From NCBI GenBank assembly GCA_049682815.1, contig JBAUII010000011.1:14881-78880 (forward strand): 64,000 nucleotides of DNA, given 5' to 3'. The notes under the pieces are model-generated. The model did no database searches. It had not been told where the DNA came from and was given only the letters and a program-made list of their open reading frames with translations. Positions 1-64,000 of this stretch are shown here, one piece after another; within the stretch, counting starts at the first letter, position 1; the number at the start of each line of letters is the position of its first letter. This DNA comes from Thermodesulfobacteriota bacterium. Its GTDB lineage: Bacteria; Desulfobacterota_D; UBA1144; Nemesobacterales; CSP1-2. A program made the translations under genes and the position numbers.

Positions 1-175
1 TCACTTCTACGGAATTTCTGAATTTTTCTACGGATAGAACAAATCTCAGTTCTGAAGGATCTTTACCGGGATTTATGTATCTGTTAATTCTTTTAATCCT
101 TTTCAGAATATATTGTCGCAAGTTTTCAGATTTTTTTTGATCATGTATGTGTCTTATTGTTATCGTGATTTTCAT
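1..175 (-). CDS. hpf: ribosome hibernation promoting factor (HPF/RaiA), 5' part only; gene runs off the window start
   Basis: Reverse-strand translation from ATG at 175-173 gives MKITITIRHIHDQKKSENLRQYILKRIKRINRYINPGKDPSELRFVLSVEKFRNSVEV, the classic HPF N-terminus. It sits immediately downstream of the rpoN stop (180-182), which is the canonical rpoN-hpf arrangement. It is not in the ORF track because it is truncated by the window edge. Confidence 0.75.
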   Translation of the reverse strand, partial: MKITITIRHIHDQKKSENLRQYILKRIKRINRYINPGKDPSELRFVLSVEKFRNSVEV

Positions 176-179
176 TTTC

Positions 180-1679
180 TCATCCCTTTATCGATGTTCT
201 CTCATGTGAAGGCGGAATGTTCATCATCTTTCTATACTTAGAAATCGTTCTTCGAGCGAGCTTGATTTTCTTTCGTTCGAGTATCCTTGATATATCCTCG
301 TCCGAATAAGGGCTTTCTGGTAATTCATTATCGATAATATCCCTAAGAATCGACTTTACGCGCTCGAATGAGATGCTTTCTCCAACCGAAGTTTCTATTT
401 TCCTCGAAAATAGAGACTTAAGTTCAATTAATCCTTGTGGGGTGTAAATATACCTTCTACTCGTTATTCGACTTACTGTTGATTCGTGTACATTAACATC
501 TTCATGCTGTGCTATGTCTTTTAACCTTAGAGGTTTTATATGCTCCCGGCCGTGTTCGAAAAAATCCTTCTGATGATCGATGATCTTGGTTATAACTTTC
601 CTGATTGCCGAATCCCGTTCTTCGAGACATTTAATTATTCTCTGAGCTGACTCAAGCTTTTCTTTAATGTATTTTTTTACATCTGAAGGCAGTTTGCCTT
701 TGTTTAAAAGGTTTTTATAATAATGGCTAACCCTCACTTTCGGCGTGTCTCTATTTAACTGTAATTGCAGTTCATCTCCTACCTTATATATATAAAAATC
801 AGGGACTATGTGTTTCTCTGAATCCTTGGAGTAAAAAGGTCGTCCAGGTTTTGGCTCAAGCCTTGAGATTACATCTACCGCTTTCTTTGCTTCTCGTTCT
901 GTAATACCCAAGCTGTTAGCGATTTCGTCATATCGCTTCTTACTGACATCATCCAGGTGATTATTCACTATGCGTGCTTCCACTCCACGCTCCTGATACC
1001 CCAGCTCCTTCAGTTGAATCATTAATGATTCTTTTAAGTCTCTTGCGCACACCCCCGGAGGGTCAAAGAAGGATTGAATTTTTTTTAGGACAGCCTCGAT
1101 CGTGCTAATGTCCAATTCCGGTGGCCTTGGAGAATATTCTGGATGATTGTCTTCAACCAGAAGATTAGATTCGGAGTCTCGATCCGCCTCACGAATCGAG
1201 TTGGCCAACATTGAAACAATTTCATCTAAGCCTGCCTCAAGATAACCATCTTCGTTTATATTGCCGATTATGATGGATGCGATATGCCTTTCAAAAGCTG
1301 TTAAATCTAAGAGTCCGAGCTGCCATCTTAGGTGATCTATAAGGGAGTCAGTCGAAGAGACGTTGTTTTCCCAAGGGTAGTCATCATCACTGTCACCGCT
1401 GATGTCTCTCGTAAAAGGTATGTCATCATTTATGTTTGGCATGGGTCCTGGGTCTTCGAGTTTAGAATCTACCTGGCCTTCTGAACTGGTTTCACCCTTA
1501 TCACTTATTTCTTGGATCTCTTCCAACGCTGGATTTTCAAGGAGTTGTTCTTCGAGATACTCGGAAAGTTCAATGGTGGTCATTTGTATAAGCTTTAAAA
1601 ATAACTGCAGGTCTTGGGTTAAAATGAGACGTTGTTGCTGGAGAAGCCTTGGAGTAGTTTTTAATTCAATTGAACTCAT
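180..1679 (-). CDS. rpoN: RNA polymerase sigma-54 factor
   Basis: 499 aa. The N-terminus has the Gln/Leu-rich activator-interacting region (LLQQQRLILTQDLQ...). The C-terminus has the RpoN box (ARRTISKYR) and an HTH. Confidence 0.9.
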   Translation of the reverse strand: MSSIELKTTPRLLQQQRLILTQDLQLFLKLIQMTTIELSEYLEEQLLENPALEEIQEISDKGETSSEGQVDSKLEDPGPMPNINDDIPFTRDISGDSDDDYPWENNVSSTDSLIDHLRWQLGLLDLTAFERHIASIIIGNINEDGYLEAGLDEIVSMLANSIREADRDSESNLLVEDNHPEYSPRPPELDISTIEAVLKKIQSFFDPPGVCARDLKESLMIQLKELGYQERGVEARIVNNHLDDVSKKRYDEIANSLGITEREAKKAVDVISRLEPKPGRPFYSKDSEKHIVPDFYIYKVGDELQLQLNRDTPKVRVSHYYKNLLNKGKLPSDVKKYIKEKLESAQRIIKCLEERDSAIRKVITKIIDHQKDFFEHGREHIKPLRLKDIAQHEDVNVHESTVSRITSRRYIYTPQGLIELKSLFSRKIETSVGESISFERVKSILRDIIDNELPESPYSDEDISRILERKKIKLARRTISKYRKMMNIPPSHERTSIKG

Positions 1680-1848
1680 TGTTGAATTCTACATTTTCGT
1701 TTAATGTACTTATTAGATAGATTAAATCTTTATTGTCTAAAATTCCAGTACCTTCAGTTTCGGATTTATCAATGTTCCTGATAGATTGCGATTAAAGCTT
1801 ACCATTATATAATTTACTGTAAAGATAAGTATCAAGAGGATTGGGTCA

Positions 1849-2073
1849 ATGGAAAGTCAGTCTTTAGGGAAAATAATACTTGTAATGGGAATATTTCTCG
1901 TGGTGTTTGGGTCGCTGATTTTATTGTCCCCTAAGATCCCCTTCATTGGAAGGTTGCCTGGAGATATCCTTATAAGACGAGATAACTTTACATTTTTCTT
2001 TCCTCTAGCTACATCGATCATTATCAGTTTGATAATAACAATAATTTTAAATCTCATATTGGGAAGGAGGTAA
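1849..2073 (+). CDS. DUF2905 family small membrane protein
   Basis: 74 aa with two TM segments and the conserved GRLPGDI motif typical of DUF2905. Confidence 0.6.
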   Translation: MESQSLGKIILVMGIFLVVFGSLILLSPKIPFIGRLPGDILIRRDNFTFFFPLATSIIISLIITIILNLILGRR

Positions 2074-2555
2074 TATCTAAACAGATTCATTCTTTAGGTT
2101 CTTGGACGATTTCAAACTCAATGACATTGAATTTAGCATACTTCTCCCAATGATTTCCGGCTATTTCAGTGGCCTAGGCGTGCGCAGGTTGTTTTTTTAA
2201 ATATAAAGTCATCTGACGCCCCAACCGTCTGGCTGACTGTTTAATGAAAATAAGACGGTCATTCAATAACTATTTGCTATCTTTTTGTTGTTAGTGGATG
2301 AAACTTCGGAATTGTTAAATATATATTTTAAAAACTGTGGATCAATCTTCTGAAGATAAGTTTTTCGTTTAAGAATTGTGGAAAAAGGCAGGGGATCCAG
2401 CTTAATATACGACTTTAAGAGTGATGCTTAACCTTCGGAAATGAATATATAGTTACATAAAAGTCTCCGAACAATTTCGATTGTCGGATATTAAGACATC
2501 CGATAAAGCTATTCTAGCCTAAAGACAAGGGTTTTCGTGGCGAGATAATTATGTA

Positions 2556-3179
2556 TCAGGTATTAATTTTTGGAATTGCCCATTTCCGTTGATGCCACGT
2601 TTTCTCTTCATAAGCTATGATTTTTTCCTCATGTTGTAAGGTGTGAGCAATGTCATCTAGTCCTTCCAGTAAAGCCTTCTTTTTGAATGAATCTATTTCA
2701 AAATTGATAACCCATCCCTCACGGTCGGTTATGGTCTGCCGCTCCAAATCTACTTTCAGCGAGTAGTCATTTTTAGAGTGAACTTTCAGAAAAAGCTCAT
2801 CAACTGAGCTCTTATGAAGAGTGATTGGTAGTATGGCATTTTTGAAGCAATTATTATAGAAAATATCGGCAAATGATGGGGCGATAATGACTTCAAATCC
2901 GTATTCCCTTAGCGCCCAGGGTGCGTGTTCCCTGGAGCTTCCGCTGCCAAAGTTATCTCTTGCAAGTAGTATTTTTGCTCCTTTATACCTTTTCTTATTC
3001 AATACAAACTCTGGATTTAAAGATCCATCGTCGGTATATCTCCAGTCATAAAAGAGGAACTCGCCGAAACCTGTTCGCTCGATGCGCTTCAGAAACTGTT
3101 TGGGAATGATTTGATCGGTATCCACATTCATTTTGTCTAGGGGAACTACAATACTTGAGACGATCGATAATGGTTCCAT
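2556..3179 (-). CDS. leuD: 3-isopropylmalate dehydratase small subunit
   Basis: [21 protein letters not shown]..., [18 protein letters not shown] and the IAPSFADIF motifs. The start is probably the internal Met (MEPLSIV) at 3179 rather than the ORF-track start at 3215. Immediately downstream of leuC. Confidence 0.85.
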
Positions 3180-3190
3180 AATTTTTCCTT

Positions 3191-4615
3191 TTAAAGATCT
3201 CTGTCTAAATCCCAATTTCTTATATCTACAAAATGTCCCTCAATTGCGGCTGCGGCGGCCATTATCGGACTTACTAAATGGGTTCTACCGCCTTTTCCCT
3301 GACGCCCTTCGAAATTTCTGTTTGAGGTGCTTGCACATCTCTCCCCCGGCGCGAGTATATCGGGATTCATCCCTAGACACATGCTGCACCCAGATTCGCG
3401 CCATTCAAATCCGGCCTCTTTGAAGATCTTGTCAAGTCCTAACTTCTCGGCTTCAGATTTAACCATCTGAGAGCCCGGCACCACCATTGCCCTTATGGTT
3501 GAGGCCACTTTTTTGCCCTTTACCACTTTCGCCGCCGCGGTTAAATCTTCAAGTCTGGAATTCGTGCAGGAACCAATAAACACCCTATCTAAGGCAATTT
3601 CTTGAATTGGTGTCTTTGGCTTAAGCCCCATATACTCTAGCGCACTTTTGGCCGCCTTTTGGATTGCCGGATCAGAAAAGGAGTTTGGGTCGGGAACAAT
3701 TCCGACTACGTCTGTAACCATTCCCGGATTAGTGCCCCAACTCACTTGAGGAGCCATGACGGATGCGTCGAAGGTAACGGACTTATCGAATACCGCGCCT
3801 TCATCTGTCCTCAGTTTCTTCCATTCTGAAACTGCTTCCTCAAATTCAATCACTTTAGGAGCATAAAGTCTCCCTTCAATGTACTTGAAGGTTTTTTCAT
3901 CGGGAGCGATCATTCCCGCTCGTGCGCCCGCTTCTATTGACATATTGCAAATTGTCATCCGTTCTTCCATTGATAGGGCCTCGATAGCTTCTCCTGTATA
4001 CTCAATAACCGTTCCAGTCGCACCTGCTGTTCCTATGTAGCCAATAATACTCAGGATTATATCTTTAGCTGTCACACCTCTTGATCTGACTCCGTTTACT
4101 TTGACCTCAAAAACACTGGGTCGGTTTTGTCTGAGACATTGAGTTGCTAGGACGTGTTCTACTTCGCTCGTGCCAATACCAAAAGCCAGGGCTCCGAAGG
4201 CACCGTGAGTTGAAGTATGACTGTCGCCGCAAACAATTGTCATTCCGGGCTTGGTGAGTCCAAGCTCTGGTCCAATTACATGCACGATCCCCTGTAAATG
4301 ACTATTTACGCTCAGGCCAAATAATTCGATTCCAAATTCTTTACAATTTGCTCGTAGCGTATCCATCTGCTTTTTCGATATAGGATCGTCAATCGGTAAG
4401 TTTCTTGCGCTTGTTGGTACATTATGATCCTTGGTGGCGAAGGTCAGGTCTGGCCTTCTTACCATTCTTCCCGACAGGCGGAGGCCTTCGAAGGCTTGTG
4501 GTGAGGTGACCTCGTGGACAAGGTGTAAGTCAATAAAGAGAAGAGTTGGTTGACCCTCTTCCTCATAAACGACATGGGATTTCCAAATTTTATCAAACAG
4601 TGTTTCGGCTGCCAT
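3191..4615 (-). CDS. leuC: 3-isopropylmalate dehydratase large subunit
   Basis: 474 aa aconitase-family protein with [22 protein letters not shown], full-length collinear with LeuC. Confidence 0.9.
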
Positions 4616-4851
4616 ATGTTAGTCCTGCAATTTCGCTTTAACTCGTAATTATACATGAAAATTTTTTAAGTTTAATTTCGGCCATCGTGGACGCGATCAA
4701 ATCGGTATTACATATGCCTGACTGTCGAAAATGAACCATGTGTTTAACACGAACGAAAGTCGGCATTTTATTGCGCGCCCGTTCTTTCGGATATTTACAA
4801 AATCATTTTAGTATAGAACAGGACACAGCGCCGGCTGCATGCTTTGATTTA

Positions 4852-4877
4852 TAGAGACGAAAAATTTTGCGTCTCTA
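4852..4877. repeat. copy of the 26-nt palindromic repeat TAGAGACGAAAAATTTTGCGTCTCTA
   Basis: It matches the 58218-58243 copy except for 1-2 positions in the A/T-rich centre. It lies in the eno-leuC intergenic spacer, where it could act as a bidirectional hairpin. Confidence 0.5.
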
Positions 4878-4943
4878 CTCTTCAATATGAATGAATATGA
4901 ACGTTAAATTTGCCATGCCAAACTTGCCTAAGCATCTGGAGGT

Positions 4944-6230
4944 TCAGAACTTAAATGCAGATCTCCCCAAAAATCTTGCCTCGTCTCCCAGCTCTTCCTC
5001 AATTCTCAAAAGCTGATTATACTTTGCCATACGATCGCTTCTTGAGGCAGATCCGGTCTTTATTTGGCCACTATTTGTCGCGACTGCTATGTCGGCTATG
5101 GTTGAGTCCTCGGTTTCTCCCGAACGGTGTGATATTATCTGGGTGTAACCTGCATTTGAAGCGATTCTCATCGCCTCTAAAGTCTCTGTAAGGGTTCCGA
5201 TCTGATTAACCTTAATCAGGATAGAATTTGCTATTTCCTCCTTAATTCCTCTTCTTAATCTATCAGGGTTTGTAACAAAAATGTCATCTCCTACGAGTTG
5301 TATTTTGCTTCCGAGCTCTTTGGTAAGAATCTTCCATCCATTCCAATCGTCTTGAGCCATTCCGTCTTCAATCGATATGATCGGATATTTTTTAATCCAA
5401 TTTCTGTAAAGATCGACGACCATATCCTTACTCAATTTCTCATTTTCAATCACATAATTTCCTTTCTTGTAGAGTTCACTGGATGCGATGTCCAAAGCAA
5501 CATAGATCTCCTTACCCGATTTGTACCCGGCTTTTGTGGTTGCTTCAAGGATACATTCGATTGCTTCTGCGCTGGAATCCAGGCTTGGGGCGAATCCACC
5601 TTCGTCTCCTACCGAAGTCGAATAACCCTTATTCTTTAATATTGATTTTAAAGCATGAAAGGTCTCAACCCCTGCTCTAATCGCATCGGAGAACGAGTTA
5701 AATCCAAGTGGAACTATCATAAATTCCTGAATGTCGAGGTTATTATCGGCATGTGCTCCACCATTTATGATATTCATGAGAGGAACCGGGAGAATATTTG
5801 CTGAAGATCCTCCGATGCTACGGAATAGGGGTAGTCCTCTGGAATCTGCGGCAGCTTTTGCTACGGCAAGAGAAACCCCTAGTATGGCGTTTGCTCCCAG
5901 CTTCGATTTATTTGCGGTTCCGTCTAGCTTAATCATTGTCTGATCAATTGAATCCTGAGAGGATACTTCCGTACCGATTAACTTTTTCCCAATAATATCG
6001 TTAACATTTCTTATCGCTTTCTGAACCCCTTTACCCGAATACCTTTTATCGTCCTGATCCCTGAGCTCAATTGCTTCATGCACTCCAGTCGATGCTCCAG
6101 AAGGAACTGCAGCACGTCCGAAGGCACCGTCATCGCAGCGTACCTCTACTTCGACAGTCGGATTTCCTCTGGAGTCGAGAATTTCTCGCGCATGCACGGA
6201 AATTATCCTTGCCAATGTTTTTTCCTCCAC
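4944..6230 (-). CDS. eno: enolase (phosphopyruvate hydratase)
   Basis: 428 aa with [16 protein letters not shown] and the [12 protein letters not shown] enolase signatures. Confidence 0.92.
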
Positions 6231-6449
6231 TAAATATATTTTGGCTTGGGGAAATTACCATAATAGTCCGCGGCTAGCAAATTTTCATGCGCGCTAGTGA
6301 ATTTATATTGCCGGTGATAATGGTTATTTCTGACATCGCGTGGATACTTCTTAATCTTCAAATTATAATGCTTAAATAATCAGACGATTTTCGGCCGGAA
6401 GTATGCTTAGTCTAGATAGCATGTTGGGTTAAGAAGAACAAGAAACAAT

Positions 6450-7574
6450 ATGAAGGTTTTAATGATCAGTTATGAATTTCCTCCACTGGGAGGGGGTGGA
6501 GCCAAGGTGGTTCACGGATTAACGAATGAGTTGGTAAGGCTCGGACACGAGGTGGACATCGTTACAATGGGATTTAGAGGGCTCCCTAAACACGAAAAGA
6601 TGAATAGTGCTAATATCTATAGAGTTTCATGCCTTAGAGCTAATGAGTTAATTTGCTCAACTCATGAAATGGTCTCCTACACATTGTCTGCAATTCCGTT
6701 TGCTTTAAGATTGATAAAAAGCAAACATTATGATATCAATCACACCCATTTTATCTTACCGGATGGTTTAGTATCATATTTGTTGAAGAAGATAACAAAA
6801 CTACCATACATTATCACGGCACATGGTTCTGATGTGCCCGGCTATAATCCTGATCGATTTAGAATCGAGCATAAGATTCTTTCACCACTCTGGAAAATGA
6901 TTGTTAACGATGCGGATCAACTTGTTTGCCTTAGCGAATACCTAAAATCGCTCGCGAGTAAGCGTTATTCTGGCGATAAAATTCTTGTGATTCCGAATGG
7001 AATCGATATAGATAGGTTTTCACCAATCAGAAAAAAACAGAAGAGGATCCTTATAGTAAGTAGGATGTTCGAAAGAAAGGGGATTCAGTACTTTCTAAAA
7101 GCTTTGGATGGATTAGAACTAGACCATGAAATAAACATAGTTGGTGACGGCCCCTACCTGCAAACTCTAAAACAGATGGTTGATTGCCACAGCAAAAAGA
7201 TTAAGTTTTGGGGGTGGCTAGAACATACATCGGGAGAATTAAGAGATTTATATGAGACTTCCAGCATTTTTGTGTTTCCATCGGAATCAGAGAATTTCCC
7301 AATAGTCCTCTTGGAGGCCATGTCAGCGGGTTTAGCAATCATTACAACGAAAGATACAGGGTGTGAAGAGGTGGTTGGAAATTGCGCAATTTTAGTCGAA
7401 CGGAAGAGTCCATTGTCTATCAAAAAAGGTTTGCAATCATTGTTAAACGATCCAGATAAATGTAGGAAAATAGGTCAGGATGCTAGAAAGAGGCTTGAGG
7501 ATAATTTCAGTTGGAATAAAATTGCAATAAAATATGTTGACCTGTATCAAGACTGTAAAGACGGTCAGTCTTGA
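6450..7574 (+). CDS. glycosyltransferase family 4 (GT4, GT-B fold)
   Basis: N-terminal YEFPPLGGGGAKVV and a C-terminal E-x7-E type motif region (FPSESENFPIVLLEAMSAG). Confidence 0.8.
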   Translation: MKVLMISYEFPPLGGGGAKVVHGLTNELVRLGHEVDIVTMGFRGLPKHEKMNSANIYRVSCLRANELICSTHEMVSYTLSAIPFALRLIKSKHYDINHTHFILPDGLVSYLLKKITKLPYIITAHGSDVPGYNPDRFRIEHKILSPLWKMIVNDADQLVCLSEYLKSLASKRYSGDKILVIPNGIDIDRFSPIRKKQKRILIVSRMFERKGIQYFLKALDGLELDHEINIVGDGPYLQTLKQMVDCHSKKIKFWGWLEHTSGELRDLYETSSIFVFPSESENFPIVLLEAMSAGLAIITTKDTGCEEVVGNCAILVERKSPLSIKKGLQSLLNDPDKCRKIGQDARKRLEDNFSWNKIAIKYVDLYQDCKDGQS

Positions 7575-7622
7575 TGATAGGTTTATCTATCAATTCAACG
7601 ATTATGGCTCGTAGAAGATTAT

Positions 7623-8516
7623 ATGGGAAAAGATTTAAAGGTTGATTTTATAGGCATAGGATCCACTAAATCGGGCACGACATGGTTGTTTTATATGCTA
7701 GGTCAGCACCCGCAAATTTGTTTATCAGAGCCGAAGGAGATTGGATATTTTAACTTTGCATATTACGTAAAAGATTTTGCACGGCCCAATGAGTTAAAAT
7801 TGATCAATAGGAATCATACAAAACCATTTTCATGGTACAAACGACACTTTAGGCATTGTTCGGAACATACGATTAAAGGCGAATTTACTCCTTATTATCT
7901 TTATGATGAACAGGCACCTTCTTTAATAAAGCAATATTTCCCGGAGGTAAAACTAATAGTGTGTCTGAGGAACCCAATCGATAGAGCGTACTCTCTTTAC
8001 TGGGAATGGAGAAGTTACAGGAAAAGGGAAAATAGGGCATTTGAGGAAACAATAAAAGAAGACCGAAGGTATATTGAGCATGGTTTTTACTATAAATATT
8101 TGACTCATTACATTCGATGCTTCAAATTAGATCAGATAATGATAGTTCTATTCGATAATATTATAAGAAATCCTGAACAAGAAATAATAAACGTTTTCAG
8201 ATTTCTAGAAATTGATACAGATGTTAAACTAGATGTTGGAAAAATACCCAAAAATAAAGCAAAAAGAAGCGGATTTGTGTCAGTAGAGCCTGTCCTAAGA
8301 CACTTTTCAAATCTCTTGAGAGACCTGGATCAGTTTCGCCTTTTGCGATTGATTAGGTGGATTGGAATTAAAGAATTAATTATTAAACTAAGCACCACTT
8401 CTTTCAAATATCCGGATATGAATCCGGAAACAAGACAATTCCTCAGAAGCGTCTTCAAAGAGGATATATCAAAATTAGAAAAGCTATTCAAACTTGATCT
8501 GTCACATTGGACTTGA
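7623..8516 (+). CDS. sulfotransferase family protein (PAPS-dependent)
   Basis: The 5'-phosphosulfate binding motif GSTKSGTTW sits near the N-terminus, and RNPIDRAYS resembles the 3'-PB motif region. Confidence 0.75.
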   Translation: MGKDLKVDFIGIGSTKSGTTWLFYMLGQHPQICLSEPKEIGYFNFAYYVKDFARPNELKLINRNHTKPFSWYKRHFRHCSEHTIKGEFTPYYLYDEQAPSLIKQYFPEVKLIVCLRNPIDRAYSLYWEWRSYRKRENRAFEETIKEDRRYIEHGFYYKYLTHYIRCFKLDQIMIVLFDNIIRNPEQEIINVFRFLEIDTDVKLDVGKIPKNKAKRSGFVSVEPVLRHFSNLLRDLDQFRLLRLIRWIGIKELIIKLSTTSFKYPDMNPETRQFLRSVFKEDISKLEKLFKLDLSHWT

Positions 8517-8809
8517 AGGGCAATTTTTTGGTCCTCTGAATTATTAAACGTAAGTGCCACGATTTAGTCTGAATTTGATTCAAAATCTTATCCGTTCTTT
8601 TTGGAAAAGACTACAGCAAATCTTGAACTTTTCAAACGTTATTAATCTGTCGGGAATTTCAACGGAATCGTATGGGTCACGTGAGACTTGACCTTCTTAA
8701 GTCAAAATCACATTCTGGATTCGTTTGATCGAAATATTAAAGGCGATATTGGGGCGGCTTAGGACTTATGTAAATCGGAAGATCTCAACTTGCTAGAATT
8801 TCAAAATAT

Positions 8810-9979
8810 CTAGCGCTTTGGGTCTTTGATTGTGTTATAAATCTCTATCAAGGAGATATTTTGCTTTTTCGCAATTTTTTTACAATCTTCGTATTCTGGC
8901 ATCTTATTAATTATTTTCGTATCCAATTTGGCAATTTTTACCCTTATTTTCCCGTATTGGGTATTGACCTCTTTTATTTCTCTTTTCAAAGTTTTTCTCT
9001 CTTCGTTTCGAATCCTGACCCCGATGCTTGTGGTTTCCTCAAAGATGATTTTGACTAATTCATCTTTCTCGTTTGGCTTAGATAACACGGTTAATTTTAC
9101 GGCGGGCCGGTTTTTCTTCATCAGAATATTTGTTAAATAAACATCCAATGCGCCATTTTGAATAAGCTTTTCCATTACATAGTCGTAGAGCTGGGGATTC
9201 ATGTCGTCGATATTGGTTTCGATGATACATACGGTTTCTTGTTCGGAATCAAAAGGCTCTCTTAATTTGCCAATAAAGACGCGAAGAACATTTGGCTGAT
9301 CAATGTCTTTTGTGCCGGCCCCATAACCGATCTTTTCCACTTCCATAAGAGGCAAATTGCAAAATTTTTCGGCGATAGTACTTATGATGGCAGCTCCAGT
9401 GGGTGTCACGAGCTCCGTGTTTGAATTTGATGTTGCATAAACAGGAATATTCGTGAGTATCTCGGCGGTGGCCGGAGCGGGTACCGGAAATTTACCGTGA
9501 GAAAATTTTACGAATCCAGAGCCAACATTTAACTTTGAGCAATATACCTTTTCGATCCCTAGGTTCTTTAGACCAACGAGTGAACAAACAACATCCACGA
9601 TGGTGTCTATGGCTCCTATTTCATGAAAATGGACTTTTTCTATAGGCTGGTCATGTATTTTCGCCTCCGCCTCAGCAATTCTCTGGAATATTTTCTTAGC
9701 CTGAATTTTAATTTCTTCATCCAATTTTGATCTTTCAATAATATTGTTTATTTCCTTTAGATGCCTATGTTTTACTTTTTCTGTGCTATTTACATTAAAC
9801 TTTGTTGCTGAAATGCCATTCTTTACTACCCTTTTGGCATTGATCTTGAAGCCTTTTAGCTTAAGTTTCTTTAGTTCTATTTTTAAGTTGTTTATATTCA
9901 GTCCAGAGGAAATTAATGAACCTATTATCATATCGCCGCTGATTCCTGAGAAACAATCGAAATATGCAATCTTAGACAT
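8810..9979 (-). CDS. larC: nickel insertion protein LarC (NPN cofactor biosynthesis, CTP-dependent nickel insertase)
   Basis: The N-terminus YFDCFSGISGDMIIGSL is the LarC/DUF111 signature. 389 aa, adjacent to larB and larE. Confidence 0.8.
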   Translation of the reverse strand: MSKIAYFDCFSGISGDMIIGSLISSGLNINNLKIELKKLKLKGFKINAKRVVKNGISATKFNVNSTEKVKHRHLKEINNIIERSKLDEEIKIQAKKIFQRIAEAEAKIHDQPIEKVHFHEIGAIDTIVDVVCSLVGLKNLGIEKVYCSKLNVGSGFVKFSHGKFPVPAPATAEILTNIPVYATSNSNTELVTPTGAAIISTIAEKFCNLPLMEVEKIGYGAGTKDIDQPNVLRVFIGKLREPFDSEQETVCIIETNIDDMNPQLYDYVMEKLIQNGALDVYLTNILMKKNRPAVKLTVLSKPNEKDELVKIIFEETTSIGVRIRNEERKTLKREIKEVNTQYGKIRVKIAKLDTKIINKMPEYEDCKKIAKKQNISLIEIYNTIKDPKR

Positions 9980-10015
9980 ATGGGTTCCTTGACTCTCCAG
10001 TGGTTGAGTATTCTT

Positions 10016-10765
10016 TTACTTATTTATTAACGATGCAAAGTAACCTGCACCAAAACCATTATCTATGTTTACAACCGCGATACCAGGAGAACACGAATTG
10101 AGCATAGTTAGCAATGGACCGATGCCTTTAAAGCTGGCTCCGTAACCTACTGAAGTAGGAACAGCAATGACAGGTTTCTTAACAAGCCCCGAAACTACTG
10201 AGGGCAAAACTCCATCCATACCGGCAACTATGATCAAGACATTGGAACCATCTATCCTCTTTTTGTTATTTAAAAGTCGGTGAATCCCAGCTACTCCCAC
10301 ATCAAACAATCTTTCAACCTTATTATTCATTATTTCAGCTGTGACAGCCGCTTCCTCCGCCACGGGCAAGTCAGAAGTTCCTGCGCTAACTACTAGTATG
10401 ATTTTGTTTTTTACTTTGAAATTTCGTCGTCTTATATGTCTGAATATGATGGTTCTCGATGTTTCATTAAACTCCGCGCTTTTTACATGTTTTTTGACTA
10501 ATTCGTACATTTCCTTTGAAGCGCGGGTAGCTAATACATCATTATACTTGGACATTTTCTTAAAAATCTTGGCCACTTGCTCTGGACTCTTATTTTGACA
10601 AAAAATCACCTCTGGAAATCCCTTTCTCAGTGTCCTATGATGATCAATATTAGCAAAACCCAGATTCTCATACGGAAGGTGCTCTAATTTTTCTAGACCT
10701 TTCTCTAAAGGTATTTTGTGATTTCGGACGTCCAACAAAATTTCTTTGATTTTTTCTTTGTACAT
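10016..10765 (-). CDS. larB: nickel pincer cofactor biosynthesis protein LarB (NaAD carboxylase/hydrolase, PurE-like)
   Basis: PurE-like C-terminal half with ILVVSAGTSDLPVAEEAA and the GMDGVLPSVV motifs. 249 aa. Confidence 0.8.
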   Translation of the reverse strand: MYKEKIKEILLDVRNHKIPLEKGLEKLEHLPYENLGFANIDHHRTLRKGFPEVIFCQNKSPEQVAKIFKKMSKYNDVLATRASKEMYELVKKHVKSAEFNETSRTIIFRHIRRRNFKVKNKIILVVSAGTSDLPVAEEAAVTAEIMNNKVERLFDVGVAGIHRLLNNKKRIDGSNVLIIVAGMDGVLPSVVSGLVKKPVIAVPTSVGYGASFKGIGPLLTMLNSCSPGIAVVNIDNGFGAGYFASLINK

Positions 10766-10874
10766 TAAATTTTATCAAAATCTACTGGATCTACTGAAAG
10801 TTTATCATAACTTTATTGTTTCGGCTGGCAAACGAAACTTCAAAAACGCTGGTTCACACAATGTTCAGTTAAGC

Positions 10875-11702
10875 TCAAAAGCCTTTTGTTTTAAATTTCG
10901 AATTTAGATTAAGAAAGACATTTAATGAACCACTTTTCAATTCCTTGATTTCAATTTCCTCGAAGCCAATCTCAATAAATTTATTATCAATTGAAAGATA
11001 ATTTGTTTGTATACTCTTGAGACTGATTTTGTTGACTTCTATTCTGGCTTTTTTCCCGAAATGTCTGACACGCAATTCCTTGATACCCAAATCCTTCAGA
11101 TAATTTTCTGCTTTTTCTATCATATCGAGTTTCCGCAGCGTGATCTTCTGTCCGTACGGAACTCTGGAAGAAAGGCACGGGCTTGCAGGTTTATCCCAAA
11201 TCTCCAGATTAAGCCTTTTGGCTAGAGCTCTTATATCACCTTTGTTTAAGCGGGCGTCTTTTAAAGGACTTACAATATGATACTCTTGAGCGGCTTGTAA
11301 ACCCGGTCTATAATCCTGCAAGTCATCTAGGTTAGTCCCATTGGCAATGAATTGGATCTTTTTGCTCATAGCAACTTCCAACAATTTAGAGTACAGTTCC
11401 GACTTGCAAAAATAACAACGGTTAAATGGGTTTATCATGTAATTCCCATTTTTGGTTTCGTCTGTGTGGATGATTAGGTGTCTCGCCCCTATCTTTTCCG
11501 CAATTCTTTTGGCTTGTTCTAACTCTCTTCTCGGAATCGATGGAGAATCAGCAGTCACAGCTAGCACCCGATCCTCCAGTGAATCATTGGCTACTTTCAA
11601 TAACAAAGCACTGTCGATGCCGCCCGAAAAGGCGACTATCAACGTTCTGAACTTTCTTATGATCCTTGTTAGATTCTTGTACTTGTATTCTAATTCTTCC
11701 AT
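10875..11702 (-). CDS. larE: ATP-dependent sacrificial sulfur transferase LarE (PP-loop ATP pyrophosphatase)
   Basis: PP-loop SGGIDS near the N-terminus; conserved Cys-containing motif PCLSSR (the sacrificial Cys in LarE). 275 aa. Confidence 0.8.
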   Translation of the reverse strand: MEELEYKYKNLTRIIRKFRTLIVAFSGGIDSALLLKVANDSLEDRVLAVTADSPSIPRRELEQAKRIAEKIGARHLIIHTDETKNGNYMINPFNRCYFCKSELYSKLLEVAMSKKIQFIANGTNLDDLQDYRPGLQAAQEYHIVSPLKDARLNKGDIRALAKRLNLEIWDKPASPCLSSRVPYGQKITLRKLDMIEKAENYLKDLGIKELRVRHFGKKARIEVNKISLKSIQTNYLSIDNKFIEIGFEEIEIKELKSGSLNVFLNLNSKFKTKGF

Positions 11703-12149
11703 GGTGAGTAAACGACCGTTTTAAATATATTCGGTGCTCATGCGATCGCAACCCTTGTTTATAATTATAATCCCTACATATGAACCAGGTAAGTGAAATT
11801 AGATTAAGCATTAAAAGGATTATATAATTTCTCGGCAGTTTATTCGAATGATAAAACAAATTCTTGTCCTACAATCCTTATAGATTACAGTGCTCGTTGA
11901 TTTCTAACTTATAATTTGAGTAATATCTGGATTGATCTGAAGTGAGGGCACGCATGTGATCCGGAAACGCAAGGTCCAGTCCATCAGATTTTATTATCTT
12001 GATCACCAGAGATGTAATGTAAAATGTTTGTAAATAGAAAGATTTGTTGGGTACGGAAGAATTAGAGAAAATGGAGTCTGGCCCTTGGGTATATTATTAC
12101 GGTTAGAAAAACTTGAATGATACACAGGTGCGTAAGGAGAAAATAGGGT

Positions 12150-13436
12150 TTGACAGAAGTCGAGCTTTTATCTGCTGCGTGGTACGGTGATAATCCAATT
12201 ACAATAACCTTTCCGTCTTCGTGGGAGGTCTTTGTAGTTGGTACGATAAATATCCCGCCTTTGACTGATGATGAAGTCAGGGAAAGGTTTTATAACCCTA
12301 TAGGAGTTCCTAGATTATCGGTTTTAGCCTCAAAAAGAAATCGTGTTGCTATAGTCATAGATGATATTACGAGACCTACCCCTACTGCCAGACTTATCCC
12401 ATTCATTTTAGAAGAATTAAAACACGCTGGGATTAATGATGAGTCGATCATTATAGTTGTAGCCTCAGGAACACATACGCGTGCTTCAGAAGATGATATT
12501 ATAAAAAAAGTAGGTGAGAGTATTGTAAATAAATTCAGGGTAAGTGCGCATGACTGCAGGCGAGATTTGGTTTATTTGGGGAAGTCCTTGAGGGGAACAC
12601 CACTGTTTATAAATCAAGCAATAATGGAATGTGATCTAAAGATAGGGGTTGGATGTATATATCCCCACGGAAGTGCTGGATTTGCAGGAGGATCAAAAAT
12701 ACTTATGCCCGGCGTATGTGGAATCGAAACTGTGCGTTACATGCATAGCTATCTCAGCACGGCCAGGAAGAGAGGTGGATCACTTGAAAATGATTTAAGG
12801 CTGGATATTGAAGAAGTCGCCGGAAAAGTTGGGCTCGATTTCATTATTAACGTGGTTTTGGGACAAAAACGTGAGATCGCAGGTTTGTTCACGGGGGATA
12901 AAATCTTAGCACACCGGGAAGGAGTGAAGTTTGCTACCGAACTTTATAGTGTGAGTCTAGAGCAAAACGCGGATATTGTGGTTTCAAATATGTATCCTTT
13001 TGACACTAGCTTACAGTATGTTCCAAGCAGAGGATTCTGGCCACTATTGGAGAGTGGGACTAAAATTTCAAAAGTTGCTATTGCAGCTTGTCCGATGGGG
13101 CTTGGATATCACGGCCTAGCTCCATTGTCGAGGTCTATTAAGTCGCGATTTTTAAATCGACTGAAGTATTTTGATCTAAAAGAATTTAAATTTTTATTTT
13201 CTCGTCTTATGACGTTAAAAAAAGTCCTCATGCGACAGAGTATGGAGTTTATGATGCTATCTCAGGGAATAACGAAAGAAGAATTGAAAACGATCTTTCC
13301 TAAAGCCAAACTATTTAGCACCTGGGGTGAGCTTTTAAACGAGCTTGAAATTCGCCATAAGGATTTACCTGTTAAAGTAGCTGTATACCCGTTTTCGCCG
13401 TTACAGATTCCAATGTGGAAAAGTTTTAATTTTTGA
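12150..13436 (+). CDS. LarA-family (DUF2088) nickel-pincer-nucleotide-dependent racemase/epimerase homolog; substrate unknown
   Basis: TTG start with RBS aaggaga. The motifs IDDITRPTPT, ASGTHTRAS and YPHGSAGFAGGSKIL...RYMH fit the LarA Asp/Arg, His, NPN-tethering Lys and second His positions. Divergent from larCBE. Confidence 0.7.
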   Translation: MTEVELLSAAWYGDNPITITFPSSWEVFVVGTINIPPLTDDEVRERFYNPIGVPRLSVLASKRNRVAIVIDDITRPTPTARLIPFILEELKHAGINDESIIIVVASGTHTRASEDDIIKKVGESIVNKFRVSAHDCRRDLVYLGKSLRGTPLFINQAIMECDLKIGVGCIYPHGSAGFAGGSKILMPGVCGIETVRYMHSYLSTARKRGGSLENDLRLDIEEVAGKVGLDFIINVVLGQKREIAGLFTGDKILAHREGVKFATELYSVSLEQNADIVVSNMYPFDTSLQYVPSRGFWPLLESGTKISKVAIAACPMGLGYHGLAPLSRSIKSRFLNRLKYFDLKEFKFLFSRLMTLKKVLMRQSMEFMMLSQGITKEELKTIFPKAKLFSTWGELLNELEIRHKDLPVKVAVYPFSPLQIPMWKSFNF

Positions 13437-13505
13437 TGGATGACAGGCGAGACTTGATCGAGAGATGGTCAATAGCGTTATCGTAAATCGATATTAAGTT
13501 ATAAA

Positions 13506-14147
13506 ATGATTCCAGAATATGATGTCAGGGGTGATGAATTAAATTATAAATGGCACGTTGATGCACGTAATCCGCTCAGGCGGCTGCAGAGAAAACTATT
13601 GTTGGACAATTGTAACGGAAAGAGAATATTAGATATTGGGGGTGGAACTGGCAGAACTGGCAACGCGCTCATTCAGAATGGATATGAAGTTACAGTTCTG
13701 GATAAGAATGAAGATATTATGAGATTCGGACAGGAGATACACTCCCCTTTAGTTTTCGTCAAGGGTGATGCTTACCGCTTACCATTTAAAAGTGAGGTAT
13801 TTGATGAGGTGATTTTAGAAGAGATCATTGAACATTTCGAAGACCAGGGAAATGCTATCGAGGAGATACACAGGGTTCTAAGGCCGGGAGGTCGAGTTAT
13901 CTTGTCGACGCCAAATAAGTATTTGTTTAGAATTTATATATTTGTCTTGAGGCTTGCCACATTAAGGGTCAATGAGATTATGAAGCATGTGAAGAGTCAT
14001 ACACATGAGTTAAATCCAGACCAACTTGAACGATTGTTTATTAAATTTAAAGAAAGAACGGTTTTTGGTATTAACCCTTTTTGCCAATTTCTGGCAAAAA
14101 AATTTCCTAAGCTCGGAGTAGGTTTATTAGGGATTTTCAAAAAGTGA
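13506..14147 (+). CDS. class I SAM-dependent methyltransferase
   Basis: Motif I ILDIGGGTGRTG, an acidic residue after beta-2 (VLDKNE), and a motif post-I region. Confidence 0.75.
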   Translation: MIPEYDVRGDELNYKWHVDARNPLRRLQRKLLLDNCNGKRILDIGGGTGRTGNALIQNGYEVTVLDKNEDIMRFGQEIHSPLVFVKGDAYRLPFKSEVFDEVILEEIIEHFEDQGNAIEEIHRVLRPGGRVILSTPNKYLFRIYIFVLRLATLRVNEIMKHVKSHTHELNPDQLERLFIKFKERTVFGINPFCQFLAKKFPKLGVGLLGIFKK

Positions 14148-14177
14148 AAATGAAGTCATAGAAATTATATAAAATAT

Positions 14178-15794
14178 GTGATGAAGATGATCGAGCAATC
14201 CGGAGACATGAAGAGCGATCCCATTATTTTCATAGGCTTAGATAGTGCAGACCCAGATCTAATTCTGAAATGGTCTAGCGAGGGACACCTGCCGGCCATA
14301 TCTTCACTTCTAAAGCGCGGGTGTTGGGGAAAGTTAAATTCGACGGCGGACATATCAAGTGGCTCATTATGGCCCACTTTTTTTACTGGGACTTCGCCTG
14401 CAAAGCACGGTTGCTATTTTGGTCATATGCAACTAAAAAGTGGTACGTATAGAATCTTTAAAAGAGATGCTGATCAGATTAAGAGAAACCCTTTCTGGCT
14501 CTGGTTAAGTCAGGCCGGAAAAAGGGTTGCCATTTGTGATATACCCCAAACTTATCCGATCGAAGGACTTAATGGGATACAGATAACTGGGTGGGGAGTT
14601 GAATCGCCACACTGGAAGTTATCATCCTGGCCACCTGACCTTATTGGAGATGTGATATCACGTTTTGGAACTCATCCTCTCTGGAGATGGTATCAGACTA
14701 AACCTGAGAAAATCAGTGAATACGCGGACTTGTACGAAAAATTAATGTTAGGGATAGAGAGAAAAGGTTTAATCACATCTTATCTGTTGGAACGGGGACC
14801 CTGGGACTTTTTTTTAATGATGTACTCGGAACCACATTGGGCCGGACATTTGCTTTGGCATCTATTTGACGTTAAGCATTCGGCCTATGATGAAGAGATG
14901 GCTAAGGGTTTTAAGGAAGTAATTCGCAATATTTACGCATCAATTGATTCCAACATTTCGAGACTAATCGATGCATTTCCTGATGCAACCTTCTTAATTT
15001 TTTCTCCTGCGGGTATTGAAAATAATTATAGCGGCATACATCTATTGCCCGAAGTCCTAAAAAGACTCGGCATAATGGGGAAAAACTCAAAGGATGAGCG
15101 CCTGTTTGACCCGATTTCATTTGCGCTCGAGAACATACGTCTATTGATGCCTCACAAGAGGTGGGGACCGTATGCGCTCAAAAAATTAGAAAACGTTATT
15201 CCCACTGAGGTAATCGAGGTTGCCAAGCGGATCGTCCCTGAAAAATTGTGGGCAAACATGGCGCGTCGCTTATTAACACTTGGTAACGAATGGCGATGGA
15301 GCAGGGCGTTTTGCCTGCCGAATGACTTCTCCGGGGCAATCAGAATAAATCTGAAAGGTCGAGAGCCAAGTGGTCTGGTAGAACCGGGAGAAGAATACGA
15401 TAGATTATGCGATGAACTCATAAGGGAGCTTAATTATTTAGTCAATCCCGATACGGGCAAGAATGCGGTCAGTGAAGTCCTGAGAGTAGACAAGCTATTT
15501 CAGGGAGAAAATCTATGCGACCTTCCGGACCTTCTTGTAGTATGGAAAAGGGATGCACCAATAAAAGCCCTGTTTTCGCCTCGTATTGGAACAGTTACAG
15601 GTGACATTCCCGATAAGCGAATGGGGGCTCACAAAGCTGAGGGCATACTCATAGCTGCGGGGAGGAAAATCAATTCCTCGAAAACCTTTGAAGGAGGCCA
15701 TATTATGGATATAGCTCCAACAGTTCTCCATCTAACGGGCTGCTCGGTACCGCAAGATATGGATGGCAAGGTTCTAACGGAAATAATTTATTAG
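14178..15794 (+). CDS. alkaline-phosphatase-superfamily protein (PF01663 type I phosphodiesterase / nucleotide pyrophosphatase-like)
   Basis: N-terminal IIFIGLDSADPDL...SGSLWPTFFTGTSPAKHG metal-binding Asp/Ser region typical of PF01663 proteins found in polysaccharide loci. Confidence 0.65.
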   Translation: MMKMIEQSGDMKSDPIIFIGLDSADPDLILKWSSEGHLPAISSLLKRGCWGKLNSTADISSGSLWPTFFTGTSPAKHGCYFGHMQLKSGTYRIFKRDADQIKRNPFWLWLSQAGKRVAICDIPQTYPIEGLNGIQITGWGVESPHWKLSSWPPDLIGDVISRFGTHPLWRWYQTKPEKISEYADLYEKLMLGIERKGLITSYLLERGPWDFFLMMYSEPHWAGHLLWHLFDVKHSAYDEEMAKGFKEVIRNIYASIDSNISRLIDAFPDATFLIFSPAGIENNYSGIHLLPEVLKRLGIMGKNSKDERLFDPISFALENIRLLMPHKRWGPYALKKLENVIPTEVIEVAKRIVPEKLWANMARRLLTLGNEWRWSRAFCLPNDFSGAIRINLKGREPSGLVEPGEEYDRLCDELIRELNYLVNPDTGKNAVSEVLRVDKLFQGENLCDLPDLLVVWKRDAPIKALFSPRIGTVTGDIPDKRMGAHKAEGILIAAGRKINSSKTFEGGHIMDIAPTVLHLTGCSVPQDMDGKVLTEIIY

Positions 15795-16011
15795 GATTTT
15801 AACGTTACCAGCTCTATAAGTTACTCCTGATGTCCACGTACCCATATTCTCTTTTTTGCCATGCCCAATTCTATTTGGAAACTATCAATGAGTAAATAGC
15901 GAGTTCTGTGTTCGTTAATAAAGAAATCGGCGAATCTTATGTTATTTTGTCTTTATGACCTTTTTGCACCAGTTATGATAATCGACGATTAATTAATAGC
16001 GTGGTATTAGC

Positions 16012-17196
16012 TTGAAGATTTTTTATATATATCTGACTGACGTACGTAATACTTGGGCTAATGTAGTTCAAACCTTACAGATGTGCGAGGCTTTATCAAA
16101 ATTACACGAGGTTAATTTTTTTCACCCGTTTCTCTCCCAGAGGACTTTAAATGAGAGGCTGAGTTTTTTTTATATAGAGAAAAGATTTTGTATTACCAGG
16201 GTTGTGGCATTTGGCCCACTTGAGCACAAGTACTTGGATTTTGCCAACAGGGTTATTTTCTTTTTACAAATACTCTTTTATTTATATTTTTTTAAATACG
16301 ACTTGGTTTATACACGCGACTTTTCATTTCTAGTATTTCTCTCCTGGCTCCCTAGATTCCTGAGACCAAAGAAGAAAATAATTTATGAGCCTCATAAGAT
16401 TTATTATTATTCCTCGAAAAAAGTTAATGATCTCAGACTCGAGATTGAGTGTGTAAAACTACCCGACAAGTTTATAGCAATATCACATGGAGTAAAGCAG
16501 GATTTGGTTCAACTCGGGGCCGAAGTGAAGAAGATTGAAGTTGTTCCAAACGCTGTGAAGGTCGATAAGTTTTCTCTCGAATTTGATATGGACGCCTTTA
16601 GAAAGGAAAATAATATCTCGAATGACGATGTGGCTATAACTTATACTGGTTCGTGGGAGACGTGGAAAGGCGTTGATGTATTAATCAAAGCGTTTGCAAG
16701 AGTTTTGAAAAAAACAGGAAATTGTAAATTGATCTTAGTCGGGGGAAGTAAGAAAGATCTTATCAATACGAGAGAATTGATAAAAAGTTTAGAAATATGC
16801 GCAGAAAGAATTCTCTTGATTGGTTTTGTTTCTCAATCTGAAGTTGCTAAATATCTTAAGATTTCTGATATTGGGGTAATTCCTACTGTCGGAAAATCTG
16901 CAGGGCTTCGTTACACCTCACCGCTAAAGTTATTTGAGTATATGGCCGCAGGACTGCCAATTGTTGCTTCGGACTTGCCTTCGACGCGTGAGTTACTTAA
17001 AGAAGATGAAGCGGTATTTTTTGAGCCCGAAAGCGAGTATGATTTAGCTGACAAGCTAACTGATTTAATCAACGATAAAGTGAAAAGAGAGAAGATGAGG
17101 CTTTTGATGAGGCAAAGAGTAAAAGACTTTACCTACGAAGAAAGATGTCGAAAAGTAACAGAAGTAATAAATAGTGCTATGCGAATTCATGCTTAG
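16012..17196 (+). CDS. glycosyltransferase family 4 (GT4)
   Basis: C-terminal GT-B domain with the GxxxxGVD...KLILVGG and LFEYMAAGLPIVASD motifs. The start (TTG in the track) is uncertain. Confidence 0.75.
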   Translation: MKIFYIYLTDVRNTWANVVQTLQMCEALSKLHEVNFFHPFLSQRTLNERLSFFYIEKRFCITRVVAFGPLEHKYLDFANRVIFFLQILFYLYFFKYDLVYTRDFSFLVFLSWLPRFLRPKKKIIYEPHKIYYYSSKKVNDLRLEIECVKLPDKFIAISHGVKQDLVQLGAEVKKIEVVPNAVKVDKFSLEFDMDAFRKENNISNDDVAITYTGSWETWKGVDVLIKAFARVLKKTGNCKLILVGGSKKDLINTRELIKSLEICAERILLIGFVSQSEVAKYLKISDIGVIPTVGKSAGLRYTSPLKLFEYMAAGLPIVASDLPSTRELLKEDEAVFFEPESEYDLADKLTDLINDKVKREKMRLLMRQRVKDFTYEERCRKVTEVINSAMRIHA

Positions 17197-17202
17197 AATT
17201 GT

Positions 17203-19212
17203 ATGTCGATTCTTAAAAACGATTGGATTATAGGGAACAGGAAGCCAATCATCGTCTCGATGTTGGTCCTTTTTATTGTGTTTTCGGGATCTTTACTCCT
17301 CTTATTCTTTGGATCTCGGCTCATCGAGTGGACATCCAAGGGCGAATCAATTGAATTTATCAACAGATTAATAGTTGAGGGTAAGAAATATGATTTACCC
17401 TATCTTCCGGTCGAGTCAGCTTTAATTAGAATTGTCATAATTATTGACACATTATCGCTTGTATTGGTCGCAAGTCTTCTCAACCCAAGGATTCGTCGGA
17501 TTATCAAGAGTTTTTTCACCGAGAAGACACATCCGGTGAACCTTGCAGTTTTTCGTATAGTATTGTTTCTCACTGTAATCAATACGGTTGATGTGTCAGA
17601 TGTAATCTGGTTTAGTGAGTTTCCTAAAGAATTGTTATTTGCCCCGACCGGGCTCGAATGGTTATTTAATTACATACCCGTCAACGAAACTTGGGCCAGG
17701 GTGTCGAGTGTGTTGTTTCTTTTTTTCTGTTTTACTGGAATGATAGGTCTCTTTACGCGCACTTCAGCGCTGTTGGCCGTGATCTTTGGCTTCTACGTAC
17801 TTGGCATCCCTCAATTCTTTGGTAAGGTAAGGCATTACCACCATCTCATATGGTTCCTTGCAATCCTCGCGGCTAGCCGGTCCGGAGATGCGCTTTCAGT
17901 TGATGCAATTTTTGCTGCGAGAAAGAGAGCGGATCGGGGGATAACTGATCCTCCTGGTTCTTCTCAAGCTTATGCTTTGCCCCTTCGGTTCGTATGGCTT
18001 TTAATGGGTGTTATGTATTTTTTCCCCGGGTTTTGGAAATTTGTATGGGCGGGTCCCGATTGGGCTTTTAGTGATAACTTAAAATTTAGACTTTATAAAA
18101 CATGGTTTGAATTCGGCGATTGGACACCTTTTTTCAGAATAGATCAGTATCCTTTTTTGTACAAAATAGCTGCACTGACAACCATGATTTTCGAATTATC
18201 CTTTATCTTTATAATTTTCTTTCCGGGAATGCGTTTATTTGCTGCGTTGGGGGGACTTCTATTCCATAACTTAACTAATTTGTTTATGCGGATACCATTC
18301 TGGTGGCTTCAACCATGCTATGTATCTTTCTTTGATTGGGATTCGATTTTTCACCGAATTGGACGCTGGATTTACAAGGATGAAATGTACCTATTTTATG
18401 ACGCAACGAGTAAGAGCTGTCGCAGAAAGCTGGCGTATCTAAGGGTTTTTGATGTATTCGGTCGTGTGGTGTATGTGAATGTCCTCGACGAAGGAGAGGC
18501 AAAAACTTACGACCGGGATTTATTGGATGTTTCCGTAATTAAGACAGACATGTGCGCGTCTATCCGCTCCAGGAGATTGCAAGGGGTTCAGGTTTATAAG
18601 GAAATTGGAAAGCGCATTCCAGTTTTCTGGCCTGTATTGCCATTCTTATACATTCTGCTACTGACAAAAATTGAAAGCTGGATAATTCGTCATCGAGTAG
18701 AGTCACAGAAATCAACCCTGGCAAAAGCATCATCTTTACACTCAGAGGGGTACAAATCTACCCGTCCAGGTTTGACTGCGGTCATAACCGTTGGAGTGTT
18801 CTTAATTTTTGTGAATGTCCTATGTGGTCTAGCCCATATAGTGTCGGGTTGGCCTTTCGCTTGCTATCCAACCTTCGAGCGTGTCATATCTCATAAATCA
18901 AAAATAGAATCTCTCGCGATTTCTTTGACGAGCTCTACTGGTGAATCCATCTCACTCGATGGATACTTATTGAATAGAGAACTTTATTGGTCGAGGAGTC
19001 TGGGTTTAATCCAGCACATTCTTGAGACGGATGATGAGGAACTAATGCACGTCCGTCTAAGGGGACTTTGGCGGATCTGGTCGGAGAAAGATCCTAGACT
19101 AATGACGGCGCATTCCGTTCGATTTTACAAGGTTGTGCTTTTTCCGATTCCACCCGAAGATTTGTCGATAAATCCTGTCAAACGAGAGTTTCTTTATGAG
19201 TTACAATTGTAG
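17203..19212 (+). CDS. HTTM-domain (vitamin-K-dependent gamma-carboxylase-like) polytopic membrane protein with a C-terminal DCC/DUF393-like region
   Basis: 669 aa with multiple TM helices. The VNLAVFRIVLFLTVI...ALLAVIFGFYVLGIP region resembles HTTM. The central LFYDATSKSCRRKLAYLRVFD resembles the DUF393/DCC YDGxCxxC segment but has only one Cys. Confidence 0.55.
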   Translation: MSILKNDWIIGNRKPIIVSMLVLFIVFSGSLLLLFFGSRLIEWTSKGESIEFINRLIVEGKKYDLPYLPVESALIRIVIIIDTLSLVLVASLLNPRIRRIIKSFFTEKTHPVNLAVFRIVLFLTVINTVDVSDVIWFSEFPKELLFAPTGLEWLFNYIPVNETWARVSSVLFLFFCFTGMIGLFTRTSALLAVIFGFYVLGIPQFFGKVRHYHHLIWFLAILAASRSGDALSVDAIFAARKRADRGITDPPGSSQAYALPLRFVWLLMGVMYFFPGFWKFVWAGPDWAFSDNLKFRLYKTWFEFGDWTPFFRIDQYPFLYKIAALTTMIFELSFIFIIFFPGMRLFAALGGLLFHNLTNLFMRIPFWWLQPCYVSFFDWDSIFHRIGRWIYKDEMYLFYDATSKSCRRKLAYLRVFDVFGRVVYVNVLDEGEAKTYDRDLLDVSVIKTDMCASIRSRRLQGVQVYKEIGKRIPVFWPVLPFLYILLLTKIESWIIRHRVESQKSTLAKASSLHSEGYKSTRPGLTAVITVGVFLIFVNVLCGLAHIVSGWPFACYPTFERVISHKSKIESLAISLTSSTGESISLDGYLLNRELYWSRSLGLIQHILETDDEELMHVRLRGLWRIWSEKDPRLMTAHSVRFYKVVLFPIPPEDLSINPVKREFLYELQL

Positions 19213-19353
19213 GAAATGCATATTTTTATGGGCTTACAGACTCGAATTAATAAGGATACTTTGGGAAAGGGCTACAATTCAAAGTACGACCCCCTTAGCT
19301 AGGATCGGATGGAAAATGGTCCTTATATCGTCGCTAACGGTGGCTTCAGAACC

Positions 19354-20643
19354 TTAAAAATCACGCTCGACATTTGATATGATGGATCTGAGTTTTCCCG
19401 ATGGGTCTAGCGGAATCTCTTTGACTCGTTCAAAGGAAACATCAACACCTTTACCAAACAGGACTCTAAAATCCTTTTTAAATCGATCGACGGTCTTTTT
19501 AAAATATTCTTCCTCGCATAACAGAAGAACTCGGATATGTTCCCAACCTTCTTGGATTATCCTGTACTGGTCTATCTCGCTGTAGTTCTTCATGAAATTA
19601 AAGAAGAATTGAAAATTTAGCAGGCTGCCGTCACGCAGCGAAATTATATCATCCAAACGTCCCTCTATACTCTCAATTAAGGGAAACCGCCTCCCGCATC
19701 GGCACATGTCTTTAGAGAGGACACAAACGTCATCTAATTTATATCTGATGAATGGCATTGTATAAGAATAGAGATTTGTGCAAATGGTTACTCCTTTGTC
19801 TCCGGGAGAAACTGGTTTTCCGCCTCTGTCAATAAATTCCGTTACAACACAGTCGGCATTAATGTGTAATCCACGATGTGCCCTGCATTCCCATGCAAGC
19901 GTCCCCATCTCATTACTTGCATAGACATTGGTTGGATTGACTCCAAAAGCGTCCTTAATGATTTTACGCGTCGCATCTTCTAAAACTTCACCCGTCGAAA
20001 AAATCGATTTAAGTTTTTCGATTTGCATTCTCTCCTTTAGGATTCTCTTCGATAATAGCTCAAGAGCGGATTTTGTGCTGTAAATCACATCAGGTCTCGC
20101 TTTCTTTAATAAATCAATTTGTTCTTCTAATGGTAGAAATACTGAGATATAATCGAAGTCTAAAATTCCAATTTTTCGAAATTTTGATTTCTTCTCAAAA
20201 CCCATCGGTCTCCAGATCGAAATAACTTTATCCGTTATGCTGTATCCATTTTCAAAATATGCCCTTAGCCATCGTAGTTTCCTGTGTTGCTTTTCTTTAC
20301 GGTCTAAATAGACCGTTAGTGGCTTACCTGTCGAACCACTAGTTGTTTCTTTAATGCACCTTTCTTTGTCAACCCCTCTAGCTAAGAGCTCATCAATTGG
20401 TGTTTTCTTTATAGTCTCTTTAGTTGTAATTGGTATTTTAGATAAGTCTTCAATACCTCTTATATGCTCGGGCTTTATCTCAACAGAGTCCAGAAGATTA
20501 CGATAATATATTACATTTTCATAGGCATGCCTGATTAGTATTTTTAGTTTTTGCTCTTGTATTCGCTTCAGCTCTTTTTCAGATAGCCAGACGTTTTTGC
20601 GTAATGTTCTTAATTCTAAGAGGTCCTTTATAGTAGTTATCAT
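19354..20643 (-). CDS. phenylacetate-CoA ligase family / coenzyme F390 synthetase-like adenylate-forming enzyme (CapK-like)
   Basis: AMP-binding motif TSGSTGKPL, with size and domain order as in PaaK/F390-synthetase-like proteins. Convergent with the glycan operon. Confidence 0.7.
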   Translation of the reverse strand: MITTIKDLLELRTLRKNVWLSEKELKRIQEQKLKILIRHAYENVIYYRNLLDSVEIKPEHIRGIEDLSKIPITTKETIKKTPIDELLARGVDKERCIKETTSGSTGKPLTVYLDRKEKQHRKLRWLRAYFENGYSITDKVISIWRPMGFEKKSKFRKIGILDFDYISVFLPLEEQIDLLKKARPDVIYSTKSALELLSKRILKERMQIEKLKSIFSTGEVLEDATRKIIKDAFGVNPTNVYASNEMGTLAWECRAHRGLHINADCVVTEFIDRGGKPVSPGDKGVTICTNLYSYTMPFIRYKLDDVCVLSKDMCRCGRRFPLIESIEGRLDDIISLRDGSLLNFQFFFNFMKNYSEIDQYRIIQEGWEHIRVLLLCEEEYFKKTVDRFKKDFRVLFGKGVDVSFERVKEIPLDPSGKLRSIISNVERDF

Positions 20644-20862
20644 TCTTAGTAATTTTATCTGAAGTGTAAATGTAAATTTAGTAAAGGTATAAACGACACC
20701 GACGATCCCACCCCTTTAACGTCTTGTCAACTTTTCAACAAATTCCCCTTCTCTAAGATAACGGAGAGCCAGATTTGATTTATGATAAGATTTTTATCAG
20801 AAGACACGGTTAATGTGTTATAATTGGTTTAAATTTATTCTTGAAATTAAAGGGCCGTTTAA

Positions 20863-21723
20863 ATGATCCAAGATCAAATGACAAACCATTCTGAATCGAT
20901 GGCGACATTTGTAGAGACTGCGGGTCATGAAGACGACAAAATCAATCTTGTCGAGGTATCGCTTCTTCTTGCCAAGTGTATCGAGTATCCAAACTTGGTT
21001 ATCGGCGAATATCTTAAGAGAATAGAAAAAATGGCAGCCGAAATTGAGTCTCAATTGGGCTGTGACACCAGGAATCCGAATTCGTTGATAGATTTAATCA
21101 ATAATTATTTGTTTGTCGAACAGGGATTCAATGGTAATGAGGACGACTATTATGACCCTAGAAATAGTTTCTTAAATGATGTTATGGATAGAAAAACAGG
21201 AATTCCGATTACACTTTCTACCCTATATATTGAGCTTGCAAGCAGGGTGGGGCTGGGATTAGACGGAGTAGGCTTCCCGGGACACTTTATTGTTAAGTAT
21301 TCGGGACCAGGCGATGAGATACTAATCGATCCCTTTAACAAGGGCAGAATACTATCGGATAAAAACTGCCAGGATATTCTCAATAGGATGTTTGGGAGTA
21401 GGGTCCAGTTTAGAAGAGAAATGATAGCTACTTCTACTAAGAAGCAAATACTTAGCAGAATGCTGAATAATTTGAAAGGAATATATGTCGATTCTAAAAA
21501 TAATCAAAAGGCTCTTTCAGTTGTTGAATTGATTCTTGAATTAAAACCTGAAAGTATTTCGGAACTAAGAGATAGAGGGCTACTTTACTATAAGCTGGAA
21601 TGCTTTTCCCAGGCACTTCATGACCTGGAAACATATCTTAATCTATCTCCTGATGCTCTGGATCGTGAGGTGATGACTAATATTGTTTCAAGGTTAAAGG
21701 ATCTTGTGAAATTGATTAACTAA
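20863..21723 (+). CDS. transglutaminase-like domain + TPR protein (SirB1/UPF0162 family)
   Basis: KTGIPITLSTLYIELASRVGL...GFPGHFIV is the transglutaminase-like core-2 fold motif. A helical TPR-like tail follows. Confidence 0.65.
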   Translation: MIQDQMTNHSESMATFVETAGHEDDKINLVEVSLLLAKCIEYPNLVIGEYLKRIEKMAAEIESQLGCDTRNPNSLIDLINNYLFVEQGFNGNEDDYYDPRNSFLNDVMDRKTGIPITLSTLYIELASRVGLGLDGVGFPGHFIVKYSGPGDEILIDPFNKGRILSDKNCQDILNRMFGSRVQFRREMIATSTKKQILSRMLNNLKGIYVDSKNNQKALSVVELILELKPESISELRDRGLLYYKLECFSQALHDLETYLNLSPDALDREVMTNIVSRLKDLVKLIN

Positions 21724-21887
21724 GTAGAATTTAAAATTAGTGTATACATGGTTAGTCGCATTTTCACAAGAATACAAGATTTTTCTGCCTACATCACAAA
21801 AGAAATAATAATTTTTATCTGTTTATTGGATTATCTCCCTTACTTCGGTAGAATTCCTACATTTTATATGCGTAGGGGATATCAGAT

Positions 21888-23687
21888 ATGAGACAACACA
21901 AAGGTTTGAACCGCATTTTAATAGGGATATTACTTTTTATCGCACTAACATTTGTATCCTGCAGTGTCGGAGATAATACGCCGCCCAGGCCAATTACCGA
22001 TCTTGGTGTTGATACCGGGTTGAGATTGCTAGAGTGGACTGCACCTGGTGATGACGGAAAAGGTGGAAAAGCCTCGCTTTATTTTATCAGGTACCTTGAC
22101 AATTCGCAGATCGAAGAGATCCTGGGCGTGCCAAATTTGGATGATGTTCCACCTGAAGCTATAGATGAAACGGTGATTAGTAATTTCGATGAAGGCATTC
22201 AAAACCCGACATTTGTTCCACCACAGAACAGAGGATTTCCAGAGAGTTTCTCAGCACCGAGATTAGACATCACGGGTCAGATGCAATATTTTTATTCTAT
22301 ACAATCAAGCGATGAAGTGGGTAGTAAGTCTAAGCCGTCCAATGTGGTCAAGGTTACGACTGAGCTGCAATCGTTAGAATTTCAGGGCCCGGATACTTTA
22401 TGTCCTGAAGGACTCTCAATCGGAGCCGGGAATTTTACAAATACACAGGAAGATGACGATGATGGCCTAACTAGGAATGATATCCTAATAGGTGACCCGT
22501 GTAACGGAATTGTTTATGTGTTCTTTGGCAGTAGTGATCTCTCTATAGATATATCATCTCCTGATGTGACCATTATAGGGAATGCAAATGATAGATTTGG
22601 TGCATCGGCAACCGGGATCGGTAATATTGCTGGCCCTGGGCCCGCGTTGGCTGAGATTGGCATCGGGGCCCCAGGATTCGATGGCGATACCGGTGAGGTT
22701 TTTATCATTTTTGGAAATAATAGGTTTCCCAGTGTGATTGATCTCAACGCTGGTGATGAGCCCGACTTCTTGATCATAGGAGAGGATCAGGGTGATAATT
22801 TTGGAGTTAATACTGTCGGATTTGCAAATGTCGGAAGACAGGGCAATGAGTTTTTTGTCGGTGCTCCCAATGCCGACTCCCAGACCGGAAAGACTTATCG
22901 ATTTACGGGAAATAGACTTAGTGAAGGCGTTAGTTCTGCCAGTGATGCGCGAGGAATAATAATTGGTGAATCTCAGGGAGACCTGTTTGGTTCTGCTATC
23001 ACAGATGCAAGCGGAATTAAATCGGGTGGCTCCAATGAGTATGCAATCAGTTCTCGGGGCTCAGGCAAGGTCTATTTGTTTTTCGAGAATGTGTCTGGCG
23101 TAAAGGATCTTTCTGTTGATACATCGGATGTGTTGACCATACAGGGGAGTGTCGCAGACGAATTTGGAGTGTCGGTATCGGGGGGAGGTGATATCGATGA
23201 AGACGGGGATGGGAAAACCGATCTGGTTATTGGAGCTCCTGCTGCTGCCGATGACACGGGTTCCGTGTTTTTTTACAGCGGAGACGATTTAGATGATGCC
23301 TTTGAAAACGGCACGGAACCGACGGCCGCATCAGAATTCGTTGGTTTGCCAGGATCAAGGTTTGGACAGTCTGTTAGGGTTTTTAACCTTCTAACCCCTG
23401 ATGTCACAACGAGGAAGCGTACGACTGCTACAATCCTCCTTTTAGAGCAATCGAATGCGGACTTTGGCGTAGGTGCCCCCGGTGCAACTAACGGTACGGA
23501 CTTTATTTTCCTTGGAGGTAGTACTTTCCCGCCGGTCGTGAGCGCGTCAGATGCTGACGTTACGATTGAAGGAGACCCCGGTGAATTCGAATTCGGAGAG
23601 ACGACAGCGGATTTGGGAGACGTAAATGGTGATCAGATAGAGGATTTTGCCTCATCAGGCTTAGGTTTTGTCAGAGTAGAATTCTGA
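21888..23687 (+). CDS. FG-GAP repeat (integrin-alpha beta-propeller) lipoprotein
   Basis: Signal peptide plus lipobox (LTFVSC). Multiple FG-GAP blades (FGASATGIG..., FGVNTVGFANVGRQGNEFFVGAPNAD, FGVSVSGGGDIDEDGDGKTDLVIGAP). Confidence 0.75.
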   Translation: MRQHKGLNRILIGILLFIALTFVSCSVGDNTPPRPITDLGVDTGLRLLEWTAPGDDGKGGKASLYFIRYLDNSQIEEILGVPNLDDVPPEAIDETVISNFDEGIQNPTFVPPQNRGFPESFSAPRLDITGQMQYFYSIQSSDEVGSKSKPSNVVKVTTELQSLEFQGPDTLCPEGLSIGAGNFTNTQEDDDDGLTRNDILIGDPCNGIVYVFFGSSDLSIDISSPDVTIIGNANDRFGASATGIGNIAGPGPALAEIGIGAPGFDGDTGEVFIIFGNNRFPSVIDLNAGDEPDFLIIGEDQGDNFGVNTVGFANVGRQGNEFFVGAPNADSQTGKTYRFTGNRLSEGVSSASDARGIIIGESQGDLFGSAITDASGIKSGGSNEYAISSRGSGKVYLFFENVSGVKDLSVDTSDVLTIQGSVADEFGVSVSGGGDIDEDGDGKTDLVIGAPAAADDTGSVFFYSGDDLDDAFENGTEPTAASEFVGLPGSRFGQSVRVFNLLTPDVTTRKRTTATILLLEQSNADFGVGAPGATNGTDFIFLGGSTFPPVVSASDADVTIEGDPGEFEFGETTADLGDVNGDQIEDFASSGLGFVRVEF

Positions 23688-23726
23688 TTTAGTCGTGGTT
23701 TATTACCAACACCTTGTTGTAGTTTA

Positions 23727-24455
23727 TCAATTTATGTGGGAAGCGTGATTCAAATCAAAGTCGCTTTTCTCGTCTATTCTGATTTCCCTTATTATTTTAC
23801 CGTCACTTAATATTATTATTCGCTTGGCATATTCAGCTATATCTTTTTCGTGAGTTATCATAACGATGGTTTTTCCCTGGTCGTTCAGTGATTTGAAGAT
23901 TTCCAGTATTTCTACGCTCATCTTCGTATCCAGATTCCCCGTTGGCTCATCAGCGAGTATTATACTTGGCTTATTGACAATAGCCCTTGCGATTGCGACT
24001 CTCTGTTGTTGGCCGCCTGATAGTTGAGATGGCAGGTGATGTTCTCTACCCTCAAGACCCAACACTCTCAATGCCTCTTTTGCCAGTTCGAACCTTTTAT
24101 TCGACGGGGTGCCATTGTATATGAGAGGAAGTTCGACATTCTCAATAGCTGATGTCCTGGGAAGCAGGTTAAAGCTTTGAAAAACGAAACCGATTTTCTC
24201 GTTCCTTATTTCAGCGAGCCGATCCTTTTCAAGGTCCACTACGTTCTGAGCTTCGATAAAATAGTTGCCGCTGGTTGGTTTGTCCAAGCATCCTATTATA
24301 TTCATCAAGGTGCTTTTTCCAGAACCAGAAGGCCCAATTATGGATATAAACTCCCCAGACTTTATGTTGATTGAAACCCCCCTTAATGCGTGAACATCAA
24401 CCTCTCCCATACTATAGACCTTGTGAATATCTTCTAAGGAAATGACATAATCCAT
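23727..24455 (-). CDS. ABC transporter ATP-binding protein, MacB/LolD/DevA-type stand-alone ATPase
   Basis: Walker A GPSGSGKST, signature LSGGQQQRVAIARA, Walker B ILADEPTGNLD, and the LolD-type EVDVHALRGVS N-terminus. No fused or adjacent FtsX permease. Confidence 0.85.
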   Translation of the reverse strand: MDYVISLEDIHKVYSMGEVDVHALRGVSINIKSGEFISIIGPSGSGKSTLMNIIGCLDKPTSGNYFIEAQNVVDLEKDRLAEIRNEKIGFVFQSFNLLPRTSAIENVELPLIYNGTPSNKRFELAKEALRVLGLEGREHHLPSQLSGGQQQRVAIARAIVNKPSIILADEPTGNLDTKMSVEILEIFKSLNDQGKTIVMITHEKDIAEYAKRIIILSDGKIIREIRIDEKSDFDLNHASHIN

Positions 24456-24459
24456 ATTG

Positions 24460-25638
24460 TTAGAACCTCTTGGGCTTAGGAAGGACTATGGGGCCCAGTT
24501 CCTCGGAGCTTGACTTACCTTTTTGCGTCACTCCAATTACAATCTCCTGTCCTTTTTCAACATCCCCAGCTAGAATCTGGGTGAATTCACCATCGCTAAT
24601 TCCTGTTTCTACGGACACGGCCTTGAGGCGGCTGTTCTTAAGCAATGCCCAGACAATGGGACTGTTTTTTAGTTCGCTAGAATCTTTTTCAATAAGAGAT
24701 GATGGAGGAGGCATAAATCTTAACGCAGCCGTCGGTATTCGGAGCACGTCGTTTTGATTTGCTACAAGAATCTGTACCTCTGCTGTCATTCCCGGTTTTA
24801 ATATCAACTCATCATTCTTGTCGACCAGTATAACTACATCATAGGTTACAACGTTATTGTTTGTAATTGGTACATTTCTTATCTGTTGAATCCTTCCCTC
24901 AAATTGTTGGCCGGGATACGCATCCACCTCAAAAAAGGCTTCCTGCCCTTCTCTTAATTTCCCGATATCGGCTTCACTTACGTGAGCTTCGACCTTCATT
25001 TTTGTTAGATCATTTGCTATAACAAATAGAGGATGGCTCTGGCTCGGGCTTACGAATTCCCCAACCCTTATATTCATCGAGACGACGACACCGTCAATGG
25101 GGGAGCGAATCGCTGTAGAATTTAAATTGGATTCAGCCTTTTCTAGCTCTGTCTTGGCTATTTTGAGTTGCTCCGCGGCTGCGGTGAATTCTATTTTCGA
25201 ATTTTCTAATTCATATTTGGAAATTCTGTCTGGTGTGTTAATTAGTTCTTTATAGACTTCGTATATTTTTCTTTTTTTCTCGGCTTCTGCCTGCGCCTTG
25301 CTCAGGGTAGCTTCAGCCTGTCTAACCTGTAAGTCATACAGAGTGGGGTCAATCTGAGCGAGGATCTCTCCCTGTTCTACGATTGAGTTGAAGTCTGCGT
25401 GAATTTGATTCACCACACCTGAAACCTGAGCTACGACATCGACCGTGCTGACAGGGTTTACTGTGCCCGATGCCAATATGTAGGCTGCGATATCCCCCAC
25501 GTCAATCATTGCAGTTTCATAGGAATAATTGGGCGAATTTGTTATTAATTGACTATTTTTCAAAAACAAGGCTACTATAAGAGCAGCAATAATGATCGTT
25601 AAGATAAGTATCTTTCTGTTCATTACCTGTTTCCGCAT
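24460..25638 (-). CDS. efflux transporter periplasmic adaptor (HlyD/MacA-family membrane fusion protein)
   Basis: N-terminal TM anchor, coiled-coil region (LSKAQAEAEKKRKIYE...), and beta-barrel/lipoyl-like segments. 4-nt spacing to the ABC ATPase gene. Confidence 0.8.
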   Translation of the reverse strand: MRKQVMNRKILILTIIIAALIVALFLKNSQLITNSPNYSYETAMIDVGDIAAYILASGTVNPVSTVDVVAQVSGVVNQIHADFNSIVEQGEILAQIDPTLYDLQVRQAEATLSKAQAEAEKKRKIYEVYKELINTPDRISKYELENSKIEFTAAAEQLKIAKTELEKAESNLNSTAIRSPIDGVVVSMNIRVGEFVSPSQSHPLFVIANDLTKMKVEAHVSEADIGKLREGQEAFFEVDAYPGQQFEGRIQQIRNVPITNNNVVTYDVVILVDKNDELILKPGMTAEVQILVANQNDVLRIPTAALRFMPPPSSLIEKDSSELKNSPIVWALLKNSRLKAVSVETGISDGEFTQILAGDVEKGQEIVIGVTQKGKSSSEELGPIVLPKPKRF

Positions 25639-25829
25639 GTAATTATTAGATTTCCCAAGTACGAAGAATACATTTCACTAGACTAAATGTTAACTATTTT
25701 ACTCGTTAATTTGACTTTTAAAACTTTACTGTCCCTAGGGTCATCCATTATTTAAGTCTTATATGCTTCAGCTCAAATATTCTCCTATCTTTGCTCCATG
25801 ACGAAATTGTAGTATTCACGAATGATCTA

Positions 25830-26160
25830 GCAGCGGGCTACAGAGCATCCGTGCGTAAACAAACAATCTCTTCAATCGGTAACGACAATCAAGGTAGGAC
25901 CCGAATGGTAATCATTCCGAGACTGACGCTTCACATGCGTTCAGTGCGGGCTCCGTCAGTGGCGGCACTCTCCTGGACTACTGGAAGGGCGTTTCGTGCA
26001 ACGTATGGTTGTAATGTGTTATCGAGGCAGCCGAAATCTTTGCCAGCCCTTCGCTCGAACTCAGGGCTTATATTCGCGGTGACAGCGAAAACGCTGGAGC
26101 AATCCACCGAGAATCCTCGAGGTCAAAGTTGTCCGCCACACTTTTGCCCTGTGAGAGTTT
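25830..26160. ncRNA. candidate structured non-coding RNA or cis-regulatory leader (GC-rich island between tolC and the adaptor gene); identity unknown
   Basis: About 330 nt at roughly 52% GC in a ~40% GC genome, with no plausible ORF on either strand; the only track ORF, 25791-26234, has a non-protein-like composition. Several local hairpins are visible (CAGCGAAAACGCUG, AGCCCUUCGCUCGAACUCAGGGCU, and the CUGACGC..GCGUUCAG region). Confidence 0.3.
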
Positions 26161-26170
26161 CATCTCTTCT

Positions 26171-27394
26171 CTATAAATCTCCTGTTACCAGTTCAAGATT
26201 AGCAACTGACATGTTGTATAGAAAGACAGTTTGATAATATTGCGTCCCTTCCCTGAGGTACGTTCCAAATGCGTTTATTAATTCGTTTAGGCTTCCGATA
26301 CCCAGGTCATAATTGGAGATCGAGTTTTGTAATAGTTTCTTGGCTTCTCCGAAGCCCTCGTGTTCATATTCAAGATTGTTGTTATTCCCTTTCATCTCAA
26401 GATATGCCTTTTCCACTTCGAGATCCATATCCTGGAGGAAAGCGTCTTTCTCTTTCAGTGATTTTGAGTATTCCGCCTTAGCCTCGCTCAAATCTGCGGA
26501 GATACCATAATTGAGTACCTGCCTTATGCCGATTCCGGCTCCACCGATTATCGTGTCTCTGAATAGTGTAGATTGATTATACCTCAGGGTTCCGCCCACA
26601 AAAACGGTTGGATAGTAGTTGGCCCTCTCTCTTTGTACGGTGTGCAATTTCAACTCGGCCGCAGCAGTTAAGGCCTTTAGCTTTGGCCTGTTTGCTTGAG
26701 TCTTCTCCTGATAATAATTTAACTCATCCACCTTGAACTCAACTGGTTTTAAAGTGTGAGAATCTATATCAAAGGAATGCTTATCTTCAATCGCTAACAT
26801 CTTTATTAGCTCCGCTCTAGCAACGTCTATCTCCTTTTCGGAACTGACAACGTCTTTATTGATGTTCGAAAGTAGAATTTTCAGGTTGAGCTTATCCATC
26901 TGAGTAGCCTTAGGGGAGCCAACTCTGATAAACTCCTCCACACTGCTAAGAACCCTCTGAGCTTCATTCCTTCCTTCGATAGCGAGGTCGTTAAGTGCAT
27001 ATGCTAACTGCAGATTGTAGTAGCCTGTTTTCGCTTGTGTGATTGTGTCATTCCTGGCTTCGCTTATGTTTGCAATCGTTGCTTCAAGCCCTTTTTCGGC
27101 TCTCTTTTCGTCTGAGCTTATCTTACCAAAGGTATAAATGGGCTGGAACAGATCTGCCCTTACAACTGTGAAAATGCCTCCGGTTATTACTGCACCATCG
27201 AACTGAGGATATTTTTCAGCCTTTGCCTTTTTTACCCTGCTCTGAGAAATATCTACATCTTTGTCTAGAACGCCCAAACTTGGATTTGTTATCAATACTC
27301 TTTCCAAAATTTCGTCCAACGTAAAGATGTTGTCATCCGCAATCGCGTCAAAAGTAAGTATAAGAATGGTGGATAAAGTCAATAGTTTTATCAT
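26171..27394 (-). CDS. TolC-family outer membrane efflux protein
   Basis: Signal peptide, then two repeats of the OEP coiled-coil/beta-strand architecture. 407 aa. Confidence 0.8.
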   Translation of the reverse strand: MIKLLTLSTILILTFDAIADDNIFTLDEILERVLITNPSLGVLDKDVDISQSRVKKAKAEKYPQFDGAVITGGIFTVVRADLFQPIYTFGKISSDEKRAEKGLEATIANISEARNDTITQAKTGYYNLQLAYALNDLAIEGRNEAQRVLSSVEEFIRVGSPKATQMDKLNLKILLSNINKDVVSSEKEIDVARAELIKMLAIEDKHSFDIDSHTLKPVEFKVDELNYYQEKTQANRPKLKALTAAAELKLHTVQRERANYYPTVFVGGTLRYNQSTLFRDTIIGGAGIGIRQVLNYGISADLSEAKAEYSKSLKEKDAFLQDMDLEVEKAYLEMKGNNNNLEYEHEGFGEAKKLLQNSISNYDLGIGSLNELINAFGTYLREGTQYYQTVFLYNMSVANLELVTGDL

Positions 27395-27741
27395 CTGGAA
27401 TCCTCCTTATCCTTCTCAATAGTTACTGCTGTCATTATATAACAACTTTCATCAATTTTAATGGTTCCTTCCAATTATTATTTTGCTGATATATAAAGGG
27501 AGTCCCATACAATTCATCCACTGCTCGCAGCGTGTATCTTGAATGGGGCCAAAAAAAATCAAAATCCTATTAGGAATTTATCACTTTAAAATGTAAGCAA
27601 ACGAACTCATAAAAACCTAAATATGCGTCTTGTGCGGGTCCATATACCTTATTTACCTGACTCCAGCTTCTCTAAAACTTCAAAAACATGACTTTCCGAG
27701 ATGAGCATTGCAACAATCAACTTTTTCTTTAAAATACAGGG

Positions 27742-28902
27742 ATGGGTTTTGGAATTTATGTACATATTCCGTATTGCGTAAAGAAATGTCCTTACTGCGA
27801 CTTTAACTCTTATGGTGTTGGAAGACTCGTACCCGAGGTTGAATATACCGAGGCATTACTCGCAGAATTAGACATATATAGTGATGCGATTGCCCGCCAT
27901 CATCTAACGTCTATTTTCTTTGGCGGTGGAACCCCCTCGTTGTTTTCGTCCAAGAGCATAGGAAGGGTGATCAAAAAAGTTCTAGGAATTGCATCTCCAT
28001 TGGAATCACTTGAGGTGTCTATTGAAGTAAATCCAAAGACAGCCGACCTCGGTAAACTCGTCGCATTTAAGGAGGCAGGAGTAAACCGGGTGAGTCTGGG
28101 TGTGCAATCATTCTCTGACAAAAAACTGAGACTTTTAGGAAGGATAAATTCACCCCAAGACAGCATCAGGGTACTAGAGGATGTAAAAAAGGCGGGATTT
28201 GAAAATGTCAACGCTGATCTGATGTATGGTTGTTCATTTGAAACGCCCGACGAGTGGAGATCGGATATCTATAAGATACTTGAATTCAATACAACCCATG
28301 TGTCAGCTTATTGCCTCACTATAGAGGATGATACAGTGTTTTCGGGATTGTACTCGAAGGGTGAATTAGTGCTTCCCGATGAGGAAACGCTCTCTTATAT
28401 GATCTCTTTAACTGGCGACGTCCTTGAGCGTGAAGGCTACCAACAATATGAAATCTCGAACTTTGCTAAGCCTGGGTTTGACTGCAGGCACAACATGCTC
28501 TACTGGAGAGGTGAAAATTATATTGGAATTGGCGCTGGTGCGCACTCACATCTTGATCGATGTCTACAGTCTGAGTGGGGCGTGAGATGGGCCAACGTAA
28601 AAAATCCTTCAGCGTATATGAAAAGCGTTTTTGAACACAACAATCCAGTGGCCTTCATGGAGATCCTTGACAGGCAAATGGCGCTTAGAGACAGGGTCTT
28701 AATGGGGTTAAGATTGGGGGAGGGGGTCGACCTTGGAAAAATAGAGGATAGATTTTCAGTGAACCTGATGTCTAGGGAGCTTGATTATCTAATCAGTGAT
28801 GAATTCATAGAGCTTTCGGATAATAGGCTTCGCTTTAATAAGAAAGGGCTCTTGGTTTCGAATTCAATAATCTATAAGATACTTGACGCCGTGGCTTACT
28901 GA
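27742..28902 (+). CDS. hemW: radical SAM heme chaperone HemW (HemN-like, oxygen-independent coproporphyrinogen-III oxidase family)
   Basis: N-terminal radical-SAM motif CVKKCPYCDF and the HemN C-terminal domain. Confidence 0.85.
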   Translation: MGFGIYVHIPYCVKKCPYCDFNSYGVGRLVPEVEYTEALLAELDIYSDAIARHHLTSIFFGGGTPSLFSSKSIGRVIKKVLGIASPLESLEVSIEVNPKTADLGKLVAFKEAGVNRVSLGVQSFSDKKLRLLGRINSPQDSIRVLEDVKKAGFENVNADLMYGCSFETPDEWRSDIYKILEFNTTHVSAYCLTIEDDTVFSGLYSKGELVLPDEETLSYMISLTGDVLEREGYQQYEISNFAKPGFDCRHNMLYWRGENYIGIGAGAHSHLDRCLQSEWGVRWANVKNPSAYMKSVFEHNNPVAFMEILDRQMALRDRVLMGLRLGEGVDLGKIEDRFSVNLMSRELDYLISDEFIELSDNRLRFNKKGLLVSNSIIYKILDAVAY

Positions 28903-28912
28903 GGGGTGTCGA

Positions 28913-29368
28913 TTATTTTTTTGATTTTATATGATACCTTTTATCGCCGAGCTCGAGATAATACTTTCCGCTTTCTTCCTTCAGGCATTTGGTGAGTTCG
29001 TAATATGCGGGTCTATTAAATCTCGCATCAAATGCCCCGCCTTTCACCTTCGTGTAAGGTACGTTCTCTTTATTTAACATTAGGGTCCTGAAATCAAGCT
29101 TTTGCTCGGTCTCGTCATTCAGGATCAAGTAGATACCGTCTTCGCGTTTATCTATCATTTTTACAACAAATGGCGTATCTTCTACCTGAGCGTAAACCTT
29201 TCCTCGCCCCTCGTCTATATAGTATCTGCCTTCTTCGTCACGTCTCAGCAGCCTATTGTTGTAAAGGTATGTCCATCTGTGGACGACAGGAATCCCGTCC
29301 TGGAACCAGTTGCCATTTTTATCTATGAAAATTCTCGGAACCGCTTTTTCTGCGTTTTGATTCGACAT
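28913..29368 (-). CDS. DUF1285 domain protein
   Basis: IDKNGNWFQDGIPVVH...EGRYYI...VEDTPFVV matches the DUF1285 pattern as I recall it. Confidence 0.5.
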   Translation of the reverse strand: MSNQNAEKAVPRIFIDKNGNWFQDGIPVVHRWTYLYNNRLLRRDEEGRYYIDEGRGKVYAQVEDTPFVVKMIDKREDGIYLILNDETEQKLDFRTLMLNKENVPYTKVKGGAFDARFNRPAYYELTKCLKEESGKYYLELGDKRYHIKSKK

Positions 29369-29553
29369 TTGCCAGATAATGTTAGAGTCAATTATTGTAT
29401 CATGAGCGAACTGATTATATGGCTAAAAGATAATGTCATATAAAATGGTTTGGTAGTATCACCAAATCTGTCATTTCGAATGGATATGAGAAATCTTTCC
29501 TTTAAGGTTTCTTACTTTTTTCAAAACTGATTTTAAGGAAAACATAGATATGA

Positions 29554-29967
29554 TCACTCGCCCAAAACCTTAACTACAACCCTCTTCCTCCTCTGCCCAT
29601 CGAATTCAGCATAGAAGACTCTCTGCCATGGACCAAGGTCAAGATCGCCTTTTGTGATCGGTACAATTACCTGATGGTGTATTATAAGATTCTTCAGGTG
29701 GGCATCACCATTATCCTCTCCTGTCTGATGGTGGTTATAATCCTTCCTATAGGGGGCAAGCTTTTCAAGCCATTCCCATATGTCTTCAAGTAGACCTTCC
29801 TCAAGATCGTTGACGTAAACTGCTGCGGTTATGTGCATGGCCGAGACAAGTACGAATCCCTCATCGACTGAGCTTTTTTTAACAATACCCCTTACGGTAT
29901 CTGTAATGTGAATTATCTCTCTTCTCTTCTTTGTATTGAACCAAAGATATTCTGTATGACTCTTCAT
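29554..29967 (-). CDS. YjbQ/UPF0047 family (secondary thiamine-phosphate synthase) protein
   Basis: 137 aa with [14 protein letters not shown]...[15 protein letters not shown], characteristic of YjbQ. Confidence 0.75.
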
Positions 29968-30066
29968 AGCATTTCCTCCATTTCGGTATTTATAACGATG
30001 AGTCTAACCTAAAAATTGGGTTATGATCACCCTCGTCTTTAATCCACGCGGGTTATCAAAGATAGC

Positions 30067-30110
30067 GGAGGTCTTTAGACCTCCACGTTATTTTCATTAT
30101 CTTCTTTTTG
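30067..30110 (+). terminator. perfect hairpin GGAGGUC-UUUA-GACCUCC followed by a U-rich tract; possible intrinsic terminator/attenuator in the MTH1187 leader
   Basis: 7-bp GC-rich stem with a 4-nt loop at 30067-30084, then acguuauuuucauuaucuucuuuuug. A second hairpin of the same architecture, GGCGACC-UGAA-GGUCGCC, lies at 30111-30128. Confidence 0.35.
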
Positions 30111-30202
30111 GCGACCTGAAGGTCGCCGCTACATTTATGAGGATTCCAAAACAAGAAATATGCTGTATGCTCTAAATTATTATATGAAGATTTGATGGAG
30201 GA

Positions 30203-30508
30203 ATGACCATGATTGTTGAGCTAAGTGTAATTCCCATTGGTGTAGGGACATCGCTATCAAAATACATAGCAGAGGTTATGAACGTAATACAGGGTAGTGG
30301 TCTTAAGTATGAATCGCACTCAATGGGTACTAACATCGAGTGTGAGTTGGGGGATTTGTTTCCGTTGATAAAATCTTGCCACGACAGGCTTTATGAAAAG
30401 GGGGTTGAAAGAATTAGTACAGCGCTCAGAATCAGCGACAGGATTGACAAACCTTATACAATGTCCGGGAAGATGAAAAGCCTTGAGAAACAATTAACGA
30501 ATGATTAA
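30203..30508 (+). CDS. MTH1187/YkoF family thiamine-binding protein (DUF77)
   Basis: 101 aa. IVELSVIPIGVGTSLSKYIAEV...YESHSMGTNIE is the MTH1187 family signature. Confidence 0.75.
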   Translation: MTMIVELSVIPIGVGTSLSKYIAEVMNVIQGSGLKYESHSMGTNIECELGDLFPLIKSCHDRLYEKGVERISTALRISDRIDKPYTMSGKMKSLEKQLTND

Positions 30509-30534
30509 TTGACCACACAGCTCCGAATTTATTA

Positions 30535-31674
30535 TTGTTGAAAAATTTAATTTTTGGGGTTAAACCTTCCTATATCATGGAGGAATGGAAGTACTGGTTA
30601 GGTCTCAGTTTTGTGCCTGGTGTGGGCGATGTTGGGTATAAAAGTCTAATTTCTAGGTTCCAGAATCCCAAAGCCGTTTTTGAAGCCAGTGCGAAAGAGC
30701 TGGATCAGGTAGAAGGGATCGGCGGAAAGACAGCAGAGGCGATCAAGAATTTCTCAGACTGGGAAAGTGTCAATTCCGCGATCGAGAACTTACGGAGGCT
30801 CGGCTTTAAGCTGGTCTCCATTACTGACAAAGACTATCCGAAAAATCTTTCCAAGATTTATTATCCTCCGTCGATTCTTTATTTTCACGGTGAGATCTTC
30901 CCAAGCGACGAGCTTGCACTTGCTGTGGTTGGTACGCGAGCGGCTGATAGGTATGGAAGGGTTGTAACGGAGACGTTATCCTCTGAGCTGGCATCGATGG
31001 GAATCACCATAGTGAGCGGTATGGCGCGAGGGATTGATTCTGTCGCCCACGCAGCGGCATTAAAATCCGGAGGAAGGACCATAGCAGTCCTTGGGTCTGG
31101 CTTAGACGTGATATACCCGCCTGAAAATAAAAATCTCTATAATCAGATTTCAGAAAATGGGGCAGTAATATCGGAGTTCCCACTTGGGTCGGAGCCGGAT
31201 GCGGTAAATTTCCCTAAGAGGAATCGGATTATAAGCGGCCTTTCATTAGGAGTTCTGGTGATTCAGGCCTCCGAGAGAAGCGGATCCCTCATCACGGCTT
31301 CGTTTGCGCTCGAACAAAACAGGGAAGTTTTTGCCGTGCCCGGTAATGTAGCATCAAAACTCAGTCGTGGAACGAATGCGCTAATAAAGAAGGGTGCAAA
31401 ACTGGTCGATTCAATTGAGGACATCTTGGGTGAGGTAGACTCATTCAGGCGGCTTAAACCAATAGAATCGCCTGTTGATATTAGTAGTATACTAGAAAGA
31501 CTCAATGGAGATGGGAAAAGAATCTTTTCCACAATCACGAACGAACCTATTCATATAGACGATATTATCACGCAATCAGGCTTTGAGCCTCACAGGGTCT
31601 TATCCACTCTTCTCTCGCTGGAGCTCGAAGGTTTCATTACACAACTTCCTGGTAAAATGTTTCAGCTAAGATAA
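30535..31674 (+). CDS. dprA: DNA processing protein DprA (Smf)
   Basis: SAM-like N-terminus, Rossmann core GxARGIDxxAH...GSGLD..YP, and a C-terminal winged-helix (DprA WH) domain. Confidence 0.85.
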   Translation: MLKNLIFGVKPSYIMEEWKYWLGLSFVPGVGDVGYKSLISRFQNPKAVFEASAKELDQVEGIGGKTAEAIKNFSDWESVNSAIENLRRLGFKLVSITDKDYPKNLSKIYYPPSILYFHGEIFPSDELALAVVGTRAADRYGRVVTETLSSELASMGITIVSGMARGIDSVAHAAALKSGGRTIAVLGSGLDVIYPPENKNLYNQISENGAVISEFPLGSEPDAVNFPKRNRIISGLSLGVLVIQASERSGSLITASFALEQNREVFAVPGNVASKLSRGTNALIKKGAKLVDSIEDILGEVDSFRRLKPIESPVDISSILERLNGDGKRIFSTITNEPIHIDDIITQSGFEPHRVLSTLLSLELEGFITQLPGKMFQLR

Positions 31675-31820
31675 GTCCTAAATTTACAGAATGATTCTCT
31701 GCTTCACATAACATAAGGTGTCTGATATCGATGCGGCTTCTCGTTTATTTTTTTTCGAAAATTCTTTATGTTTATTGAATTTGTGATATCCTAAAGTGAC
31801 TTTGGGAACGGAGCGATAAG

Positions 31821-33212
31821 ATGAAAATAGGTATTGTTGGTACCGGGTATGTTGGTATTGTTACAGGGGCATGCCTAGCATCTAGTGGAAACAACGTGAC
31901 CTGTGTCGATATTGATGAGCGCAAGATAAAGGCCTTGAAAAAGGGGGTAGTTCCATTTTACGAGCCGGGCCTTTCGGAACTCGTGCGGTCAAACTTTAAG
32001 GAGGGGCGACTACATTTTACGACGGACATTTCCGACGCGGTGAAAAAGTCGTTTATTGTGTTTGTGGCTGTTGGTACACCTCCCAATGGCGATGGTTCGG
32101 CGGATACCGGGATGGTATTTAAGGTGGCAAGATCGATCGCCGAATGCCTTGACGATTATAAAATAATCGTAACAAAGAGTACTGTACCTGTTGGAACAAC
32201 CGAGATGGTTCGTGAAATAATCAGGGGGAATAGCGATTATGAGTTCGATGTGGCCTCGAATCCCGAGTTTCTTAAAGAGGGGGCCGCTGTCGAGGACTTT
32301 ATGAAACCGGACAGAGTGGTGATCGGCGTCGATAAGCCTTCTGTTGGGGGAATCTTGAAAGAGCTCTATTCACCTTTTATGCGGTCAGGTGACAGGGCTA
32401 TGGTTGTATCCATAAGGTCAGCCGAACTTGCAAAGTATACGGCGAATGCAATGTTAGCTACGAGAATTTCCTTTATGAATGAAATCGCAAATCTCTGTGA
32501 GCTCGTCGGTGCCGACGTTTCGGAGATTAGACAAATCATAGGTAGCGATCACAGAATAGGGCGCCATTTTTTATTTCCCGGAATTGGGTATGGAGGCTCG
32601 TGCTTTCCTAAGGACGTAAAGGCGATTATCAAGACAGCTGGAGAATTGAATTTTGAACTAAGGATTTGTAAGGCAACGGATCAGGTTAACACACGGCAGA
32701 GAGAGCTTTTCTGGCAGAAAATCGAACGGGTTTTCGGGGGAAGGTTAAAGGGTAAAAAGATCGCTGTATGGGGTCTCTCGTTCAAGCCCAAGACGGACGA
32801 CATAAGGGAGGCTCCTTCTTTATACGTAATTGATAAGTTATTGTCGGCTGGGGTTGAGGTAACGGTTCATGACCCGGTTGCGATGGATAGGGCAAGGGAA
32901 ATTTACGGTAAAAAGATTAAATACGCACGGTCTAACTATGATGCTTGCGTAAATAAAGACGCGCTGGTAATTAATACAGAATGGAACGAGTATCACCAGC
33001 CTGACTTCGGCAAAATGAAGAAAATGATGAGATCCCCGATCATAGTGGATGGCAGGAATTTATATAATCCTAAGATTCTTAGGGATCTTGGGTTCATCTA
33101 TATTGGAGTAGGTATCAATAATCTTGAGAATATCGGCGAGATCGATGATGAGAGCAGCCTGGCTGATCTTGTAAAGAAAAAGCCGGGTGTTAAAGCACGA
33201 CAAAGGATTTAA
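31821..33212 (+). CDS. ugd: UDP-glucose 6-dehydrogenase family nucleotide-sugar dehydrogenase
   Basis: N-terminal GTGYVG Rossmann motif and the catalytic GGSCFPKD motif. 463 aa. Confidence 0.85.
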   Translation: MKIGIVGTGYVGIVTGACLASSGNNVTCVDIDERKIKALKKGVVPFYEPGLSELVRSNFKEGRLHFTTDISDAVKKSFIVFVAVGTPPNGDGSADTGMVFKVARSIAECLDDYKIIVTKSTVPVGTTEMVREIIRGNSDYEFDVASNPEFLKEGAAVEDFMKPDRVVIGVDKPSVGGILKELYSPFMRSGDRAMVVSIRSAELAKYTANAMLATRISFMNEIANLCELVGADVSEIRQIIGSDHRIGRHFLFPGIGYGGSCFPKDVKAIIKTAGELNFELRICKATDQVNTRQRELFWQKIERVFGGRLKGKKIAVWGLSFKPKTDDIREAPSLYVIDKLLSAGVEVTVHDPVAMDRAREIYGKKIKYARSNYDACVNKDALVINTEWNEYHQPDFGKMKKMMRSPIIVDGRNLYNPKILRDLGFIYIGVGINNLENIGEIDDESSLADLVKKKPGVKARQRI

Positions 33213-33578
33213 TACCTAGTATTTTTAAATAGATATCGGGAGATTACGGGATACATTTGAAATAGAAGAAATCAATAAGTCTTTGAGATATCTTTCAAAG
33301 TCTCAGTAAGATACCTAAACTGATTTATCAGATATGGTATATAACTTCCCTAGATAATTCGATATTCCGTAATCTCTGATTTTCTTGAACTCAGTTAGCC
33401 ACCTGTGATCCATCCCTGAGCAAAAGACCAGTGTCGTTTAATTTCCGGAATGGAAACTCTCAGCGTATTGCAAAAGGGTATATTATCAGGTAGAAGGTTC
33501 TACATTTTAAGAATAGGATTGAATCTTAGGCTTTAGTGATTAATCTAACAGTTAAAAGGAACAGAGAAAGGGGGTTTA

Positions 33579-35684
33579 ATGTCTAAGTCACTTATCATAG
33601 TTGAGTCTCCATCCAAGGCGAAGACCATAAAAAAGTATCTGGGAAATGATTACAGCGTGGAGGCTTCCTCAGGTCATCTGATCGATCTTCCAGCCAGCAA
33701 ACTCGGTGTAGATATAGATAAGGATTTTAAGCCAAACTACGTTGTAATAAAGGGAAAGAATAAATTTCTCTCTCAGCTTGCTAAGGCTGCAGAAAATGCT
33801 GATAGGGTATATCTTGCCTCGGATCCGGACAGAGAGGGGGAAGCAATAGCTTGGCATATTGTGAACAGGCTCAAACTGAAAGACAGGGCGTACAGGGTGC
33901 TCATATATGAAATTACTCAAAAGGGCATACTCGATTCCTTAGAACATCCAACGAACCTGAGCCAGGATAGGTTTGAGGCCCAGCAGGCGAGGCGAATACT
34001 GGACCGGCTCGTAGGATATCAGGTAAGCCCAATCCTTTGGAGGAAGGTCAAGAGGGGTCTGAGTGCCGGGAGGGTGCAGAGTGTTGCACTCAGGATGATT
34101 GTTGAGCGAGAAAGGGATATAGAGAGCTTTAAGGCAGAGGAGTACTGGACGGTTGAATCCAATTTGCAGAAATTGATAGATGGGCATAACGGGTCATTTC
34201 AAGCAATCCTTCATAATTATAATGGCAAAAAGATAAAGATCGGTAATGAAGAAGAGGCTAAGAGGATTGTAGATGCAATTAAGGGTGAGAGGTTTACGGT
34301 CTCTTCTGTCGACAGAAAAGAGAGGATCAGGAAAACACTCCCGCCATTCATCACAAGCACATTACAGCAAGAGGCTTCGAGAAAACTCAGGTTCCCTGTG
34401 AAAAAAACGATGTCGGTTGCTCAAAAGCTATACGAGGGCCTAGAACTAGGAGACGAAGGGCCGATGGGTCTAGTAACGTATATGAGAACAGACTCTGTCA
34501 GGATATCTGAACACGCTATCGGGGAGGCAAGGTCATACATTAAGAATACATATGGTGGTGAGTACCTTCCCAAGAACCCTAATGTGTTTAAGGTAAAAAA
34601 ATCTGCTCAAGATGCCCACGAGGCCATTAGGCCGACCGCGGTGATCAAGACCCCCGACTCGATAAAATCCTTTTTAACTGAGGACCAGTTTCAGCTTTAT
34701 AAGCTCATTTGGAATAGATTTATCGCGTCGCAAATGAATCCGGCAATTTATGACCAGACAACGGTTGATATAAATGCCGGAAGGGGCGTCTTTCGCGCAA
34801 CCGGTTCAATCATTAAATTTCCAGGTTTCAGTGCCGTGTACAGGGAGGGAAAGGAAGAGGAGGAAGAGGCGAAAGACTCTGAAGAAGATAAGAAGCTTCC
34901 TGAATTAGCCGTTGGTGAAGAGCTAAGGGTATTAGAACTCGAGGGGAAACAACACTTCACACAACCTCCGCCTAGGTACACTGAAAGCTCGCTGGTAAAG
35001 GAACTTGAGGAAAAAGGGATAGGTCGTCCCTCCACCTATGCGGCAATACTCTCCACAATCCAGGAAAGGGAGTATGTGCTCAAGGAGAAGACCAAATTAA
35101 AACCGACTGCCCTGGGCCGTTCGGTAAATGATCTTCTTATAGATGGTTTTCCTGAAATCATGGACATTAAATTTACAGCAGAAATGGAGGAAAAACTCGA
35201 CGAGGTGGAAGAAGGTAAAGCATACTGGGTTGATATCCTGAAGGGATTTTACAGCGGGTTCTCTTCGAGGCTCGATAACGCCGAAAGGTCGATGAGAAGC
35301 TTGAGAAAAGAGGGGATACCAACGGATATAGATTGCTCACAATGCGGAGCAAAGATGTTGATTAAATGGGGCAAAAGAGGGGAGTTCCTGTCGTGTTCCA
35401 GGTATCCGGAATGCAAGAATGCGAAGAAGTTTGTTTACGGTAGCGATGGGGAGATTAAGATAATACAAAAAGCGGAGCCTGAGGTGATGCATGATATCGT
35501 TTGCGACCTGTGTGGTAAACCTATGGCGGTGAGAACCAGCAGGTATGGAAAGTTTTTGGGCTGTACGGGCTATCCCGATTGTAAGAACGTAAAAAAAATG
35601 GACGACGTAAATAAGGATATTATCGATGGTGGAAAGAGTCATAAAGAAGGAGACACAGGTCAGCTAAAAAGGAAGATTATTTAA
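33579..35684 (+). CDS. topA: DNA topoisomerase I
   Basis: TOPRIM N-terminus (IIVESPSKAKTI), type IA core, and C-terminal Cys4 zinc-ribbon repeats (CSQCGAKM...CSRYPEC; CDLCGKPM...CTGYPDC). Confidence 0.9.
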   Translation: MSKSLIIVESPSKAKTIKKYLGNDYSVEASSGHLIDLPASKLGVDIDKDFKPNYVVIKGKNKFLSQLAKAAENADRVYLASDPDREGEAIAWHIVNRLKLKDRAYRVLIYEITQKGILDSLEHPTNLSQDRFEAQQARRILDRLVGYQVSPILWRKVKRGLSAGRVQSVALRMIVERERDIESFKAEEYWTVESNLQKLIDGHNGSFQAILHNYNGKKIKIGNEEEAKRIVDAIKGERFTVSSVDRKERIRKTLPPFITSTLQQEASRKLRFPVKKTMSVAQKLYEGLELGDEGPMGLVTYMRTDSVRISEHAIGEARSYIKNTYGGEYLPKNPNVFKVKKSAQDAHEAIRPTAVIKTPDSIKSFLTEDQFQLYKLIWNRFIASQMNPAIYDQTTVDINAGRGVFRATGSIIKFPGFSAVYREGKEEEEEAKDSEEDKKLPELAVGEELRVLELEGKQHFTQPPPRYTESSLVKELEEKGIGRPSTYAAILSTIQEREYVLKEKTKLKPTALGRSVNDLLIDGFPEIMDIKFTAEMEEKLDEVEEGKAYWVDILKGFYSGFSSRLDNAERSMRSLRKEGIPTDIDCSQCGAKMLIKWGKRGEFLSCSRYPECKNAKKFVYGSDGEIKIIQKAEPEVMHDIVCDLCGKPMAVRTSRYGKFLGCTGYPDCKNVKKMDDVNKDIIDGGKSHKEGDTGQLKRKII

Positions 35685-35918
35685 AAGAGAATAGAGTCCT
35701 ATCGAATATTGAAGCATTATTGGTAGGACTCTTCGGCAGCATCTGTGCTTTATTGTGCGCTTTCTAATGATAATTATACAAACCTCACTTATTGATCTAA
35801 TTGAATTAAACGTTCATTTCGTCCCTTGCTGAGGAGGAACCAGACTTAACGTTAGTCTTCCGGTCTGGAATACCCCACACTTGAAAAGATCGAACAACTC
35901 CCAGTAAAATCTTTAACT

Positions 35919-38399
35919 GTGACTGAAGGTCTACACAAAATTTTGGGGTCCCTTGAAAAGCCCCTCAGGTTTGCATCTAGGACAAAATTTCAAAATATCC
36001 ACAAAGTGAAGGATCTGGACAAGGTGGTAGAAGACATAACTCTCAGAGCACTATTGCTAGACCTGAGCGAAAAAGAGGTTGCGATGCTTAAGTCTTTAAG
36101 GGAGTCATTCAGCGCCTATAGTAGATTACAGCTTGACGGTAAGAAAAAATTAATAATGGACTCACTCGGTTTAATAACTGAATTGAAGGGCTTTGACGAC
36201 AATCCTGTTTATGAGACCTTGGCAACTCGAGAAACCAATAGTCCGACAACCGATAAAATGGATATATCGCAAATCTCGATTCAATATGTGAAGGGGGTCG
36301 GGCCCAGGATAGCTGAGGCACTTTCAAGGAAGGGTATAAAGACAGTTGAAGATGCACTTAATTACTTTCCGCGCAAATATGAAGATAGGAGAAACATTAA
36401 GAGAATATTTACACTAAAGCCTAATACGCGACAGACTGTAATGGGTAAAATAGTTCTCAGCGGAGTGGTGAGATCGAGGTCGAGGGGGATTTATCAGGTT
36501 ATTGTTTCGGATGGAACAGGGACGCTCGCTCTTTCGTGGTATCAATACAATCCTAAATATCTCAAGGCAACATATAAGAAGGGCTATACGGTAATATTGA
36601 GCGGCGATGTAATTCTAAATCGCTACAACAATACGCTTCAGATTATCCATCCAAGTCCTGACGATGTAGAAGTTTTTGAGGACATCGAAGGTATCGAAAA
36701 AGACATGCTCAATTTCAATAGGATCGTTCCAATTTATCCATTGACCGAGGGTATAAAACAGAGACGTATCAGGAAGATAGAGAGCCTTGTATTGGATAAT
36801 TACGCTAAAAGGCTCTTCGATTATGTTCCGTACGAAGTAAGGAAAAGAAATCATCTAATAGGTATCGATCAAGCAATCTCAAGGGTTCACTTCCCGAGCA
36901 ATTCGGACAACCCTGTAGATTTCTCGGATACAAGTTCTATATATAATTCTCTCCCTCACAGGACGGTTTCGTTCAATGAATTTTTCCTCCTGGAGGTAGG
37001 GCTTGCCCTTAAAAAACGAGACGTTTCGAAGATGCCCGGGATATCATTTAATCCCACGGGAGAGCTTACTAAAAAGCTGCTTTCAAGGCTCCCATTCAAG
37101 CTTACCTCGGCTCAATCACGTGTCCTTTCCGAGCTAGAGACCGATATGAGAGCGGATCGCCCCATGAACAGGCTTCTCCAGGGGGACGTGGGGAGCGGGA
37201 AAACCGTCGTGGCACTGTTGTCCATGTTAAGAGCCGTCGAGAGTGGCTACCAGGCTGCTCTTATGGCGCCTACAGAAATCCTCGCTGAACAGCATTTAAG
37301 ATCTGTCCTCAAATATGTTGATGGATTTGGTATTAGGGTCGTGCTCTTGAAGAGTGCTCAAAGTAGAAGCGAGAAAGAGTCCAATTATGATGCAATCAGT
37401 TCTGGAGATGCAAAGATAGTTATTGGAACACATGCGTTGCTTCAGGGGAAGGTTGAATTCAGGGACCTTGGCTTTGTGGTGATAGACGAGCAGCACAGGT
37501 TTGGAGTGATTCAGAGAGCCCTGCTGAGGACTAAGGGTAAAAACCCCGACGTTCTTGTTATGACTGCTACACCTATTCCAAGGACCCTTGCTATGACCGT
37601 ATATGGAGATCTCGATGTCTCCATTCTCGATGAAATGCCCCCTCATCAACAATCGATAAAGACCTTCGTCTTCTTTGAGGAAAAAGGCGCGCGAGATAAA
37701 GCATATGACTTTGTCAGGCAGGAGGTGGTTAAGGGGAGACAGGCATATATTGTCTATCCTTTGATTGAGGAGTCTGAAAGCCCTGACCATAGGGATTTGA
37801 GGTTCGCGACTAAAATGTTTGATGAGCTGAAGCAGGATGTATTCCCTGAATTTCGACTTGATCTACTTCATGGGAGGATGAAGACCGAAGATAAAAATGA
37901 GGTTATGAATAAATTTATTTCACATCAAATAGATATCCTTGTTGCGACAACCGTGGTAGAGGTTGGGGTAGATGTTCCGAATGCGACGGTTGTGGTAATC
38001 GAAAATTCTGAGAGGTACGGTCTCTCGCAACTCCATCAATTAAGGGGTCGGGTTGGAAGAGGGGAACATGAGTCTATATGCATCTTAATATCCGCTGCAA
38101 AGCGATCGGTTGATGCTCACAAGAGGCTCGCTATTTTGAAGAATACTTCTGATGGTTTTAAAATTGCAGAAGCGGATCTTATGATTCGGGGTCCAGGCGA
38201 ATTCATTGGAACCAGACAATCCGGTCTACCGGAGTTCAGGTTTGCGAACTTGTTGAGAGACGCCAGAATACTTGGTGAGGCTAGAAATGAGGCTTTTAAT
38301 ATTATAAGAGAGGATCCCTCGCTTGCCAATTATCCTGGATTATATAAGGAGGTGCTCAAAAGATGGGGGGAGAGTCTGGAGCTTGCTGGTATTTCTTAG
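35919..38399 (+). CDS. recG: ATP-dependent DNA helicase RecG
   Basis: Wedge domain followed by SF2 helicase motifs (GDVGSGKT, DEQHRFG, the TATPIPRT region). GTG start in the track; start uncertain. Confidence 0.85.
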   Translation: MTEGLHKILGSLEKPLRFASRTKFQNIHKVKDLDKVVEDITLRALLLDLSEKEVAMLKSLRESFSAYSRLQLDGKKKLIMDSLGLITELKGFDDNPVYETLATRETNSPTTDKMDISQISIQYVKGVGPRIAEALSRKGIKTVEDALNYFPRKYEDRRNIKRIFTLKPNTRQTVMGKIVLSGVVRSRSRGIYQVIVSDGTGTLALSWYQYNPKYLKATYKKGYTVILSGDVILNRYNNTLQIIHPSPDDVEVFEDIEGIEKDMLNFNRIVPIYPLTEGIKQRRIRKIESLVLDNYAKRLFDYVPYEVRKRNHLIGIDQAISRVHFPSNSDNPVDFSDTSSIYNSLPHRTVSFNEFFLLEVGLALKKRDVSKMPGISFNPTGELTKKLLSRLPFKLTSAQSRVLSELETDMRADRPMNRLLQGDVGSGKTVVALLSMLRAVESGYQAALMAPTEILAEQHLRSVLKYVDGFGIRVVLLKSAQSRSEKESNYDAISSGDAKIVIGTHALLQGKVEFRDLGFVVIDEQHRFGVIQRALLRTKGKNPDVLVMTATPIPRTLAMTVYGDLDVSILDEMPPHQQSIKTFVFFEEKGARDKAYDFVRQEVVKGRQAYIVYPLIEESESPDHRDLRFATKMFDELKQDVFPEFRLDLLHGRMKTEDKNEVMNKFISHQIDILVATTVVEVGVDVPNATVVVIENSERYGLSQLHQLRGRVGRGEHESICILISAAKRSVDAHKRLAILKNTSDGFKIAEADLMIRGPGEFIGTRQSGLPEFRFANLLRDARILGEARNEAFNIIREDPSLANYPGLYKEVLKRWGESLELAGIS

Positions 38400-38417
38400 A
38401 AATAGGATCTTGATAAA

Positions 38418-39149
38418 ATGCATCTCAGCGTAATCATCCCGGCACTAAATGAACGTCAATACATTTCCGATACTCTACATGCAGTGCGGCATAACGCCAT
38501 TATTGGAGGGCCTCATGAAATCATAGTTGTAGATACTGGCTCGGCCGATGGAACACCTGAAATTGCTAGGGCGCTCGGCGTAAAGGTTATTGAAATTAGA
38601 CCAGAGATAGCAGGTCGGGCCCAAGCTCTGAACACGGGTGCCGGTATTTCGACAGGGGATGTGTATTTGTTTCTCGACGCGGATACGATTCTTCCCGAGG
38701 GGTATGATGCGGCCATCAAAACCGTTATGGAGGATCAGGATATAGCGGGTGGCGCGTTTGAATTTGCCCTGGACGGAAGGGGTTTTGGTTTGCGTGTAGT
38801 TGAATTGACAAACCGTATTCGCTACAGAATTTCCCATCAATTTTATGGAGACCAGGGTATTTTCGTGCGCGCCACTGCGTTTCGTGGAGTAGGTGGATAC
38901 CCGAAGAAAGGGATCCTCGAGGCATCCGATTTTTGCTCTTCATTGAAGAAGGTGGGAAAGCTGGCGCTGATCAGAAAAGAAATTAAAACTTCTCCCCGCC
39001 GTTTCCTAGAGGGTGGCGTCTATAGAGTTCTTGCAGGCGATATAAAAATATGGTGGCTCGATCTAATGGGAAAGCCGGTCGATCAGTTCACTGATATTTA
39101 CTGGAAGAAGAATATATACAAAGCCAAGAAATGCCCTTCGGAGAAATAA
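38418..39149 (+). CDS. glycosyltransferase family 2
   Basis: LSVIIPALNE near the N-terminus, a DxD region (LFLDADT), and the GT-A fold. Confidence 0.7.
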   Translation: MHLSVIIPALNERQYISDTLHAVRHNAIIGGPHEIIVVDTGSADGTPEIARALGVKVIEIRPEIAGRAQALNTGAGISTGDVYLFLDADTILPEGYDAAIKTVMEDQDIAGGAFEFALDGRGFGLRVVELTNRIRYRISHQFYGDQGIFVRATAFRGVGGYPKKGILEASDFCSSLKKVGKLALIRKEIKTSPRRFLEGGVYRVLAGDIKIWWLDLMGKPVDQFTDIYWKKNIYKAKKCPSEK

Positions 39150-39169
39150 TTCTCAAAGGTGGCAAATAA

Positions 39170-40486
39170 TCAGCCCTCTAACAGCAGGACTCCAGGGTCT
39201 TCTATAAGTTTCTTGATTCTTACAAGGAATAAGACTGCTTCTCGCCCATCCACTATACGGTGATCATAGCTCAGAGCCACATACATCATGGGGCGGATCT
39301 CTATGTTTTGGTTTATTACCACGGGTCTGTCCTCAATTTTGTGCATACCCAGGATGCCCACCTGCGGTGGGTTGAGAATAGGTGTGCTTAGCAGTGATCC
39401 AAAAACGCCTCCGTTCGTTATGGTGAAAGTACCTCCAAGTAAATCTTCGAGTGAAAGCGTTTCATCGTCGGCTTTCTTAACATATTCAGCAATTCGCTTT
39501 TCGATTTCAGCGAATGACATCTTGTCGGCATCGCGTAAAACCGGTACTACCAGGCCTCCTCGAGCGCCAATAGCTACCCCAATGTCATAGTAATTCTTGA
39601 GAACTATTTCATCTTCCTGTATCTCCGCATTCAAAAGCGGAAAGTCTTTCAAAGCCCCTATCGATGCCTTGACAAAGAATGAAACTATGCCAAGACCGAT
39701 CCCGTATCGCTCCTTAAATGACTCCTTATGGCGTTTGCGAAGTTTCATCAGAGAGCTCATATCGATCTCGTTAAACGTAGAGAGAATCGCCGCCGTCCTC
39801 TGGGCTTCGAGCATGCGGCGAGCTATAGTCCGTCGGCGACGAGACATTCGAATCCGCTCTTCTTGCCTGGAACGATCCGCCTCGGGTGTGGGAGCGCCTC
39901 GTTCTTTCAAGATTTTCTCTTCCCTCTGTTCAAGCTCTGAGGGTTTGGGCTCAGACCTCTTCTTCTCAAGGAAGTTTTCTATGTCTTCTTTTGTGATTCT
40001 TCCGTTGGGCCCTGAACCTTCGATTAATCTCAGATCTACGTCATTTTCTTCGGCAATCCGTCTTGCTACAGGAGTGGCTTTAACCTCTGAGAGTTCCTGT
40101 TCTTCTTTCACAACCCTAAGGGGTTCTCTCTCTTTTTTCTCAGACTCTACACCTTTAACATCGATTTTTTTGTCTGGCTCCTTTGCTGCTTTCTCACTTT
40201 TATCCCTTTCCTCGTCAGGCTTTACTTCTTTTTCTAGTTCTTCCTTTCGAGCTTCATCTATTACCCCTAATACATCGCCTACCATTACATCGTCCTCTTC
40301 GGCTTTGTCGATGCGTACCAAAATACCTCCCTTCTCAGCCCCTACCTCGAAATTTGCTTTCTCGGTCTCCAGCTCTACAACAGCCTCACCTGGATTCACC
40401 GCTTCTCCTTCTTTTTTTAGCCATCTCACGACTGTGGCTTCGACCACTGATTCACCCATTTCGGGCACTACTATGTTGAACGACAT
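39170..40486 (-). CDS. sucB: 2-oxoglutarate dehydrogenase E2 component (dihydrolipoyllysine-residue succinyltransferase)
   Basis: N-terminal lipoyl domain ([13 protein letters not shown]), a charged linker, and a catalytic domain with DHRIVDG. Confidence 0.85.
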
Positions 40487-40504
40487 GAATTTCGAATCTC
40501 CGGT

Positions 40505-43300
40505 TTATAAATTTTTTAAGCATAATATGTCATGCATTTCTCTTTCGCATTTTAACTTGAAAGCTTGCTCCATCAGTGTACCTTGGTTTATCTTGTGACG
40601 GGATAATGAACCTTCTGCAGGGCTTGAATAGGGACGCCTCCCGATGTAATGGACCGGCACATTGTTTGCGAGTTTTTTTAATCGTGGCTGCATATAGGTC
40701 CATGCACCCATATTCATTGGTTCTTCCTGCAGCCAGACGACTTCATCTATTGTATTGTATTTATCTAAAATATGCTTCAGTTCATCCTTTGGCAGGGGAT
40801 AATATTGTTCCACCCTTGCTATTGCGACCGAATTGTTATTGTCCCTGAAATCACTGGTTACGAGATCAACATAGACCTTTCCACTGCAAAATATCAGCCG
40901 TCTGACTTTATCAACATTTTCTTGATTTACGGGATCATCAATAACCGGCTCCCACGACCCTTTAGAAAGATCGATTAAAGAGGATGCTACCGCGGGATTT
41001 CTCAATAGGCTCTTAGGGGTCAATATTACGAGGGGCAAGGGATCGATTCTCAGAAGAGCCGCCTGACGCCGCAGGAGGTGAAAGTATTGTGCCGCTGTAG
41101 TACAGTTTGCAATCCGAATATTAATGTCGACGGCGGAATCTAAAAACCGCTCTAACCGAGCGCTCGAATGATCTGGTCCCTGTCCTTCATACGCATGCGG
41201 TAATAGGAGCACCAAAGAAGGGGTTTGTCCCCATTTAGCACGCGAGGAAGTTAGAAATTCGTCTATTATAACCTGGGCTCCATTTATGAAGTCTCCGTAC
41301 TGCGCTTCCCAAATGACAAGTCTTTGAGGCTCCTGGATGTTATAGCCGTATTCAAACCCAAGCGCCGCATTTTCCGACAGCGGGCTATTGTGTATTTCAA
41401 ACGCGGCTTTCGCCTGTGACAACTCCTTTAGCGGAACATACGGAGCACCGGTGTTAATGTCGTGGAAAACAGCATGTCTATGACTGAAAGTACCCCTCTC
41501 ACTATCCTGGCCGGTGAGTCTTATCGCTATCCCATCTGCCAGTATTGACGCAAAAGCCAACTGCTCGGCGATCATCCAGTCAATAGCGGGTTGGGCAGGA
41601 TCTCCATCTAGCGCTTTACTTCTTTTTTCCATAGTTCGCTTGAGCTTTGAGTGGGGGTTGAAGTCATTGGGCACTTTAAGTAATTCCCCATAGTAGGTTC
41701 TGAGCTTTTCTGCGGGAACAGCAGTTTTGATCTTTCTTGCGATCCCTGGCGGCGGCGGCTCCGGATGCTTCCTTAAGGGCACCTCAGTGCCACTCAATGA
41801 TTCCAGAGCCCTGTGGAGCTGGTCCATGCTAGCGGTGACAAGTTCGTCAGCCCATGTCCTATCGATGGTGTTTCGTGCAAATAGCTCATTTGCCCATAAT
41901 TCTCGAACAGTCTGGTGTTTTTCAATCTTTTTGTACATGGTAGGTTGTGTAAAGGAGGGTTCATCAGCTTCATTATGTCCATGACGTCGATAGCCAACCA
42001 GATCTATCAGCAAGTCCTTTTGAAATCGCATCAGGTACGCGAATGCAAGCCGAGCCGCTTCTATACAAGCCTCTGGGTCATCGGCGTTTACATGAACGAT
42101 CGGGATTTCGAATCCCTTTGCTAAATCGCTCGCGAAAAGCGTGCTCCGCCCGTCTTCCGGGTTTGTGGTAAAGCCAAGCTGGTTGTTAGTTATGATGTGA
42201 ATAGTTCCACCGGTGCGATAGCCGGGTAGGCGAGAAAGATTCAAGGTTTCTGCCACTACTCCTTGCCCGAGGAATGCAGCATCTCCGTGAATTAGTATCG
42301 GCAGAGTAACTGTGTGATCAAACTCAGGGGACCCATGGTTATCGACCTTCGTTCCAGCCGCACGCGCCATTCCCTCGACTACCGGGTTTACCGATTCCAG
42401 ATGGCTGGGGTTGGGTGCAAGGGTTACAACCATTTCAATCAGTTTGCCGGCTTTCAAGGCCCTGCTGGCTCCTTCATGATATTTTACGTCACCTGTCCAA
42501 CCCATATCATCCCTGAAGTCGCGTGCGAGCACAGGATCTTTAAACTTGACGAGGGTCTGTACATAGGGTTTGTTGAGAACGTGGGCCATCACGTTCAGCC
42601 GTCCCCGATGAGCCATACCCAGCAGAATGTTCCTGATGCCCGCTTCTGCGGCTTCAGCTATCACTTCGTTTAACATAGGTACCAGCATATCCACGCCCTC
42701 TATTGAGAAGCGAAATTTGCCGGGAAATATACGGTGAAGAAAGCGTTCAAAAACCTCTACCTTGGTAAGCGTCTCGAGAATGGCCTTTGGATCAATAGGG
42801 TCTTTCGGCGGGCGGAAACGACCCGATTCAGCGGTTAACCTTAACCACTCGCGCTCTTCGGGTATGTGAATGTGATCGTAATCAAAACCGATTTTGGATG
42901 TGTATATTTTAAAAAGGGATTCGATTGCATCGTGTGCGTTGACTGCGTCCTCACCAACCGGACCGCCGATCAGGCTCGGTGGCAACTGAGTTAGGTCTTC
43001 CTTTGTCAATCCATGTGCGGAAAAATGCAGTGAGGGATCCCCCGGGGGATCACTTCCAAGTGGGTCAATATTTGCAGCCAGGTGGCCATAAGCGCGAATG
43101 TCCTGGGCGAGAATAACCGCACCGGTGATCTTATCGATGTTGGTGGTTCGAGCGGGGATGTCGCCGTCGATCTCTGGTTTCCAATGCTCAAACATTGCTC
43201 TTGTGTGAGAGTCGACGGAGCTTGGATCGGCGTGATATTTGCTGTAAAGATCTAATATATAACCTGCGTTAGGTCCATGGAAGTCCTTCCAAATATTCAT
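40505..43300 (-). CDS. sucA: 2-oxoglutarate dehydrogenase E1 component
   Basis: 931 aa ThDP-dependent E1o with collinear conserved blocks. Immediately upstream of sucB on the same strand. Confidence 0.88.
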   Translation of the reverse strand: MNIWKDFHGPNAGYILDLYSKYHADPSSVDSHTRAMFEHWKPEIDGDIPARTTNIDKITGAVILAQDIRAYGHLAANIDPLGSDPPGDPSLHFSAHGLTKEDLTQLPPSLIGGPVGEDAVNAHDAIESLFKIYTSKIGFDYDHIHIPEEREWLRLTAESGRFRPPKDPIDPKAILETLTKVEVFERFLHRIFPGKFRFSIEGVDMLVPMLNEVIAEAAEAGIRNILLGMAHRGRLNVMAHVLNKPYVQTLVKFKDPVLARDFRDDMGWTGDVKYHEGASRALKAGKLIEMVVTLAPNPSHLESVNPVVEGMARAAGTKVDNHGSPEFDHTVTLPILIHGDAAFLGQGVVAETLNLSRLPGYRTGGTIHIITNNQLGFTTNPEDGRSTLFASDLAKGFEIPIVHVNADDPEACIEAARLAFAYLMRFQKDLLIDLVGYRRHGHNEADEPSFTQPTMYKKIEKHQTVRELWANELFARNTIDRTWADELVTASMDQLHRALESLSGTEVPLRKHPEPPPPGIARKIKTAVPAEKLRTYYGELLKVPNDFNPHSKLKRTMEKRSKALDGDPAQPAIDWMIAEQLAFASILADGIAIRLTGQDSERGTFSHRHAVFHDINTGAPYVPLKELSQAKAAFEIHNSPLSENAALGFEYGYNIQEPQRLVIWEAQYGDFINGAQVIIDEFLTSSRAKWGQTPSLVLLLPHAYEGQGPDHSSARLERFLDSAVDINIRIANCTTAAQYFHLLRRQAALLRIDPLPLVILTPKSLLRNPAVASSLIDLSKGSWEPVIDDPVNQENVDKVRRLIFCSGKVYVDLVTSDFRDNNNSVAIARVEQYYPLPKDELKHILDKYNTIDEVVWLQEEPMNMGAWTYMQPRLKKLANNVPVHYIGRRPYSSPAEGSLSRHKINQGTLMEQAFKLKCEREMHDILCLKNL

Positions 43301-43503
43301 ATATTTTCTTAAGATTCCTTGTTAATGTGTCGTGTAGGTTTGATTTTAAAATAATAGCACAATCATATGCAAAATAAAAATTGACGAGCTGGATTCAAGA
43401 ATTTTTCATACCCTTGAATTAAAGCTATAATATTGACAATTTTCAATCTTGGTATCAATGTTAGGGGAATTATTTTTTTCTTAATTCAACACTCTGATAA
43501 TAT

Positions 43504-44430
43504 ATGATAAGTGTCTCAGGCGTGACCAAAAGTTATGGGAAGTTGATTGCCATCGATAATATATCATTCCAGGTGGGGGAGGGTGAGATCTTAGGATTCT
43601 TAGGACCAAACGGGGCCGGAAAAACTACCACTATGCGTATCATTACCGGTTATACGCCCCCTACTGATGGGGAGGTGAGGGTTGGGGGCTTTGACGTCGT
43701 TGAAGACCCGATTCGGGCTAAGAAGCAGATAGGATATTTGCCCGAGAACCCACCGCTTTACAATGACATGACTGTTCGGGGCTATCTTGACTTCGTGGCA
43801 GATTTAAAGAATGTACCTGGCAAGATAAAGCGGGAGAGAATTAGCTTTGCGATGGAGAAATGTGGGATCGAGGATGTAAAGAACAGACTTATCGGAAATC
43901 TCTCGAAGGGATATAGACAGAGGATTGGAATTGCACAGGCATTGGTCAATGATCCTGCCGTTCTCATACTCGACGAACCTACAATCGGTCTCGACCCGAA
44001 GCAGATCATAGAAATCAGGGGACTCATAAAAGGCCTCGCCGGAGACCGGACTATTATACTGAGTACCCACATCCTGCCGGAAGTGAACATGATATGCACA
44101 AGGGTTATTATCATTCATAAGGGAAAGATAGCACTCGAGGAGTCGCTTGATAGAATCACCGGAGACTTACAGGCGTCGAGAGTTCTGCTACTTAAAATTA
44201 ATCGTAGCGACAACAATGTAAAGGACAGGATTCGGGGTCTACCCCACATTTCTGAAGTGAGTGAAATCTCTCACGGAGAGTTCAGGGTTAAGTGTGAAGA
44301 GTCGCGTGATGTCAGGGAACTAATAGCAAAAACGGTGGTTGAAAATGGATGGGGGTTGCTAGAGTTGCGCCCGTTTACTCAATCTCTAGAAGAGATATTT
44401 CTCAAAGTGATTTCGGCCGAAGGTGGATAA
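43504..44430 (+). CDS. ABC-2-type transporter ATP-binding protein (GldA-like)
   Basis: Walker A GPNGAGKTT, signature LSKGYRQRIGIAQAL, Walker B ILDEPT, and a C-terminal extension. Confidence 0.8.
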   Translation: MISVSGVTKSYGKLIAIDNISFQVGEGEILGFLGPNGAGKTTTMRIITGYTPPTDGEVRVGGFDVVEDPIRAKKQIGYLPENPPLYNDMTVRGYLDFVADLKNVPGKIKRERISFAMEKCGIEDVKNRLIGNLSKGYRQRIGIAQALVNDPAVLILDEPTIGLDPKQIIEIRGLIKGLAGDRTIILSTHILPEVNMICTRVIIIHKGKIALEESLDRITGDLQASRVLLLKINRSDNNVKDRIRGLPHISEVSEISHGEFRVKCEESRDVRELIAKTVVENGWGLLELRPFTQSLEEIFLKVISAEGG

Positions 44431-45183
44431 ATGAAGTCAGTATTCACTTTATTCAGGAAGGAATTGAAATCATACTTTTTTTCTCCGATCGCATTTATTG
44501 TCCTATTTGTATTTCTCGTTATTTCTGGGATTTTCTTTTTTCTATACCTACAAAGCTTCGCCGAGGCGCAATTTGATCCACGGTTACAGTTTGTTGAGGA
44601 AGCGGCCAACCTGAACGAAATCGTGATTCGTCCATTCTTCGGGACAATTGGTGTTGTTCTCCTTCTATTAATCCCTCTCATAACAATGCGCCTTATCGCG
44701 GATGAGAGAAAAAGCTTTACATCGGAGCTGCTCTTTACGTCGCCCGTAAGGATAACCAGTATAATAATAGGTAAATACCTGGCATCCCTATTGCTATTCG
44801 GCATAATGATCATTCTTTCGGTTGCTTACATCCTGGTACTGATCAAATACGGAAATCCCGATCTTGGGCCTATTTTTTCCGGTTATCTAGGGCTATTTCT
44901 TATGGGAGCTAGCTTTCTTGCCGTCGGGATTTTTGCTTCCGCTCTCACAGAGAATCAGATGATTGCAGCGGTAATATCATTTGGAATTCTTCTTGTGTTT
45001 TGGATTATGGGTGCCACTTCAAGTGCTGGGGATTCTGTCTTAGGTTATCTTTCCATAATTAACCATTTTGAAAACTTTGCAAAAGGTGTTATCGAATTAA
45101 AGGATGTAATTTATTATTTGTCATTTATCTTCTTGGGGCTCTACCTTGCTTACATATCGCTCGATTCGGAGAGGTGGAAATGA
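44431..45183 (+). CDS. ABC-2 family transporter permease (GldF-like)
   Basis: 250 aa, six predicted TM helices. Overlaps the ATPase stop codon. Confidence 0.7.
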   Translation: MKSVFTLFRKELKSYFFSPIAFIVLFVFLVISGIFFFLYLQSFAEAQFDPRLQFVEEAANLNEIVIRPFFGTIGVVLLLLIPLITMRLIADERKSFTSELLFTSPVRITSIIIGKYLASLLLFGIMIILSVAYILVLIKYGNPDLGPIFSGYLGLFLMGASFLAVGIFASALTENQMIAAVISFGILLVFWIMGATSSAGDSVLGYLSIINHFENFAKGVIELKDVIYYLSFIFLGLYLAYISLDSERWK

Positions 45184-46544
45184 GAAGAAAGCGCATATTT
45201 ATCCATGGGACGAATGCCCTCGTATTGACACTATTAATTCTTGGGATCCTGGCGGTGATAAACTATCTTTCCTGGAAAATCGGATCAAAGATAGATGTAA
45301 CGCGAGAGAGACTCCATTCGGTCTCGGATCAAACAATCAAAGTACTGAATGGTATTTACAACGATGTCGATGTGCTTGCTTTTTTTAAAGATGTTGGACT
45401 GGACAGACTGGAATTTCAGGAGTTGATGGGTGAATACACTGGGAGGAACAACAGGATCAAGTTTAGATTCATCGATGCCGATAAGGAGCCTGGAGTTGCC
45501 AGAAAATACGGGATCGATGAATATGGAACGGTTGTATTATCAAGTGGCGAGCAAGAGATCAAGGTAAAGGTAGCCGATCCGATCACTGGTACTATTAAGA
45601 ATAATTCCGAGCAAGAACTAACAAATGCGCTGATAAAGCTATCGAGTGACAAGAAGAAGGGTGTTTATTTCCTCGTAGGCCACGGCGAGAGGAATATAAA
45701 TAATAATTCCGATGCAGGAGGTTTGGGCAAGCTGAGGAGAGCACTCGAAGAGGAGGGTTATGAGGTCGGAGAATTGCTACTACTCAGAGAGTCGATAATA
45801 CCGAGTAAAAACTCAATTTTGATAATTGCATCTCCGGCTAAACCTTTATCTGAAAAGGAACTCGGCGACATTAAAAAATATCTGGATGAAGGAGGTAGGG
45901 CTGTATTCCTCATAGAACCACGAATGGGTGGCGATCTAGTTTCACTATTGCAAGACTATGGCATCGAAGTAGAGGATGATATAGTAATAGATCCTTCTTC
46001 AAAAATGGTAGGTGGTGGGGACGTCGCTCCCATAGTCGCACAATATCCGAATCACGAAATTACTGATAGATTCCGTCTTGCCACGATCTTTCCGTTCTCG
46101 AGAAGCATTGTTGTGACTAGCAAAGACAACGTAATAAATAATCTCATCGCCAATACAAGTCAGTTTAGCTGGTCAGAACGAAATCTAAGCCTCTTTGATC
46201 AGGGAGTTGCCCAGCAAGACGATGGAGATAAACCGGGGCCGCTCGGAGTGGCTGAAGTGAGTGAGATCGGAGAGAAAAGTAAGGTCGCGGTCTTTGGGAG
46301 TGCTGATTTTGTGTCGAACAGATTTTTTGATTTTTCTGGGAATAGCGATTTATTTCTTAATACAGTGCACTGGATTGTAGGTGACGAGAATCTGATTTCG
46401 ATTCGGCCTAAAGTGGCCGAGGAAGGGAAGTTGACCATAACCCAAAATCAGTTGACTGCTATTTTTATGGTTACAGTTGTTCTCCTTCCCTCAATTGTTT
46501 TATTCGCCGGTATCGGGGTTTGGTTGAAAAGGAGAAATATGTAG
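45174..46544 (+). CDS. GldG-family ABC transporter auxiliary component
   Basis: N- and C-terminal TM anchors with a large periplasmic domain; pattern and length fit GldG. Overlaps the permease gene. Confidence 0.7.
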   Translation: MEMRRKRIFIHGTNALVLTLLILGILAVINYLSWKIGSKIDVTRERLHSVSDQTIKVLNGIYNDVDVLAFFKDVGLDRLEFQELMGEYTGRNNRIKFRFIDADKEPGVARKYGIDEYGTVVLSSGEQEIKVKVADPITGTIKNNSEQELTNALIKLSSDKKKGVYFLVGHGERNINNNSDAGGLGKLRRALEEEGYEVGELLLLRESIIPSKNSILIIASPAKPLSEKELGDIKKYLDEGGRAVFLIEPRMGGDLVSLLQDYGIEVEDDIVIDPSSKMVGGGDVAPIVAQYPNHEITDRFRLATIFPFSRSIVVTSKDNVINNLIANTSQFSWSERNLSLFDQGVAQQDDGDKPGPLGVAEVSEIGEKSKVAVFGSADFVSNRFFDFSGNSDLFLNTVHWIVGDENLISIRPKVAEEGKLTITQNQLTAIFMVTVVLLPSIVLFAGIGVWLKRRNM

Positions 46545-46578
46545 CACAATTGACTAATCATGCCCATTATAAATAGTC

Positions 46579-47919
46579 ATGAATAAAAATCTTAAGACGT
46601 TCTCTCCCACGCTCATTGCAGCGCTAATCCTTTTCATCCTTCTCGCCTATCTCTTTCTGTCTGAAATGAGGGGAAACAAGGAAAAGGGAACCGGGAAGGA
46701 ACTATTCCCCGAAATCGAAAAGCCACAAATAAGCTCTATGACGCTCAAATACCCTGGTCATGAAATAACCCTGACCAAGGATGGAGGTAAATGGGTTGTA
46801 ATTAAAGATTCAAAAAGATTTAGTGGCGATGACGATGCTGTTGGAAGTCTTTTGAGCGAAATTTCAGAGATGGAAGTTCAGAAGATTGCCGCCGATAATC
46901 CTTCGAGTTTGGATGATTTCGGACTGAGTAGTCCTCGAGTAGAAGTGATATTCAGAATGCCTCAAGATGAATATAAGCTTTTAGTAGGTTCAGATACCCC
47001 GGTGGGTTCAGGCACTTATATTAAGACTGACGGGGACGGCAAGGTACTAATTGCAGATAAAAATTCTCTTCTACCGTTTCTGGACAGATTAGAAAATGAT
47101 TTCAGGGATAAGCAAATCCTCGCACTAGATGAGAATAAGATAAATAGAGTTATCTTTAGGTCAGATGACTCATCGTTTGAAGTCGACAGAGAAGATGGGA
47201 GGTGGGTTGGAAAGGATATGCCTGATTATGTCCAACTCGATCAAGACAGGGTAAGGTTGATTTTAAAAGCATTTTTAAATCTGAATATAGATAATTTCGA
47301 AGCAGATAATCCCATGAATCTATCGGCATACGGCCTGGACAAGCCAAATGCTGAGATTGAAATCTTTGAGGACGATAATTCGATTAGGGTCTTGTTCGGA
47401 AATAAAATGGACAACGGTGATTATTATATAAAGCTTGATTCAAAGAGTCCGGTTTATTCAGTATCTGAATATGTATTCGTGCAGATTCCCGAGAACATAG
47501 ATGAAATAAGGGTGAGAAAGTTATTAGACATAGACGCACTGAGGGTGAGAGGATTGGAGATAAAAGACGGTGGTAACTATCTGTCGATGAGCAAGGTTGG
47601 AGATACGTGGACGGTTATAAACTATGGAAAAGCACGAGTAAATGAGGCAAGAATTAAAGACCTATTGAATGAAATTGCCAACCTAGAGGTTGAAGCATTT
47701 ATTGATGATAATCCCCGGGACCTAGCCCCCTATGGTTTGGACAGACCAGAAATACAGATAACAGTTGCCGGGCCGGATAATGAGAGAGTCACGCTACTTT
47801 TTGGGAGGAAAGAGGACGAAAAGGTATATACCAAGATTTCGGGTCAGGACTCAATTTATGAAACAAGCGATCTAATACTCTCTAAGATACATGTCTCTGA
47901 GAATGAATTCGGGAAATGA
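46579..47919 (+). CDS. DUF4340 domain protein (commonly follows gldG-type genes)
   Basis: N-terminal TM segment then repeated DUF4340-like modules (ADNPSSLDDFGL / ADNPMNLSAYGL / DDNPRDLAPYGL). Confidence 0.6.
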   Translation: MNKNLKTFSPTLIAALILFILLAYLFLSEMRGNKEKGTGKELFPEIEKPQISSMTLKYPGHEITLTKDGGKWVVIKDSKRFSGDDDAVGSLLSEISEMEVQKIAADNPSSLDDFGLSSPRVEVIFRMPQDEYKLLVGSDTPVGSGTYIKTDGDGKVLIADKNSLLPFLDRLENDFRDKQILALDENKINRVIFRSDDSSFEVDREDGRWVGKDMPDYVQLDQDRVRLILKAFLNLNIDNFEADNPMNLSAYGLDKPNAEIEIFEDDNSIRVLFGNKMDNGDYYIKLDSKSPVYSVSEYVFVQIPENIDEIRVRKLLDIDALRVRGLEIKDGGNYLSMSKVGDTWTVINYGKARVNEARIKDLLNEIANLEVEAFIDDNPRDLAPYGLDRPEIQITVAGPDNERVTLLFGRKEDEKVYTKISGQDSIYETSDLILSKIHVSENEFGK

Positions 47920-48201
47920 ACACAATTATCCATACGAATCCTTTTTTGTGAGATTAACTTAAGTGAGCCCCAGATTAAATCGAAAAGCGCTTGAGCGGAT
48001 GTAATCTTTCTTTTAGGTTAGCTACACCTACCCCCTTTTAATCGTCGTCACTCCATCCAGCTTTACCCATCCCGGAACGATTACTTAATTACCATTGACA
48101 ATTGTAAGGGATTCGTGACACAATAGAGGGGGTAAAGTTCACTTTCTTACTGTCAGTTAGAAGATAAGCCCGCATAAATCAAAATAAAGGAACGGCAATT
48201 T

Positions 48202-49566
48202 ATGGATGAACAAATGGAGTTATTGAAAACCAGTATTCCGGGACCGAAGTCGAAAAGGCTGGTCAAACTGAGAGAGAAGTACGTGCCGAGGGGGGTGTTT
48301 AATACTGTTCCGGCCTTTATCAAGCAGGCTAAAGATGCACTGATCACCGATATCGACGGGAATACTTTCATAGATTTTGCGAGCGGTCTCGCATCGGTAA
48401 ATGTCGGATACTCCCGAGAGGAAATAGTTGAGCCATTGGGGGAGCAAATAGAGAAGTATCTCCACACCTGCTTTCACGTTTTTATGTATGAGTCCTATGT
48501 TCGTCTGGCTGAGAAACTTGCAGAGATAACGCCGGGAAATTTCCCCAAGAAAACAATTCTGGTAAACAGCGGAGCAGAAGCTGTGGAGAACGCGATTAAG
48601 GTCGCAAGATATTTTACTAAGAGAAAAGCCATAATAACCTTTGAACATGCCTTCCATGGAAGAACCTTGCTGGGTATGACTCTTACAAGCAAAATCAGGT
48701 ATTACAAGTTAGGATTTGGCCCTTTTGCCCCTGAGGTCTATCGTCTTCCCTATGGCTACTGTTATCGCTGCCCATTCAATGAAAATTCAGGGAAATGTTG
48801 TTTGGCTTGTATCGATAACTTCACAAGTTTCTTTAAAACGCACATAGATCCGGAGGAAGTTGCCGCCATTATAGTTGAACCGGTAACAGGTGAAGGGGGT
48901 TTCATAGTTCCGCCTCGGGAGTTCCTACCTGAGATAGGGAGGGTTTGCAAGCAACACGGGATTGTATTTATAGTTGACGAGGTACAGACAGGGTTTGGAA
49001 GAACGGGTGAAATGTTTGCTGTGAACCACTACAATCTTGAGCCGGACTTATTGGTTATGGGAAAATCGATAGCAGCCGGACTCCCCCTGGGTGCGGTTAC
49101 GGGAAGGGCTGAGATTCTGGAGTCTTCTGAAGTAGGATCACTTGGAGGGACTTTTGGTGGAAACCCGCTTTCGTGCATCGCATCTCTTAAGGTTATTGAA
49201 ATCATGCAGAAACCAGGTTTTATGCAACACGCTCGTAAGATAGGTCATTTGATAAACAATAGACTTAAGGAAATGAAGAGGAAATACTACGTGATTGGAG
49301 ATGCAAGGGGAATGGGGGCGATGGCAGCTATAGAACTCGTTAAAGATAGGAAAACCAAAGAACCTGCCAAGCAGGAAACGTCAGATATTATAAAATTTTG
49401 CGTTGAGAACGGCCTCGTAATAATGAAGGCAGGCGCTTATGACAATGTGGTACGACTACTTGTGCCTCTCATAATCACAGAGGATCTACTGGCAATGGGA
49501 TTGGGTATCTTGGAAAAGGCCGTCAAGACGGTTAATAATAGATATGCCTCGAAAAAAAGGGTCTAG
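48202..49566 (+). CDS. class-III PLP-dependent aminotransferase (GABA/putrescine aminotransferase-like)
   Basis: 454 aa with the PLP-lysine region DEVQTGFGRTGEMFA and other class-III aminotransferase motifs. Confidence 0.8.
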   Translation: MDEQMELLKTSIPGPKSKRLVKLREKYVPRGVFNTVPAFIKQAKDALITDIDGNTFIDFASGLASVNVGYSREEIVEPLGEQIEKYLHTCFHVFMYESYVRLAEKLAEITPGNFPKKTILVNSGAEAVENAIKVARYFTKRKAIITFEHAFHGRTLLGMTLTSKIRYYKLGFGPFAPEVYRLPYGYCYRCPFNENSGKCCLACIDNFTSFFKTHIDPEEVAAIIVEPVTGEGGFIVPPREFLPEIGRVCKQHGIVFIVDEVQTGFGRTGEMFAVNHYNLEPDLLVMGKSIAAGLPLGAVTGRAEILESSEVGSLGGTFGGNPLSCIASLKVIEIMQKPGFMQHARKIGHLINNRLKEMKRKYYVIGDARGMGAMAAIELVKDRKTKEPAKQETSDIIKFCVENGLVIMKAGAYDNVVRLLVPLIITEDLLAMGLGILEKAVKTVNNRYASKKRV

Positions 49567-49823
49567 CAGTGAGCGCAGGGAATTGTTATATTTTTGATCA
49601 AATCTGATGCAGGTATCTGTTGATAGAACTAAAGTAAATGCAAGCTTCCAGAGCCTATTTCGTTCTGATATCTCTTGATCTGTATTATTATCAGAAGGTT
49701 ATTGCCGTGAGTAGCAAAGAAGCGAACGAGTATTTGCTCCCATCATGAAATTGATTCGTTTACTTTAAAATTAAGCTATTTTGATTTGGGATTCACAAGT
49801 AAAACGAAGGGAGGTGATCCAGT

Positions 49824-51302
49824 ATGGCCGTTAAGAAATATAAAATGTTTGTTGACGGGAGCTGGGTTTCTTCGAATAAAGGAGATACTTGGGATGTTAT
49901 TAATCCGGCTAATCAAGAGGTAATTGCTCAGGTTCCACTCGGAGATGAAGAGGATACCAGAATGGCAATTATGGCTGCAAGACGTGCATTCGACCACGGG
50001 CCCTGGAGAAAAATGAGCCAAGTTGATCGTGGAAAACTATTGCTTGCCCTTGCTCAAGAGATTAGAGAACACTCTGGGGAATTAGCGAAGCTTGAGACTC
50101 TCAATTGTGGAAAACCCATAAGAGAATCCAGATTCGATGTTAGTGATACTGCGGATTGCTTTGAATTTTATGGCGGCCTTGCAGACAAAATTAATGGAGA
50201 TATTGTTCCAGTACCTGATGGCAATATCTTTGCGATGGTTCTCAGAGAGCCCGTGGGCGTTGTAGGCCAGATTATTCCATGGAATTATCCGCTACTCATG
50301 GCTGCATGGAAGCTCGCGCCGGCTCTTGCAACGGGGAATTGCTGCGTATTAAAGCCTGCTGAGATTACACCTCTTACGGCTTTTGAACTTGGAAAGTTGA
50401 TTAAGAAGGTTGGATTTCCAGATGGTGTTGTAAATATTATAAATGGACTGGGTCCTGTTGCTGGAATGGAGCTGGGTAGGAGCGAGTATGTAGACAAGAT
50501 TGCCTTTACAGGAAGCGTAGATGTGGGTAAACAGCTAATGGTTGCAGCCGCTGGGAACGTAAAGAAAATCTCCCTCGAACTCGGTGGGAAATCCCCTATG
50601 ATTGTGTTCGACGACGCTGATTTTCCTCTTGCTGTTGATTGGGTTCAGTTTGGAATTTTTGTAAATCAAGGGGAAGTTTGTTCTGCAACTTCAAGGCTCT
50701 ACGTTCAGGAAAAAATTCATGATAAATTCGTTGAAGCTCTCACCAAGAAGACAAAGAGGGTCAGGATTGGGAATCCGTTAGATGAATCTACGGAGATGGG
50801 TCCTATCGCTTCTGAGAAACAGTTGAATAAGATTATGAACTATATTGAGATTGGGAAGAAGGGGGGTGCAGAAGTCGCGATCGGGGGAAAGCGCCTCGAG
50901 AAAGGTGACCTAGCTAAGGGTTTTTATCTATCACCTACGGTTTTTACGAAGGTAAAGAACGATATGAAGATCGTGCAGGACGAAATCTTTGGACCTGTGC
51001 TTACTGTAACTAAATTTAAAGATGAAGAAGAGGCAATAGATCTTGCAAACTCAACGAGATATGGACTCGCAGGTGGAGTTTTTACTAGAGATCTAAATAG
51101 GGCTTTCAGAATCGTAAAGGAGCTTAGAGCGGGAATAATTTGGGTTAATTCGTCGCAACCCTGTTTCAACCAGCTTCCATGGGGGGGGTACAAGCAAAGC
51201 GGAATTGGAAGAGAACTTGGAAAGTATGCCGTGGAGGAATATACTCAGTTGAAACAGGTTACTATTAATTTGAATGAGGGTCCACTTGGCTGGTATTCGT
51301 AA
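49824..51302 (+). CDS. NAD(P)-dependent aldehyde dehydrogenase (aminobutyraldehyde/betaine-aldehyde dehydrogenase-like)
   Basis: ELGGKSP, catalytic Cys in GEVCSATS, and the NAD-binding FTGSVDVG motif. Confidence 0.85.
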   Translation: MAVKKYKMFVDGSWVSSNKGDTWDVINPANQEVIAQVPLGDEEDTRMAIMAARRAFDHGPWRKMSQVDRGKLLLALAQEIREHSGELAKLETLNCGKPIRESRFDVSDTADCFEFYGGLADKINGDIVPVPDGNIFAMVLREPVGVVGQIIPWNYPLLMAAWKLAPALATGNCCVLKPAEITPLTAFELGKLIKKVGFPDGVVNIINGLGPVAGMELGRSEYVDKIAFTGSVDVGKQLMVAAAGNVKKISLELGGKSPMIVFDDADFPLAVDWVQFGIFVNQGEVCSATSRLYVQEKIHDKFVEALTKKTKRVRIGNPLDESTEMGPIASEKQLNKIMNYIEIGKKGGAEVAIGGKRLEKGDLAKGFYLSPTVFTKVKNDMKIVQDEIFGPVLTVTKFKDEEEAIDLANSTRYGLAGGVFTRDLNRAFRIVKELRAGIIWVNSSQPCFNQLPWGGYKQSGIGRELGKYAVEEYTQLKQVTINLNEGPLGWYS

Positions 51303-51381
51303 ATTTTTAACAAACGAAGTTGGGTATCTGTCGACGAAATTTGATTACCTGAAGCGGATCCGGAAGGCTGGAGAGGATTGT

Positions 51382-51395
51382 CAAGAGCGCTCTTG
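51382..51395. promoter_or_regulatory. perfect 14-bp palindrome CAAGAGCGCTCTTG upstream of potA; candidate operator
   Basis: Exact palindrome in the 158-bp gap between the aldehyde dehydrogenase and potA genes. Not followed by a U-run, so it is not a typical intrinsic terminator. Confidence 0.25.
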
Positions 51396-51460
51396 AATTT
51401 AGACGTTCTCTTCTACTACTTTCGCATGTATTCGAATTTAATCGGCTTTCGAGATAGACA

Positions 51461-52624
51461 ATGAACCAAACGGGATTTTCCATTAGCGACGAAAAGGCAG
51501 ATATGACTACAGAAGGCCACGAGGTATATCCAGCCCTGCAAAAGCCTGCGATCGTGTTTGAACACGTTACCAAGAGATATGGTAATTTTGTAGCGCTTGA
51601 TAATGTTTCATTTGCTGTCAAGACGGGTGAGCTGTTTTCATTTCTGGGACCATCGGGTAGTGGTAAGACGACGATATTAAGAATTTTAGGAGGATTTGAA
51701 GAGCCCGAAGAGGGAAGCGTTTATATTTTTGGTAACCGAGTGAATGGGATTCCTCCGCACAAGAGAAAGAATGTGAATACGGTTTTTCAGAACTATGCTC
51801 TATTCCCACACATGAATGTTTTCGAAAATATCGCCTATGGTCTCAGGGTTGACGGGGTCAAGAGGGATGCTGTGAAGGAAAGGGTTAAAAATATGCTTAA
51901 GCTTATGAAACTTGAAGAGTGGGAGAAAAGTGAACCTCACCATCTTTCAGGTGGCATGAAACAGCGTGTAGCGCTTGCGAGGGCCCTGATTAAAGAACCC
52001 GAAGTGCTTCTACTTGACGAGCCTTTGAGCGCGTTGGACTTGAAAATCAGACAGCATCTTCTGATTGAACTGAAGAATCTCCACGAGAGGATCGGTTCGA
52101 CATTCATCTACGTAACCCATGATCAGGGAGAGGCTTTAAGTATCTCTGACAGAATTCTAATTCTCGACAGGGGAAATATAGTTCAGATTGGAACGCCTGT
52201 AGAAATATACGAGAATCCTTCAACTCGGTTTTCCGCAGAATTTATAGGTGATATGAATTTCATCGATGGAACGGTAATTAGGTCAGAAACTGATAAAGCA
52301 ATCGTAAAGATTGACAGCGTAGGCGAGGTTATTGTAATATCAAACGGGGGCATATCTGAAGGCGACAACATTACTGTCAGTGTGAGACCTGAGAGGGTGG
52401 TTTTGCATAAGGATCTTGAGAAAGCAGACGCTTTAAACTGCGTTGCTGGAAAACTGGTTGAGACAATTTACGAAGGATCTGTCGTGGAATACATTATTAA
52501 TTTGGAAAACGGGCTAGTGGTTACAGCTGAGGCACGGGGTGGTGATGCAATTAACAAATTTACAGTTGGGGATCCTCTCTATTTCTGTTGGATGGTTGAA
52601 GACGCAATTGTTTTGAAAAATTAA
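51461..52624 (+). CDS. potA: spermidine/putrescine ABC transporter ATP-binding protein
   Basis: Walker A GPSGSGKTT, signature LSGGMKQRVALARAL, and a C-terminal TOBE domain. Confidence 0.85.
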   Translation: MNQTGFSISDEKADMTTEGHEVYPALQKPAIVFEHVTKRYGNFVALDNVSFAVKTGELFSFLGPSGSGKTTILRILGGFEEPEEGSVYIFGNRVNGIPPHKRKNVNTVFQNYALFPHMNVFENIAYGLRVDGVKRDAVKERVKNMLKLMKLEEWEKSEPHHLSGGMKQRVALARALIKEPEVLLLDEPLSALDLKIRQHLLIELKNLHERIGSTFIYVTHDQGEALSISDRILILDRGNIVQIGTPVEIYENPSTRFSAEFIGDMNFIDGTVIRSETDKAIVKIDSVGEVIVISNGGISEGDNITVSVRPERVVLHKDLEKADALNCVAGKLVETIYEGSVVEYIINLENGLVVTAEARGGDAINKFTVGDPLYFCWMVEDAIVLKN

Positions 52625-52649
52625 ATCCTTATAGAGGAGGTAAGCAAAC

Positions 52650-53741
52650 ATGTTTAGAGGTAGAATTTTAAATATAGGGTTAGTAGCAGCGGTGATGGTA
52701 TTCCTTATATTTTTGTTCTTCCTGGGTTTACCATGGACTGCTCCCTCGAAGGCTGAAAAAGTCACGCTCAGTGCCCTGGTATGGGAAGGTTATACGGATG
52801 AGTCATTTACTAAGCAATTTTTAGAAAAGTACGGCGCCGAAGTGAAGGGTACGTATGTGGGAGGAATGGACGAATTCTTTGCGAAGGTAAAAGCAGGAGG
52901 TGCTGCGGCGTATGACCTTGTATGTCTCTCGAGTAACCTTCCAAAACGGATGATAGATTCTGATCTTGTCGAACCAGTGGATCTAAAAAATATTCCTAAT
53001 TACAGTGATATATTCGAGTTCTTCAGAAAGCTTGAATATAACAAGAAGGACGGAAAGATCTACGGTGTAAATTATACGTGGGGACCCGACCCCGTTACCT
53101 ATAGGACGGATGTTTTCGATAAATGTCCCACCTGGGATGACTTTAAGAATCCGGAGTATAAGGGTAAGCTGTCGGTTCCTGGAGAAGATAATACAGCCGT
53201 TTTCCAGGCTGGTATCCTCCTAGGTTATGACCCTTACGAGATGGATAAATCTAAATTGGACGAGGCGAAGAAGCTACTTACTCAGTGGAGACCACAGATA
53301 AGGGCCTTTTGGTCAACAGCGGGTGAGCTTACAAATCTAATTGCGAATAAAGAGGTGGTGGGTGCCATCTCATGGCCTATCATAACTGCCGATCTTAAGA
53401 AGCAAGGTATTCCCGTAGCTGAGTGCATTCCAGATCCGGGGACCACTGGATGGATTGACCAATGGATGGTTGTAAAGGGAACCAAGCATAAGGACTTGGC
53501 GGAGAAGTGGATTAACTTTGCGATCAGCCCCGAAGGGCAGATGGGTGTCTTCAAGGTAACAAACTATTTCATAGTAAACCCTAAAACTGCGCCTCTTATG
53601 ACACCCGAGGAAAGGGCTTTCACTCATATAGATGATCCAAACTATATTCTTGAGGCTTCGGAGAAGATTAAGTGGTGGCAACCGGTAATGAATGAGGACG
53701 AATATAATGAGGTTCGTCAGGCATTTAAGACTGCGAAGTAA
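52650..53741 (+). CDS. potD: spermidine/putrescine ABC transporter substrate-binding protein (PotD/PotF family)
   Basis: Signal/anchor sequence plus family-1 SBP fold, with length and motifs consistent with PotD/PotF. Confidence 0.75.
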   Translation: MFRGRILNIGLVAAVMVFLIFLFFLGLPWTAPSKAEKVTLSALVWEGYTDESFTKQFLEKYGAEVKGTYVGGMDEFFAKVKAGGAAAYDLVCLSSNLPKRMIDSDLVEPVDLKNIPNYSDIFEFFRKLEYNKKDGKIYGVNYTWGPDPVTYRTDVFDKCPTWDDFKNPEYKGKLSVPGEDNTAVFQAGILLGYDPYEMDKSKLDEAKKLLTQWRPQIRAFWSTAGELTNLIANKEVVGAISWPIITADLKKQGIPVAECIPDPGTTGWIDQWMVVKGTKHKDLAEKWINFAISPEGQMGVFKVTNYFIVNPKTAPLMTPEERAFTHIDDPNYILEASEKIKWWQPVMNEDEYNEVRQAFKTAK

Positions 53742-53903
53742 CGTTTTTCAGGTTATTTGTCTGGTATTTGTAATGAGATTATGGTTAATTGGGCGGCCAG
53801 ACGACATCTGAGTCGCCCTGATATATTACAACTTAAACGCTACAAGTTGGTTAAGCCCTAATCTTATAGTAGTGTCAGCACCACAAACTCTCGATATGAC
53901 TGC

Positions 53904-54758
53904 ATGAAGGGAAGAAGGCTAGATTTTATTATTCTTATAGCTATTCCGATCTTATGGATTACTATCCTTGAGATCTTTGCTTACAGTGTTCTGCTTATCT
54001 ACTCCTTCTGGGATACTGAATACTTAACAGTCATCAGGGAATTTACACTAAAAAACTTCGTCAAGATTTTTACGACTCCCCTTTACTATGGGACAATACT
54101 CAAGACTATTGGTATCGGTGCCACGGTGTCAGTCCTTTCTCTTATACTGGGATATCCGGTGGCCTTTTTCATTGCGTACAGAATAAAAAGATATAAGAAT
54201 CTGTTTTTGCTCCTTGTAATCATGCAGCTCTGGATCAGCTATTTGGTGAGAGCTTACGCATGGAAGATAGTTCTCGGGACTAACGGAGTAATAAACCAGT
54301 TTCTACTTTTTGTCGGAATGATTGATGAACCACTTAGTATTCTGCTTTACAGCAAGTTTGCATTGGTGCTCGTGCTAACAATGGCTTTTATCGCGTTTCT
54401 TATCATTCCCGTATACGCCATGCTTGAAAAGATACCTGCGGAATTTCTTCAGGCATCTTACGATTTGGGAGCCGGAAGGTTTACAACATTCTGGCGTGTG
54501 ATCTTTCCTCTCACTCTTCCCGGAGTTATAGCGGGAATAACATCTGTGTTTGCCCTGAGCGTTGGTGATTTTGTGGCCGCCCTTTTGGTTGGTGGTCCTG
54601 AGGGAATAATGATAGGAAATATCATATGGAGCCTCTTCGGAAGCGCGTTTCAGTGGACACTTGGTGCCGCAAACGGTTTAGTTCTTATACTTCTTGTCGC
54701 GTTCATATTATATGTGAGCGAAAAAGTCGCTGCACGTTATAGCGGAATGGAAATTTAA
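53904..54758 (+). CDS. potB: spermidine/putrescine ABC transporter permease (PotB-like)
   Basis: Six TM helices and the EAA-loop region ASYDLGAGRFTTFWRVIFPLTLPG. Confidence 0.8.
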   Translation: MKGRRLDFIILIAIPILWITILEIFAYSVLLIYSFWDTEYLTVIREFTLKNFVKIFTTPLYYGTILKTIGIGATVSVLSLILGYPVAFFIAYRIKRYKNLFLLLVIMQLWISYLVRAYAWKIVLGTNGVINQFLLFVGMIDEPLSILLYSKFALVLVLTMAFIAFLIIPVYAMLEKIPAEFLQASYDLGAGRFTTFWRVIFPLTLPGVIAGITSVFALSVGDFVAALLVGGPEGIMIGNIIWSLFGSAFQWTLGAANGLVLILLVAFILYVSEKVAARYSGMEI

Positions 54759-54778
54759 ATAGGTAGTGTAATTTTATC

Positions 54779-55642
54779 ATGCCGAGATCCTTAAAAGTTG
54801 AAAAGCATCTGGGAATGGCTAAACCCTTTTCCGCAGGAGACTTAATACTAAAGCTCTACGTCGTTTTATTCTTTATCGTTCTGTATTCGCCAATTGTTAT
54901 AGTGGTTGTATTTTCCTTTAATGATTCGCCGTTTAGTTATTTCCCATTTAAGAAATTTACATTTCATTGGTATAAGGCGTTCTTCAATAACCAGGATCTT
55001 ATGCAGGCGGTTTTTAACAGCATTAAGGTAGGGATTGCAGCCACCATATTTTCTATGATTGTGGGTACACTGCTTGCCCTTGCCATGGATGAATACATTT
55101 TTCCCCTTAAGGGGCTCTTTCACAGGGTTTCAACCTGGCCTATAACCTTTCCGGGCATAATCACTGGAATTGCACTCCTGCTTTTTTGCTCTTACGCAAA
55201 GCTTGGCCTTTCTCTGTTTACGGTTGCAATCGGACATATAACATTCTGCATTCCTGTTGTTTATCTAGAGGTTCTAGCACGCCTTAAGGCTATGGATAAA
55301 TCTATGGTTCTTGCGGCTATGGACCTAGGAGCAAGCAGATGGAGGGCAATATTGAGTATAGTGCTCCCAAATATCAAGACCGCACTACTTGGCGCCGCGC
55401 TTCTTGCGTTTACCCTATCTTTTGATGAGATCATTGTAACCATATTTCTTACAGGGAGGGATAACACGCTTCCGATGCAGATATGGGCAATGCTCCGAAG
55501 GGGAATGACACCTGAGATAAACGCTGTAGGAACTATCATTCTTCTAGTTTCAATAACGAGTGTTCTCATATGGGAAAGACTGAGGTCAAGGGGAATGGAG
55601 CAAGAAAGAATCGAAATGGCAAAAGCGCAATTGAGGATGTAA
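54779..55642 (+). CDS. potC: spermidine/putrescine ABC transporter permease (PotC-like)
   Basis: Six TM helices and the EAA loop AAMDLGASRWRAILSIVLPN. Confidence 0.8.
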   Translation: MPRSLKVEKHLGMAKPFSAGDLILKLYVVLFFIVLYSPIVIVVVFSFNDSPFSYFPFKKFTFHWYKAFFNNQDLMQAVFNSIKVGIAATIFSMIVGTLLALAMDEYIFPLKGLFHRVSTWPITFPGIITGIALLLFCSYAKLGLSLFTVAIGHITFCIPVVYLEVLARLKAMDKSMVLAAMDLGASRWRAILSIVLPNIKTALLGAALLAFTLSFDEIIVTIFLTGRDNTLPMQIWAMLRRGMTPEINAVGTIILLVSITSVLIWERLRSRGMEQERIEMAKAQLRM

Positions 55643-55998
55643 TATAGCTTTAGATTTTGTTTTATAACCTTATTGTGACTCTTTCTCTACTTTTAGGATT
55701 TTCCTAAGAAAAGAAATGAAACGGGGGGAAGAAGTCGCTATTTTTTACGAAGCTCTCCCACAGTCAGTGACTCTCGTTCGTTTTTGGAGATAGAATTGCG
55801 ATATCTAGCGGATAAAAACCAAAATAACAGGGCAAGGGTCCTGAAACTGAAGAGGATGGGCCAGGCAATTGGCCATGTAAATTTTAGTTATAGTTGAATA
55901 ATCGATAAGACTTGCTGGTAGAGATTTTGATTATATTTGTTCCATGCACTGGCGGGATTTGCATCTGCTCTTATTTATTGAACCGGGCACGACTAATC

Positions 55999-57789
55999 CT
56001 ACATTTTTTTCAAATCCAGCTTTATCCCCAATTCAATAAGCTGCTTTTCTTCTACTTTAGAAGGGGCTTCGGTTAGCGGACATCCCCCTTTTTGCGTCTT
56101 TGGAAAGGCAATCACGTCCCTTATGGAGTCTACTCCAGCAAGTAACATAACTAGTCTATCCAGACCTAGAGCGATACCACCGTGAGGTGGTGCTCCAAAT
56201 TCTAGTGCTTCTAGGAGGAACCCGAACTTACTTTTCGCTTCATTTGGCTCTATTCCCAGTTTGTTGAAAATGGCTTCTTGTAAATCCTTCCTGTGTATTC
56301 TTATACTACCGCCGCCGATCTCGACCCCGTTAAGTACTATGTCATAAGCCCTTGATCTAACCGCTTCGGGATTATCATCGAGTAAGTTTAGGTTATCTTC
56401 TTTTGGAGACGTGAAGGGATGATGTAACGATATATATCTATTTTCACTCTCATCAAATTCCAACAATGGAAAATCCGTGACCCATACTAGTTCATAAGCA
56501 TCAATTGGAATCAGGTTGAGAGATTTCCCAAAACTCAATCTAAGATTTGATAGGACTAGATTCACCATATAAGACCTATCCGCTGCGAAAAATATGATGT
56601 CTTTATCTTCGATGCCTAAAGCACCTTTCAGTTGTTCCTTCTCTGTCTCGCTGAGGAATTTAACAATAGGGGATTGCCATTCACCATTATCAGCTCTTAT
56701 CCACGCCAGACCCTTAGCGCCCAATGATTTCGCATATTCGGTCTGGTCGTCTATTTGTTTTCTTGACAGTACGTTAGCTTTCCCCTTCAGATTTAATGCT
56801 TTGATTATCCCCCCTTTTTTTACCGTATCGCTAAAAACTCTGAATTCCGAATTTTTGAATATCTGTGTTATGTCATTCAACTCTAATCCGAATCTGGTAT
56901 CTGGCCTATCGTTACCATATTTCAACATTGCCTCATCAAAGCTTATTCTTCGAAAAGGAGTACGAATCTCTTTGTCCTTTACCTCTTTAAAAATGGCGTT
57001 CAGCATACCTTCAACCGTTTCTATCACATCATCTTCCCCTACAAATGACATCTCCATATCTATTTGGGTGAATTCAGGCTGTCTGTCCGCCCTCAGGTCT
57101 TCGTCGCGGAAGCATTTCGCGATCTGATAATACTTGTCAAATCCCGAAATCATAAGCGTTTGTTTCAACAACTGTGGTGATTGGGGAAGCGCATAGAACT
57201 CGCCCTGATTAAGCCTGCTTGGAACCAGGAAATCCCTCGCTCCTTCGGGTGTAGATCTTGTGAGTTGAGGTGTTTCGAACTCAATGAACCCATGAGAATT
57301 AAGATAGTTTCTTGTCGTGCTTACAACCTTATGTCTGAGCAACATATTTTCTTTCATTACAGGTCTTCTCAGATCGAGATACCGGTACTTCATTCTTAAA
57401 AGTTCATCAACGATTATGTCATTTTCGATCAAGAAAGGAAGAACCTTTGACTGATTTAAAATTCGTATCTCCTGTGCTATAACCTCAATCTCGCCGGTTT
57501 TAATATTTGGATTTATTGTTTCGGGCGTTCGATTCGAGACTATACCTTTGACGGCAATTACCCATTCATCCTTGATTGTTTCCGCCTTCTTATGGGAATC
57601 AAGGCTTTTTTCGGGATTGAAGACGACTTGGATTAATCCTTCACGGTCTCTTAGATCAACGAAAATTACTCCACCGTGATCCCTGTGGGATTGGACCCAA
57701 CCCATTATGATTACTTCGCGATTTAGATCTTCCGTGCCAAGATTTCCGCAATAATCCGTCCTTTTCCACTCACCTAACAGCTCGAGCAT
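55999..57789 (-). CDS. aspS: aspartate--tRNA ligase
   Basis: Class II aaRS motifs ([23 protein letters not shown], the GLDR region) and an N-terminal OB anticodon-binding domain. The start is probably the internal Met ([15 protein letters not shown]) rather than the track start at 57825. Confidence 0.88.
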
Positions 57790-57922
57790 GCTGAAGAACT
57801 CCCTTAGATTTAAGTTTAGAAGCAAAAAATGTTAACTTTATTAAATAATGTTAGCAAGGTGTAAGATTCATGTTGTCGTACGAAATCATTTTCGCGGAAT
57901 TATAGCATTTGTTTAAGGAATT

Positions 57923-57983
57923 GTAGGGGCAGACCTGCGTGTCTGCCCAAAGGATAAGGGCGAACACAGGGATTCGCCCCTAC
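57923..57983. repeat. REP doublet: two 26-nt GTAG-type repetitive extragenic palindromes in inverted orientation (GTAGGGGCAGACCTGCGTGTCTGCCC ... 9-nt spacer ... complement of GTAGGGGCGAATCCCTGTGTTCGCCC)
   Basis: Each unit starts with GTAGGGGC, has an internal hairpin, and ends GCCC. The two units are head-to-head, as in BIME-like REP pairs, and lie directly 5' of a RAYT-like transposase fragment. Confidence 0.6.
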
Positions 57984-58006
57984 ATAAAATAATCCAATGG
58001 TTTAAA

Positions 58007-58195
58007 ATGATGAGAACAAATGAATACATTAGGGATGTGAAACAGGGTGAATTAAAGCCGTTCCATGGTAAATTCTGGCAGCGGAACTATTATGAACACA
58101 GTACGCGTGATGAAGATGATTTGAATAAAATAAGGCAATATATTCAGAACAATCCATTGGAGTGGCATTCGGACGTTGAAAATCCCAATAGATAA
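58007..58195 (+). pseudogene. truncated IS200/IS605-family Y1 (HUH) transposase / REP-associated tyrosine transposase (RAYT), C-terminal fragment
   Basis: 62 aa ...GKFWQRNYYEHSTRDEDDLNKIRQYIQNNPLEWHSD, the conserved C-terminal block of TnpA_REP/IS200 transposases. The N-terminal HuH and catalytic Tyr regions are absent, so it is a relic. The same frame is open upstream through the REP doublet to about 57917. Confidence 0.65.
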
Positions 58196-58217
58196 GCCGG
58201 AGGATGATATTTTGTGG

Positions 58218-58250
58218 TAGAGACGCAAAAATTTGCGTCTCTACATTTTT
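58218..58250 (+). terminator. 26-nt palindrome TAGAGACGCAAAAATTTGCGTCTCTA followed by a T6 run; intrinsic-terminator-like element, second copy of a dispersed palindromic repeat (see 4852-4877)
   Basis: About a 10-12 bp stem with a central AAAAATTT loop, then CATTTTTTC. A nearly identical palindrome occurs at 4852-4877 between eno and leuC. Confidence 0.45.
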
Positions 58251-58256
58251 TCAAAT

Positions 58257-59156
58257 ATGAAAACTACAGATAATTTCCATTCAGGTTTTATTTCGATAGT
58301 AGGTAGTCCCAATGTTGGAAAGTCAACATTGCTAAACGTCCTAGTTGGAAGAAAAATATCTGCCGTTTCTGAAAAGCCGAACACTACGAGAAACCGAATT
58401 GTCGGTATTAAAAATTTGCCTTGCGCTCAGCTTATATTTCTTGATACCCCTGGTATTCATAGGGCGGCCAAGGGATCGCTTGGCAAAGGAATGGTTCAGG
58501 CTTCGATGGCAGCGCTTGGAGAGGCAGATGTTATCTTATTACTGATGGATGTGAAGTCACCATTTAATAAGCAAGATCTATATGTAATTAATAACCTTCC
58601 CAAGCCGGCTATTTTGGTATTGAACAAGATTGATTTGATAAAGAAATCGATGATCCTGAACATCATCAATCAATCTCAGCAGTTTGAAGATAAGTTTGTG
58701 GAAGTCTTGCCAGTCTCCGCATTACAAGCGGATGGGATCGATGATCTGATACAAACTACAGTAAAATACCTTCCAATCGGTCCAAAATACTTTCCAGACG
58801 ATATGATTACCGATAGATCAGAAGGGTTTCTGATTGCGGAACTGATTAGAGAAAAGGTGTTTAGCCTGACCCGTGACGAGGTTCCATATAAAACCGCAGT
58901 ACTTGTCGAGGAGATTGATGAAGTGCCAGAGAGGAATTTGGTGAGAATTTCTGCCTTGATCTATGTTGAAAGAAAAACTCACAGGGGAATTATTATAGGT
59001 AATCAAGGCCAAATGTTGAAGAGAATAGGAAGCCTTGCAAGGGCAGAAATTGAAAGAATATTGGGGGCAAAGGTCTATCTCAAACTTTGGGTCAAGGTCA
59101 GGGAAAGATGGAGTGAGAGAGGCGACCTGATTGATGAGTTTGGATATGCTAGGTAG
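58257..59156 (+). CDS. era: GTPase Era
   Basis: G1 GSPNVGKST, G3 DTPG, G4 NKID, and a C-terminal KH domain. The start is likely ATG at 58257 (MKTTDNFHSGF) rather than the track start at 58233, which overlaps the palindrome. Confidence 0.88.
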   Translation: MKTTDNFHSGFISIVGSPNVGKSTLLNVLVGRKISAVSEKPNTTRNRIVGIKNLPCAQLIFLDTPGIHRAAKGSLGKGMVQASMAALGEADVILLLMDVKSPFNKQDLYVINNLPKPAILVLNKIDLIKKSMILNIINQSQQFEDKFVEVLPVSALQADGIDDLIQTTVKYLPIGPKYFPDDMITDRSEGFLIAELIREKVFSLTRDEVPYKTAVLVEEIDEVPERNLVRISALIYVERKTHRGIIIGNQGQMLKRIGSLARAEIERILGAKVYLKLWVKVRERWSERGDLIDEFGYAR

Positions 59157-59258
59157 GTAAAGGATGCAGGATGCATGATCCACGATACAAGATTCGTCTA
59201 AAGGTGGTATAGCAAATGATTATTGATATCGTGGAAACTGAATTAGAGGGGATATCTC

Positions 59259-59765
59259 ATGGACACATGTGAATGTATAAGAAAAAGAAGGGATATCAGG
59301 AGCTTTATTTACAAGGAAGTTCCAGAAGATGTGATCATGAAAATAGTTGAGGCTGGCAGATTGGCTCCGAGTGCGATGAATCTTCAGCCCTGGGATTTTA
59401 TCATAATAAAAGATAATCAGACCATAGGAGCACTAGGACCTATCTGCACAAGCGGGAGGTTTGTTGTAGACGCCTCATTTGCCGTAGTTGTTGTTACGGA
59501 TCCTTCAAATAAATGGCATGAGATAGACGGGGCAAGGGCAGTTCAGAATATGGCACTTGCCGGGTGGAATGAAGGGGTGGGCTGCTGCTGGATTGGAGCG
59601 ATTAACAGGGAAAGGGTCAAGGAGATGCTCAATATTCCCCAGAAGTTACATGTTCTTACGATTCTTCCCTTTGGGTACCCCGAGCAATTTACAGTTAAGA
59701 GGAAGAAGAATCGGAAGGCTCCCGGTGAGATTGTTCACAGAGAGAAATTTGGGGTTAAACTTTAG
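59259..59765 (+). CDS. nitroreductase family protein
   Basis: RRDIRSF...LAPSAMNLQPWDFIII FMN-binding motifs. 168 aa. Confidence 0.8.
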   Translation: MDTCECIRKRRDIRSFIYKEVPEDVIMKIVEAGRLAPSAMNLQPWDFIIIKDNQTIGALGPICTSGRFVVDASFAVVVVTDPSNKWHEIDGARAVQNMALAGWNEGVGCCWIGAINRERVKEMLNIPQKLHVLTILPFGYPEQFTVKRKKNRKAPGEIVHREKFGVKL

Positions 59766-59809
59766 TATAAGAATTCAGGAGGCAGGAGACAGAAGTTCTA
59801 AAGAAGCTC

Positions 59810-59873
59810 CAAATTACAAGCACCAAATTACAAACAAATTTCAAATAACAAATCTCAAATAACAAACAAATTC
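59810..59873. repeat. left inverted-repeat block (CA-rich) of the four-helix-bundle cassette
   Basis: 59810-59844 is the reverse complement of 60296-60330 (34 of 35 positions). 59843-59873 is the perfect reverse complement of 60414-60444 (31 nt). Confidence 0.7.
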
Positions 59874-59883
59874 TAATTCTCAA

Positions 59884-60237
59884 ATGACAAAGCCAAAGAA
59901 GTATGATTTAGAAGATAGGACATTCAGATTTGCTAAGGAAGTAATCAAATTTGTAAACGTCCTCCCAAGATCATTATCCAATTTTGAGATAGCGAAACAA
60001 GTCGTACGATCTTCGGGATCAGTGGGCGCAAATTATATTGAAGCAATTGAAGCACTTGGGAAAAAGGATTTTAAAATGAGAATTAAAATCTGTCGTAAAG
60101 AAGCAAAAGAAAGCGCTTACTGGGTAAAACTTGTAGAAGTCAACGATAAGGAAAGAGAACAAACTAGGCAACAGTTAATAGATGAAGCAGCGCAACTAAC
60201 GAGAATATTTAGCTCAATTCTTCAAAAATCTAAATAA
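59884..60237 (+). CDS. four-helix-bundle protein (TIGR02436, 23S rRNA intervening-sequence protein family; Avd-like)
   Basis: 117 aa with FRFAKEVIKF...LPRS...IAKQVVRSSGSVGANYIEA...KDF...RIKICRKEAKESAYWVKL, the hallmark motifs of this family. Confidence 0.85.
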   Translation: MTKPKKYDLEDRTFRFAKEVIKFVNVLPRSLSNFEIAKQVVRSSGSVGANYIEAIEALGKKDFKMRIKICRKEAKESAYWVKLVEVNDKEREQTRQQLIDEAAQLTRIFSSILQKSK

Positions 60238-60295
60238 ATGCCACTTCTTCAATTAGTGATCTACACGTAGCCTGTAATTTGATGCTTGAAAATTG

Positions 60296-60444
60296 AAATT
60301 TATTTGTAATTTGGTGCTTGTAATTTGTGGTTTATTAAGAAATTGAACATATCTTACGCGCTTATAGAGGAACAAGGTGACTTCTACCATTAAAAATTAA
60401 AAATTGTCATTTGGAATTTGTTTGTTATTTGAGATTTGTTATTT
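60296..60444. repeat. right inverted-repeat blocks (GT-rich) of the four-helix-bundle cassette
   Basis: 60296-60330 pairs with 59810-59844, and 60414-60444 pairs with 59843-59873. The right block abuts the stop codon of the convergent enoyl-CoA hydratase gene at 60450. Confidence 0.7.
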
Positions 60445-60449
60445 AGGAT

Positions 60450-61241
60450 TTAAGAGCCTTTAAAAACTGGTTTTCTCTTCTCTGCGAATGCCGTTTGACC
60501 CTCTTTATAATCAGAGCTAGATTGTACCTCAAGGATCATTTGCTTCAGGGTCTCCTCATCGGCCGAATCGAGCTTTTGATTCGTTTGCCATCTATTTATC
60601 GTGTACTTCATGGTTTTCATGGCGAGGGGCGCGTTCGAAGCAATCTCGTTTGCGAGCGAGTACGTGTGTTCTTCGAGCTCCGATGAAATCTTCACCTCGT
60701 TTACAAGTCCAATGTTTAATGCTTTATCTGCTTCAATTGGGTTCCCTATGAGGAACATTTCTTTTGTGTAGCCAATACCTATAAGGTTTAGAAATTTCCT
60801 GATTCCTGTATAGGTGTAAATTACTCCCAGTTTAGCTGGAGGCATCCCCAGCTTCGCGTCCTCGACACAGACCCTGTAGTCACAGGTGACGGCTAATTCC
60901 AGGCCAGCTCCAAAAGCATGGCCATTAATCATCGCAATAACAGGGTAGGGGAATCTCTCGATGCTTTTTCCGGCAATGATCAGCGGATGATCACCTTCAT
61001 AGTCTCGTATCATATCATTGTCACCTATTGCCGCAATATCGTATCCCGATGAAAATGCCTTGTCCCCAGCCCCGCGTATGACGACACATCTTACCTTCCC
61101 CTCATCAGCGAGTCTTTTTAGTTCCTCATGAATTTTCAAAAGCATCGTCGGTGTTAAGAGATTTCTTTTATCCGGTCGGTTAAAGGTTAAAGTACAGATC
61201 AAACCCTTTTCCTCTACAAGCAGGTCTGACGCTGAGGGCAT
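60450..61241 (-). CDS. enoyl-CoA hydratase/isomerase (crotonase) family protein
   Basis: Oxyanion-hole motifs RGAGDKAFSSGYD and INGHAFGAGLELA. Confidence 0.85.
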   Translation of the reverse strand: MPSASDLLVEEKGLICTLTFNRPDKRNLLTPTMLLKIHEELKRLADEGKVRCVVIRGAGDKAFSSGYDIAAIGDNDMIRDYEGDHPLIIAGKSIERFPYPVIAMINGHAFGAGLELAVTCDYRVCVEDAKLGMPPAKLGVIYTYTGIRKFLNLIGIGYTKEMFLIGNPIEADKALNIGLVNEVKISSELEEHTYSLANEIASNAPLAMKTMKYTINRWQTNQKLDSADEETLKQMILEVQSSSDYKEGQTAFAEKRKPVFKGS

Positions 61242-61700
61242 GATTTAGTCTCCTTGTTTGAGATAGGAATGTAGTTAGTATTGTTTCTTGATGGGCTTTG
61301 TCAAACTGTCGTCGCGGTTATCGATCCTATCCTTCCATATGGTCTCGATAAATGGTGACACTAGTTATTAGAGTCAGGTGATATTGATAATCGGTTAACT
61401 ATTCGAGCTAACCCAAGCAGAAATTGATAGTGATACTATACCTGGATATAGGCAAGTTAATTACTATCTTTCACTATCTATTTACAAAAAAGCGGGGGGA
61501 AAGATGATAATAGCCATAAAGATTGAGTACAAAGAAAAAAAAGTTAAAGATCAGTAATGAACAGTTCGTACAATGATCAGGGGGCATAAAATATTCCCTT
61601 TGTTTTTCATATAAGCAGAACATGTTTAACGGACTTTATTATTGGCGCATCAATCACCCCTATAACATATTTAATGTCTGGATATGTAATAAAATTCTTA

Positions 61701-62216
61701 TTACCCTATCCTGTTATCACTGCCGCTTTCATCCACTGAAGGATAAGTGGTATATTCACGGACACCTTCCATTAAGAATTCGCCTTCCACATAGGGGGCA
61801 TTCGCAATGCGCTTCTTAATCCGCCAGCCTTCTGATGCCCGGATCACTTCGTCCTCGTAGGCTCCAGAGACTATCCAGACGTTTTGAGAACCATCTTCTT
61901 TGACCTGGATATGAGTTGCAGTGACGTGGCTTCTGGATTCCGCAGTGTCTCCCCGGATATCGAGCACAGGGTTGCTGATCAGATGAGAAGTCCAATAGCA
62001 TTTCGTGAGAAACTTCTTGAACAGATTATCTGATTCTGACATCGGTAGTTTAATCAGCTCCTCACCGAGCAGGTACACTAGCTCTGCGTCCGGTGCAAAA
62101 ACCGTCTTGAGAAGATCGTATTTCTTTTCATCTAGCGCCTTACCGTAACGCTGAATAAGCTGATTGATCTCAAGGTGGTTTGAAATATCCTGTGTATTGT
62201 ACATAAGACCTCTCAA
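61701..62216 (-). CDS. SnoaL-like / NTF2-fold family protein
   Basis: About 170 aa with an alpha+beta cone-fold pattern (INQLIQRYGKALDEKKYDLLKTVFAPDAELVY...). The assignment is tentative. Confidence 0.45.
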   Translation of the reverse strand: MRGLMYNTQDISNHLEINQLIQRYGKALDEKKYDLLKTVFAPDAELVYLLGEELIKLPMSESDNLFKKFLTKCYWTSHLISNPVLDIRGDTAESRSHVTATHIQVKEDGSQNVWIVSGAYEDEVIRASEGWRIKKRIANAPYVEGEFLMEGVREYTTYPSVDESGSDNRIG

Positions 62217-62604
62217 TTTTAAGAGTTTTGTTTTATTAATTTTACCTAATGATTGAGTTTTCTTAATTTGTTGGGAAGTTATTTTAAAAATATTTTTATA
62301 ACTTCACAATTGGCCGGATAAATGGTTAGCGTCAAATATCTTTATAAACAAATGACAAGAAAACAATCTATTATAACGGTTTAGGATGGTAATAAACCTG
62401 AACAAATTATTTATTTCTAAAAGTGACATTTGTTTTTATAGAATTCTGCCCGTTTTAGTTACTTGGAGTTTGACACATGGTGAATGGATAAGCAGAGTTT
62501 AGGATGTTTGCTATTTTTTAAAATTTAATAGTTAATATTTTTTCTTGTCTTTAAACCGTTTTTAGCGGTTGTTGTCAGCATTTGTTGTTTTAGGGAGGGA
62601 TTCA

Positions 62605-63402
62605 ATGAAAGTTAAACACAAAGTAGCGATCGTTACCGGAGGGGGGACAGGCATAGGTCGAGCTACTGCGCTTTTGTTGGCCGAAGAAGGAGCTTATGTA
62701 GCCGTAGTTGGAAGGAGGGAAAGCAAACTTCTTGAGACCGTAAATGATATCAGGGAGCACGGTGGGAGCGCTCATCACATTCCGGGCGATATATCAAACG
62801 TATGTGAAACCGAGAGGATCGTTAAAGAGGCTGTAGAACAATTCGGCGGCCTTGATATTCTTGTAAACAATGCCGGTGTCTACAGGAGCCCAAAAATAAC
62901 TGAGACCACCGAGGATGATTATGATTACGTAATGGATATAAACCTTAAGGGTACGTTCTTTATGTGCAAGCACGCTGTTTCTGAAATGAGAAAGAGGGGT
63001 AGTGGGCCCATAATAAATGTGGGAAGCGCCCTCGGGATACAGGGATGGAAGGATGCATCTACATCGATCTATTCGGCGTCGAAAGGGGGAGTAGTTATGC
63101 TTACAAAGGTAATGGCCCTCGAGCTTGCGAAAGACCAAATCAGGGTGAACTGCGTATGTCCCGCCATTGTCGAAACGGAGGTATTTGAAACCCTGGGGAT
63201 CCCTAAGGACAAGATACCTGAGCGTTTGAAGCAGTGGAGTTCGTTTCACCCGCTTGGTAGAAACGGTCAGCCTGAAGAGGTTGCAAAAGCAGTTCTCTAT
63301 TTCGCATCAGATGATTCATCCTGGGCGACCGGCTCGGTATTCAATCTCGATGGTGGCGTAACCGCCGCACAGGTGATTCACACAAGATGGCAGCCAGACT
63401 AA
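62605..63402 (+). CDS. SDR-family oxidoreductase (classical short-chain dehydrogenase)
   Basis: TGGGTGIGRA cofactor motif, NNAG, and the catalytic YxxxK region (YSASKGGVVMLTK). The likely start is ATG at 62605, preceded by the RBS agggaggga; the track start at 62569 adds a non-conserved leader. Confidence 0.85.
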   Translation: MKVKHKVAIVTGGGTGIGRATALLLAEEGAYVAVVGRRESKLLETVNDIREHGGSAHHIPGDISNVCETERIVKEAVEQFGGLDILVNNAGVYRSPKITETTEDDYDYVMDINLKGTFFMCKHAVSEMRKRGSGPIINVGSALGIQGWKDASTSIYSASKGGVVMLTKVMALELAKDQIRVNCVCPAIVETEVFETLGIPKDKIPERLKQWSSFHPLGRNGQPEEVAKAVLYFASDDSSWATGSVFNLDGGVTAAQVIHTRWQPD

Positions 63403-63621
63403 AATAATCGGGGCTTTCTGGGACAGTGCTGCATCTTAGATCTAGGATGGCTTAGTTACTCGGTTTTTACACTTACACTAAAATCATCGAAGAGTTTATG
63501 GTCGGCAATACTCGCACGCAACTGTGCCTAACTTAATCATATTCACCAAGAACTAGAAAGCACTGGAGTAAATCAAGAATCTTTGTTAATATTGTTATTT
63601 ATTGATTAAGGAGAAGGAAAC

Positions 63622-64000
63622 ATGCCTGTGTTTGAGTATGAATGCGATAAATGCGTAGAGACGTACAATTCTGATATTTCTGATTTGGTAAAGAAATTAA
63701 ATAAGACAAATGCCTCAAAATTGCTGAAGCGAAATCCAGGTTTCAAGTATATCGAAGCCTCGGGCGGCAAAGACAACAAGTTACATTTTTCAGTTGGAGA
63801 AAGAGGAAAGCCCAGTACAAAGAGATTTCGTTATACACTTGATAAGGATAAAGTCTTGTATCTCGAGTTAAAGAATTATCGTTTCAGCGAGTTAATATAC
63901 AATAAAGAAGAGGAAAAGGATCTGAAGTGTCCGTTGTGTAACAAGGGCGAGAGCGTGAGAAGGGTTTTTTCAACGTTCAAGGCGATTTTTGATGATAAGA
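63622..64000 (+). CDS. FmdB-family zinc-ribbon protein, 3' end truncated by the window edge
   Basis: MPVFEYECDKC at the N-terminus and a second CPLCNKGES CxxC pair about 100 aa later. There is no stop codon before position 64000. Confidence 0.6.
   Translation, partial: MPVFEYECDKCVETYNSDISDLVKKLNKTNASKLLKRNPGFKYIEASGGKDNKLHFSVGERGKPSTKRFRYTLDKDKVLYLELKNYRFSELIYNKEEEKDLKCPLCNKGESVRRVFSTFKAIFDDK

Follow-up and report, generated by a model that had tools for sequence, protein, structure and literature searches.

Gene content and organization of the locus

The analyzed window, that is the whole stretch of DNA under study, comprises 64,000 nt of contig JBAUII010000011.1 (assembly GCA_049682815.1) from a Thermodesulfobacteriota bacterium. 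The genes that an earlier note had named here were all found in place, and the locus is organized as follows.

6450–7574, plus strand: GT4 glycosyltransferase, upstream unit (Glycos_transf_1 7e-33, Glyco_transf_4 1e-28)
7623–8516, plus strand: PAPS-type sulfotransferase (Sulfotransfer_1 9e-19)
8810–9979, minus strand: larC, fused LarC1 + LarC2 (PF01969 2e-153)
10016–10765, minus strand: larB (NF033503, 292 bits)
10875–11702, minus strand: larE, CXXC-C type (TIGR00268, 308 bits)
11703–12149, no strand: divergent intergenic region between larE and the LarA homolog gene (447 bp)
12150–13436, plus strand: LarA-superfamily enzyme, 428 aa, TTG start, MGB7290847.1 (Lar_N 9e-56)
13506–14147, plus strand: class I SAM methyltransferase (Methyltransf_11 3e-19)
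14178–15794, plus strand: cytoplasmic NPP/PhnA-like enzyme of the alkaline phosphatase superfamily (PF01663 3e-17)
16012–17196, plus strand: GT4 glycosyltransferase (Glycos_transf_1 2e-26)
17203–19212, plus strand: polytopic membrane protein, 669 aa, with an HTTM-like N-terminal part and a DCC1-like domain
19354–20643, minus strand: convergent PaaK/CapK-like (F390-synthetase-like) adenylate-forming ligase

The genes larC, larB and larE (minus strand, 8810–11702) are divergent from the LarA homolog gene. Their products exceeded the curated cut-offs in each case: LarC with 230 bits for the LarC1 model TIGR00299 (cut-off 90) and 166 bits for the LarC2 model NF052512 (cut-off 50), LarB with 292 bits (cut-off 175) and LarE with 308 bits (cut-off 150). 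The set of genes for the cofactor, nickel-pincer nucleotide (NPN), is indeed complete and contiguous, as had been claimed. LarC is predicted to insert nickel in a CTP-dependent manner and LarB to act as NaAD carboxylase/hydrolase. LarE, which contains the motifs SGGIDS, CYFC and PASPC, is a predicted [4Fe-4S]-dependent sulfur insertase; its motifs were read in line with PMC9283937.

The same-strand genes between 12150 and 19212 are separated by gaps of 69, 30, 217 and 6 bp, and no terminator-like site was found between them. Therefore, these genes are presumably co-transcribed. The divergent intergenic region is mostly conserved in two loci of 89% relatedness (L004 and L005), with a mean column identity of 94% over three rows, two of which are identical. 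It gave no Rfam match, and promoter-like sites were no commoner in it than in shuffled sequence. The claim that the LarA homolog heads an operon holds for the window. It does not hold for relatives of 65–71% identity (L001, L013), in which the upstream GT4 gene is co-directional with a flippase-like gene and the LarA homolog gene, with overlaps. The first position in the window is a local rearrangement. In the 65–71% relatives an LPG_synthase_TM flippase-like gene holds the slot of the sulfotransferase.

In every Type A locus, the LarA homolog is followed by an ortholog of the methyltransferase (64–91% identity). This methyltransferase is confined to the Type A layout, and sulfotransferases occur only sporadically across layouts. 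Consequently, the idea that the product is subsequently methylated and sulfated may apply to the lineage of the window at most, and not to the clade as a whole. The AF2 model of the PF01663 protein (pLDDT 88.6) matched best the folds of phosphonoacetate hydrolase and NPPs. This protein showed no hydrophobic N-terminus, and one 47% homolog forms a fusion with a GT2. For the GT4 encoded at 16012–17196 the best NCBIfam matches were glycolipid- and EPS-type GT4s, all below cut-off. The DCC1-like domain of the membrane protein is weak in the window copy (E = 0.004); full-length homologs (41–79% identity) carry PF04134 and some also PF05090 (HTTM), and a 48% homolog lies within an ABC-type polysaccharide cluster. 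The ligase matched PaaK, FlxY and F390-related NCBIfam models, all below cut-off, and in the PDB phenylacetate-CoA ligase (6e-23) and 2-hydroxyisobutyryl-CoA synthetase (2e-10).

Sequence, fold and family of the LarA homolog

Public records call the 12150–13436 product a "nickel-dependent lactate racemase". The motifs described in the earlier note are real and correctly placed, namely DDITR (D72, R75), SGTH (H109), GGSK (K183) and the distal H199; a PH motif contributes H173. H199 lies 16 residues past K183, which is identical to the spacing of K184 and H200 in L. plantarum LarA. D72, R75, H109, H173, K183 and H199 do not vary among 30 clade members (42–89% identity). The lysine and the histidine are located where they had been expected. 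The AF2 model (pLDDT 90.8) exhibited a TM score of 0.80 with LarA.

The protein scored far below the cut-offs of all six curated NPN-enzyme families, with 215 bits for LarA (cut-off 460) and 262 bits for the closest family, the LarAH6 malate racemases (cut-off 500). All 30 clade members reached about half of every family cut-off. The phylogenetic analysis placed the protein in a separate clade (89 of 100 bootstraps), while three solved enzymes group elsewhere (95 of 100). It stands apart from the bona fide lactate racemases. Both catalytic histidines are invariant in the clade, and the neighboring clades in which one histidine is lost have no glycosyltransferase (GT) context.

LarAH6/Mar2 malate racemase of Thermoanaerobacterium thermosaccharolyticum (PDB 6D6Z, 7S91) is the best match by sequence and by profile (phmmer 7e-49, profile 3e-67, ~30% identity). 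It shares the two-domain fold and the D-x-T-R, G-x-H, P-H and GG-x-K motifs as well as the distal histidine. However, the profile alignment ends at residue 323 of the window protein, so that the C-terminal specificity region with the H/Q-K signature of the malate racemases lacks a counterpart, and Mar2 is encoded in a context of malate metabolism instead of glycosyltransferases. LarA (L. plantarum 5HUQ; Isosphaera pallida 9EIA) resembles the window protein in fold (TM 0.78–0.82), catalytic histidines, Lys tether, Ni-binding His and Arg, and in the presence of a larBCE set. In contrast, sequence identity is only 25–27% and Y294, Q295, K298, F175/F176 and the DQW helix are all changed. The usual ligands of the substrate carboxylate and hydroxyl are thereby altered: Y294-Q295 of LarA corresponds to Q-F/Y in the clade. 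The K298 position is occupied by R in the window protein and by R, K or W across the clade, being cationic in most members. In place of F175/F176 the window protein has G-S and most clade members have P-x. The DQW(T/E/Q) specificity helix has given way to a basic 41-aa hairpin (residues 326–366) with a net charge of +8 in the window protein and +5 to +13 in the clade. An Actinomycetota sister group without GT neighbors also carries the hairpin, which is thus not specific to the glycan context. A search of 1.84 billion representatives with the C-terminal domain yielded only 89 relatives at E <= 1e-3. Judged by sequence, the clade forms a separate and as yet uncharacterised branch within the nickel-pincer "lactate racemase" family, and its substrate-binding residues and C-terminal specificity region are unlike those of all characterised members.

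Two further groups were compared. The GntE (LarAH19/20) D-gluconate 2-epimerases are NPN enzymes which invert C2 of a sugar-derived molecule and show that the family can handle polyhydroxylated substrates. They differ from the role proposed below in using free aldonic acids in catabolic contexts, and the window protein reached only 38 bits with a GntE-related hexonate-epimerase model and matched PDB 4NAR at E = 2e-4 with 16% identity. The single-histidine LarA homologs (PDB 9Q3J, 9Q2U/9Q3K; groups 14–16) are likewise divergent and depart from the canonical active site; the authors who described them suggested a connection with carbohydrate metabolism and modelled a sugar-like ligand bearing a phosphate. 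These proteins of ~500 aa lack one catalytic histidine, form octamers and occur in glycolytic or catabolic contexts. In contrast, the window protein retains both histidines, is 17–18% identical to them and scored 49 bits versus a cut-off of 740 bits.

Conserved glycosyltransferase neighborhood

The clade extends over Nitrospira, Chloroflexota, Gemmatimonadota, Gammaproteobacteria, Bacteroidota and Thermodesulfobacteriota-like MAGs, and its LarA genes lie in at least six different, unrelated cluster layouts. Of the 52 clade loci, 49 have a GT gene no more than six genes away, and dereplication leaves 33 of 36; for more distant LarA homologs the count is 2 of 22 loci (Fisher p = 6e-13). GTs account for 144 of 563 neighboring genes in the clade and for 2 of 217 in the more distant homologs. 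The GT context noted for the window is kept across phyla and differing gene orders. The clade gene and a GT2 gene overlap by 4 bp in Nitrospira; in L001 it overlaps a flippase-like gene by 14 bp, and locus L095 shows a 4-bp overlap with one GT4 gene and a 1-bp gap to the next. The recurrent partners form a lipid-carrier triad of a PgfS/ArnC-like polyprenyl-phosphate GT2, an LPG_synthase_TM or Wzx flippase-like protein and a PMT_2-like GT-C. The window cluster itself contains no GT2, flippase-like or GT-C gene and does contain a PaaK-like ligase gene, which speaks against the sugar reading proposed below. The LarA homolog adjoins larCBE also in Type D loci of Gammaproteobacteria, while in Nitrospira and other carriers larBCE is not adjacent to it. 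The layouts share no acid-activating enzyme.

Proposed function and alternatives

It is likely that the enzyme is an NPN isomerase serving a glycoconjugate pathway. For the full statement, an NPN epimerase of such a pathway with a phosphate-anchored sugar as substrate class, we estimate a probability of about 0.4. Gene content, conserved residues, fold, separation of the clade and conservation of its context are results of the analysis; cofactor loading, reaction, product trapping and substrate class are inferred as follows. The 12150–13436 product would be an active NPN enzyme whose cofactor is made by the adjacent larB, larE and larC. As in LarA, H109 or H173 would deprotonate a secondary alcohol while the carbinol hydrogen passes to the pincer as a hydride. 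The keto intermediate would stay bound, the hydride would come back on the other face, and reprotonation by the second histidine would complete the inversion of one stereocentre. Unlike the characterised LarA homologs, the clade probably serves only a pathway for cell-envelope glycoconjugates, and most likely one for a glycolipid. Since the reaction would be reversible, an adjacently encoded transferase would trap the product, i.e. the methyltransferase in the window and a GT-C, GT4, GT2 or ligase in other layouts. The preferred substrate would be a sugar residue that bears an anionic phosphate anchor beside the carbinol, possibly a sugar-1-phosphate, NDP-sugar or polyprenyl-phosphate sugar at the membrane surface. 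The altered carboxylate and hydroxyl ligands and the lack of a shared acid-activating enzyme speak for this reading.

Mycobacterial DprE1/DprE2, an FAD oxidase and an NADH reductase, constitute the decaprenyl-phosphoribose 2'-epimerase. In a lipid-linked sugar they invert the carbinol beside a phosphate-anchored anomeric carbon by way of a keto intermediate, and GT-C transferases use what is formed. The clade, too, has GT-C genes as recurrent neighbors. This is solely an analogy to how the preferred reading might work; the proteins are unrelated and no homology was found or is claimed. SDR-type NDP-sugar epimerases (GalE-like), which are common in glycan clusters, also epimerize by transient oxidation with a tightly bound hydride carrier, but they have another fold and use NAD+. 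None was found inside the Pfam-annotated clade clusters. This would fit a LarA homolog that takes over the SDR role, but does not prove it.

We know of no NPN enzyme that acts on a carboxylate-free substrate. The characterised LarA homologs all act on 2-hydroxy acids (PMC7583248, PMC11770544), which counts against a sugar substrate. A classical 2-hydroxy-acid racemase or epimerase that supplies the right enantiomer of a small acid (e.g. lactate, glycerate, malate or a dihydroxybutyrate) for the glycoconjugate is accordingly a serious possibility, albeit not a probable one. The acid would serve as aglycone acceptor of a GT4 or, once activated by the PaaK/CapK-like ligase, as acyl substituent. 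BshA uses L-malate as acceptor in this way. Nearly every layout contains GT4s, and the GT4 of the window matches BshA and MshA, but weakly and far below cut-off. The clade retains R75 and both catalytic histidines, and R or K occupies the K298 position in most of the clade. However, Y294 and Q295, two of the three non-catalytic ligands of the LarA_Ip/D-lactate structure, are replaced clade-wide, the third is Trp in exactly the ligase-adjoining Type D proteins, and the specificity helix is replaced. The PaaK-like family includes 2-hydroxyisobutyryl-CoA synthetase, and the ligase gene is convergent in the window and, in Type D loci, adjoins the LarA homolog or lies near it. Yet this gene is missing in Types B and C and in the 65–71% Type A relatives, and in L004, the 89% relative, it is broken into two ORFs. 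We lean towards the phosphate-anchored sugar over a free small 2-hydroxy acid.

It is improbable that the protein binds NPN without catalyzing a simple inversion, either through other hydride chemistry on a glycan intermediate or as a non-catalytic subunit. One example would be net oxidation yielding a keto-sugar for another enzyme to reduce, aminate or methylate. In Type A relatives the last gene of the cluster encodes an aldo-keto reductase, as does the last gene of a LarA-free basal module of Nitrospira sp. M1 (GT4/flippase-like/GT2/PF01663/AKR), which fits this view. NPN is covalently tethered and we know of no route for its re-oxidation, so that net redox chemistry would be single-turnover. 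Moreover, the two histidines that mark two-faced acid/base chemistry are invariant, and the one-histidine clades lack the GT context. Hydride chemistry other than inversion was raised for divergent LarA homologs by Desguin et al. 2020, in favor of this view.

An ordinary lactate or malate racemase with fortuitous GT adjacency would agree with the public annotation and with LarAH6 as best curated-family match, but is very improbable given the half-cut-off scores of all 30 clade members, the rare C-terminal domain, the separate clade, the recurrence of the GT context in at least six unrelated gene orders, and the lack of any lactate permease, lactate dehydrogenase or malic enzyme among the scanned window ORFs, which lie before position 55999.

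A literature search found no paper describing an NPN enzyme of this clade in glycan clusters. Within the searchable literature, the earlier proposal of an undescribed role for the Lar system thus stands. The context of the clade points to such a role of the nickel cofactor in building cell-envelope glycolipids or glycans.

Gene content of the lar region

An earlier note had placed a complete set of nickel-pincer nucleotide (NPN) cofactor genes beside a LarA-family gene heading a glycan-modification operon. ORF listing combined with profile searches located every gene it had named, at the following window positions.

Genes and intergenic region of the lar locus (coordinates, strand, description)
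6450-7574, +, upstream GT4
7623-8516, +, upstream sulfotransferase
8810-9979, −, larC, fused LarC1+LarC2, 389 aa (PF01969, 2e-153; LarC1 230 bits, cut-off 90; LarC2 166 bits, cut-off 50)
10016-10765, −, larB (NF033503, 292 bits, cut-off 175)
10875-11702, −, larE (TIGR00268, 308 bits, cut-off 150)
11703-12149, no strand, AT-rich intergenic region of 447 bp between the divergent larE and LarA homolog genes
12150-13436, +, LarA homolog, 428 aa (Lar_N, 9e-56)
13506-14147, +, class I methyltransferase
14178-15794, +, PF01663 protein
16012-17196, +, GT4
17203-19212, +, 669-aa membrane protein, HTTM/DCC (DCC1-like, weak, E = 0.004)
19354-20643, −, PaaK/F390-synthetase-like ligase, convergent, downstream

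The NPN biosynthesis genes larB, larC and larE are contiguous on one strand (8810-11702), and every one of their products scores above its NCBIfam equivalog cut-off. The translated LarE contains an SGGIDS PP-loop together with C-Y-F-C and P-A-S-P-C, the CXXC-C cysteine triad. An SGGXDS sequence combined with CXXC-C is the criterion for the [4Fe-4S]-dependent, non-sacrificial LarE type (PMC9283937). From these motifs the window LarE is predicted to use a [4Fe-4S] cluster instead of sacrificing a cysteine.

The same-strand genes from 12150 to 19212 are separated by gaps of 69, 30, 217 and 6 bp and the scan found no terminator-like site between them; thus, their co-transcription is plausible. The divergent intergenic region (11703-12149) is mostly conserved in L004 and L005, two of the homologous loci in other genomes (handles L001-L098). 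No Rfam match was obtained over the whole window or in a permissive scan of this intergenic region. Neither sigma-70 promoter-like sites (46 versus 40.7 in shuffled sequence) nor terminator-like sites (5 versus 11.1) were in excess. The PDB relatives of the downstream ligase are phenylacetate-CoA ligases (6e-23) and 2-hydroxyisobutyryl-CoA synthetase (2e-10).

The remaining window, scanned to about 55.6 kb, contains ordinary housekeeping genes, among them those for sigma-54, isopropylmalate-isomerase-like subunits, enolase, an efflux pump, DprA, TopA, RecG, 2-oxoglutarate dehydrogenase and ABC transporters. The enolase gene beside the cluster looks more like housekeeping synteny (nuoABCD-eno) than like a pathway member. 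Genes for a UDP-glucose/GDP-mannose dehydrogenase (31821-33212) and a 243-aa GT2 (38418-39149) lie 12-19 kb downstream of the cluster amid DNA-repair genes and may be linked to it. Positions 43504-47919 encode consecutively an ABC ATPase, an ABC-2 permease, an ABC_transp_aux and a DUF4340 protein, an arrangement resembling gliding-motility-type GldA/F/G transporters. Directly after the ligase, a transglutaminase-like/TPR protein is followed by an FG-GAP repeat protein (20863-23687). The transglutaminase-like/TPR gene is also the next one beyond the ligase fragments in L004, and it may be syntenic or part of the same surface-related region.

Catalytic residues and fold of the LarA homolog

The LarA homolog has the same sequence as NCBI MGB7290847.1, a Thermodesulfobacteriota MAG protein annotated as 'nickel-dependent lactate racemase'. 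Its residues 12-203 match Lar_N (PF09861/DUF2088) with 188.8 bits against a gathering cut-off of 23.3 (E = 9e-56). Individual residues were placed by alignments to the LarAH6 malate racemase Mar2 and to the LarA proteins of L. plantarum and I. pallida. D72, R75, H109, H173, K183 and H199 match D72, R75, H108, H174, K184 and H200 of the reference. R75, K183 and H199 are the equivalents of LarA R75, the covalent tether K184 and the nickel ligand H200, and H109 and H173 are those of the catalytic histidines H108 and H174. The motifs proposed in the earlier note thus align with cofactor-binding and catalytic residues of LarA and Mar2. All six residues are invariant in 30 homologs with 42-89% identity to the window protein. 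These homologs belong to the glycan-cluster-associated clade, the LarA branch that holds the window protein. In neighbouring clades the second catalytic histidine is replaced by Q, N or R.

The AF2 model (pLDDT 90.8, pTM 0.90) exhibits the two-domain LarA fold. Foldseek aligned it to LarA structures with TM values of 0.78-0.82 (8EZF, 0.80-0.82), and the best E-value was obtained for Mar2 (6e-34). Judged by its residues and predicted fold, the LarA homolog is probably a real and active NPN enzyme.

Substrate region

In the I. pallida LarA/D-lactate structure R73, Q295, K298 and both histidines hold the carboxylate, and H107 and Y294 hold the 2-OH group. The differences between the clade and LarA are concentrated at substrate-binding positions. 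Y294-Q295 of LarA is Q-F/Y in the clade, and the K298 position is mostly R, with K in one sub-branch and W in another. The F175/F176 loop is changed to G-S in the window protein and to P-x in most clade members, and the LarA alpha-helix with the DQW(T/E/Q) specificity motif has no alignable counterpart. In the slot of this helix the window protein carries a 41-residue helix-turn-helix (residues 326-366, pLDDT 75-82). The net charge of this hairpin is +5 to +13 in all clade members (mean +8 to +9), the remaining protein being approximately neutral. Clade-specific invariant residues in the 30 members include W11, W297, G317-x-G319-x-H321 and W392. All elements of the clade signature (YPFD...R/K/W-G-x-W, G-x-G-x-H, W392 and the basic 41-aa hairpin) are present in the window protein. 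A search with the C-terminal 148 residues against 1.84 billion representative proteins returned 89 relatives at E ≤ 1e-3 and 40 at E ≤ 1e-10, and so few relatives indicate that the substrate domain defines a small, distinct family.

Comparison with the curated models gave 262 bits for the malate racemase family LarAH6 (NF052593, cut-off 500), 218 bits for LarAH5 (NF052595, cut-off 462) and 215 bits for lactate racemase LarA sensu stricto (NF033504, cut-off 460). The hydrophobic 2-hydroxyacid racemase model LarAH10 (NF052525) reached 203 bits against a cut-off of 540 and matched residues 12-288 only. Scores for LarAH14/15/16 (NF052592; 49 bits, cut-off 740) and the hexonate epimerases (NF052594; 38 bits, cut-off 500) were far lower. 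All 30 clade members likewise remained below the curated cut-offs (best E = 2e-81), and no model in NCBIfam release 20 claims the clade proteins. Instead of the LarA sensu stricto signature F175, F176, Y294, Q295, K298 and W358, the window protein has G-S, Q-Y and R, and the W358 helix is absent. The malate racemases LarAH6 and LarAH5 carry H/Q-K at the W358/T359 positions, a region that is not alignable in the window protein. On the basis of these sequence comparisons the LarA homolog fits no characterised family.

Phylogenetic position

A neighbour-joining tree was calculated over residues 40-322 of the window protein from the LarA homologs of 62 loci and the aligned parts of three solved enzymes. 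The homologs from clade loci with neighbouring glycosyltransferase (GT) genes formed a single clade including the window protein (89/100 bootstraps). The solved enzymes, Mar2 and the LarA proteins of L. plantarum and I. pallida, clustered together elsewhere in the tree (95/100). Placement among LarA subfamilies thus sets the window protein apart from the three solved lactate/malate racemases.

The nearest outgroup, with weak support (49/100), is an Actinomycetota group with Q or N in place of the second catalytic histidine. Another outgroup has R at this position, and a Bathyarchaeia outgroup retains the canonical Q...K carboxylate ligands. The outgroups are without the clade's glycan context, a GT neighbour being present in 2 of 22 more distant LarA loci.

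The Actinomycetota sister group comprises the MAG loci L060, L062, L065, L068-L073, L076, L083 and L085 (gene near locus position 10001) and carries the same basic hairpin (42 aa, +6 to +14). Maturation genes of the lar type are found near L060, L065 and L083, and a GT neighbour in L076 only. In about half of these loci a methyltransferase of about 300 aa directly adjoins the LarA homolog. As candidate orthologs of the window methyltransferase, these enzymes share only about 29% identity with it over the SAM-binding core, which lends no support to a conserved LarA-methyltransferase module. The loci L078, L081, L084, L086 and L088-L091 encode proteins in which Arg replaces the second catalytic histidine and one residue is deleted behind it. 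This group has almost no glycan context; only L088 has a GT4 and a sulfotransferase nearby.

Cluster layouts in other genomes

Look-ups of exact proteins, complemented by a scan across 185,579 species genomes, yielded 91 loci, whose ORFs were called and classified with profiles built from seed proteins; two more look-ups added L095 and L096. The clade gene occurs in at least six distinct layouts.

Layouts of clusters containing the clade gene
Type A (window, L001-L005, L012, L013, L058): GT4; LPG_synthase_TM flippase-like gene, or sulfotransferase and inverted larCBE; LarA homolog; methyltransferase; PF01663; GT4; HTTM/DCC
Type B (about 25 Nitrospira genomes including N. defluvii; Chitinophagales, Chloroflexota and Bacteroidetes MAGs): nucleotidyltransferase; CDP-alcohol phosphotransferase; HpnL-like flippase-like protein; PgfS/ArnC-like GT2; two GT4s; Wzx-like protein; GT2; LarA homolog; PMT_2-like GT-C
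Type C (Chloroflexota): three DUF6798; flippase-like; PMT_2; large membrane protein; LarA homolog; two GT4s; sulfotransferase; second flippase-like gene
Type D (Steroidobacteraceae, Woeseiaceae, Gemmatimonadota): flippase-like; LarA homolog; PaaK/CapK-like ligase; larB/E/C; GT4
L095: LarA homolog between two GT4s (4-bp overlap, 1-bp gap); GNAT, kinase and MBOAT nearby
L096 and several Desulfobacterales and Anaerolineae loci: further gene-order permutations

The relatives of Type A have extra PF01663 copies, a GT2 and an aldo-keto reductase. In Type B the LarA homolog overlaps the preceding GT2 by 4 bp, and the CDP-alcohol phosphotransferase has its best matches among inositol-phosphate-type enzymes. 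The ligase of Type D adjoins the LarA homolog or lies near it.

The gene context was counted within six genes on either side of the LarA homolog. At least one GT was present in 49/52 clade loci versus 2/22 more distant LarA homologs (Fisher p 6e-13), and at least two in 43/52 versus 0/22. Among all neighbours, 144/563 genes (25.6%) encoded GTs in the clade and 2/217 (0.9%) in the more distant homologs. After dereplication a GT was found in 33/36 clade loci; the window locus itself has two GT4 genes within this range. Consequently, the glycan neighbourhood noticed in the window is conserved in relatives, being kept in 49/52 clade loci across at least six layouts.

The phylum labels of the Type A loci conflict (Spirochaetia, Ignavibacteriales, Dadabacteria, Thermodesulfobacteriota). 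The nuoABCD-enolase-GT4 synteny of L001-L003 recurs in L013 and L058 and, for its enolase-GT4 part, in the window (4944-7574); L012 does not reach far enough to include this region. The Type A loci are probably one lineage with inconsistent MAG labels, so that the breadth of the clade rests on Types B-D and the other layouts. In the 89% relative L004, the PaaK/CapK-like ligase (17291-18588, − strand) is divided into two ORFs, a 104-aa CapK_C piece and a 266-aa piece, and could be a pseudogene or an assembly error. This locus retains an extra PF01663 gene and an aldo-keto reductase gene, both missing from the window.

Neighbouring enzymes

GT4 pairs, an MprF-type flippase-like protein, a polyprenyl-phosphate-type GT2 and GT-C enzymes recur as partners of the LarA homolog, a combination typical of glycolipid synthesis or lipid-carrier-based outer-face glycosylation. 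The flippase-like protein of Type A showed weak matches to the glucosaminyl-phosphatidylglycerol flippase model and to MprF. Searched by sequence against the PDB, neither the PF01663 nor the HTTM/DCC protein gave a match, and the fold of the former was therefore taken from an AF2 model and Foldseek. It resembles phosphonoacetate hydrolase and nucleotide pyrophosphatases/phosphodiesterases; the protein has no signal peptide. In L098 (234-3852) a 47% homolog of this protein is fused to a GT2 (841 aa).

A module of GT4, LPG_synthase_TM flippase-like protein, GT2, PF01663 and aldo-keto reductase genes without a LarA homolog occurs in Nitrospira sp. M1 (L097, 6763-12553). In view of this LarA-free basal module, the LarA homolog, methyltransferase, second GT4 and HTTM/DCC genes of Type A seem to be a tailoring addition to a simpler glycolipid module. 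In the window lineage the sulfotransferase and inverted larCBE fill the slot of the flippase-like gene, which places cofactor synthesis physically within the cluster. No SDR-type sugar epimerase was detected inside any Pfam-annotated clade cluster.

In the 669-aa membrane protein of the window HTTM (PF05090) was undetected even at E ≤ 1; its full-length homologs carry PF04134 and some of them also PF05090. The window protein shows no detectable relationship to the membrane proteins of 657 and 673 aa in the Chloroflexota layout (BLASTP E > 0.7). A 48% HTTM/DCC homolog (L092, 9001-11028) belongs to a polysaccharide cluster of the ABC-transporter type (Wzm/Wzt-like) that contains Wza/Wzc-like genes and lacks a LarA homolog, and a cyanobacterial one (L094) has no glycan context. 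In the cluster of Candidatus Nitrospira defluvii FP929003 (L035, 464-3749) the first genes encode a nucleotidyltransferase and a CDP-alcohol phosphotransferase of 514 aa, followed by an HpnL-like flippase-like protein. The best matches of the first two genes are inositol-1-phosphate cytidylyltransferase/DIPP synthase and archaetidyl-/phosphatidyl-inositol-phosphate synthases, which hints at an inositol-phosphate-containing glycolipid as the cluster product.

Proposed reaction and substrate

The conserved catalytic machinery argues for a LarA-type inversion, in which the LarA homolog would invert one carbinol centre by proton-coupled hydride transfer. The epimerised product would be trapped by a neighbouring transferase, depending on the layout a methyltransferase, GT-C, GT4, GT2 or ligase. 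Such trapping is plausible because the inversion is reversible.

With a probability of about 0.4, the enzyme would act at the membrane surface on a phosphate-anchored sugar. The LarA gene is tightly coupled to a lipid-carrier triad of PgfS/ArnC-like polyprenyl-phosphate GT2, LPG_synthase_TM/Wzx flippase-like protein and PMT_2-like GT-C, and the layouts share no common acid-activating enzyme. The altered carboxylate ligands and the strongly basic hairpin point in the same direction, and DprE1/DprE2 offer a mechanistic precedent. However, the window cluster is without GT2, flippase-like gene and GT-C. The basic hairpin is also present in the Actinomycetota sister group, where L076 alone has a GT neighbour, and we know of no NPN enzyme that acts without a carboxylate.

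The classical alternative, a small 2-hydroxy acid that is then glycosylated by a GT4 or activated by the PaaK-like ligase, is a substantial possibility, although short of an even chance. All known chemistry of the family uses 2-hydroxy acids (PMC7583248, PMC11770544), and most clade members have R or K at the K298 position, but Y294 and Q295 are replaced clade-wide. Likewise, the ligase is found in Types A and D, yet it is absent from most layouts and divided into two ORFs in L004, and the Type D proteins encoded beside it have Trp where LarA has K298. A non-inversion or non-catalytic role of the LarA homolog, with its invariant catalytic residues, seems improbable. That it is an ordinary lactate or malate racemase in a fortuitous location is very improbable.

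If the substrate is a phosphate-anchored sugar, the clade might even represent the first NPN enzyme for a substrate that is no carboxylic acid, a specific proposal that we regard as rather unlikely. A single protein would then serve as the 2-epimerase of a glycosyl phosphate (sugar-1-phosphate, NDP-sugar or polyprenyl-phosphate sugar) on the cytoplasmic side of the membrane. The anomeric phosphate would replace the carboxylate, and the hairpin would bind phosphate or membrane. Such an enzyme would be a functional counterpart of DprE1/DprE2, and part of the envelopes of Nitrospira and other bacteria would be nickel-dependent.

Significance

Few organometallic cofactors exist in biology, and the nickel-pincer nucleotide is among them. 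To our knowledge the enzymes that use it have so far comprised only racemases and epimerases acting on small 2-hydroxy acids, for the most part in catabolic or central metabolism. The systematic family surveys of Desguin 2020 (PMC7583248, including Table S1) and Urdiain-Arraiza 2024 (PMC11770544), a 2024 mBio methods paper and a 2025 single-histidine preprint make no mention of a comparable glycosyltransferase, polysaccharide or glycolipid setting. Group 8 of Desguin 2020 Table S1, with a COG1215 GT2 in 60% of contexts, was considered as a match and rejected, since RsuA, RpiR and glutamate dehydrogenase make up the rest of its neighbourhood (PMC7583248). Full-text searches for nickel-pincer, LarA or DUF2088 with glycosyltransferases and for Nitrospira lactate racemase gave nothing relevant, most subscription journals being outside their coverage. 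Within this literature the role that the earlier note had called undescribed has no description. The enzyme superfamily and its cofactor are known; what has, as far as can be told, gone undescribed is the clade with its rebuilt substrate domain and biosynthetic envelope setting.

A clade with full catalytic machinery, a rebuilt substrate domain and a GT, flippase-like and GT-C setting would extend NPN chemistry to envelope glycoconjugate biosynthesis. It is carried by Nitrospira, which are key nitrifiers, and by Chloroflexota, Gemmatimonadota, Gammaproteobacteria, Bacteroidota and Thermodesulfobacteriota-like bacteria. N. defluvii D8PBA2 (CBK40511.1) and MGB7290847.1 are defined targets for existing NPN-loading expression systems. 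The proposed role would correct the common automatic label 'nickel-dependent lactate racemase' and would tie nickel supply to a cell-surface trait.

Follow-up and report, generated by a model that had tools for sequence, protein, structure and literature searches.

Within the window (the whole stretch of DNA that was analyzed, 64 kb in length), an ORF at 59884-60237 on the plus strand scores 75.9 bits against the TIGR02436 profile HMM (cut-off 24) and 55.2 bits against PF05635 (cut-off 33.8). Both scores exceed the curated cut-offs, and the four-helix-bundle (4HB) gene of the TIGR02436 family that an earlier note had read from the sequence is borne out. The same note placed the gene in an insertion between a nitroreductase (NR) gene and an enoyl-CoA hydratase (ECH) gene, and both neighbors were found where this requires. 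The features of the locus are as follows.

59158-59194, plus strand: solo array; five heptamer units (AGGATGC AGGATGC ATGATCC ACGATAC AAGATTC), directly after the Era stop codon
59259-59765, plus strand: NR gene, upstream of the cassette and co-directional with it
59775-59797, plus strand: remnant of a different heptamer array (CAGGAGG CAGGAGA CAGAAGT), between the NR stop codon and the cassette
59804-59842, plus strand: outer part of the left array, with L1; CA-rich degenerate heptamers (CAAATTA CAAGCAC CAAATTA CAAACAA ...)
59843-59883, plus strand: inner part of the left array, with L2, reaching the start codon
59884-60237, plus strand: 4HB protein gene, S23p / 23S_rRNA_IVP family; 117 aa, pI 9.8
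60273-60336, plus strand: first right array, consisting of R1 and a 32-nt tandem copy; GT-rich heptamers, without a start-codon complement
60337-60403, plus strand: spacer between the two right arrays, fast-evolving and with no recognizable content
60404-60449, plus strand: second right array, made up of TTGTCATTTGG, which is complementary to the start codon, and R2; directly adjoins the stop codon of ECH
60450-61241, minus strand: ECH gene, convergent; stop codon at 60450-60452

The gene is bracketed by two inverted-repeat pairs. L1 (59810-59844) and R1 (60293-60327) are complementary over 35 nt with one mismatch (C in L1, A in R1), while L2 (59843-59873) and R2 (60414-60444) form a perfect 31-nt complement, in agreement with the coordinates given earlier. 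The left arms are contiguous and the right arms split, also as previously described, and since the order is L1-L2...ORF...R1...R2 the pairs are interleaved rather than nested. The 25-nt core of each arm occurs only at its two places in the window when up to three mismatches are allowed (no matches are expected in shuffled sequence), and a repeat scan of the whole window turned up no further inverted repeat of this kind. The 64 kb contain neither rRNA nor tRNA nor any Rfam family, so the remark that no rRNA lies nearby holds for the entire window. The 4HB protein is the sole product encoded in the cassette, inside which there is no promoter or terminator of note, and no Shine-Dalgarno (SD) sequence was found in the inner left array ahead of its start codon.

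Two properties of the arms had escaped the earlier note: they are arrays of degenerate tandem heptamers, four to six units long, and the inverted repeat takes in the start codon. The repeat extends inward as CCAAATGACAA at about 59878, facing its complement at 60404-60414, and the segment 59836-59883, with the first codons, is 85% complementary to 60404-60451. The first right array contains a direct repeat (60273-60304 and 60305-60336, 81% identical), and the second right array in turn repeats the R1 region in direct orientation (about 72%), as seen in a related locus (L011). The possibility that the spacer between R1 and R2 is a decayed second 4HB ORF was considered and rejected, as blastx returned translated heptamers only.

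The predicted RNA duplex of the left array with R1 has an energy of -57.5 kcal/mol (-21.5 ± 4.2 with a shuffled right arm), and that with R2 an energy of -52.4 kcal/mol (-16.5 ± 3.4 when shuffled); the arms are thus able to form stable duplexes. When a 691-nt transcript was folded, the minimum free energy structure contained L1:R1 and the centroid structure L2:R2 (z = -3.55). The alternative long stems around the ORF that had been proposed are thermodynamically real. Across cassettes, the arms carry no RNA-strand signature (120 G.U against 106 A.C mismatches in the sense strand, p = 0.39). When left arms were compared with the right arms of all cassettes, the partner from the same cassette came first in only 9 of 43 cases (median rank 6 of 43), a weak signal. 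In the four orthologous lineages, arm conservation is a matter of sequence and not of compensatory changes, and in L011 the arms are complementary at only about 78%. Overall, the arms track a family consensus more than they covary privately.

The AlphaFold2 monomer model of the 4HB protein (pLDDT 93.3) has helices at residues 10-25, 31-55, 60-83 and 89-115. Its best fold matches are 2rld (TM 0.78/0.84), which is also recovered by phmmer (E = 2e-12), and 2gsc (TM 0.80). A structural kinship with the accessory protein Avd had been pointed out before and is upheld by TM values of about 0.66-0.71 against 4dwl and 8ub7, although the modeled fold is nearer to the S23p proteins 2rld and 2gsc (about 0.8) than to Avd (about 0.7). 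The structure entry 2rld has five chains, and the 4HB relative Xcc0516 is reported to be a homopentamer (PMC4990558). Compared with orthologous cassettes, the dN/dS of the gene is 0.16-0.27, and the protein evolves under purifying selection. The 'four helix bundle protein' family is very large, with matches in at least 7,997 clusters. Neither PHROGs nor PADLOC gave a match for the cassette and a scan of viral contigs found none, while a phage collection yielded two weak matches at 27-29% identity.

Arms and non-arm DNA differ in conservation. Among four lineages the outer left array is 82-100% conserved and the inner left array 88-100%; the first right array is 81-92% conserved, but the 35 nt preceding it only 52-74%, and the spacer between R1 and R2 is 50-70% identical compared with 87-93% for the second right array. 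Overall, arms are conserved at 81-100% and adjacent non-arm DNA at 50-74%. The NR|ECH site itself is variable in occupancy. An empty site, which the earlier note had proposed to look for, is present in Dadabacteria (L068 and L069), where 13 nt separate the convergent stop codons. In close relatives, whose ECH proteins are 84-97% identical, the site holds three cassette types with 4HB proteins only 25-33% identical, and L070 and L001 carry different cassettes despite 97% ECH identity. The cassette of L067 is inverted and frameshifted. A CATGATG-type family occupies the Era|NR site in L011 and the NR|ECH site in L075, with proteins 72% identical. In the window, the array remnant at 59775-59797 matches the outer left array (TATAAGAATTCAGGAGTCAGGAGACAGAAGACAGAAG...) of the CAGAAGA-type 4HB cassette at the same site in L070; the remnant is also found in L001, L011 and L071. 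The window-type cassette, for its part, is single-copy and vertically inherited at the NR|ECH site within its own clade. In this clade, wherever the contig of a 4HB homolog (79% identity or more) could be linked to one that carries ECH, the homolog lies at this single site, and so the window copy is old and possibly domesticated.

The solo array at 59158-59194 marks a second site, between Era and NR. It is the only lag-7 array that a strict detector found in the 64 kb (none in 20 shuffles), and it is all that is left of a second cassette, one of a different type. At the Era|NR site, L011 and L009 have a complete minus-strand 4HB cassette with the same heptamer flavor as the solo array, L071 has a copy with an internal deletion, in L075 the site holds a hairpin with no ORF, and the stub in L001 and L070 is two units long. 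Together, these loci form a decay series that ends in the solo array of the window.

The architecture is general. Inverted repeats flanking the ORF were scored at 49 4HB loci, representing 12 phyla or more, and for 163 other ORFs of these loci as controls; the median was 21.2 for the 4HB genes and 9.0 for the controls (control 99th percentile 14.6), and 43 of the 49 cassettes lay above that percentile. For the census of arrays the strict lag-7 detector was superseded by the counting of unit runs, because the units are degenerate and it missed most arrays. Arms contained four to six heptamers, most often five in left arms and four or five in right arms, and runs of at least four were present in 3 of 150 control segments. 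Among cultured genomes, the layout recurs in Nostoc punctiforme, Anabaena cylindrica (where it lies between cas2 and cas1) and Chlorohelix. The heptamer arrays at the 4HB genes of N. punctiforme and A. cylindrica have the units GTCGGAG and AGTAAAA. Clades of the protein tree mix phyla and have a heptamer flavor in common. Full cassettes are usually co-directional with the upstream gene (24 of 28, p = 2e-4). A literature search for general accounts of 4HB cassettes with heptamer flanks yielded only a study of Coxiella (PMC4990558), and the family is widespread and apparently little described so far.

Further copies of the arms, including copies in 23S rRNA, were another proposed check, and the arms proved not to be unique to the locus. 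The 18-nt arm core of the window, AAATTACAAGCACCAAAT, was found in at least 120 metagenome contigs, mostly in ORF-less hairpins of about 150 nt; of the paired elements with the core, 52 of 56 are shorter than 300 nt. It is common to cassettes and miniatures of other phyla and to 23S IVS (intervening sequence) hairpins, and in two contigs the core hairpins lie inside bacterial 23S rRNA genes, as an H63 insert in L149 and in L129. The 23S gene of L149 has further heptamer-armed inserts in the H25 and H45 regions and in those around positions 1860 and 2190. Three contigs (L114, L122 and L178) carry several copies of the core, and miniatures have no orientation bias (32 against 39). Direct repeats flanking 51 miniatures matched controls with mismatched flanks and gave no sign of a target-site duplication (TSD) beyond the control level, although short TSDs may be masked by the somewhat fuzzy ends, and no transposase or reverse transcriptase (RT) was present among the annotated neighbors in related loci. 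By the usual description of IS elements and MITEs, then, terminal inverted repeats and multiple dispersed copies (counted in metagenome contigs) are present, no TSD was detected, and the element does not encode a cognate transposase of its own. The earlier idea of a dispersed or mobile element is supported by the recurrence of the arms, the empty site and the three swapped cassette types, with the qualification that within the window's own clade this cassette is single-copy and passed on vertically.

The window element is an IVS-type cassette outside rRNA. We think it probable that it is a promoterless selfish cassette of the 23S-IVS type, lodged between convergent housekeeping genes. In this unit, about 5-10 degenerate tandem heptamers make up a left array that reaches the ATG; the gene of a basic Avd/S23p-like 4HB protein follows, and then one or two complementary right arrays. 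Transcription would occur by read-through from the co-directional NR gene, and in the transcript the arrays are computed to pair, as L1:R1 or L2:R2, in a stem that would enclose the ORF and could bury the start codon. By analogy with the Coxiella IVS, RNase III would then cut the stem and free the cassette RNA, a cut by which the insertion may become harmless in places where cleavage of the host RNA is tolerated, as at the tips of rRNA helices and in intergenic spacers. The weakest step of the model concerns the protein, which would be retained by selection and most likely binds the heptamer arrays as a pentamer, at about five units per arm, such binding perhaps serving the control or propagation of the element itself. 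At the DNA level, such units turn over: they are gained, replaced or inverted, shrink by internal deletion to hairpins without an ORF, and vary in unit number. More tentatively, and with rather less confidence than in the local model, the 4HB-heptamer cassettes might form a distinct and very abundant class of mobile element, whose sole protein would be an Avd-like pentamer recognizing its own arrays of about five units and whose movement or maintenance would be unrelated to known transposases. This class could be the source of the classical 23S IVSs and of the numerous ORF-less hairpins, and possibly of the cyanobacterial STRR heptamers.

Several other explanations account for part of these observations. 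The arrays could be the terminal inverted repeats of a DNA transposon family acted on by a transposase encoded elsewhere, with the hairpins as its MITEs, the 4HB protein as an accessory DNA-binding factor or passenger, and the RNA structure incidental. The terminal inverted repeats, the great excess of miniatures over ORF-bearing copies, their multiple occurrence in single contigs, the lack of orientation bias in miniatures and of RNA-strand bias in mismatches, and the existence of both filled and empty sites would all fit, and in the window's clade there is a gene or fragment for an IS200/RAYT-type Y1 transposase 1.7 kb upstream (58007-58195 in the window). This explanation is nevertheless unlikely, as no TSD exceeded background, no transposase is found inside the cassettes or consistently beside them, and the supposed terminal repeats are variable-number tandem repeats of many flavors, unlike known IS ends. 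Moreover, the RAYT gene is missing from L011, which does carry the cassette, and the arms, being AT-rich heptamer arrays, lack the short GC-rich palindromes of REP/REPIN elements. A second possibility, with which the absence of a TSD would agree, is an RNA-mediated (retro)element, in which the excised cassette RNA, with an Avd-like pentamer bound to it, is copied by an RT supplied in trans and integrated, in parallel with the role of Avd as an RT cofactor in diversity-generating retroelements (DGRs). The relation of the protein to Avd, its basic character, the orientation of cassettes with host transcription and the insertion points at rRNA helix tips and behind stop codons, which would suit targeting of transcribed or structured nucleic acid, point the same way. 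Against this, no RT, template repeat (TR) or variable repeat (VR) was found in the window or in the annotated related loci, the fold is nearer to non-DGR S23p proteins than to Avd, and miniatures occur in both orientations, so that we regard a retroelement as improbable.

An orphan avd gene left over from a DGR would explain the PF05635 membership and the Avd-like fold, but it is hardly credible: the reading is rejected because the 64 kb contain no RT and no TR/VR-type repeat pair, the related loci being alike in this, and it is refuted at this locus unless an RT and TR/VR outside the window act in trans. We also know of no heptamer arrays as a feature of DGRs. Somewhat less remote, and still very unlikely, is an ordinary resident host gene with structured UTRs, such as one for a small regulator or an RNA chaperone, the repeats being low-complexity AT-rich DNA unrelated to mobility or IVSs. 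The single-copy, syntenic and vertical inheritance in the clade, the selection acting on the protein and the lack of matches in defense and phage libraries are what such a gene would predict. The comparative data have already largely refuted it, however, as the arm sequence recurs in other phyla, in ORF-less hairpins and in 23S rRNA, some relatives lack a cassette at the site while others have a swapped one, and the arms are conserved where the neighboring non-coding DNA is not; duplex energies of -52 to -58 kcal/mol also speak against simple low-complexity tracts.

These findings bear on two questions open since about 1990, how rRNA intervening sequences arose and spread, and what the 4HB family does. 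The locus and its relatives indicate that ORF-bearing IVSs are one habitat of a general cassette that is also intergenic, decays to miniatures, swaps types at one site and crosses phyla. For annotation, a simple rule follows: inverted heptamer arrays can serve to identify cassettes, miniatures and remnants.

The nearest known counterparts are the ORF-containing 23S IVSs, such as that in helix 45 of Coxiella burnetii, with S23p, and that of Leptospira, which likewise contain an S23p/TIGR02436 ORF that runs in the same direction as the transcript of the host. The Coxiella IVS has two to three plus one tandem heptamers directly before the ATG, in a copy number that varies between strains, a poor SD sequence, and an inverted-repeat stem that was shown experimentally to be cut by RNase III; its authors consider that S23p is probably not translated there (PMC4990558). 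The window element shares the heptamers up to the ATG, the poor or absent SD sequence and the long stem of terminal repeats around the ORF, and this common anatomy, together with the arm-core hairpins in 23S rRNA genes, supports the IVS-like character that the earlier note had assigned to it. It differs in lying between the stop codons of convergent protein genes and not in helix 9, 25 or 45 of a 23S rRNA gene, in having a long left array with which two right arms interleave, and in its heptamer flavor (CAAATNN, against GACAGAT in Coxiella). Excision by RNase III has been shown for Coxiella only. With Avd it has in common the Pfam family and a basic four-helix bundle of similar modeled fold, but the window lacks the RT and the template and variable repeats of a DGR, of which flanking heptamer arrays are not known to be a part.

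Among short repeats, the Correia/NEMIS elements of Neisseria and the enterobacterial ERIC elements are intergenic sequences of about 110-250 nt with terminal inverted repeats and many copies, which are co-transcribed with their neighbors and form hairpins, those of NEMIS having been reported as RNase III substrates. Here, in contrast, the arms are tandem heptamer arrays, no TSD was detected, and in full-length relatives the encoded protein is of the 4HB type, not a transposase. Integron gene cassettes are also promoterless single-ORF units expressed by read-through, with imperfect inverted repeats, and exchangeable at one site, but they come with an integrase, attI and a cassette array, none of which is seen here, and have a single attC instead of repeats that bracket the ORF on both sides. 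Finally, the STRR sequences of cyanobacteria are tandem heptanucleotides in the intergenic DNA of Nostoc and Anabaena, described as having no associated gene, and by this description they resemble the heptamer arrays that flank the 4HB genes of N. punctiforme and A. cylindrica.

The 4HB gene of the window (four-helix-bundle protein, TIGR02436/PF05635) lies between a nitroreductase (NR) gene, which is upstream and co-directional, and the 3' end of a convergent enoyl-CoA hydratase (ECH) gene whose stop codon abuts the right end of the element, as the earlier note had placed it. Its family assignment holds, both profile scores exceeding their cut-offs, and the two inverted-repeat pairs (35 and 31 nt) reported around it were recovered:

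59810-59844: left arm L1, reverse complement of right arm R1 (60293-60327) with one mismatch
59843-59873: left arm L2, reverse complement of right arm R2 (60414-60444), perfect
59884-60237 (+): 4HB ORF, 117 codons; TIGR02436 75.9 bits (cut-off 24), PF05635 '23S_rRNA_IVP' 55.2 bits (cut-off 33.8)

Since the order is L1-L2-ORF-R1-R2, the pairs are interleaved. The left arm consists of degenerate tandem heptamers (CAAATTA CAAGCAC CAAATTA CAAACAA ...) with complements in the right arms, and the inverted repeat runs on into the ORF, taking in its start codon and first codons (CCAAATGACAA vs TTGTCATTTGG, 60404-60414); complementarity of the extended arms (59836-59883 / 60404-60451) is 85%. R1 and R2 are diverged direct copies of one another, with ~72% identity in the relative L011, so the cassette comprises one long left array and two right ends, and the 67-nt spacer between these holds no coding remnant. 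The arm cores do not recur in the window at up to three mismatches (chance expectation 0 matches), and a repeat scan of all 64 kb found no other comparable inverted repeat and no template/variable repeat pair like that of a diversity-generating retroelement (DGR). The same 64 kb contain no rRNA, tRNA or Rfam family, in agreement with the reported lack of a nearby rRNA gene. No Shine-Dalgarno sequence precedes the 4HB gene and no promoter or terminator of note was found inside the cassette.

Predicted RNA duplexes have energies of -57.5 kcal/mol for the left arm with R1 (-21.5 ± 4.2 with shuffled right arms) and -52.4 kcal/mol with R2 (-16.5 ± 3.4), far beyond the controls, which rules out inert low-complexity DNA and runs against the unstable duplex that the earlier note had allowed for. 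When 691 nt were folded, L1:R1 appeared in the minimum free energy structure and L2:R2 in the centroid, bearing out the idea that alternative long stems may enclose the ORF.

The ECH protein of the window is 100% identical to one encoded in a Thermodesulfobacteriota MAG. The gene order AspS-(RAYT)-Era-NR-4HB-ECH is orthologous in relatives L001-L019 and L071 (4HB identity 83-91%; RAYT, REP-associated tyrosine transposase), and most 4HB homologs of at least 79% identity, matched by length to the contigs of ECH orthologs, were placed at the same site, indicating that the cassette is single-copy and vertically inherited in the window's clade. The dN/dS of the 4HB gene (0.16-0.27) shows it to be under selection. 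Among four lineages, L1, L2, R1 and R2 are 81-100% identical and the ORF 84-94%; the corresponding values are 52-74% for the 35 nt after the stop codon and 50-70% for the R1-R2 spacer. As the arms were conserved while adjacent DNA drifted, the interleaved arrangement is an old, conserved feature. The arms vary by whole units: L001 lacks 32 nt in the left array and has 14 nt more in the right, and L009 has an additional 28 nt. Between lineages, dS of the 4HB gene (0.17-0.6) is two- to four-fold below the ECH value (0.58-1.5), a noisy estimate for so small a gene; the lower synonymous divergence may reflect cassette exchange among lineages more recent than the divergence of the flanks, or constrained synonymous sites. 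In the aspS-era gap, a 62-aa ORF (58007-58195, +) is a C-terminal fragment of an IS200-like/REP-associated tyrosine transposase (NCBIfam REP_Tyr_transpos 35.5 bits, below cut-off; Pfam Y1_Tnp E = 5e-4); L001-L004 carry a 174-199-aa transposase gene in this gap and L011 has none.

Comparison of orthologous NR/ECH loci, as proposed earlier, revealed an empty site: Dadabacteria share the synteny (ECH 66% identical), with 13 nt separating the two stop codons. In the relative L070 (ECH 97% identical to that of L001) the site is occupied by a cassette of another type, whose heptamers are CAGAAGA and whose 4HB protein has 133 aa, in L067 by an inverted, frameshifted cassette of the L070 type, and in L075, whose ECH is closest to that of the window (88%), by one of a third type (CATGATG heptamers, 134-aa protein); the three proteins share 25-33% identity. 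Three CAGRAGN heptamers between the NR stop codon and the left array (59775-59797), kept in the window, L001, L011 and L071, are a relic of the L070-type cassette; incoming cassettes may insert into resident arrays or recombine with them. At the Era|NR site, a full cassette on the minus strand is present in L011 and L009, and its protein is 72% identical to that of the L075 type found at NR|ECH; in L071 the cassette carries an internal deletion, in L075 it is reduced to an ORF-less hairpin, and a stub is left in L001 and L070. What persists in the window, immediately downstream of the Era stop codon (59158-59194), is a solo array of five AnGATnC heptamers, the last remnant of this second 4HB cassette, which is intact in L011 and L009. 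These comparisons document that cassettes inserted into a site that was ancestrally empty, that one site can hold different families and one family can occupy two sites, and that cassettes invert between their arms and decay to miniatures.

A search of 185,579 species genomes gave 47 loci with relatives of 39-66% identity, in Desulfobacterales, Aminicenantia, Patescibacteria, Victivallales, Bacteroidota, Ignavibacteria, WOR-3, Omnitrophota, Verrucomicrobiota and others. Almost all share one plan: heptamer array, ATG(ACC GAA A..), 4HB ORF, stop codon, then (GTTTCGGTCAT) and the complementary array. The best flanking inverted-repeat score had a median of 21.2 for cassettes and 9.0 for 163 control ORFs from the same loci, whose 99th percentile (14.6) was exceeded by 43 of 49 cassettes. 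Arms have 4-6 units (mode 5 left, 4-5 right); runs of at least four occurred in 3/150 control segments. The heptamer type (CAAATNN, CGAAATY, CCATTTN, TAAAYTY) varies by clade of the protein tree, and the clades contain mixed phyla. Cultured organisms with complete genomes follow this plan too: on pNPUN01 of Nostoc punctiforme, GTCGGAG units flank both sides. On plasmid pANACY.01 of Anabaena cylindrica PCC 7122 (L077, 592-939) a cassette separates cas2 from cas1 in a CRISPR adaptation module, and in Chlorohelix (L079) one has a helicase-related gene on one side and an N6-DNA-methylase gene on the other; cassettes seem to tolerate, or prefer, sites within operons. Those with an ORF share the direction of the upstream gene in 24/28 cases (p = 2e-4) and that of the downstream gene in 23/30, which fits a promoterless unit expressed by read-through.

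The further copies of the arms sought by the earlier note, including within 23S rRNA genes, were found when a metagenome collection was scanned for the 18-nt arm core AAATTACAAGCACCAAAT, which occurs in at least 120 contigs; together with the empty and swapped NR|ECH site, this agrees with a dispersed or mobile element. Among the matches listed, a recognizable 4HB gene adjoins 5 of 125 sites, a complementary right arm is present at 56 of 96 evaluable sites, and 52 of these 56 paired elements are shorter than 300 nt (median 152 nt), often keeping the start-codon segment AATGACC/GGTCATT. These short elements are ORF-less miniatures. In two contigs among the matches listed (L149 and L129) the miniature lies inside a bacterial 23S rRNA gene. 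That of L149 (6638-10243; Rfam LSU 2065 bits) is complete and interrupted by at least five hairpin inserts with heptamer arms: in the regions of helices 25 and 45 (classical sites of intervening sequences, IVSs) and at E. coli positions ~1715-1750, ~1860 and ~2190; a sixth may be present near ~270. In L129 (1-4712), a small heptamer-armed hairpin (488-580) lies in the 23S rRNA gene, downstream of which is a 5S rRNA gene (4595-4712). The arm core in hairpins within 23S rRNA genes makes the window cassette a DNA-level relative of genuine rRNA IVSs.

Short GC-rich hairpins border several L149 inserts on either side (e.g., CCGCACACAGTGCGG ... CCGCACTGCGTGCGG), and the L129 gene is also split by several large inserts (~0.3-1.3 kb), one with a long ORF (~1080-1720). 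Many miniatures of one subfamily, in metagenome contigs L088, L091, L095, L099, L102, L141 and others, have a conserved AACCCGGATAAACCGGAAATAAC before and TTAATTGCTGAAACC... after them; such miniatures may belong to a larger repeated unit or have an insertion target in common. ORF-less miniatures also occur directly beside full cassettes (L027, 3364-3600; L032, 526-700; L037, 2830-2990 and 3352-3500). At several such loci the best partner for the full cassette's left arm is the right arm of the miniature beside it, which resembles the R1/R2 arrangement of the window.

The AF2 model of the protein (pI 9.8) is a four-helix bundle (pLDDT 93.3). The kinship with the DGR accessory protein Avd suggested previously holds for the fold (TM about 0.66-0.71), but the model is closer to 2rld (BT_0352; TM 0.78/0.84) and 2gsc (Xcc0516; TM 0.80). 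From the five chains in 2rld and the unit counts per arm, a pentameric ring might read the ~five heptamers of each arm. Defence and phage family libraries gave no match to the protein.

The evidence supports a real IVS-type cassette outside an rRNA gene. For the observed anatomy, generality, conservation, site polymorphism, miniatures and rRNA occurrence, the best-supported account is a promoterless selfish or domesticated cassette, presumably transcribed with the upstream gene, whose arrays would pair into an RNase III-type stem enclosing the ORF and start codon, with probable cleavage by RNase III. Selection maintains the Avd/S23p-like protein, which may bind the arrays, and the family turns over at the DNA level. 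As to pairing, arm mismatches show no sense-strand excess of G.U over A.C (120 vs 106, p = 0.39), a left arm's best partner is its own right arm in only 9 of 43 cassettes, and the four orthologous lineages show no compensatory change, the arms being kept as sequences; the arrays may therefore be recognized as sequence motifs, for example by the protein, as much as by pairing. As to movement, miniatures show no target-site duplication beyond control, and no transposase or reverse transcriptase was found in or consistently near the cassettes examined.

No description of an extra-ribosomal, cross-phylum cassette family with miniatures was found in the searchable literature. For Coxiella, published work already describes IVSs that carry an ORF and heptamers. 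The helix-45 IVS of C. burnetii contains an S23p ORF with a poor Shine-Dalgarno sequence, preceded directly before the ATG by two to three GACAGAT heptamers and one degenerate copy, in strain-variable number; RNase III cuts its inverted-repeat stem in the middle, and the authors of that study mention an earlier suggestion of the IVS as a mobile element with an ORF serving mobility (PMC4990558). The window cassette matches this anatomy in its S23p-family ORF, its heptamers before the ATG and its inverted-repeat stem, and with the arm core in 23S rRNA hairpins this upholds the IVS-like nature first proposed for it.
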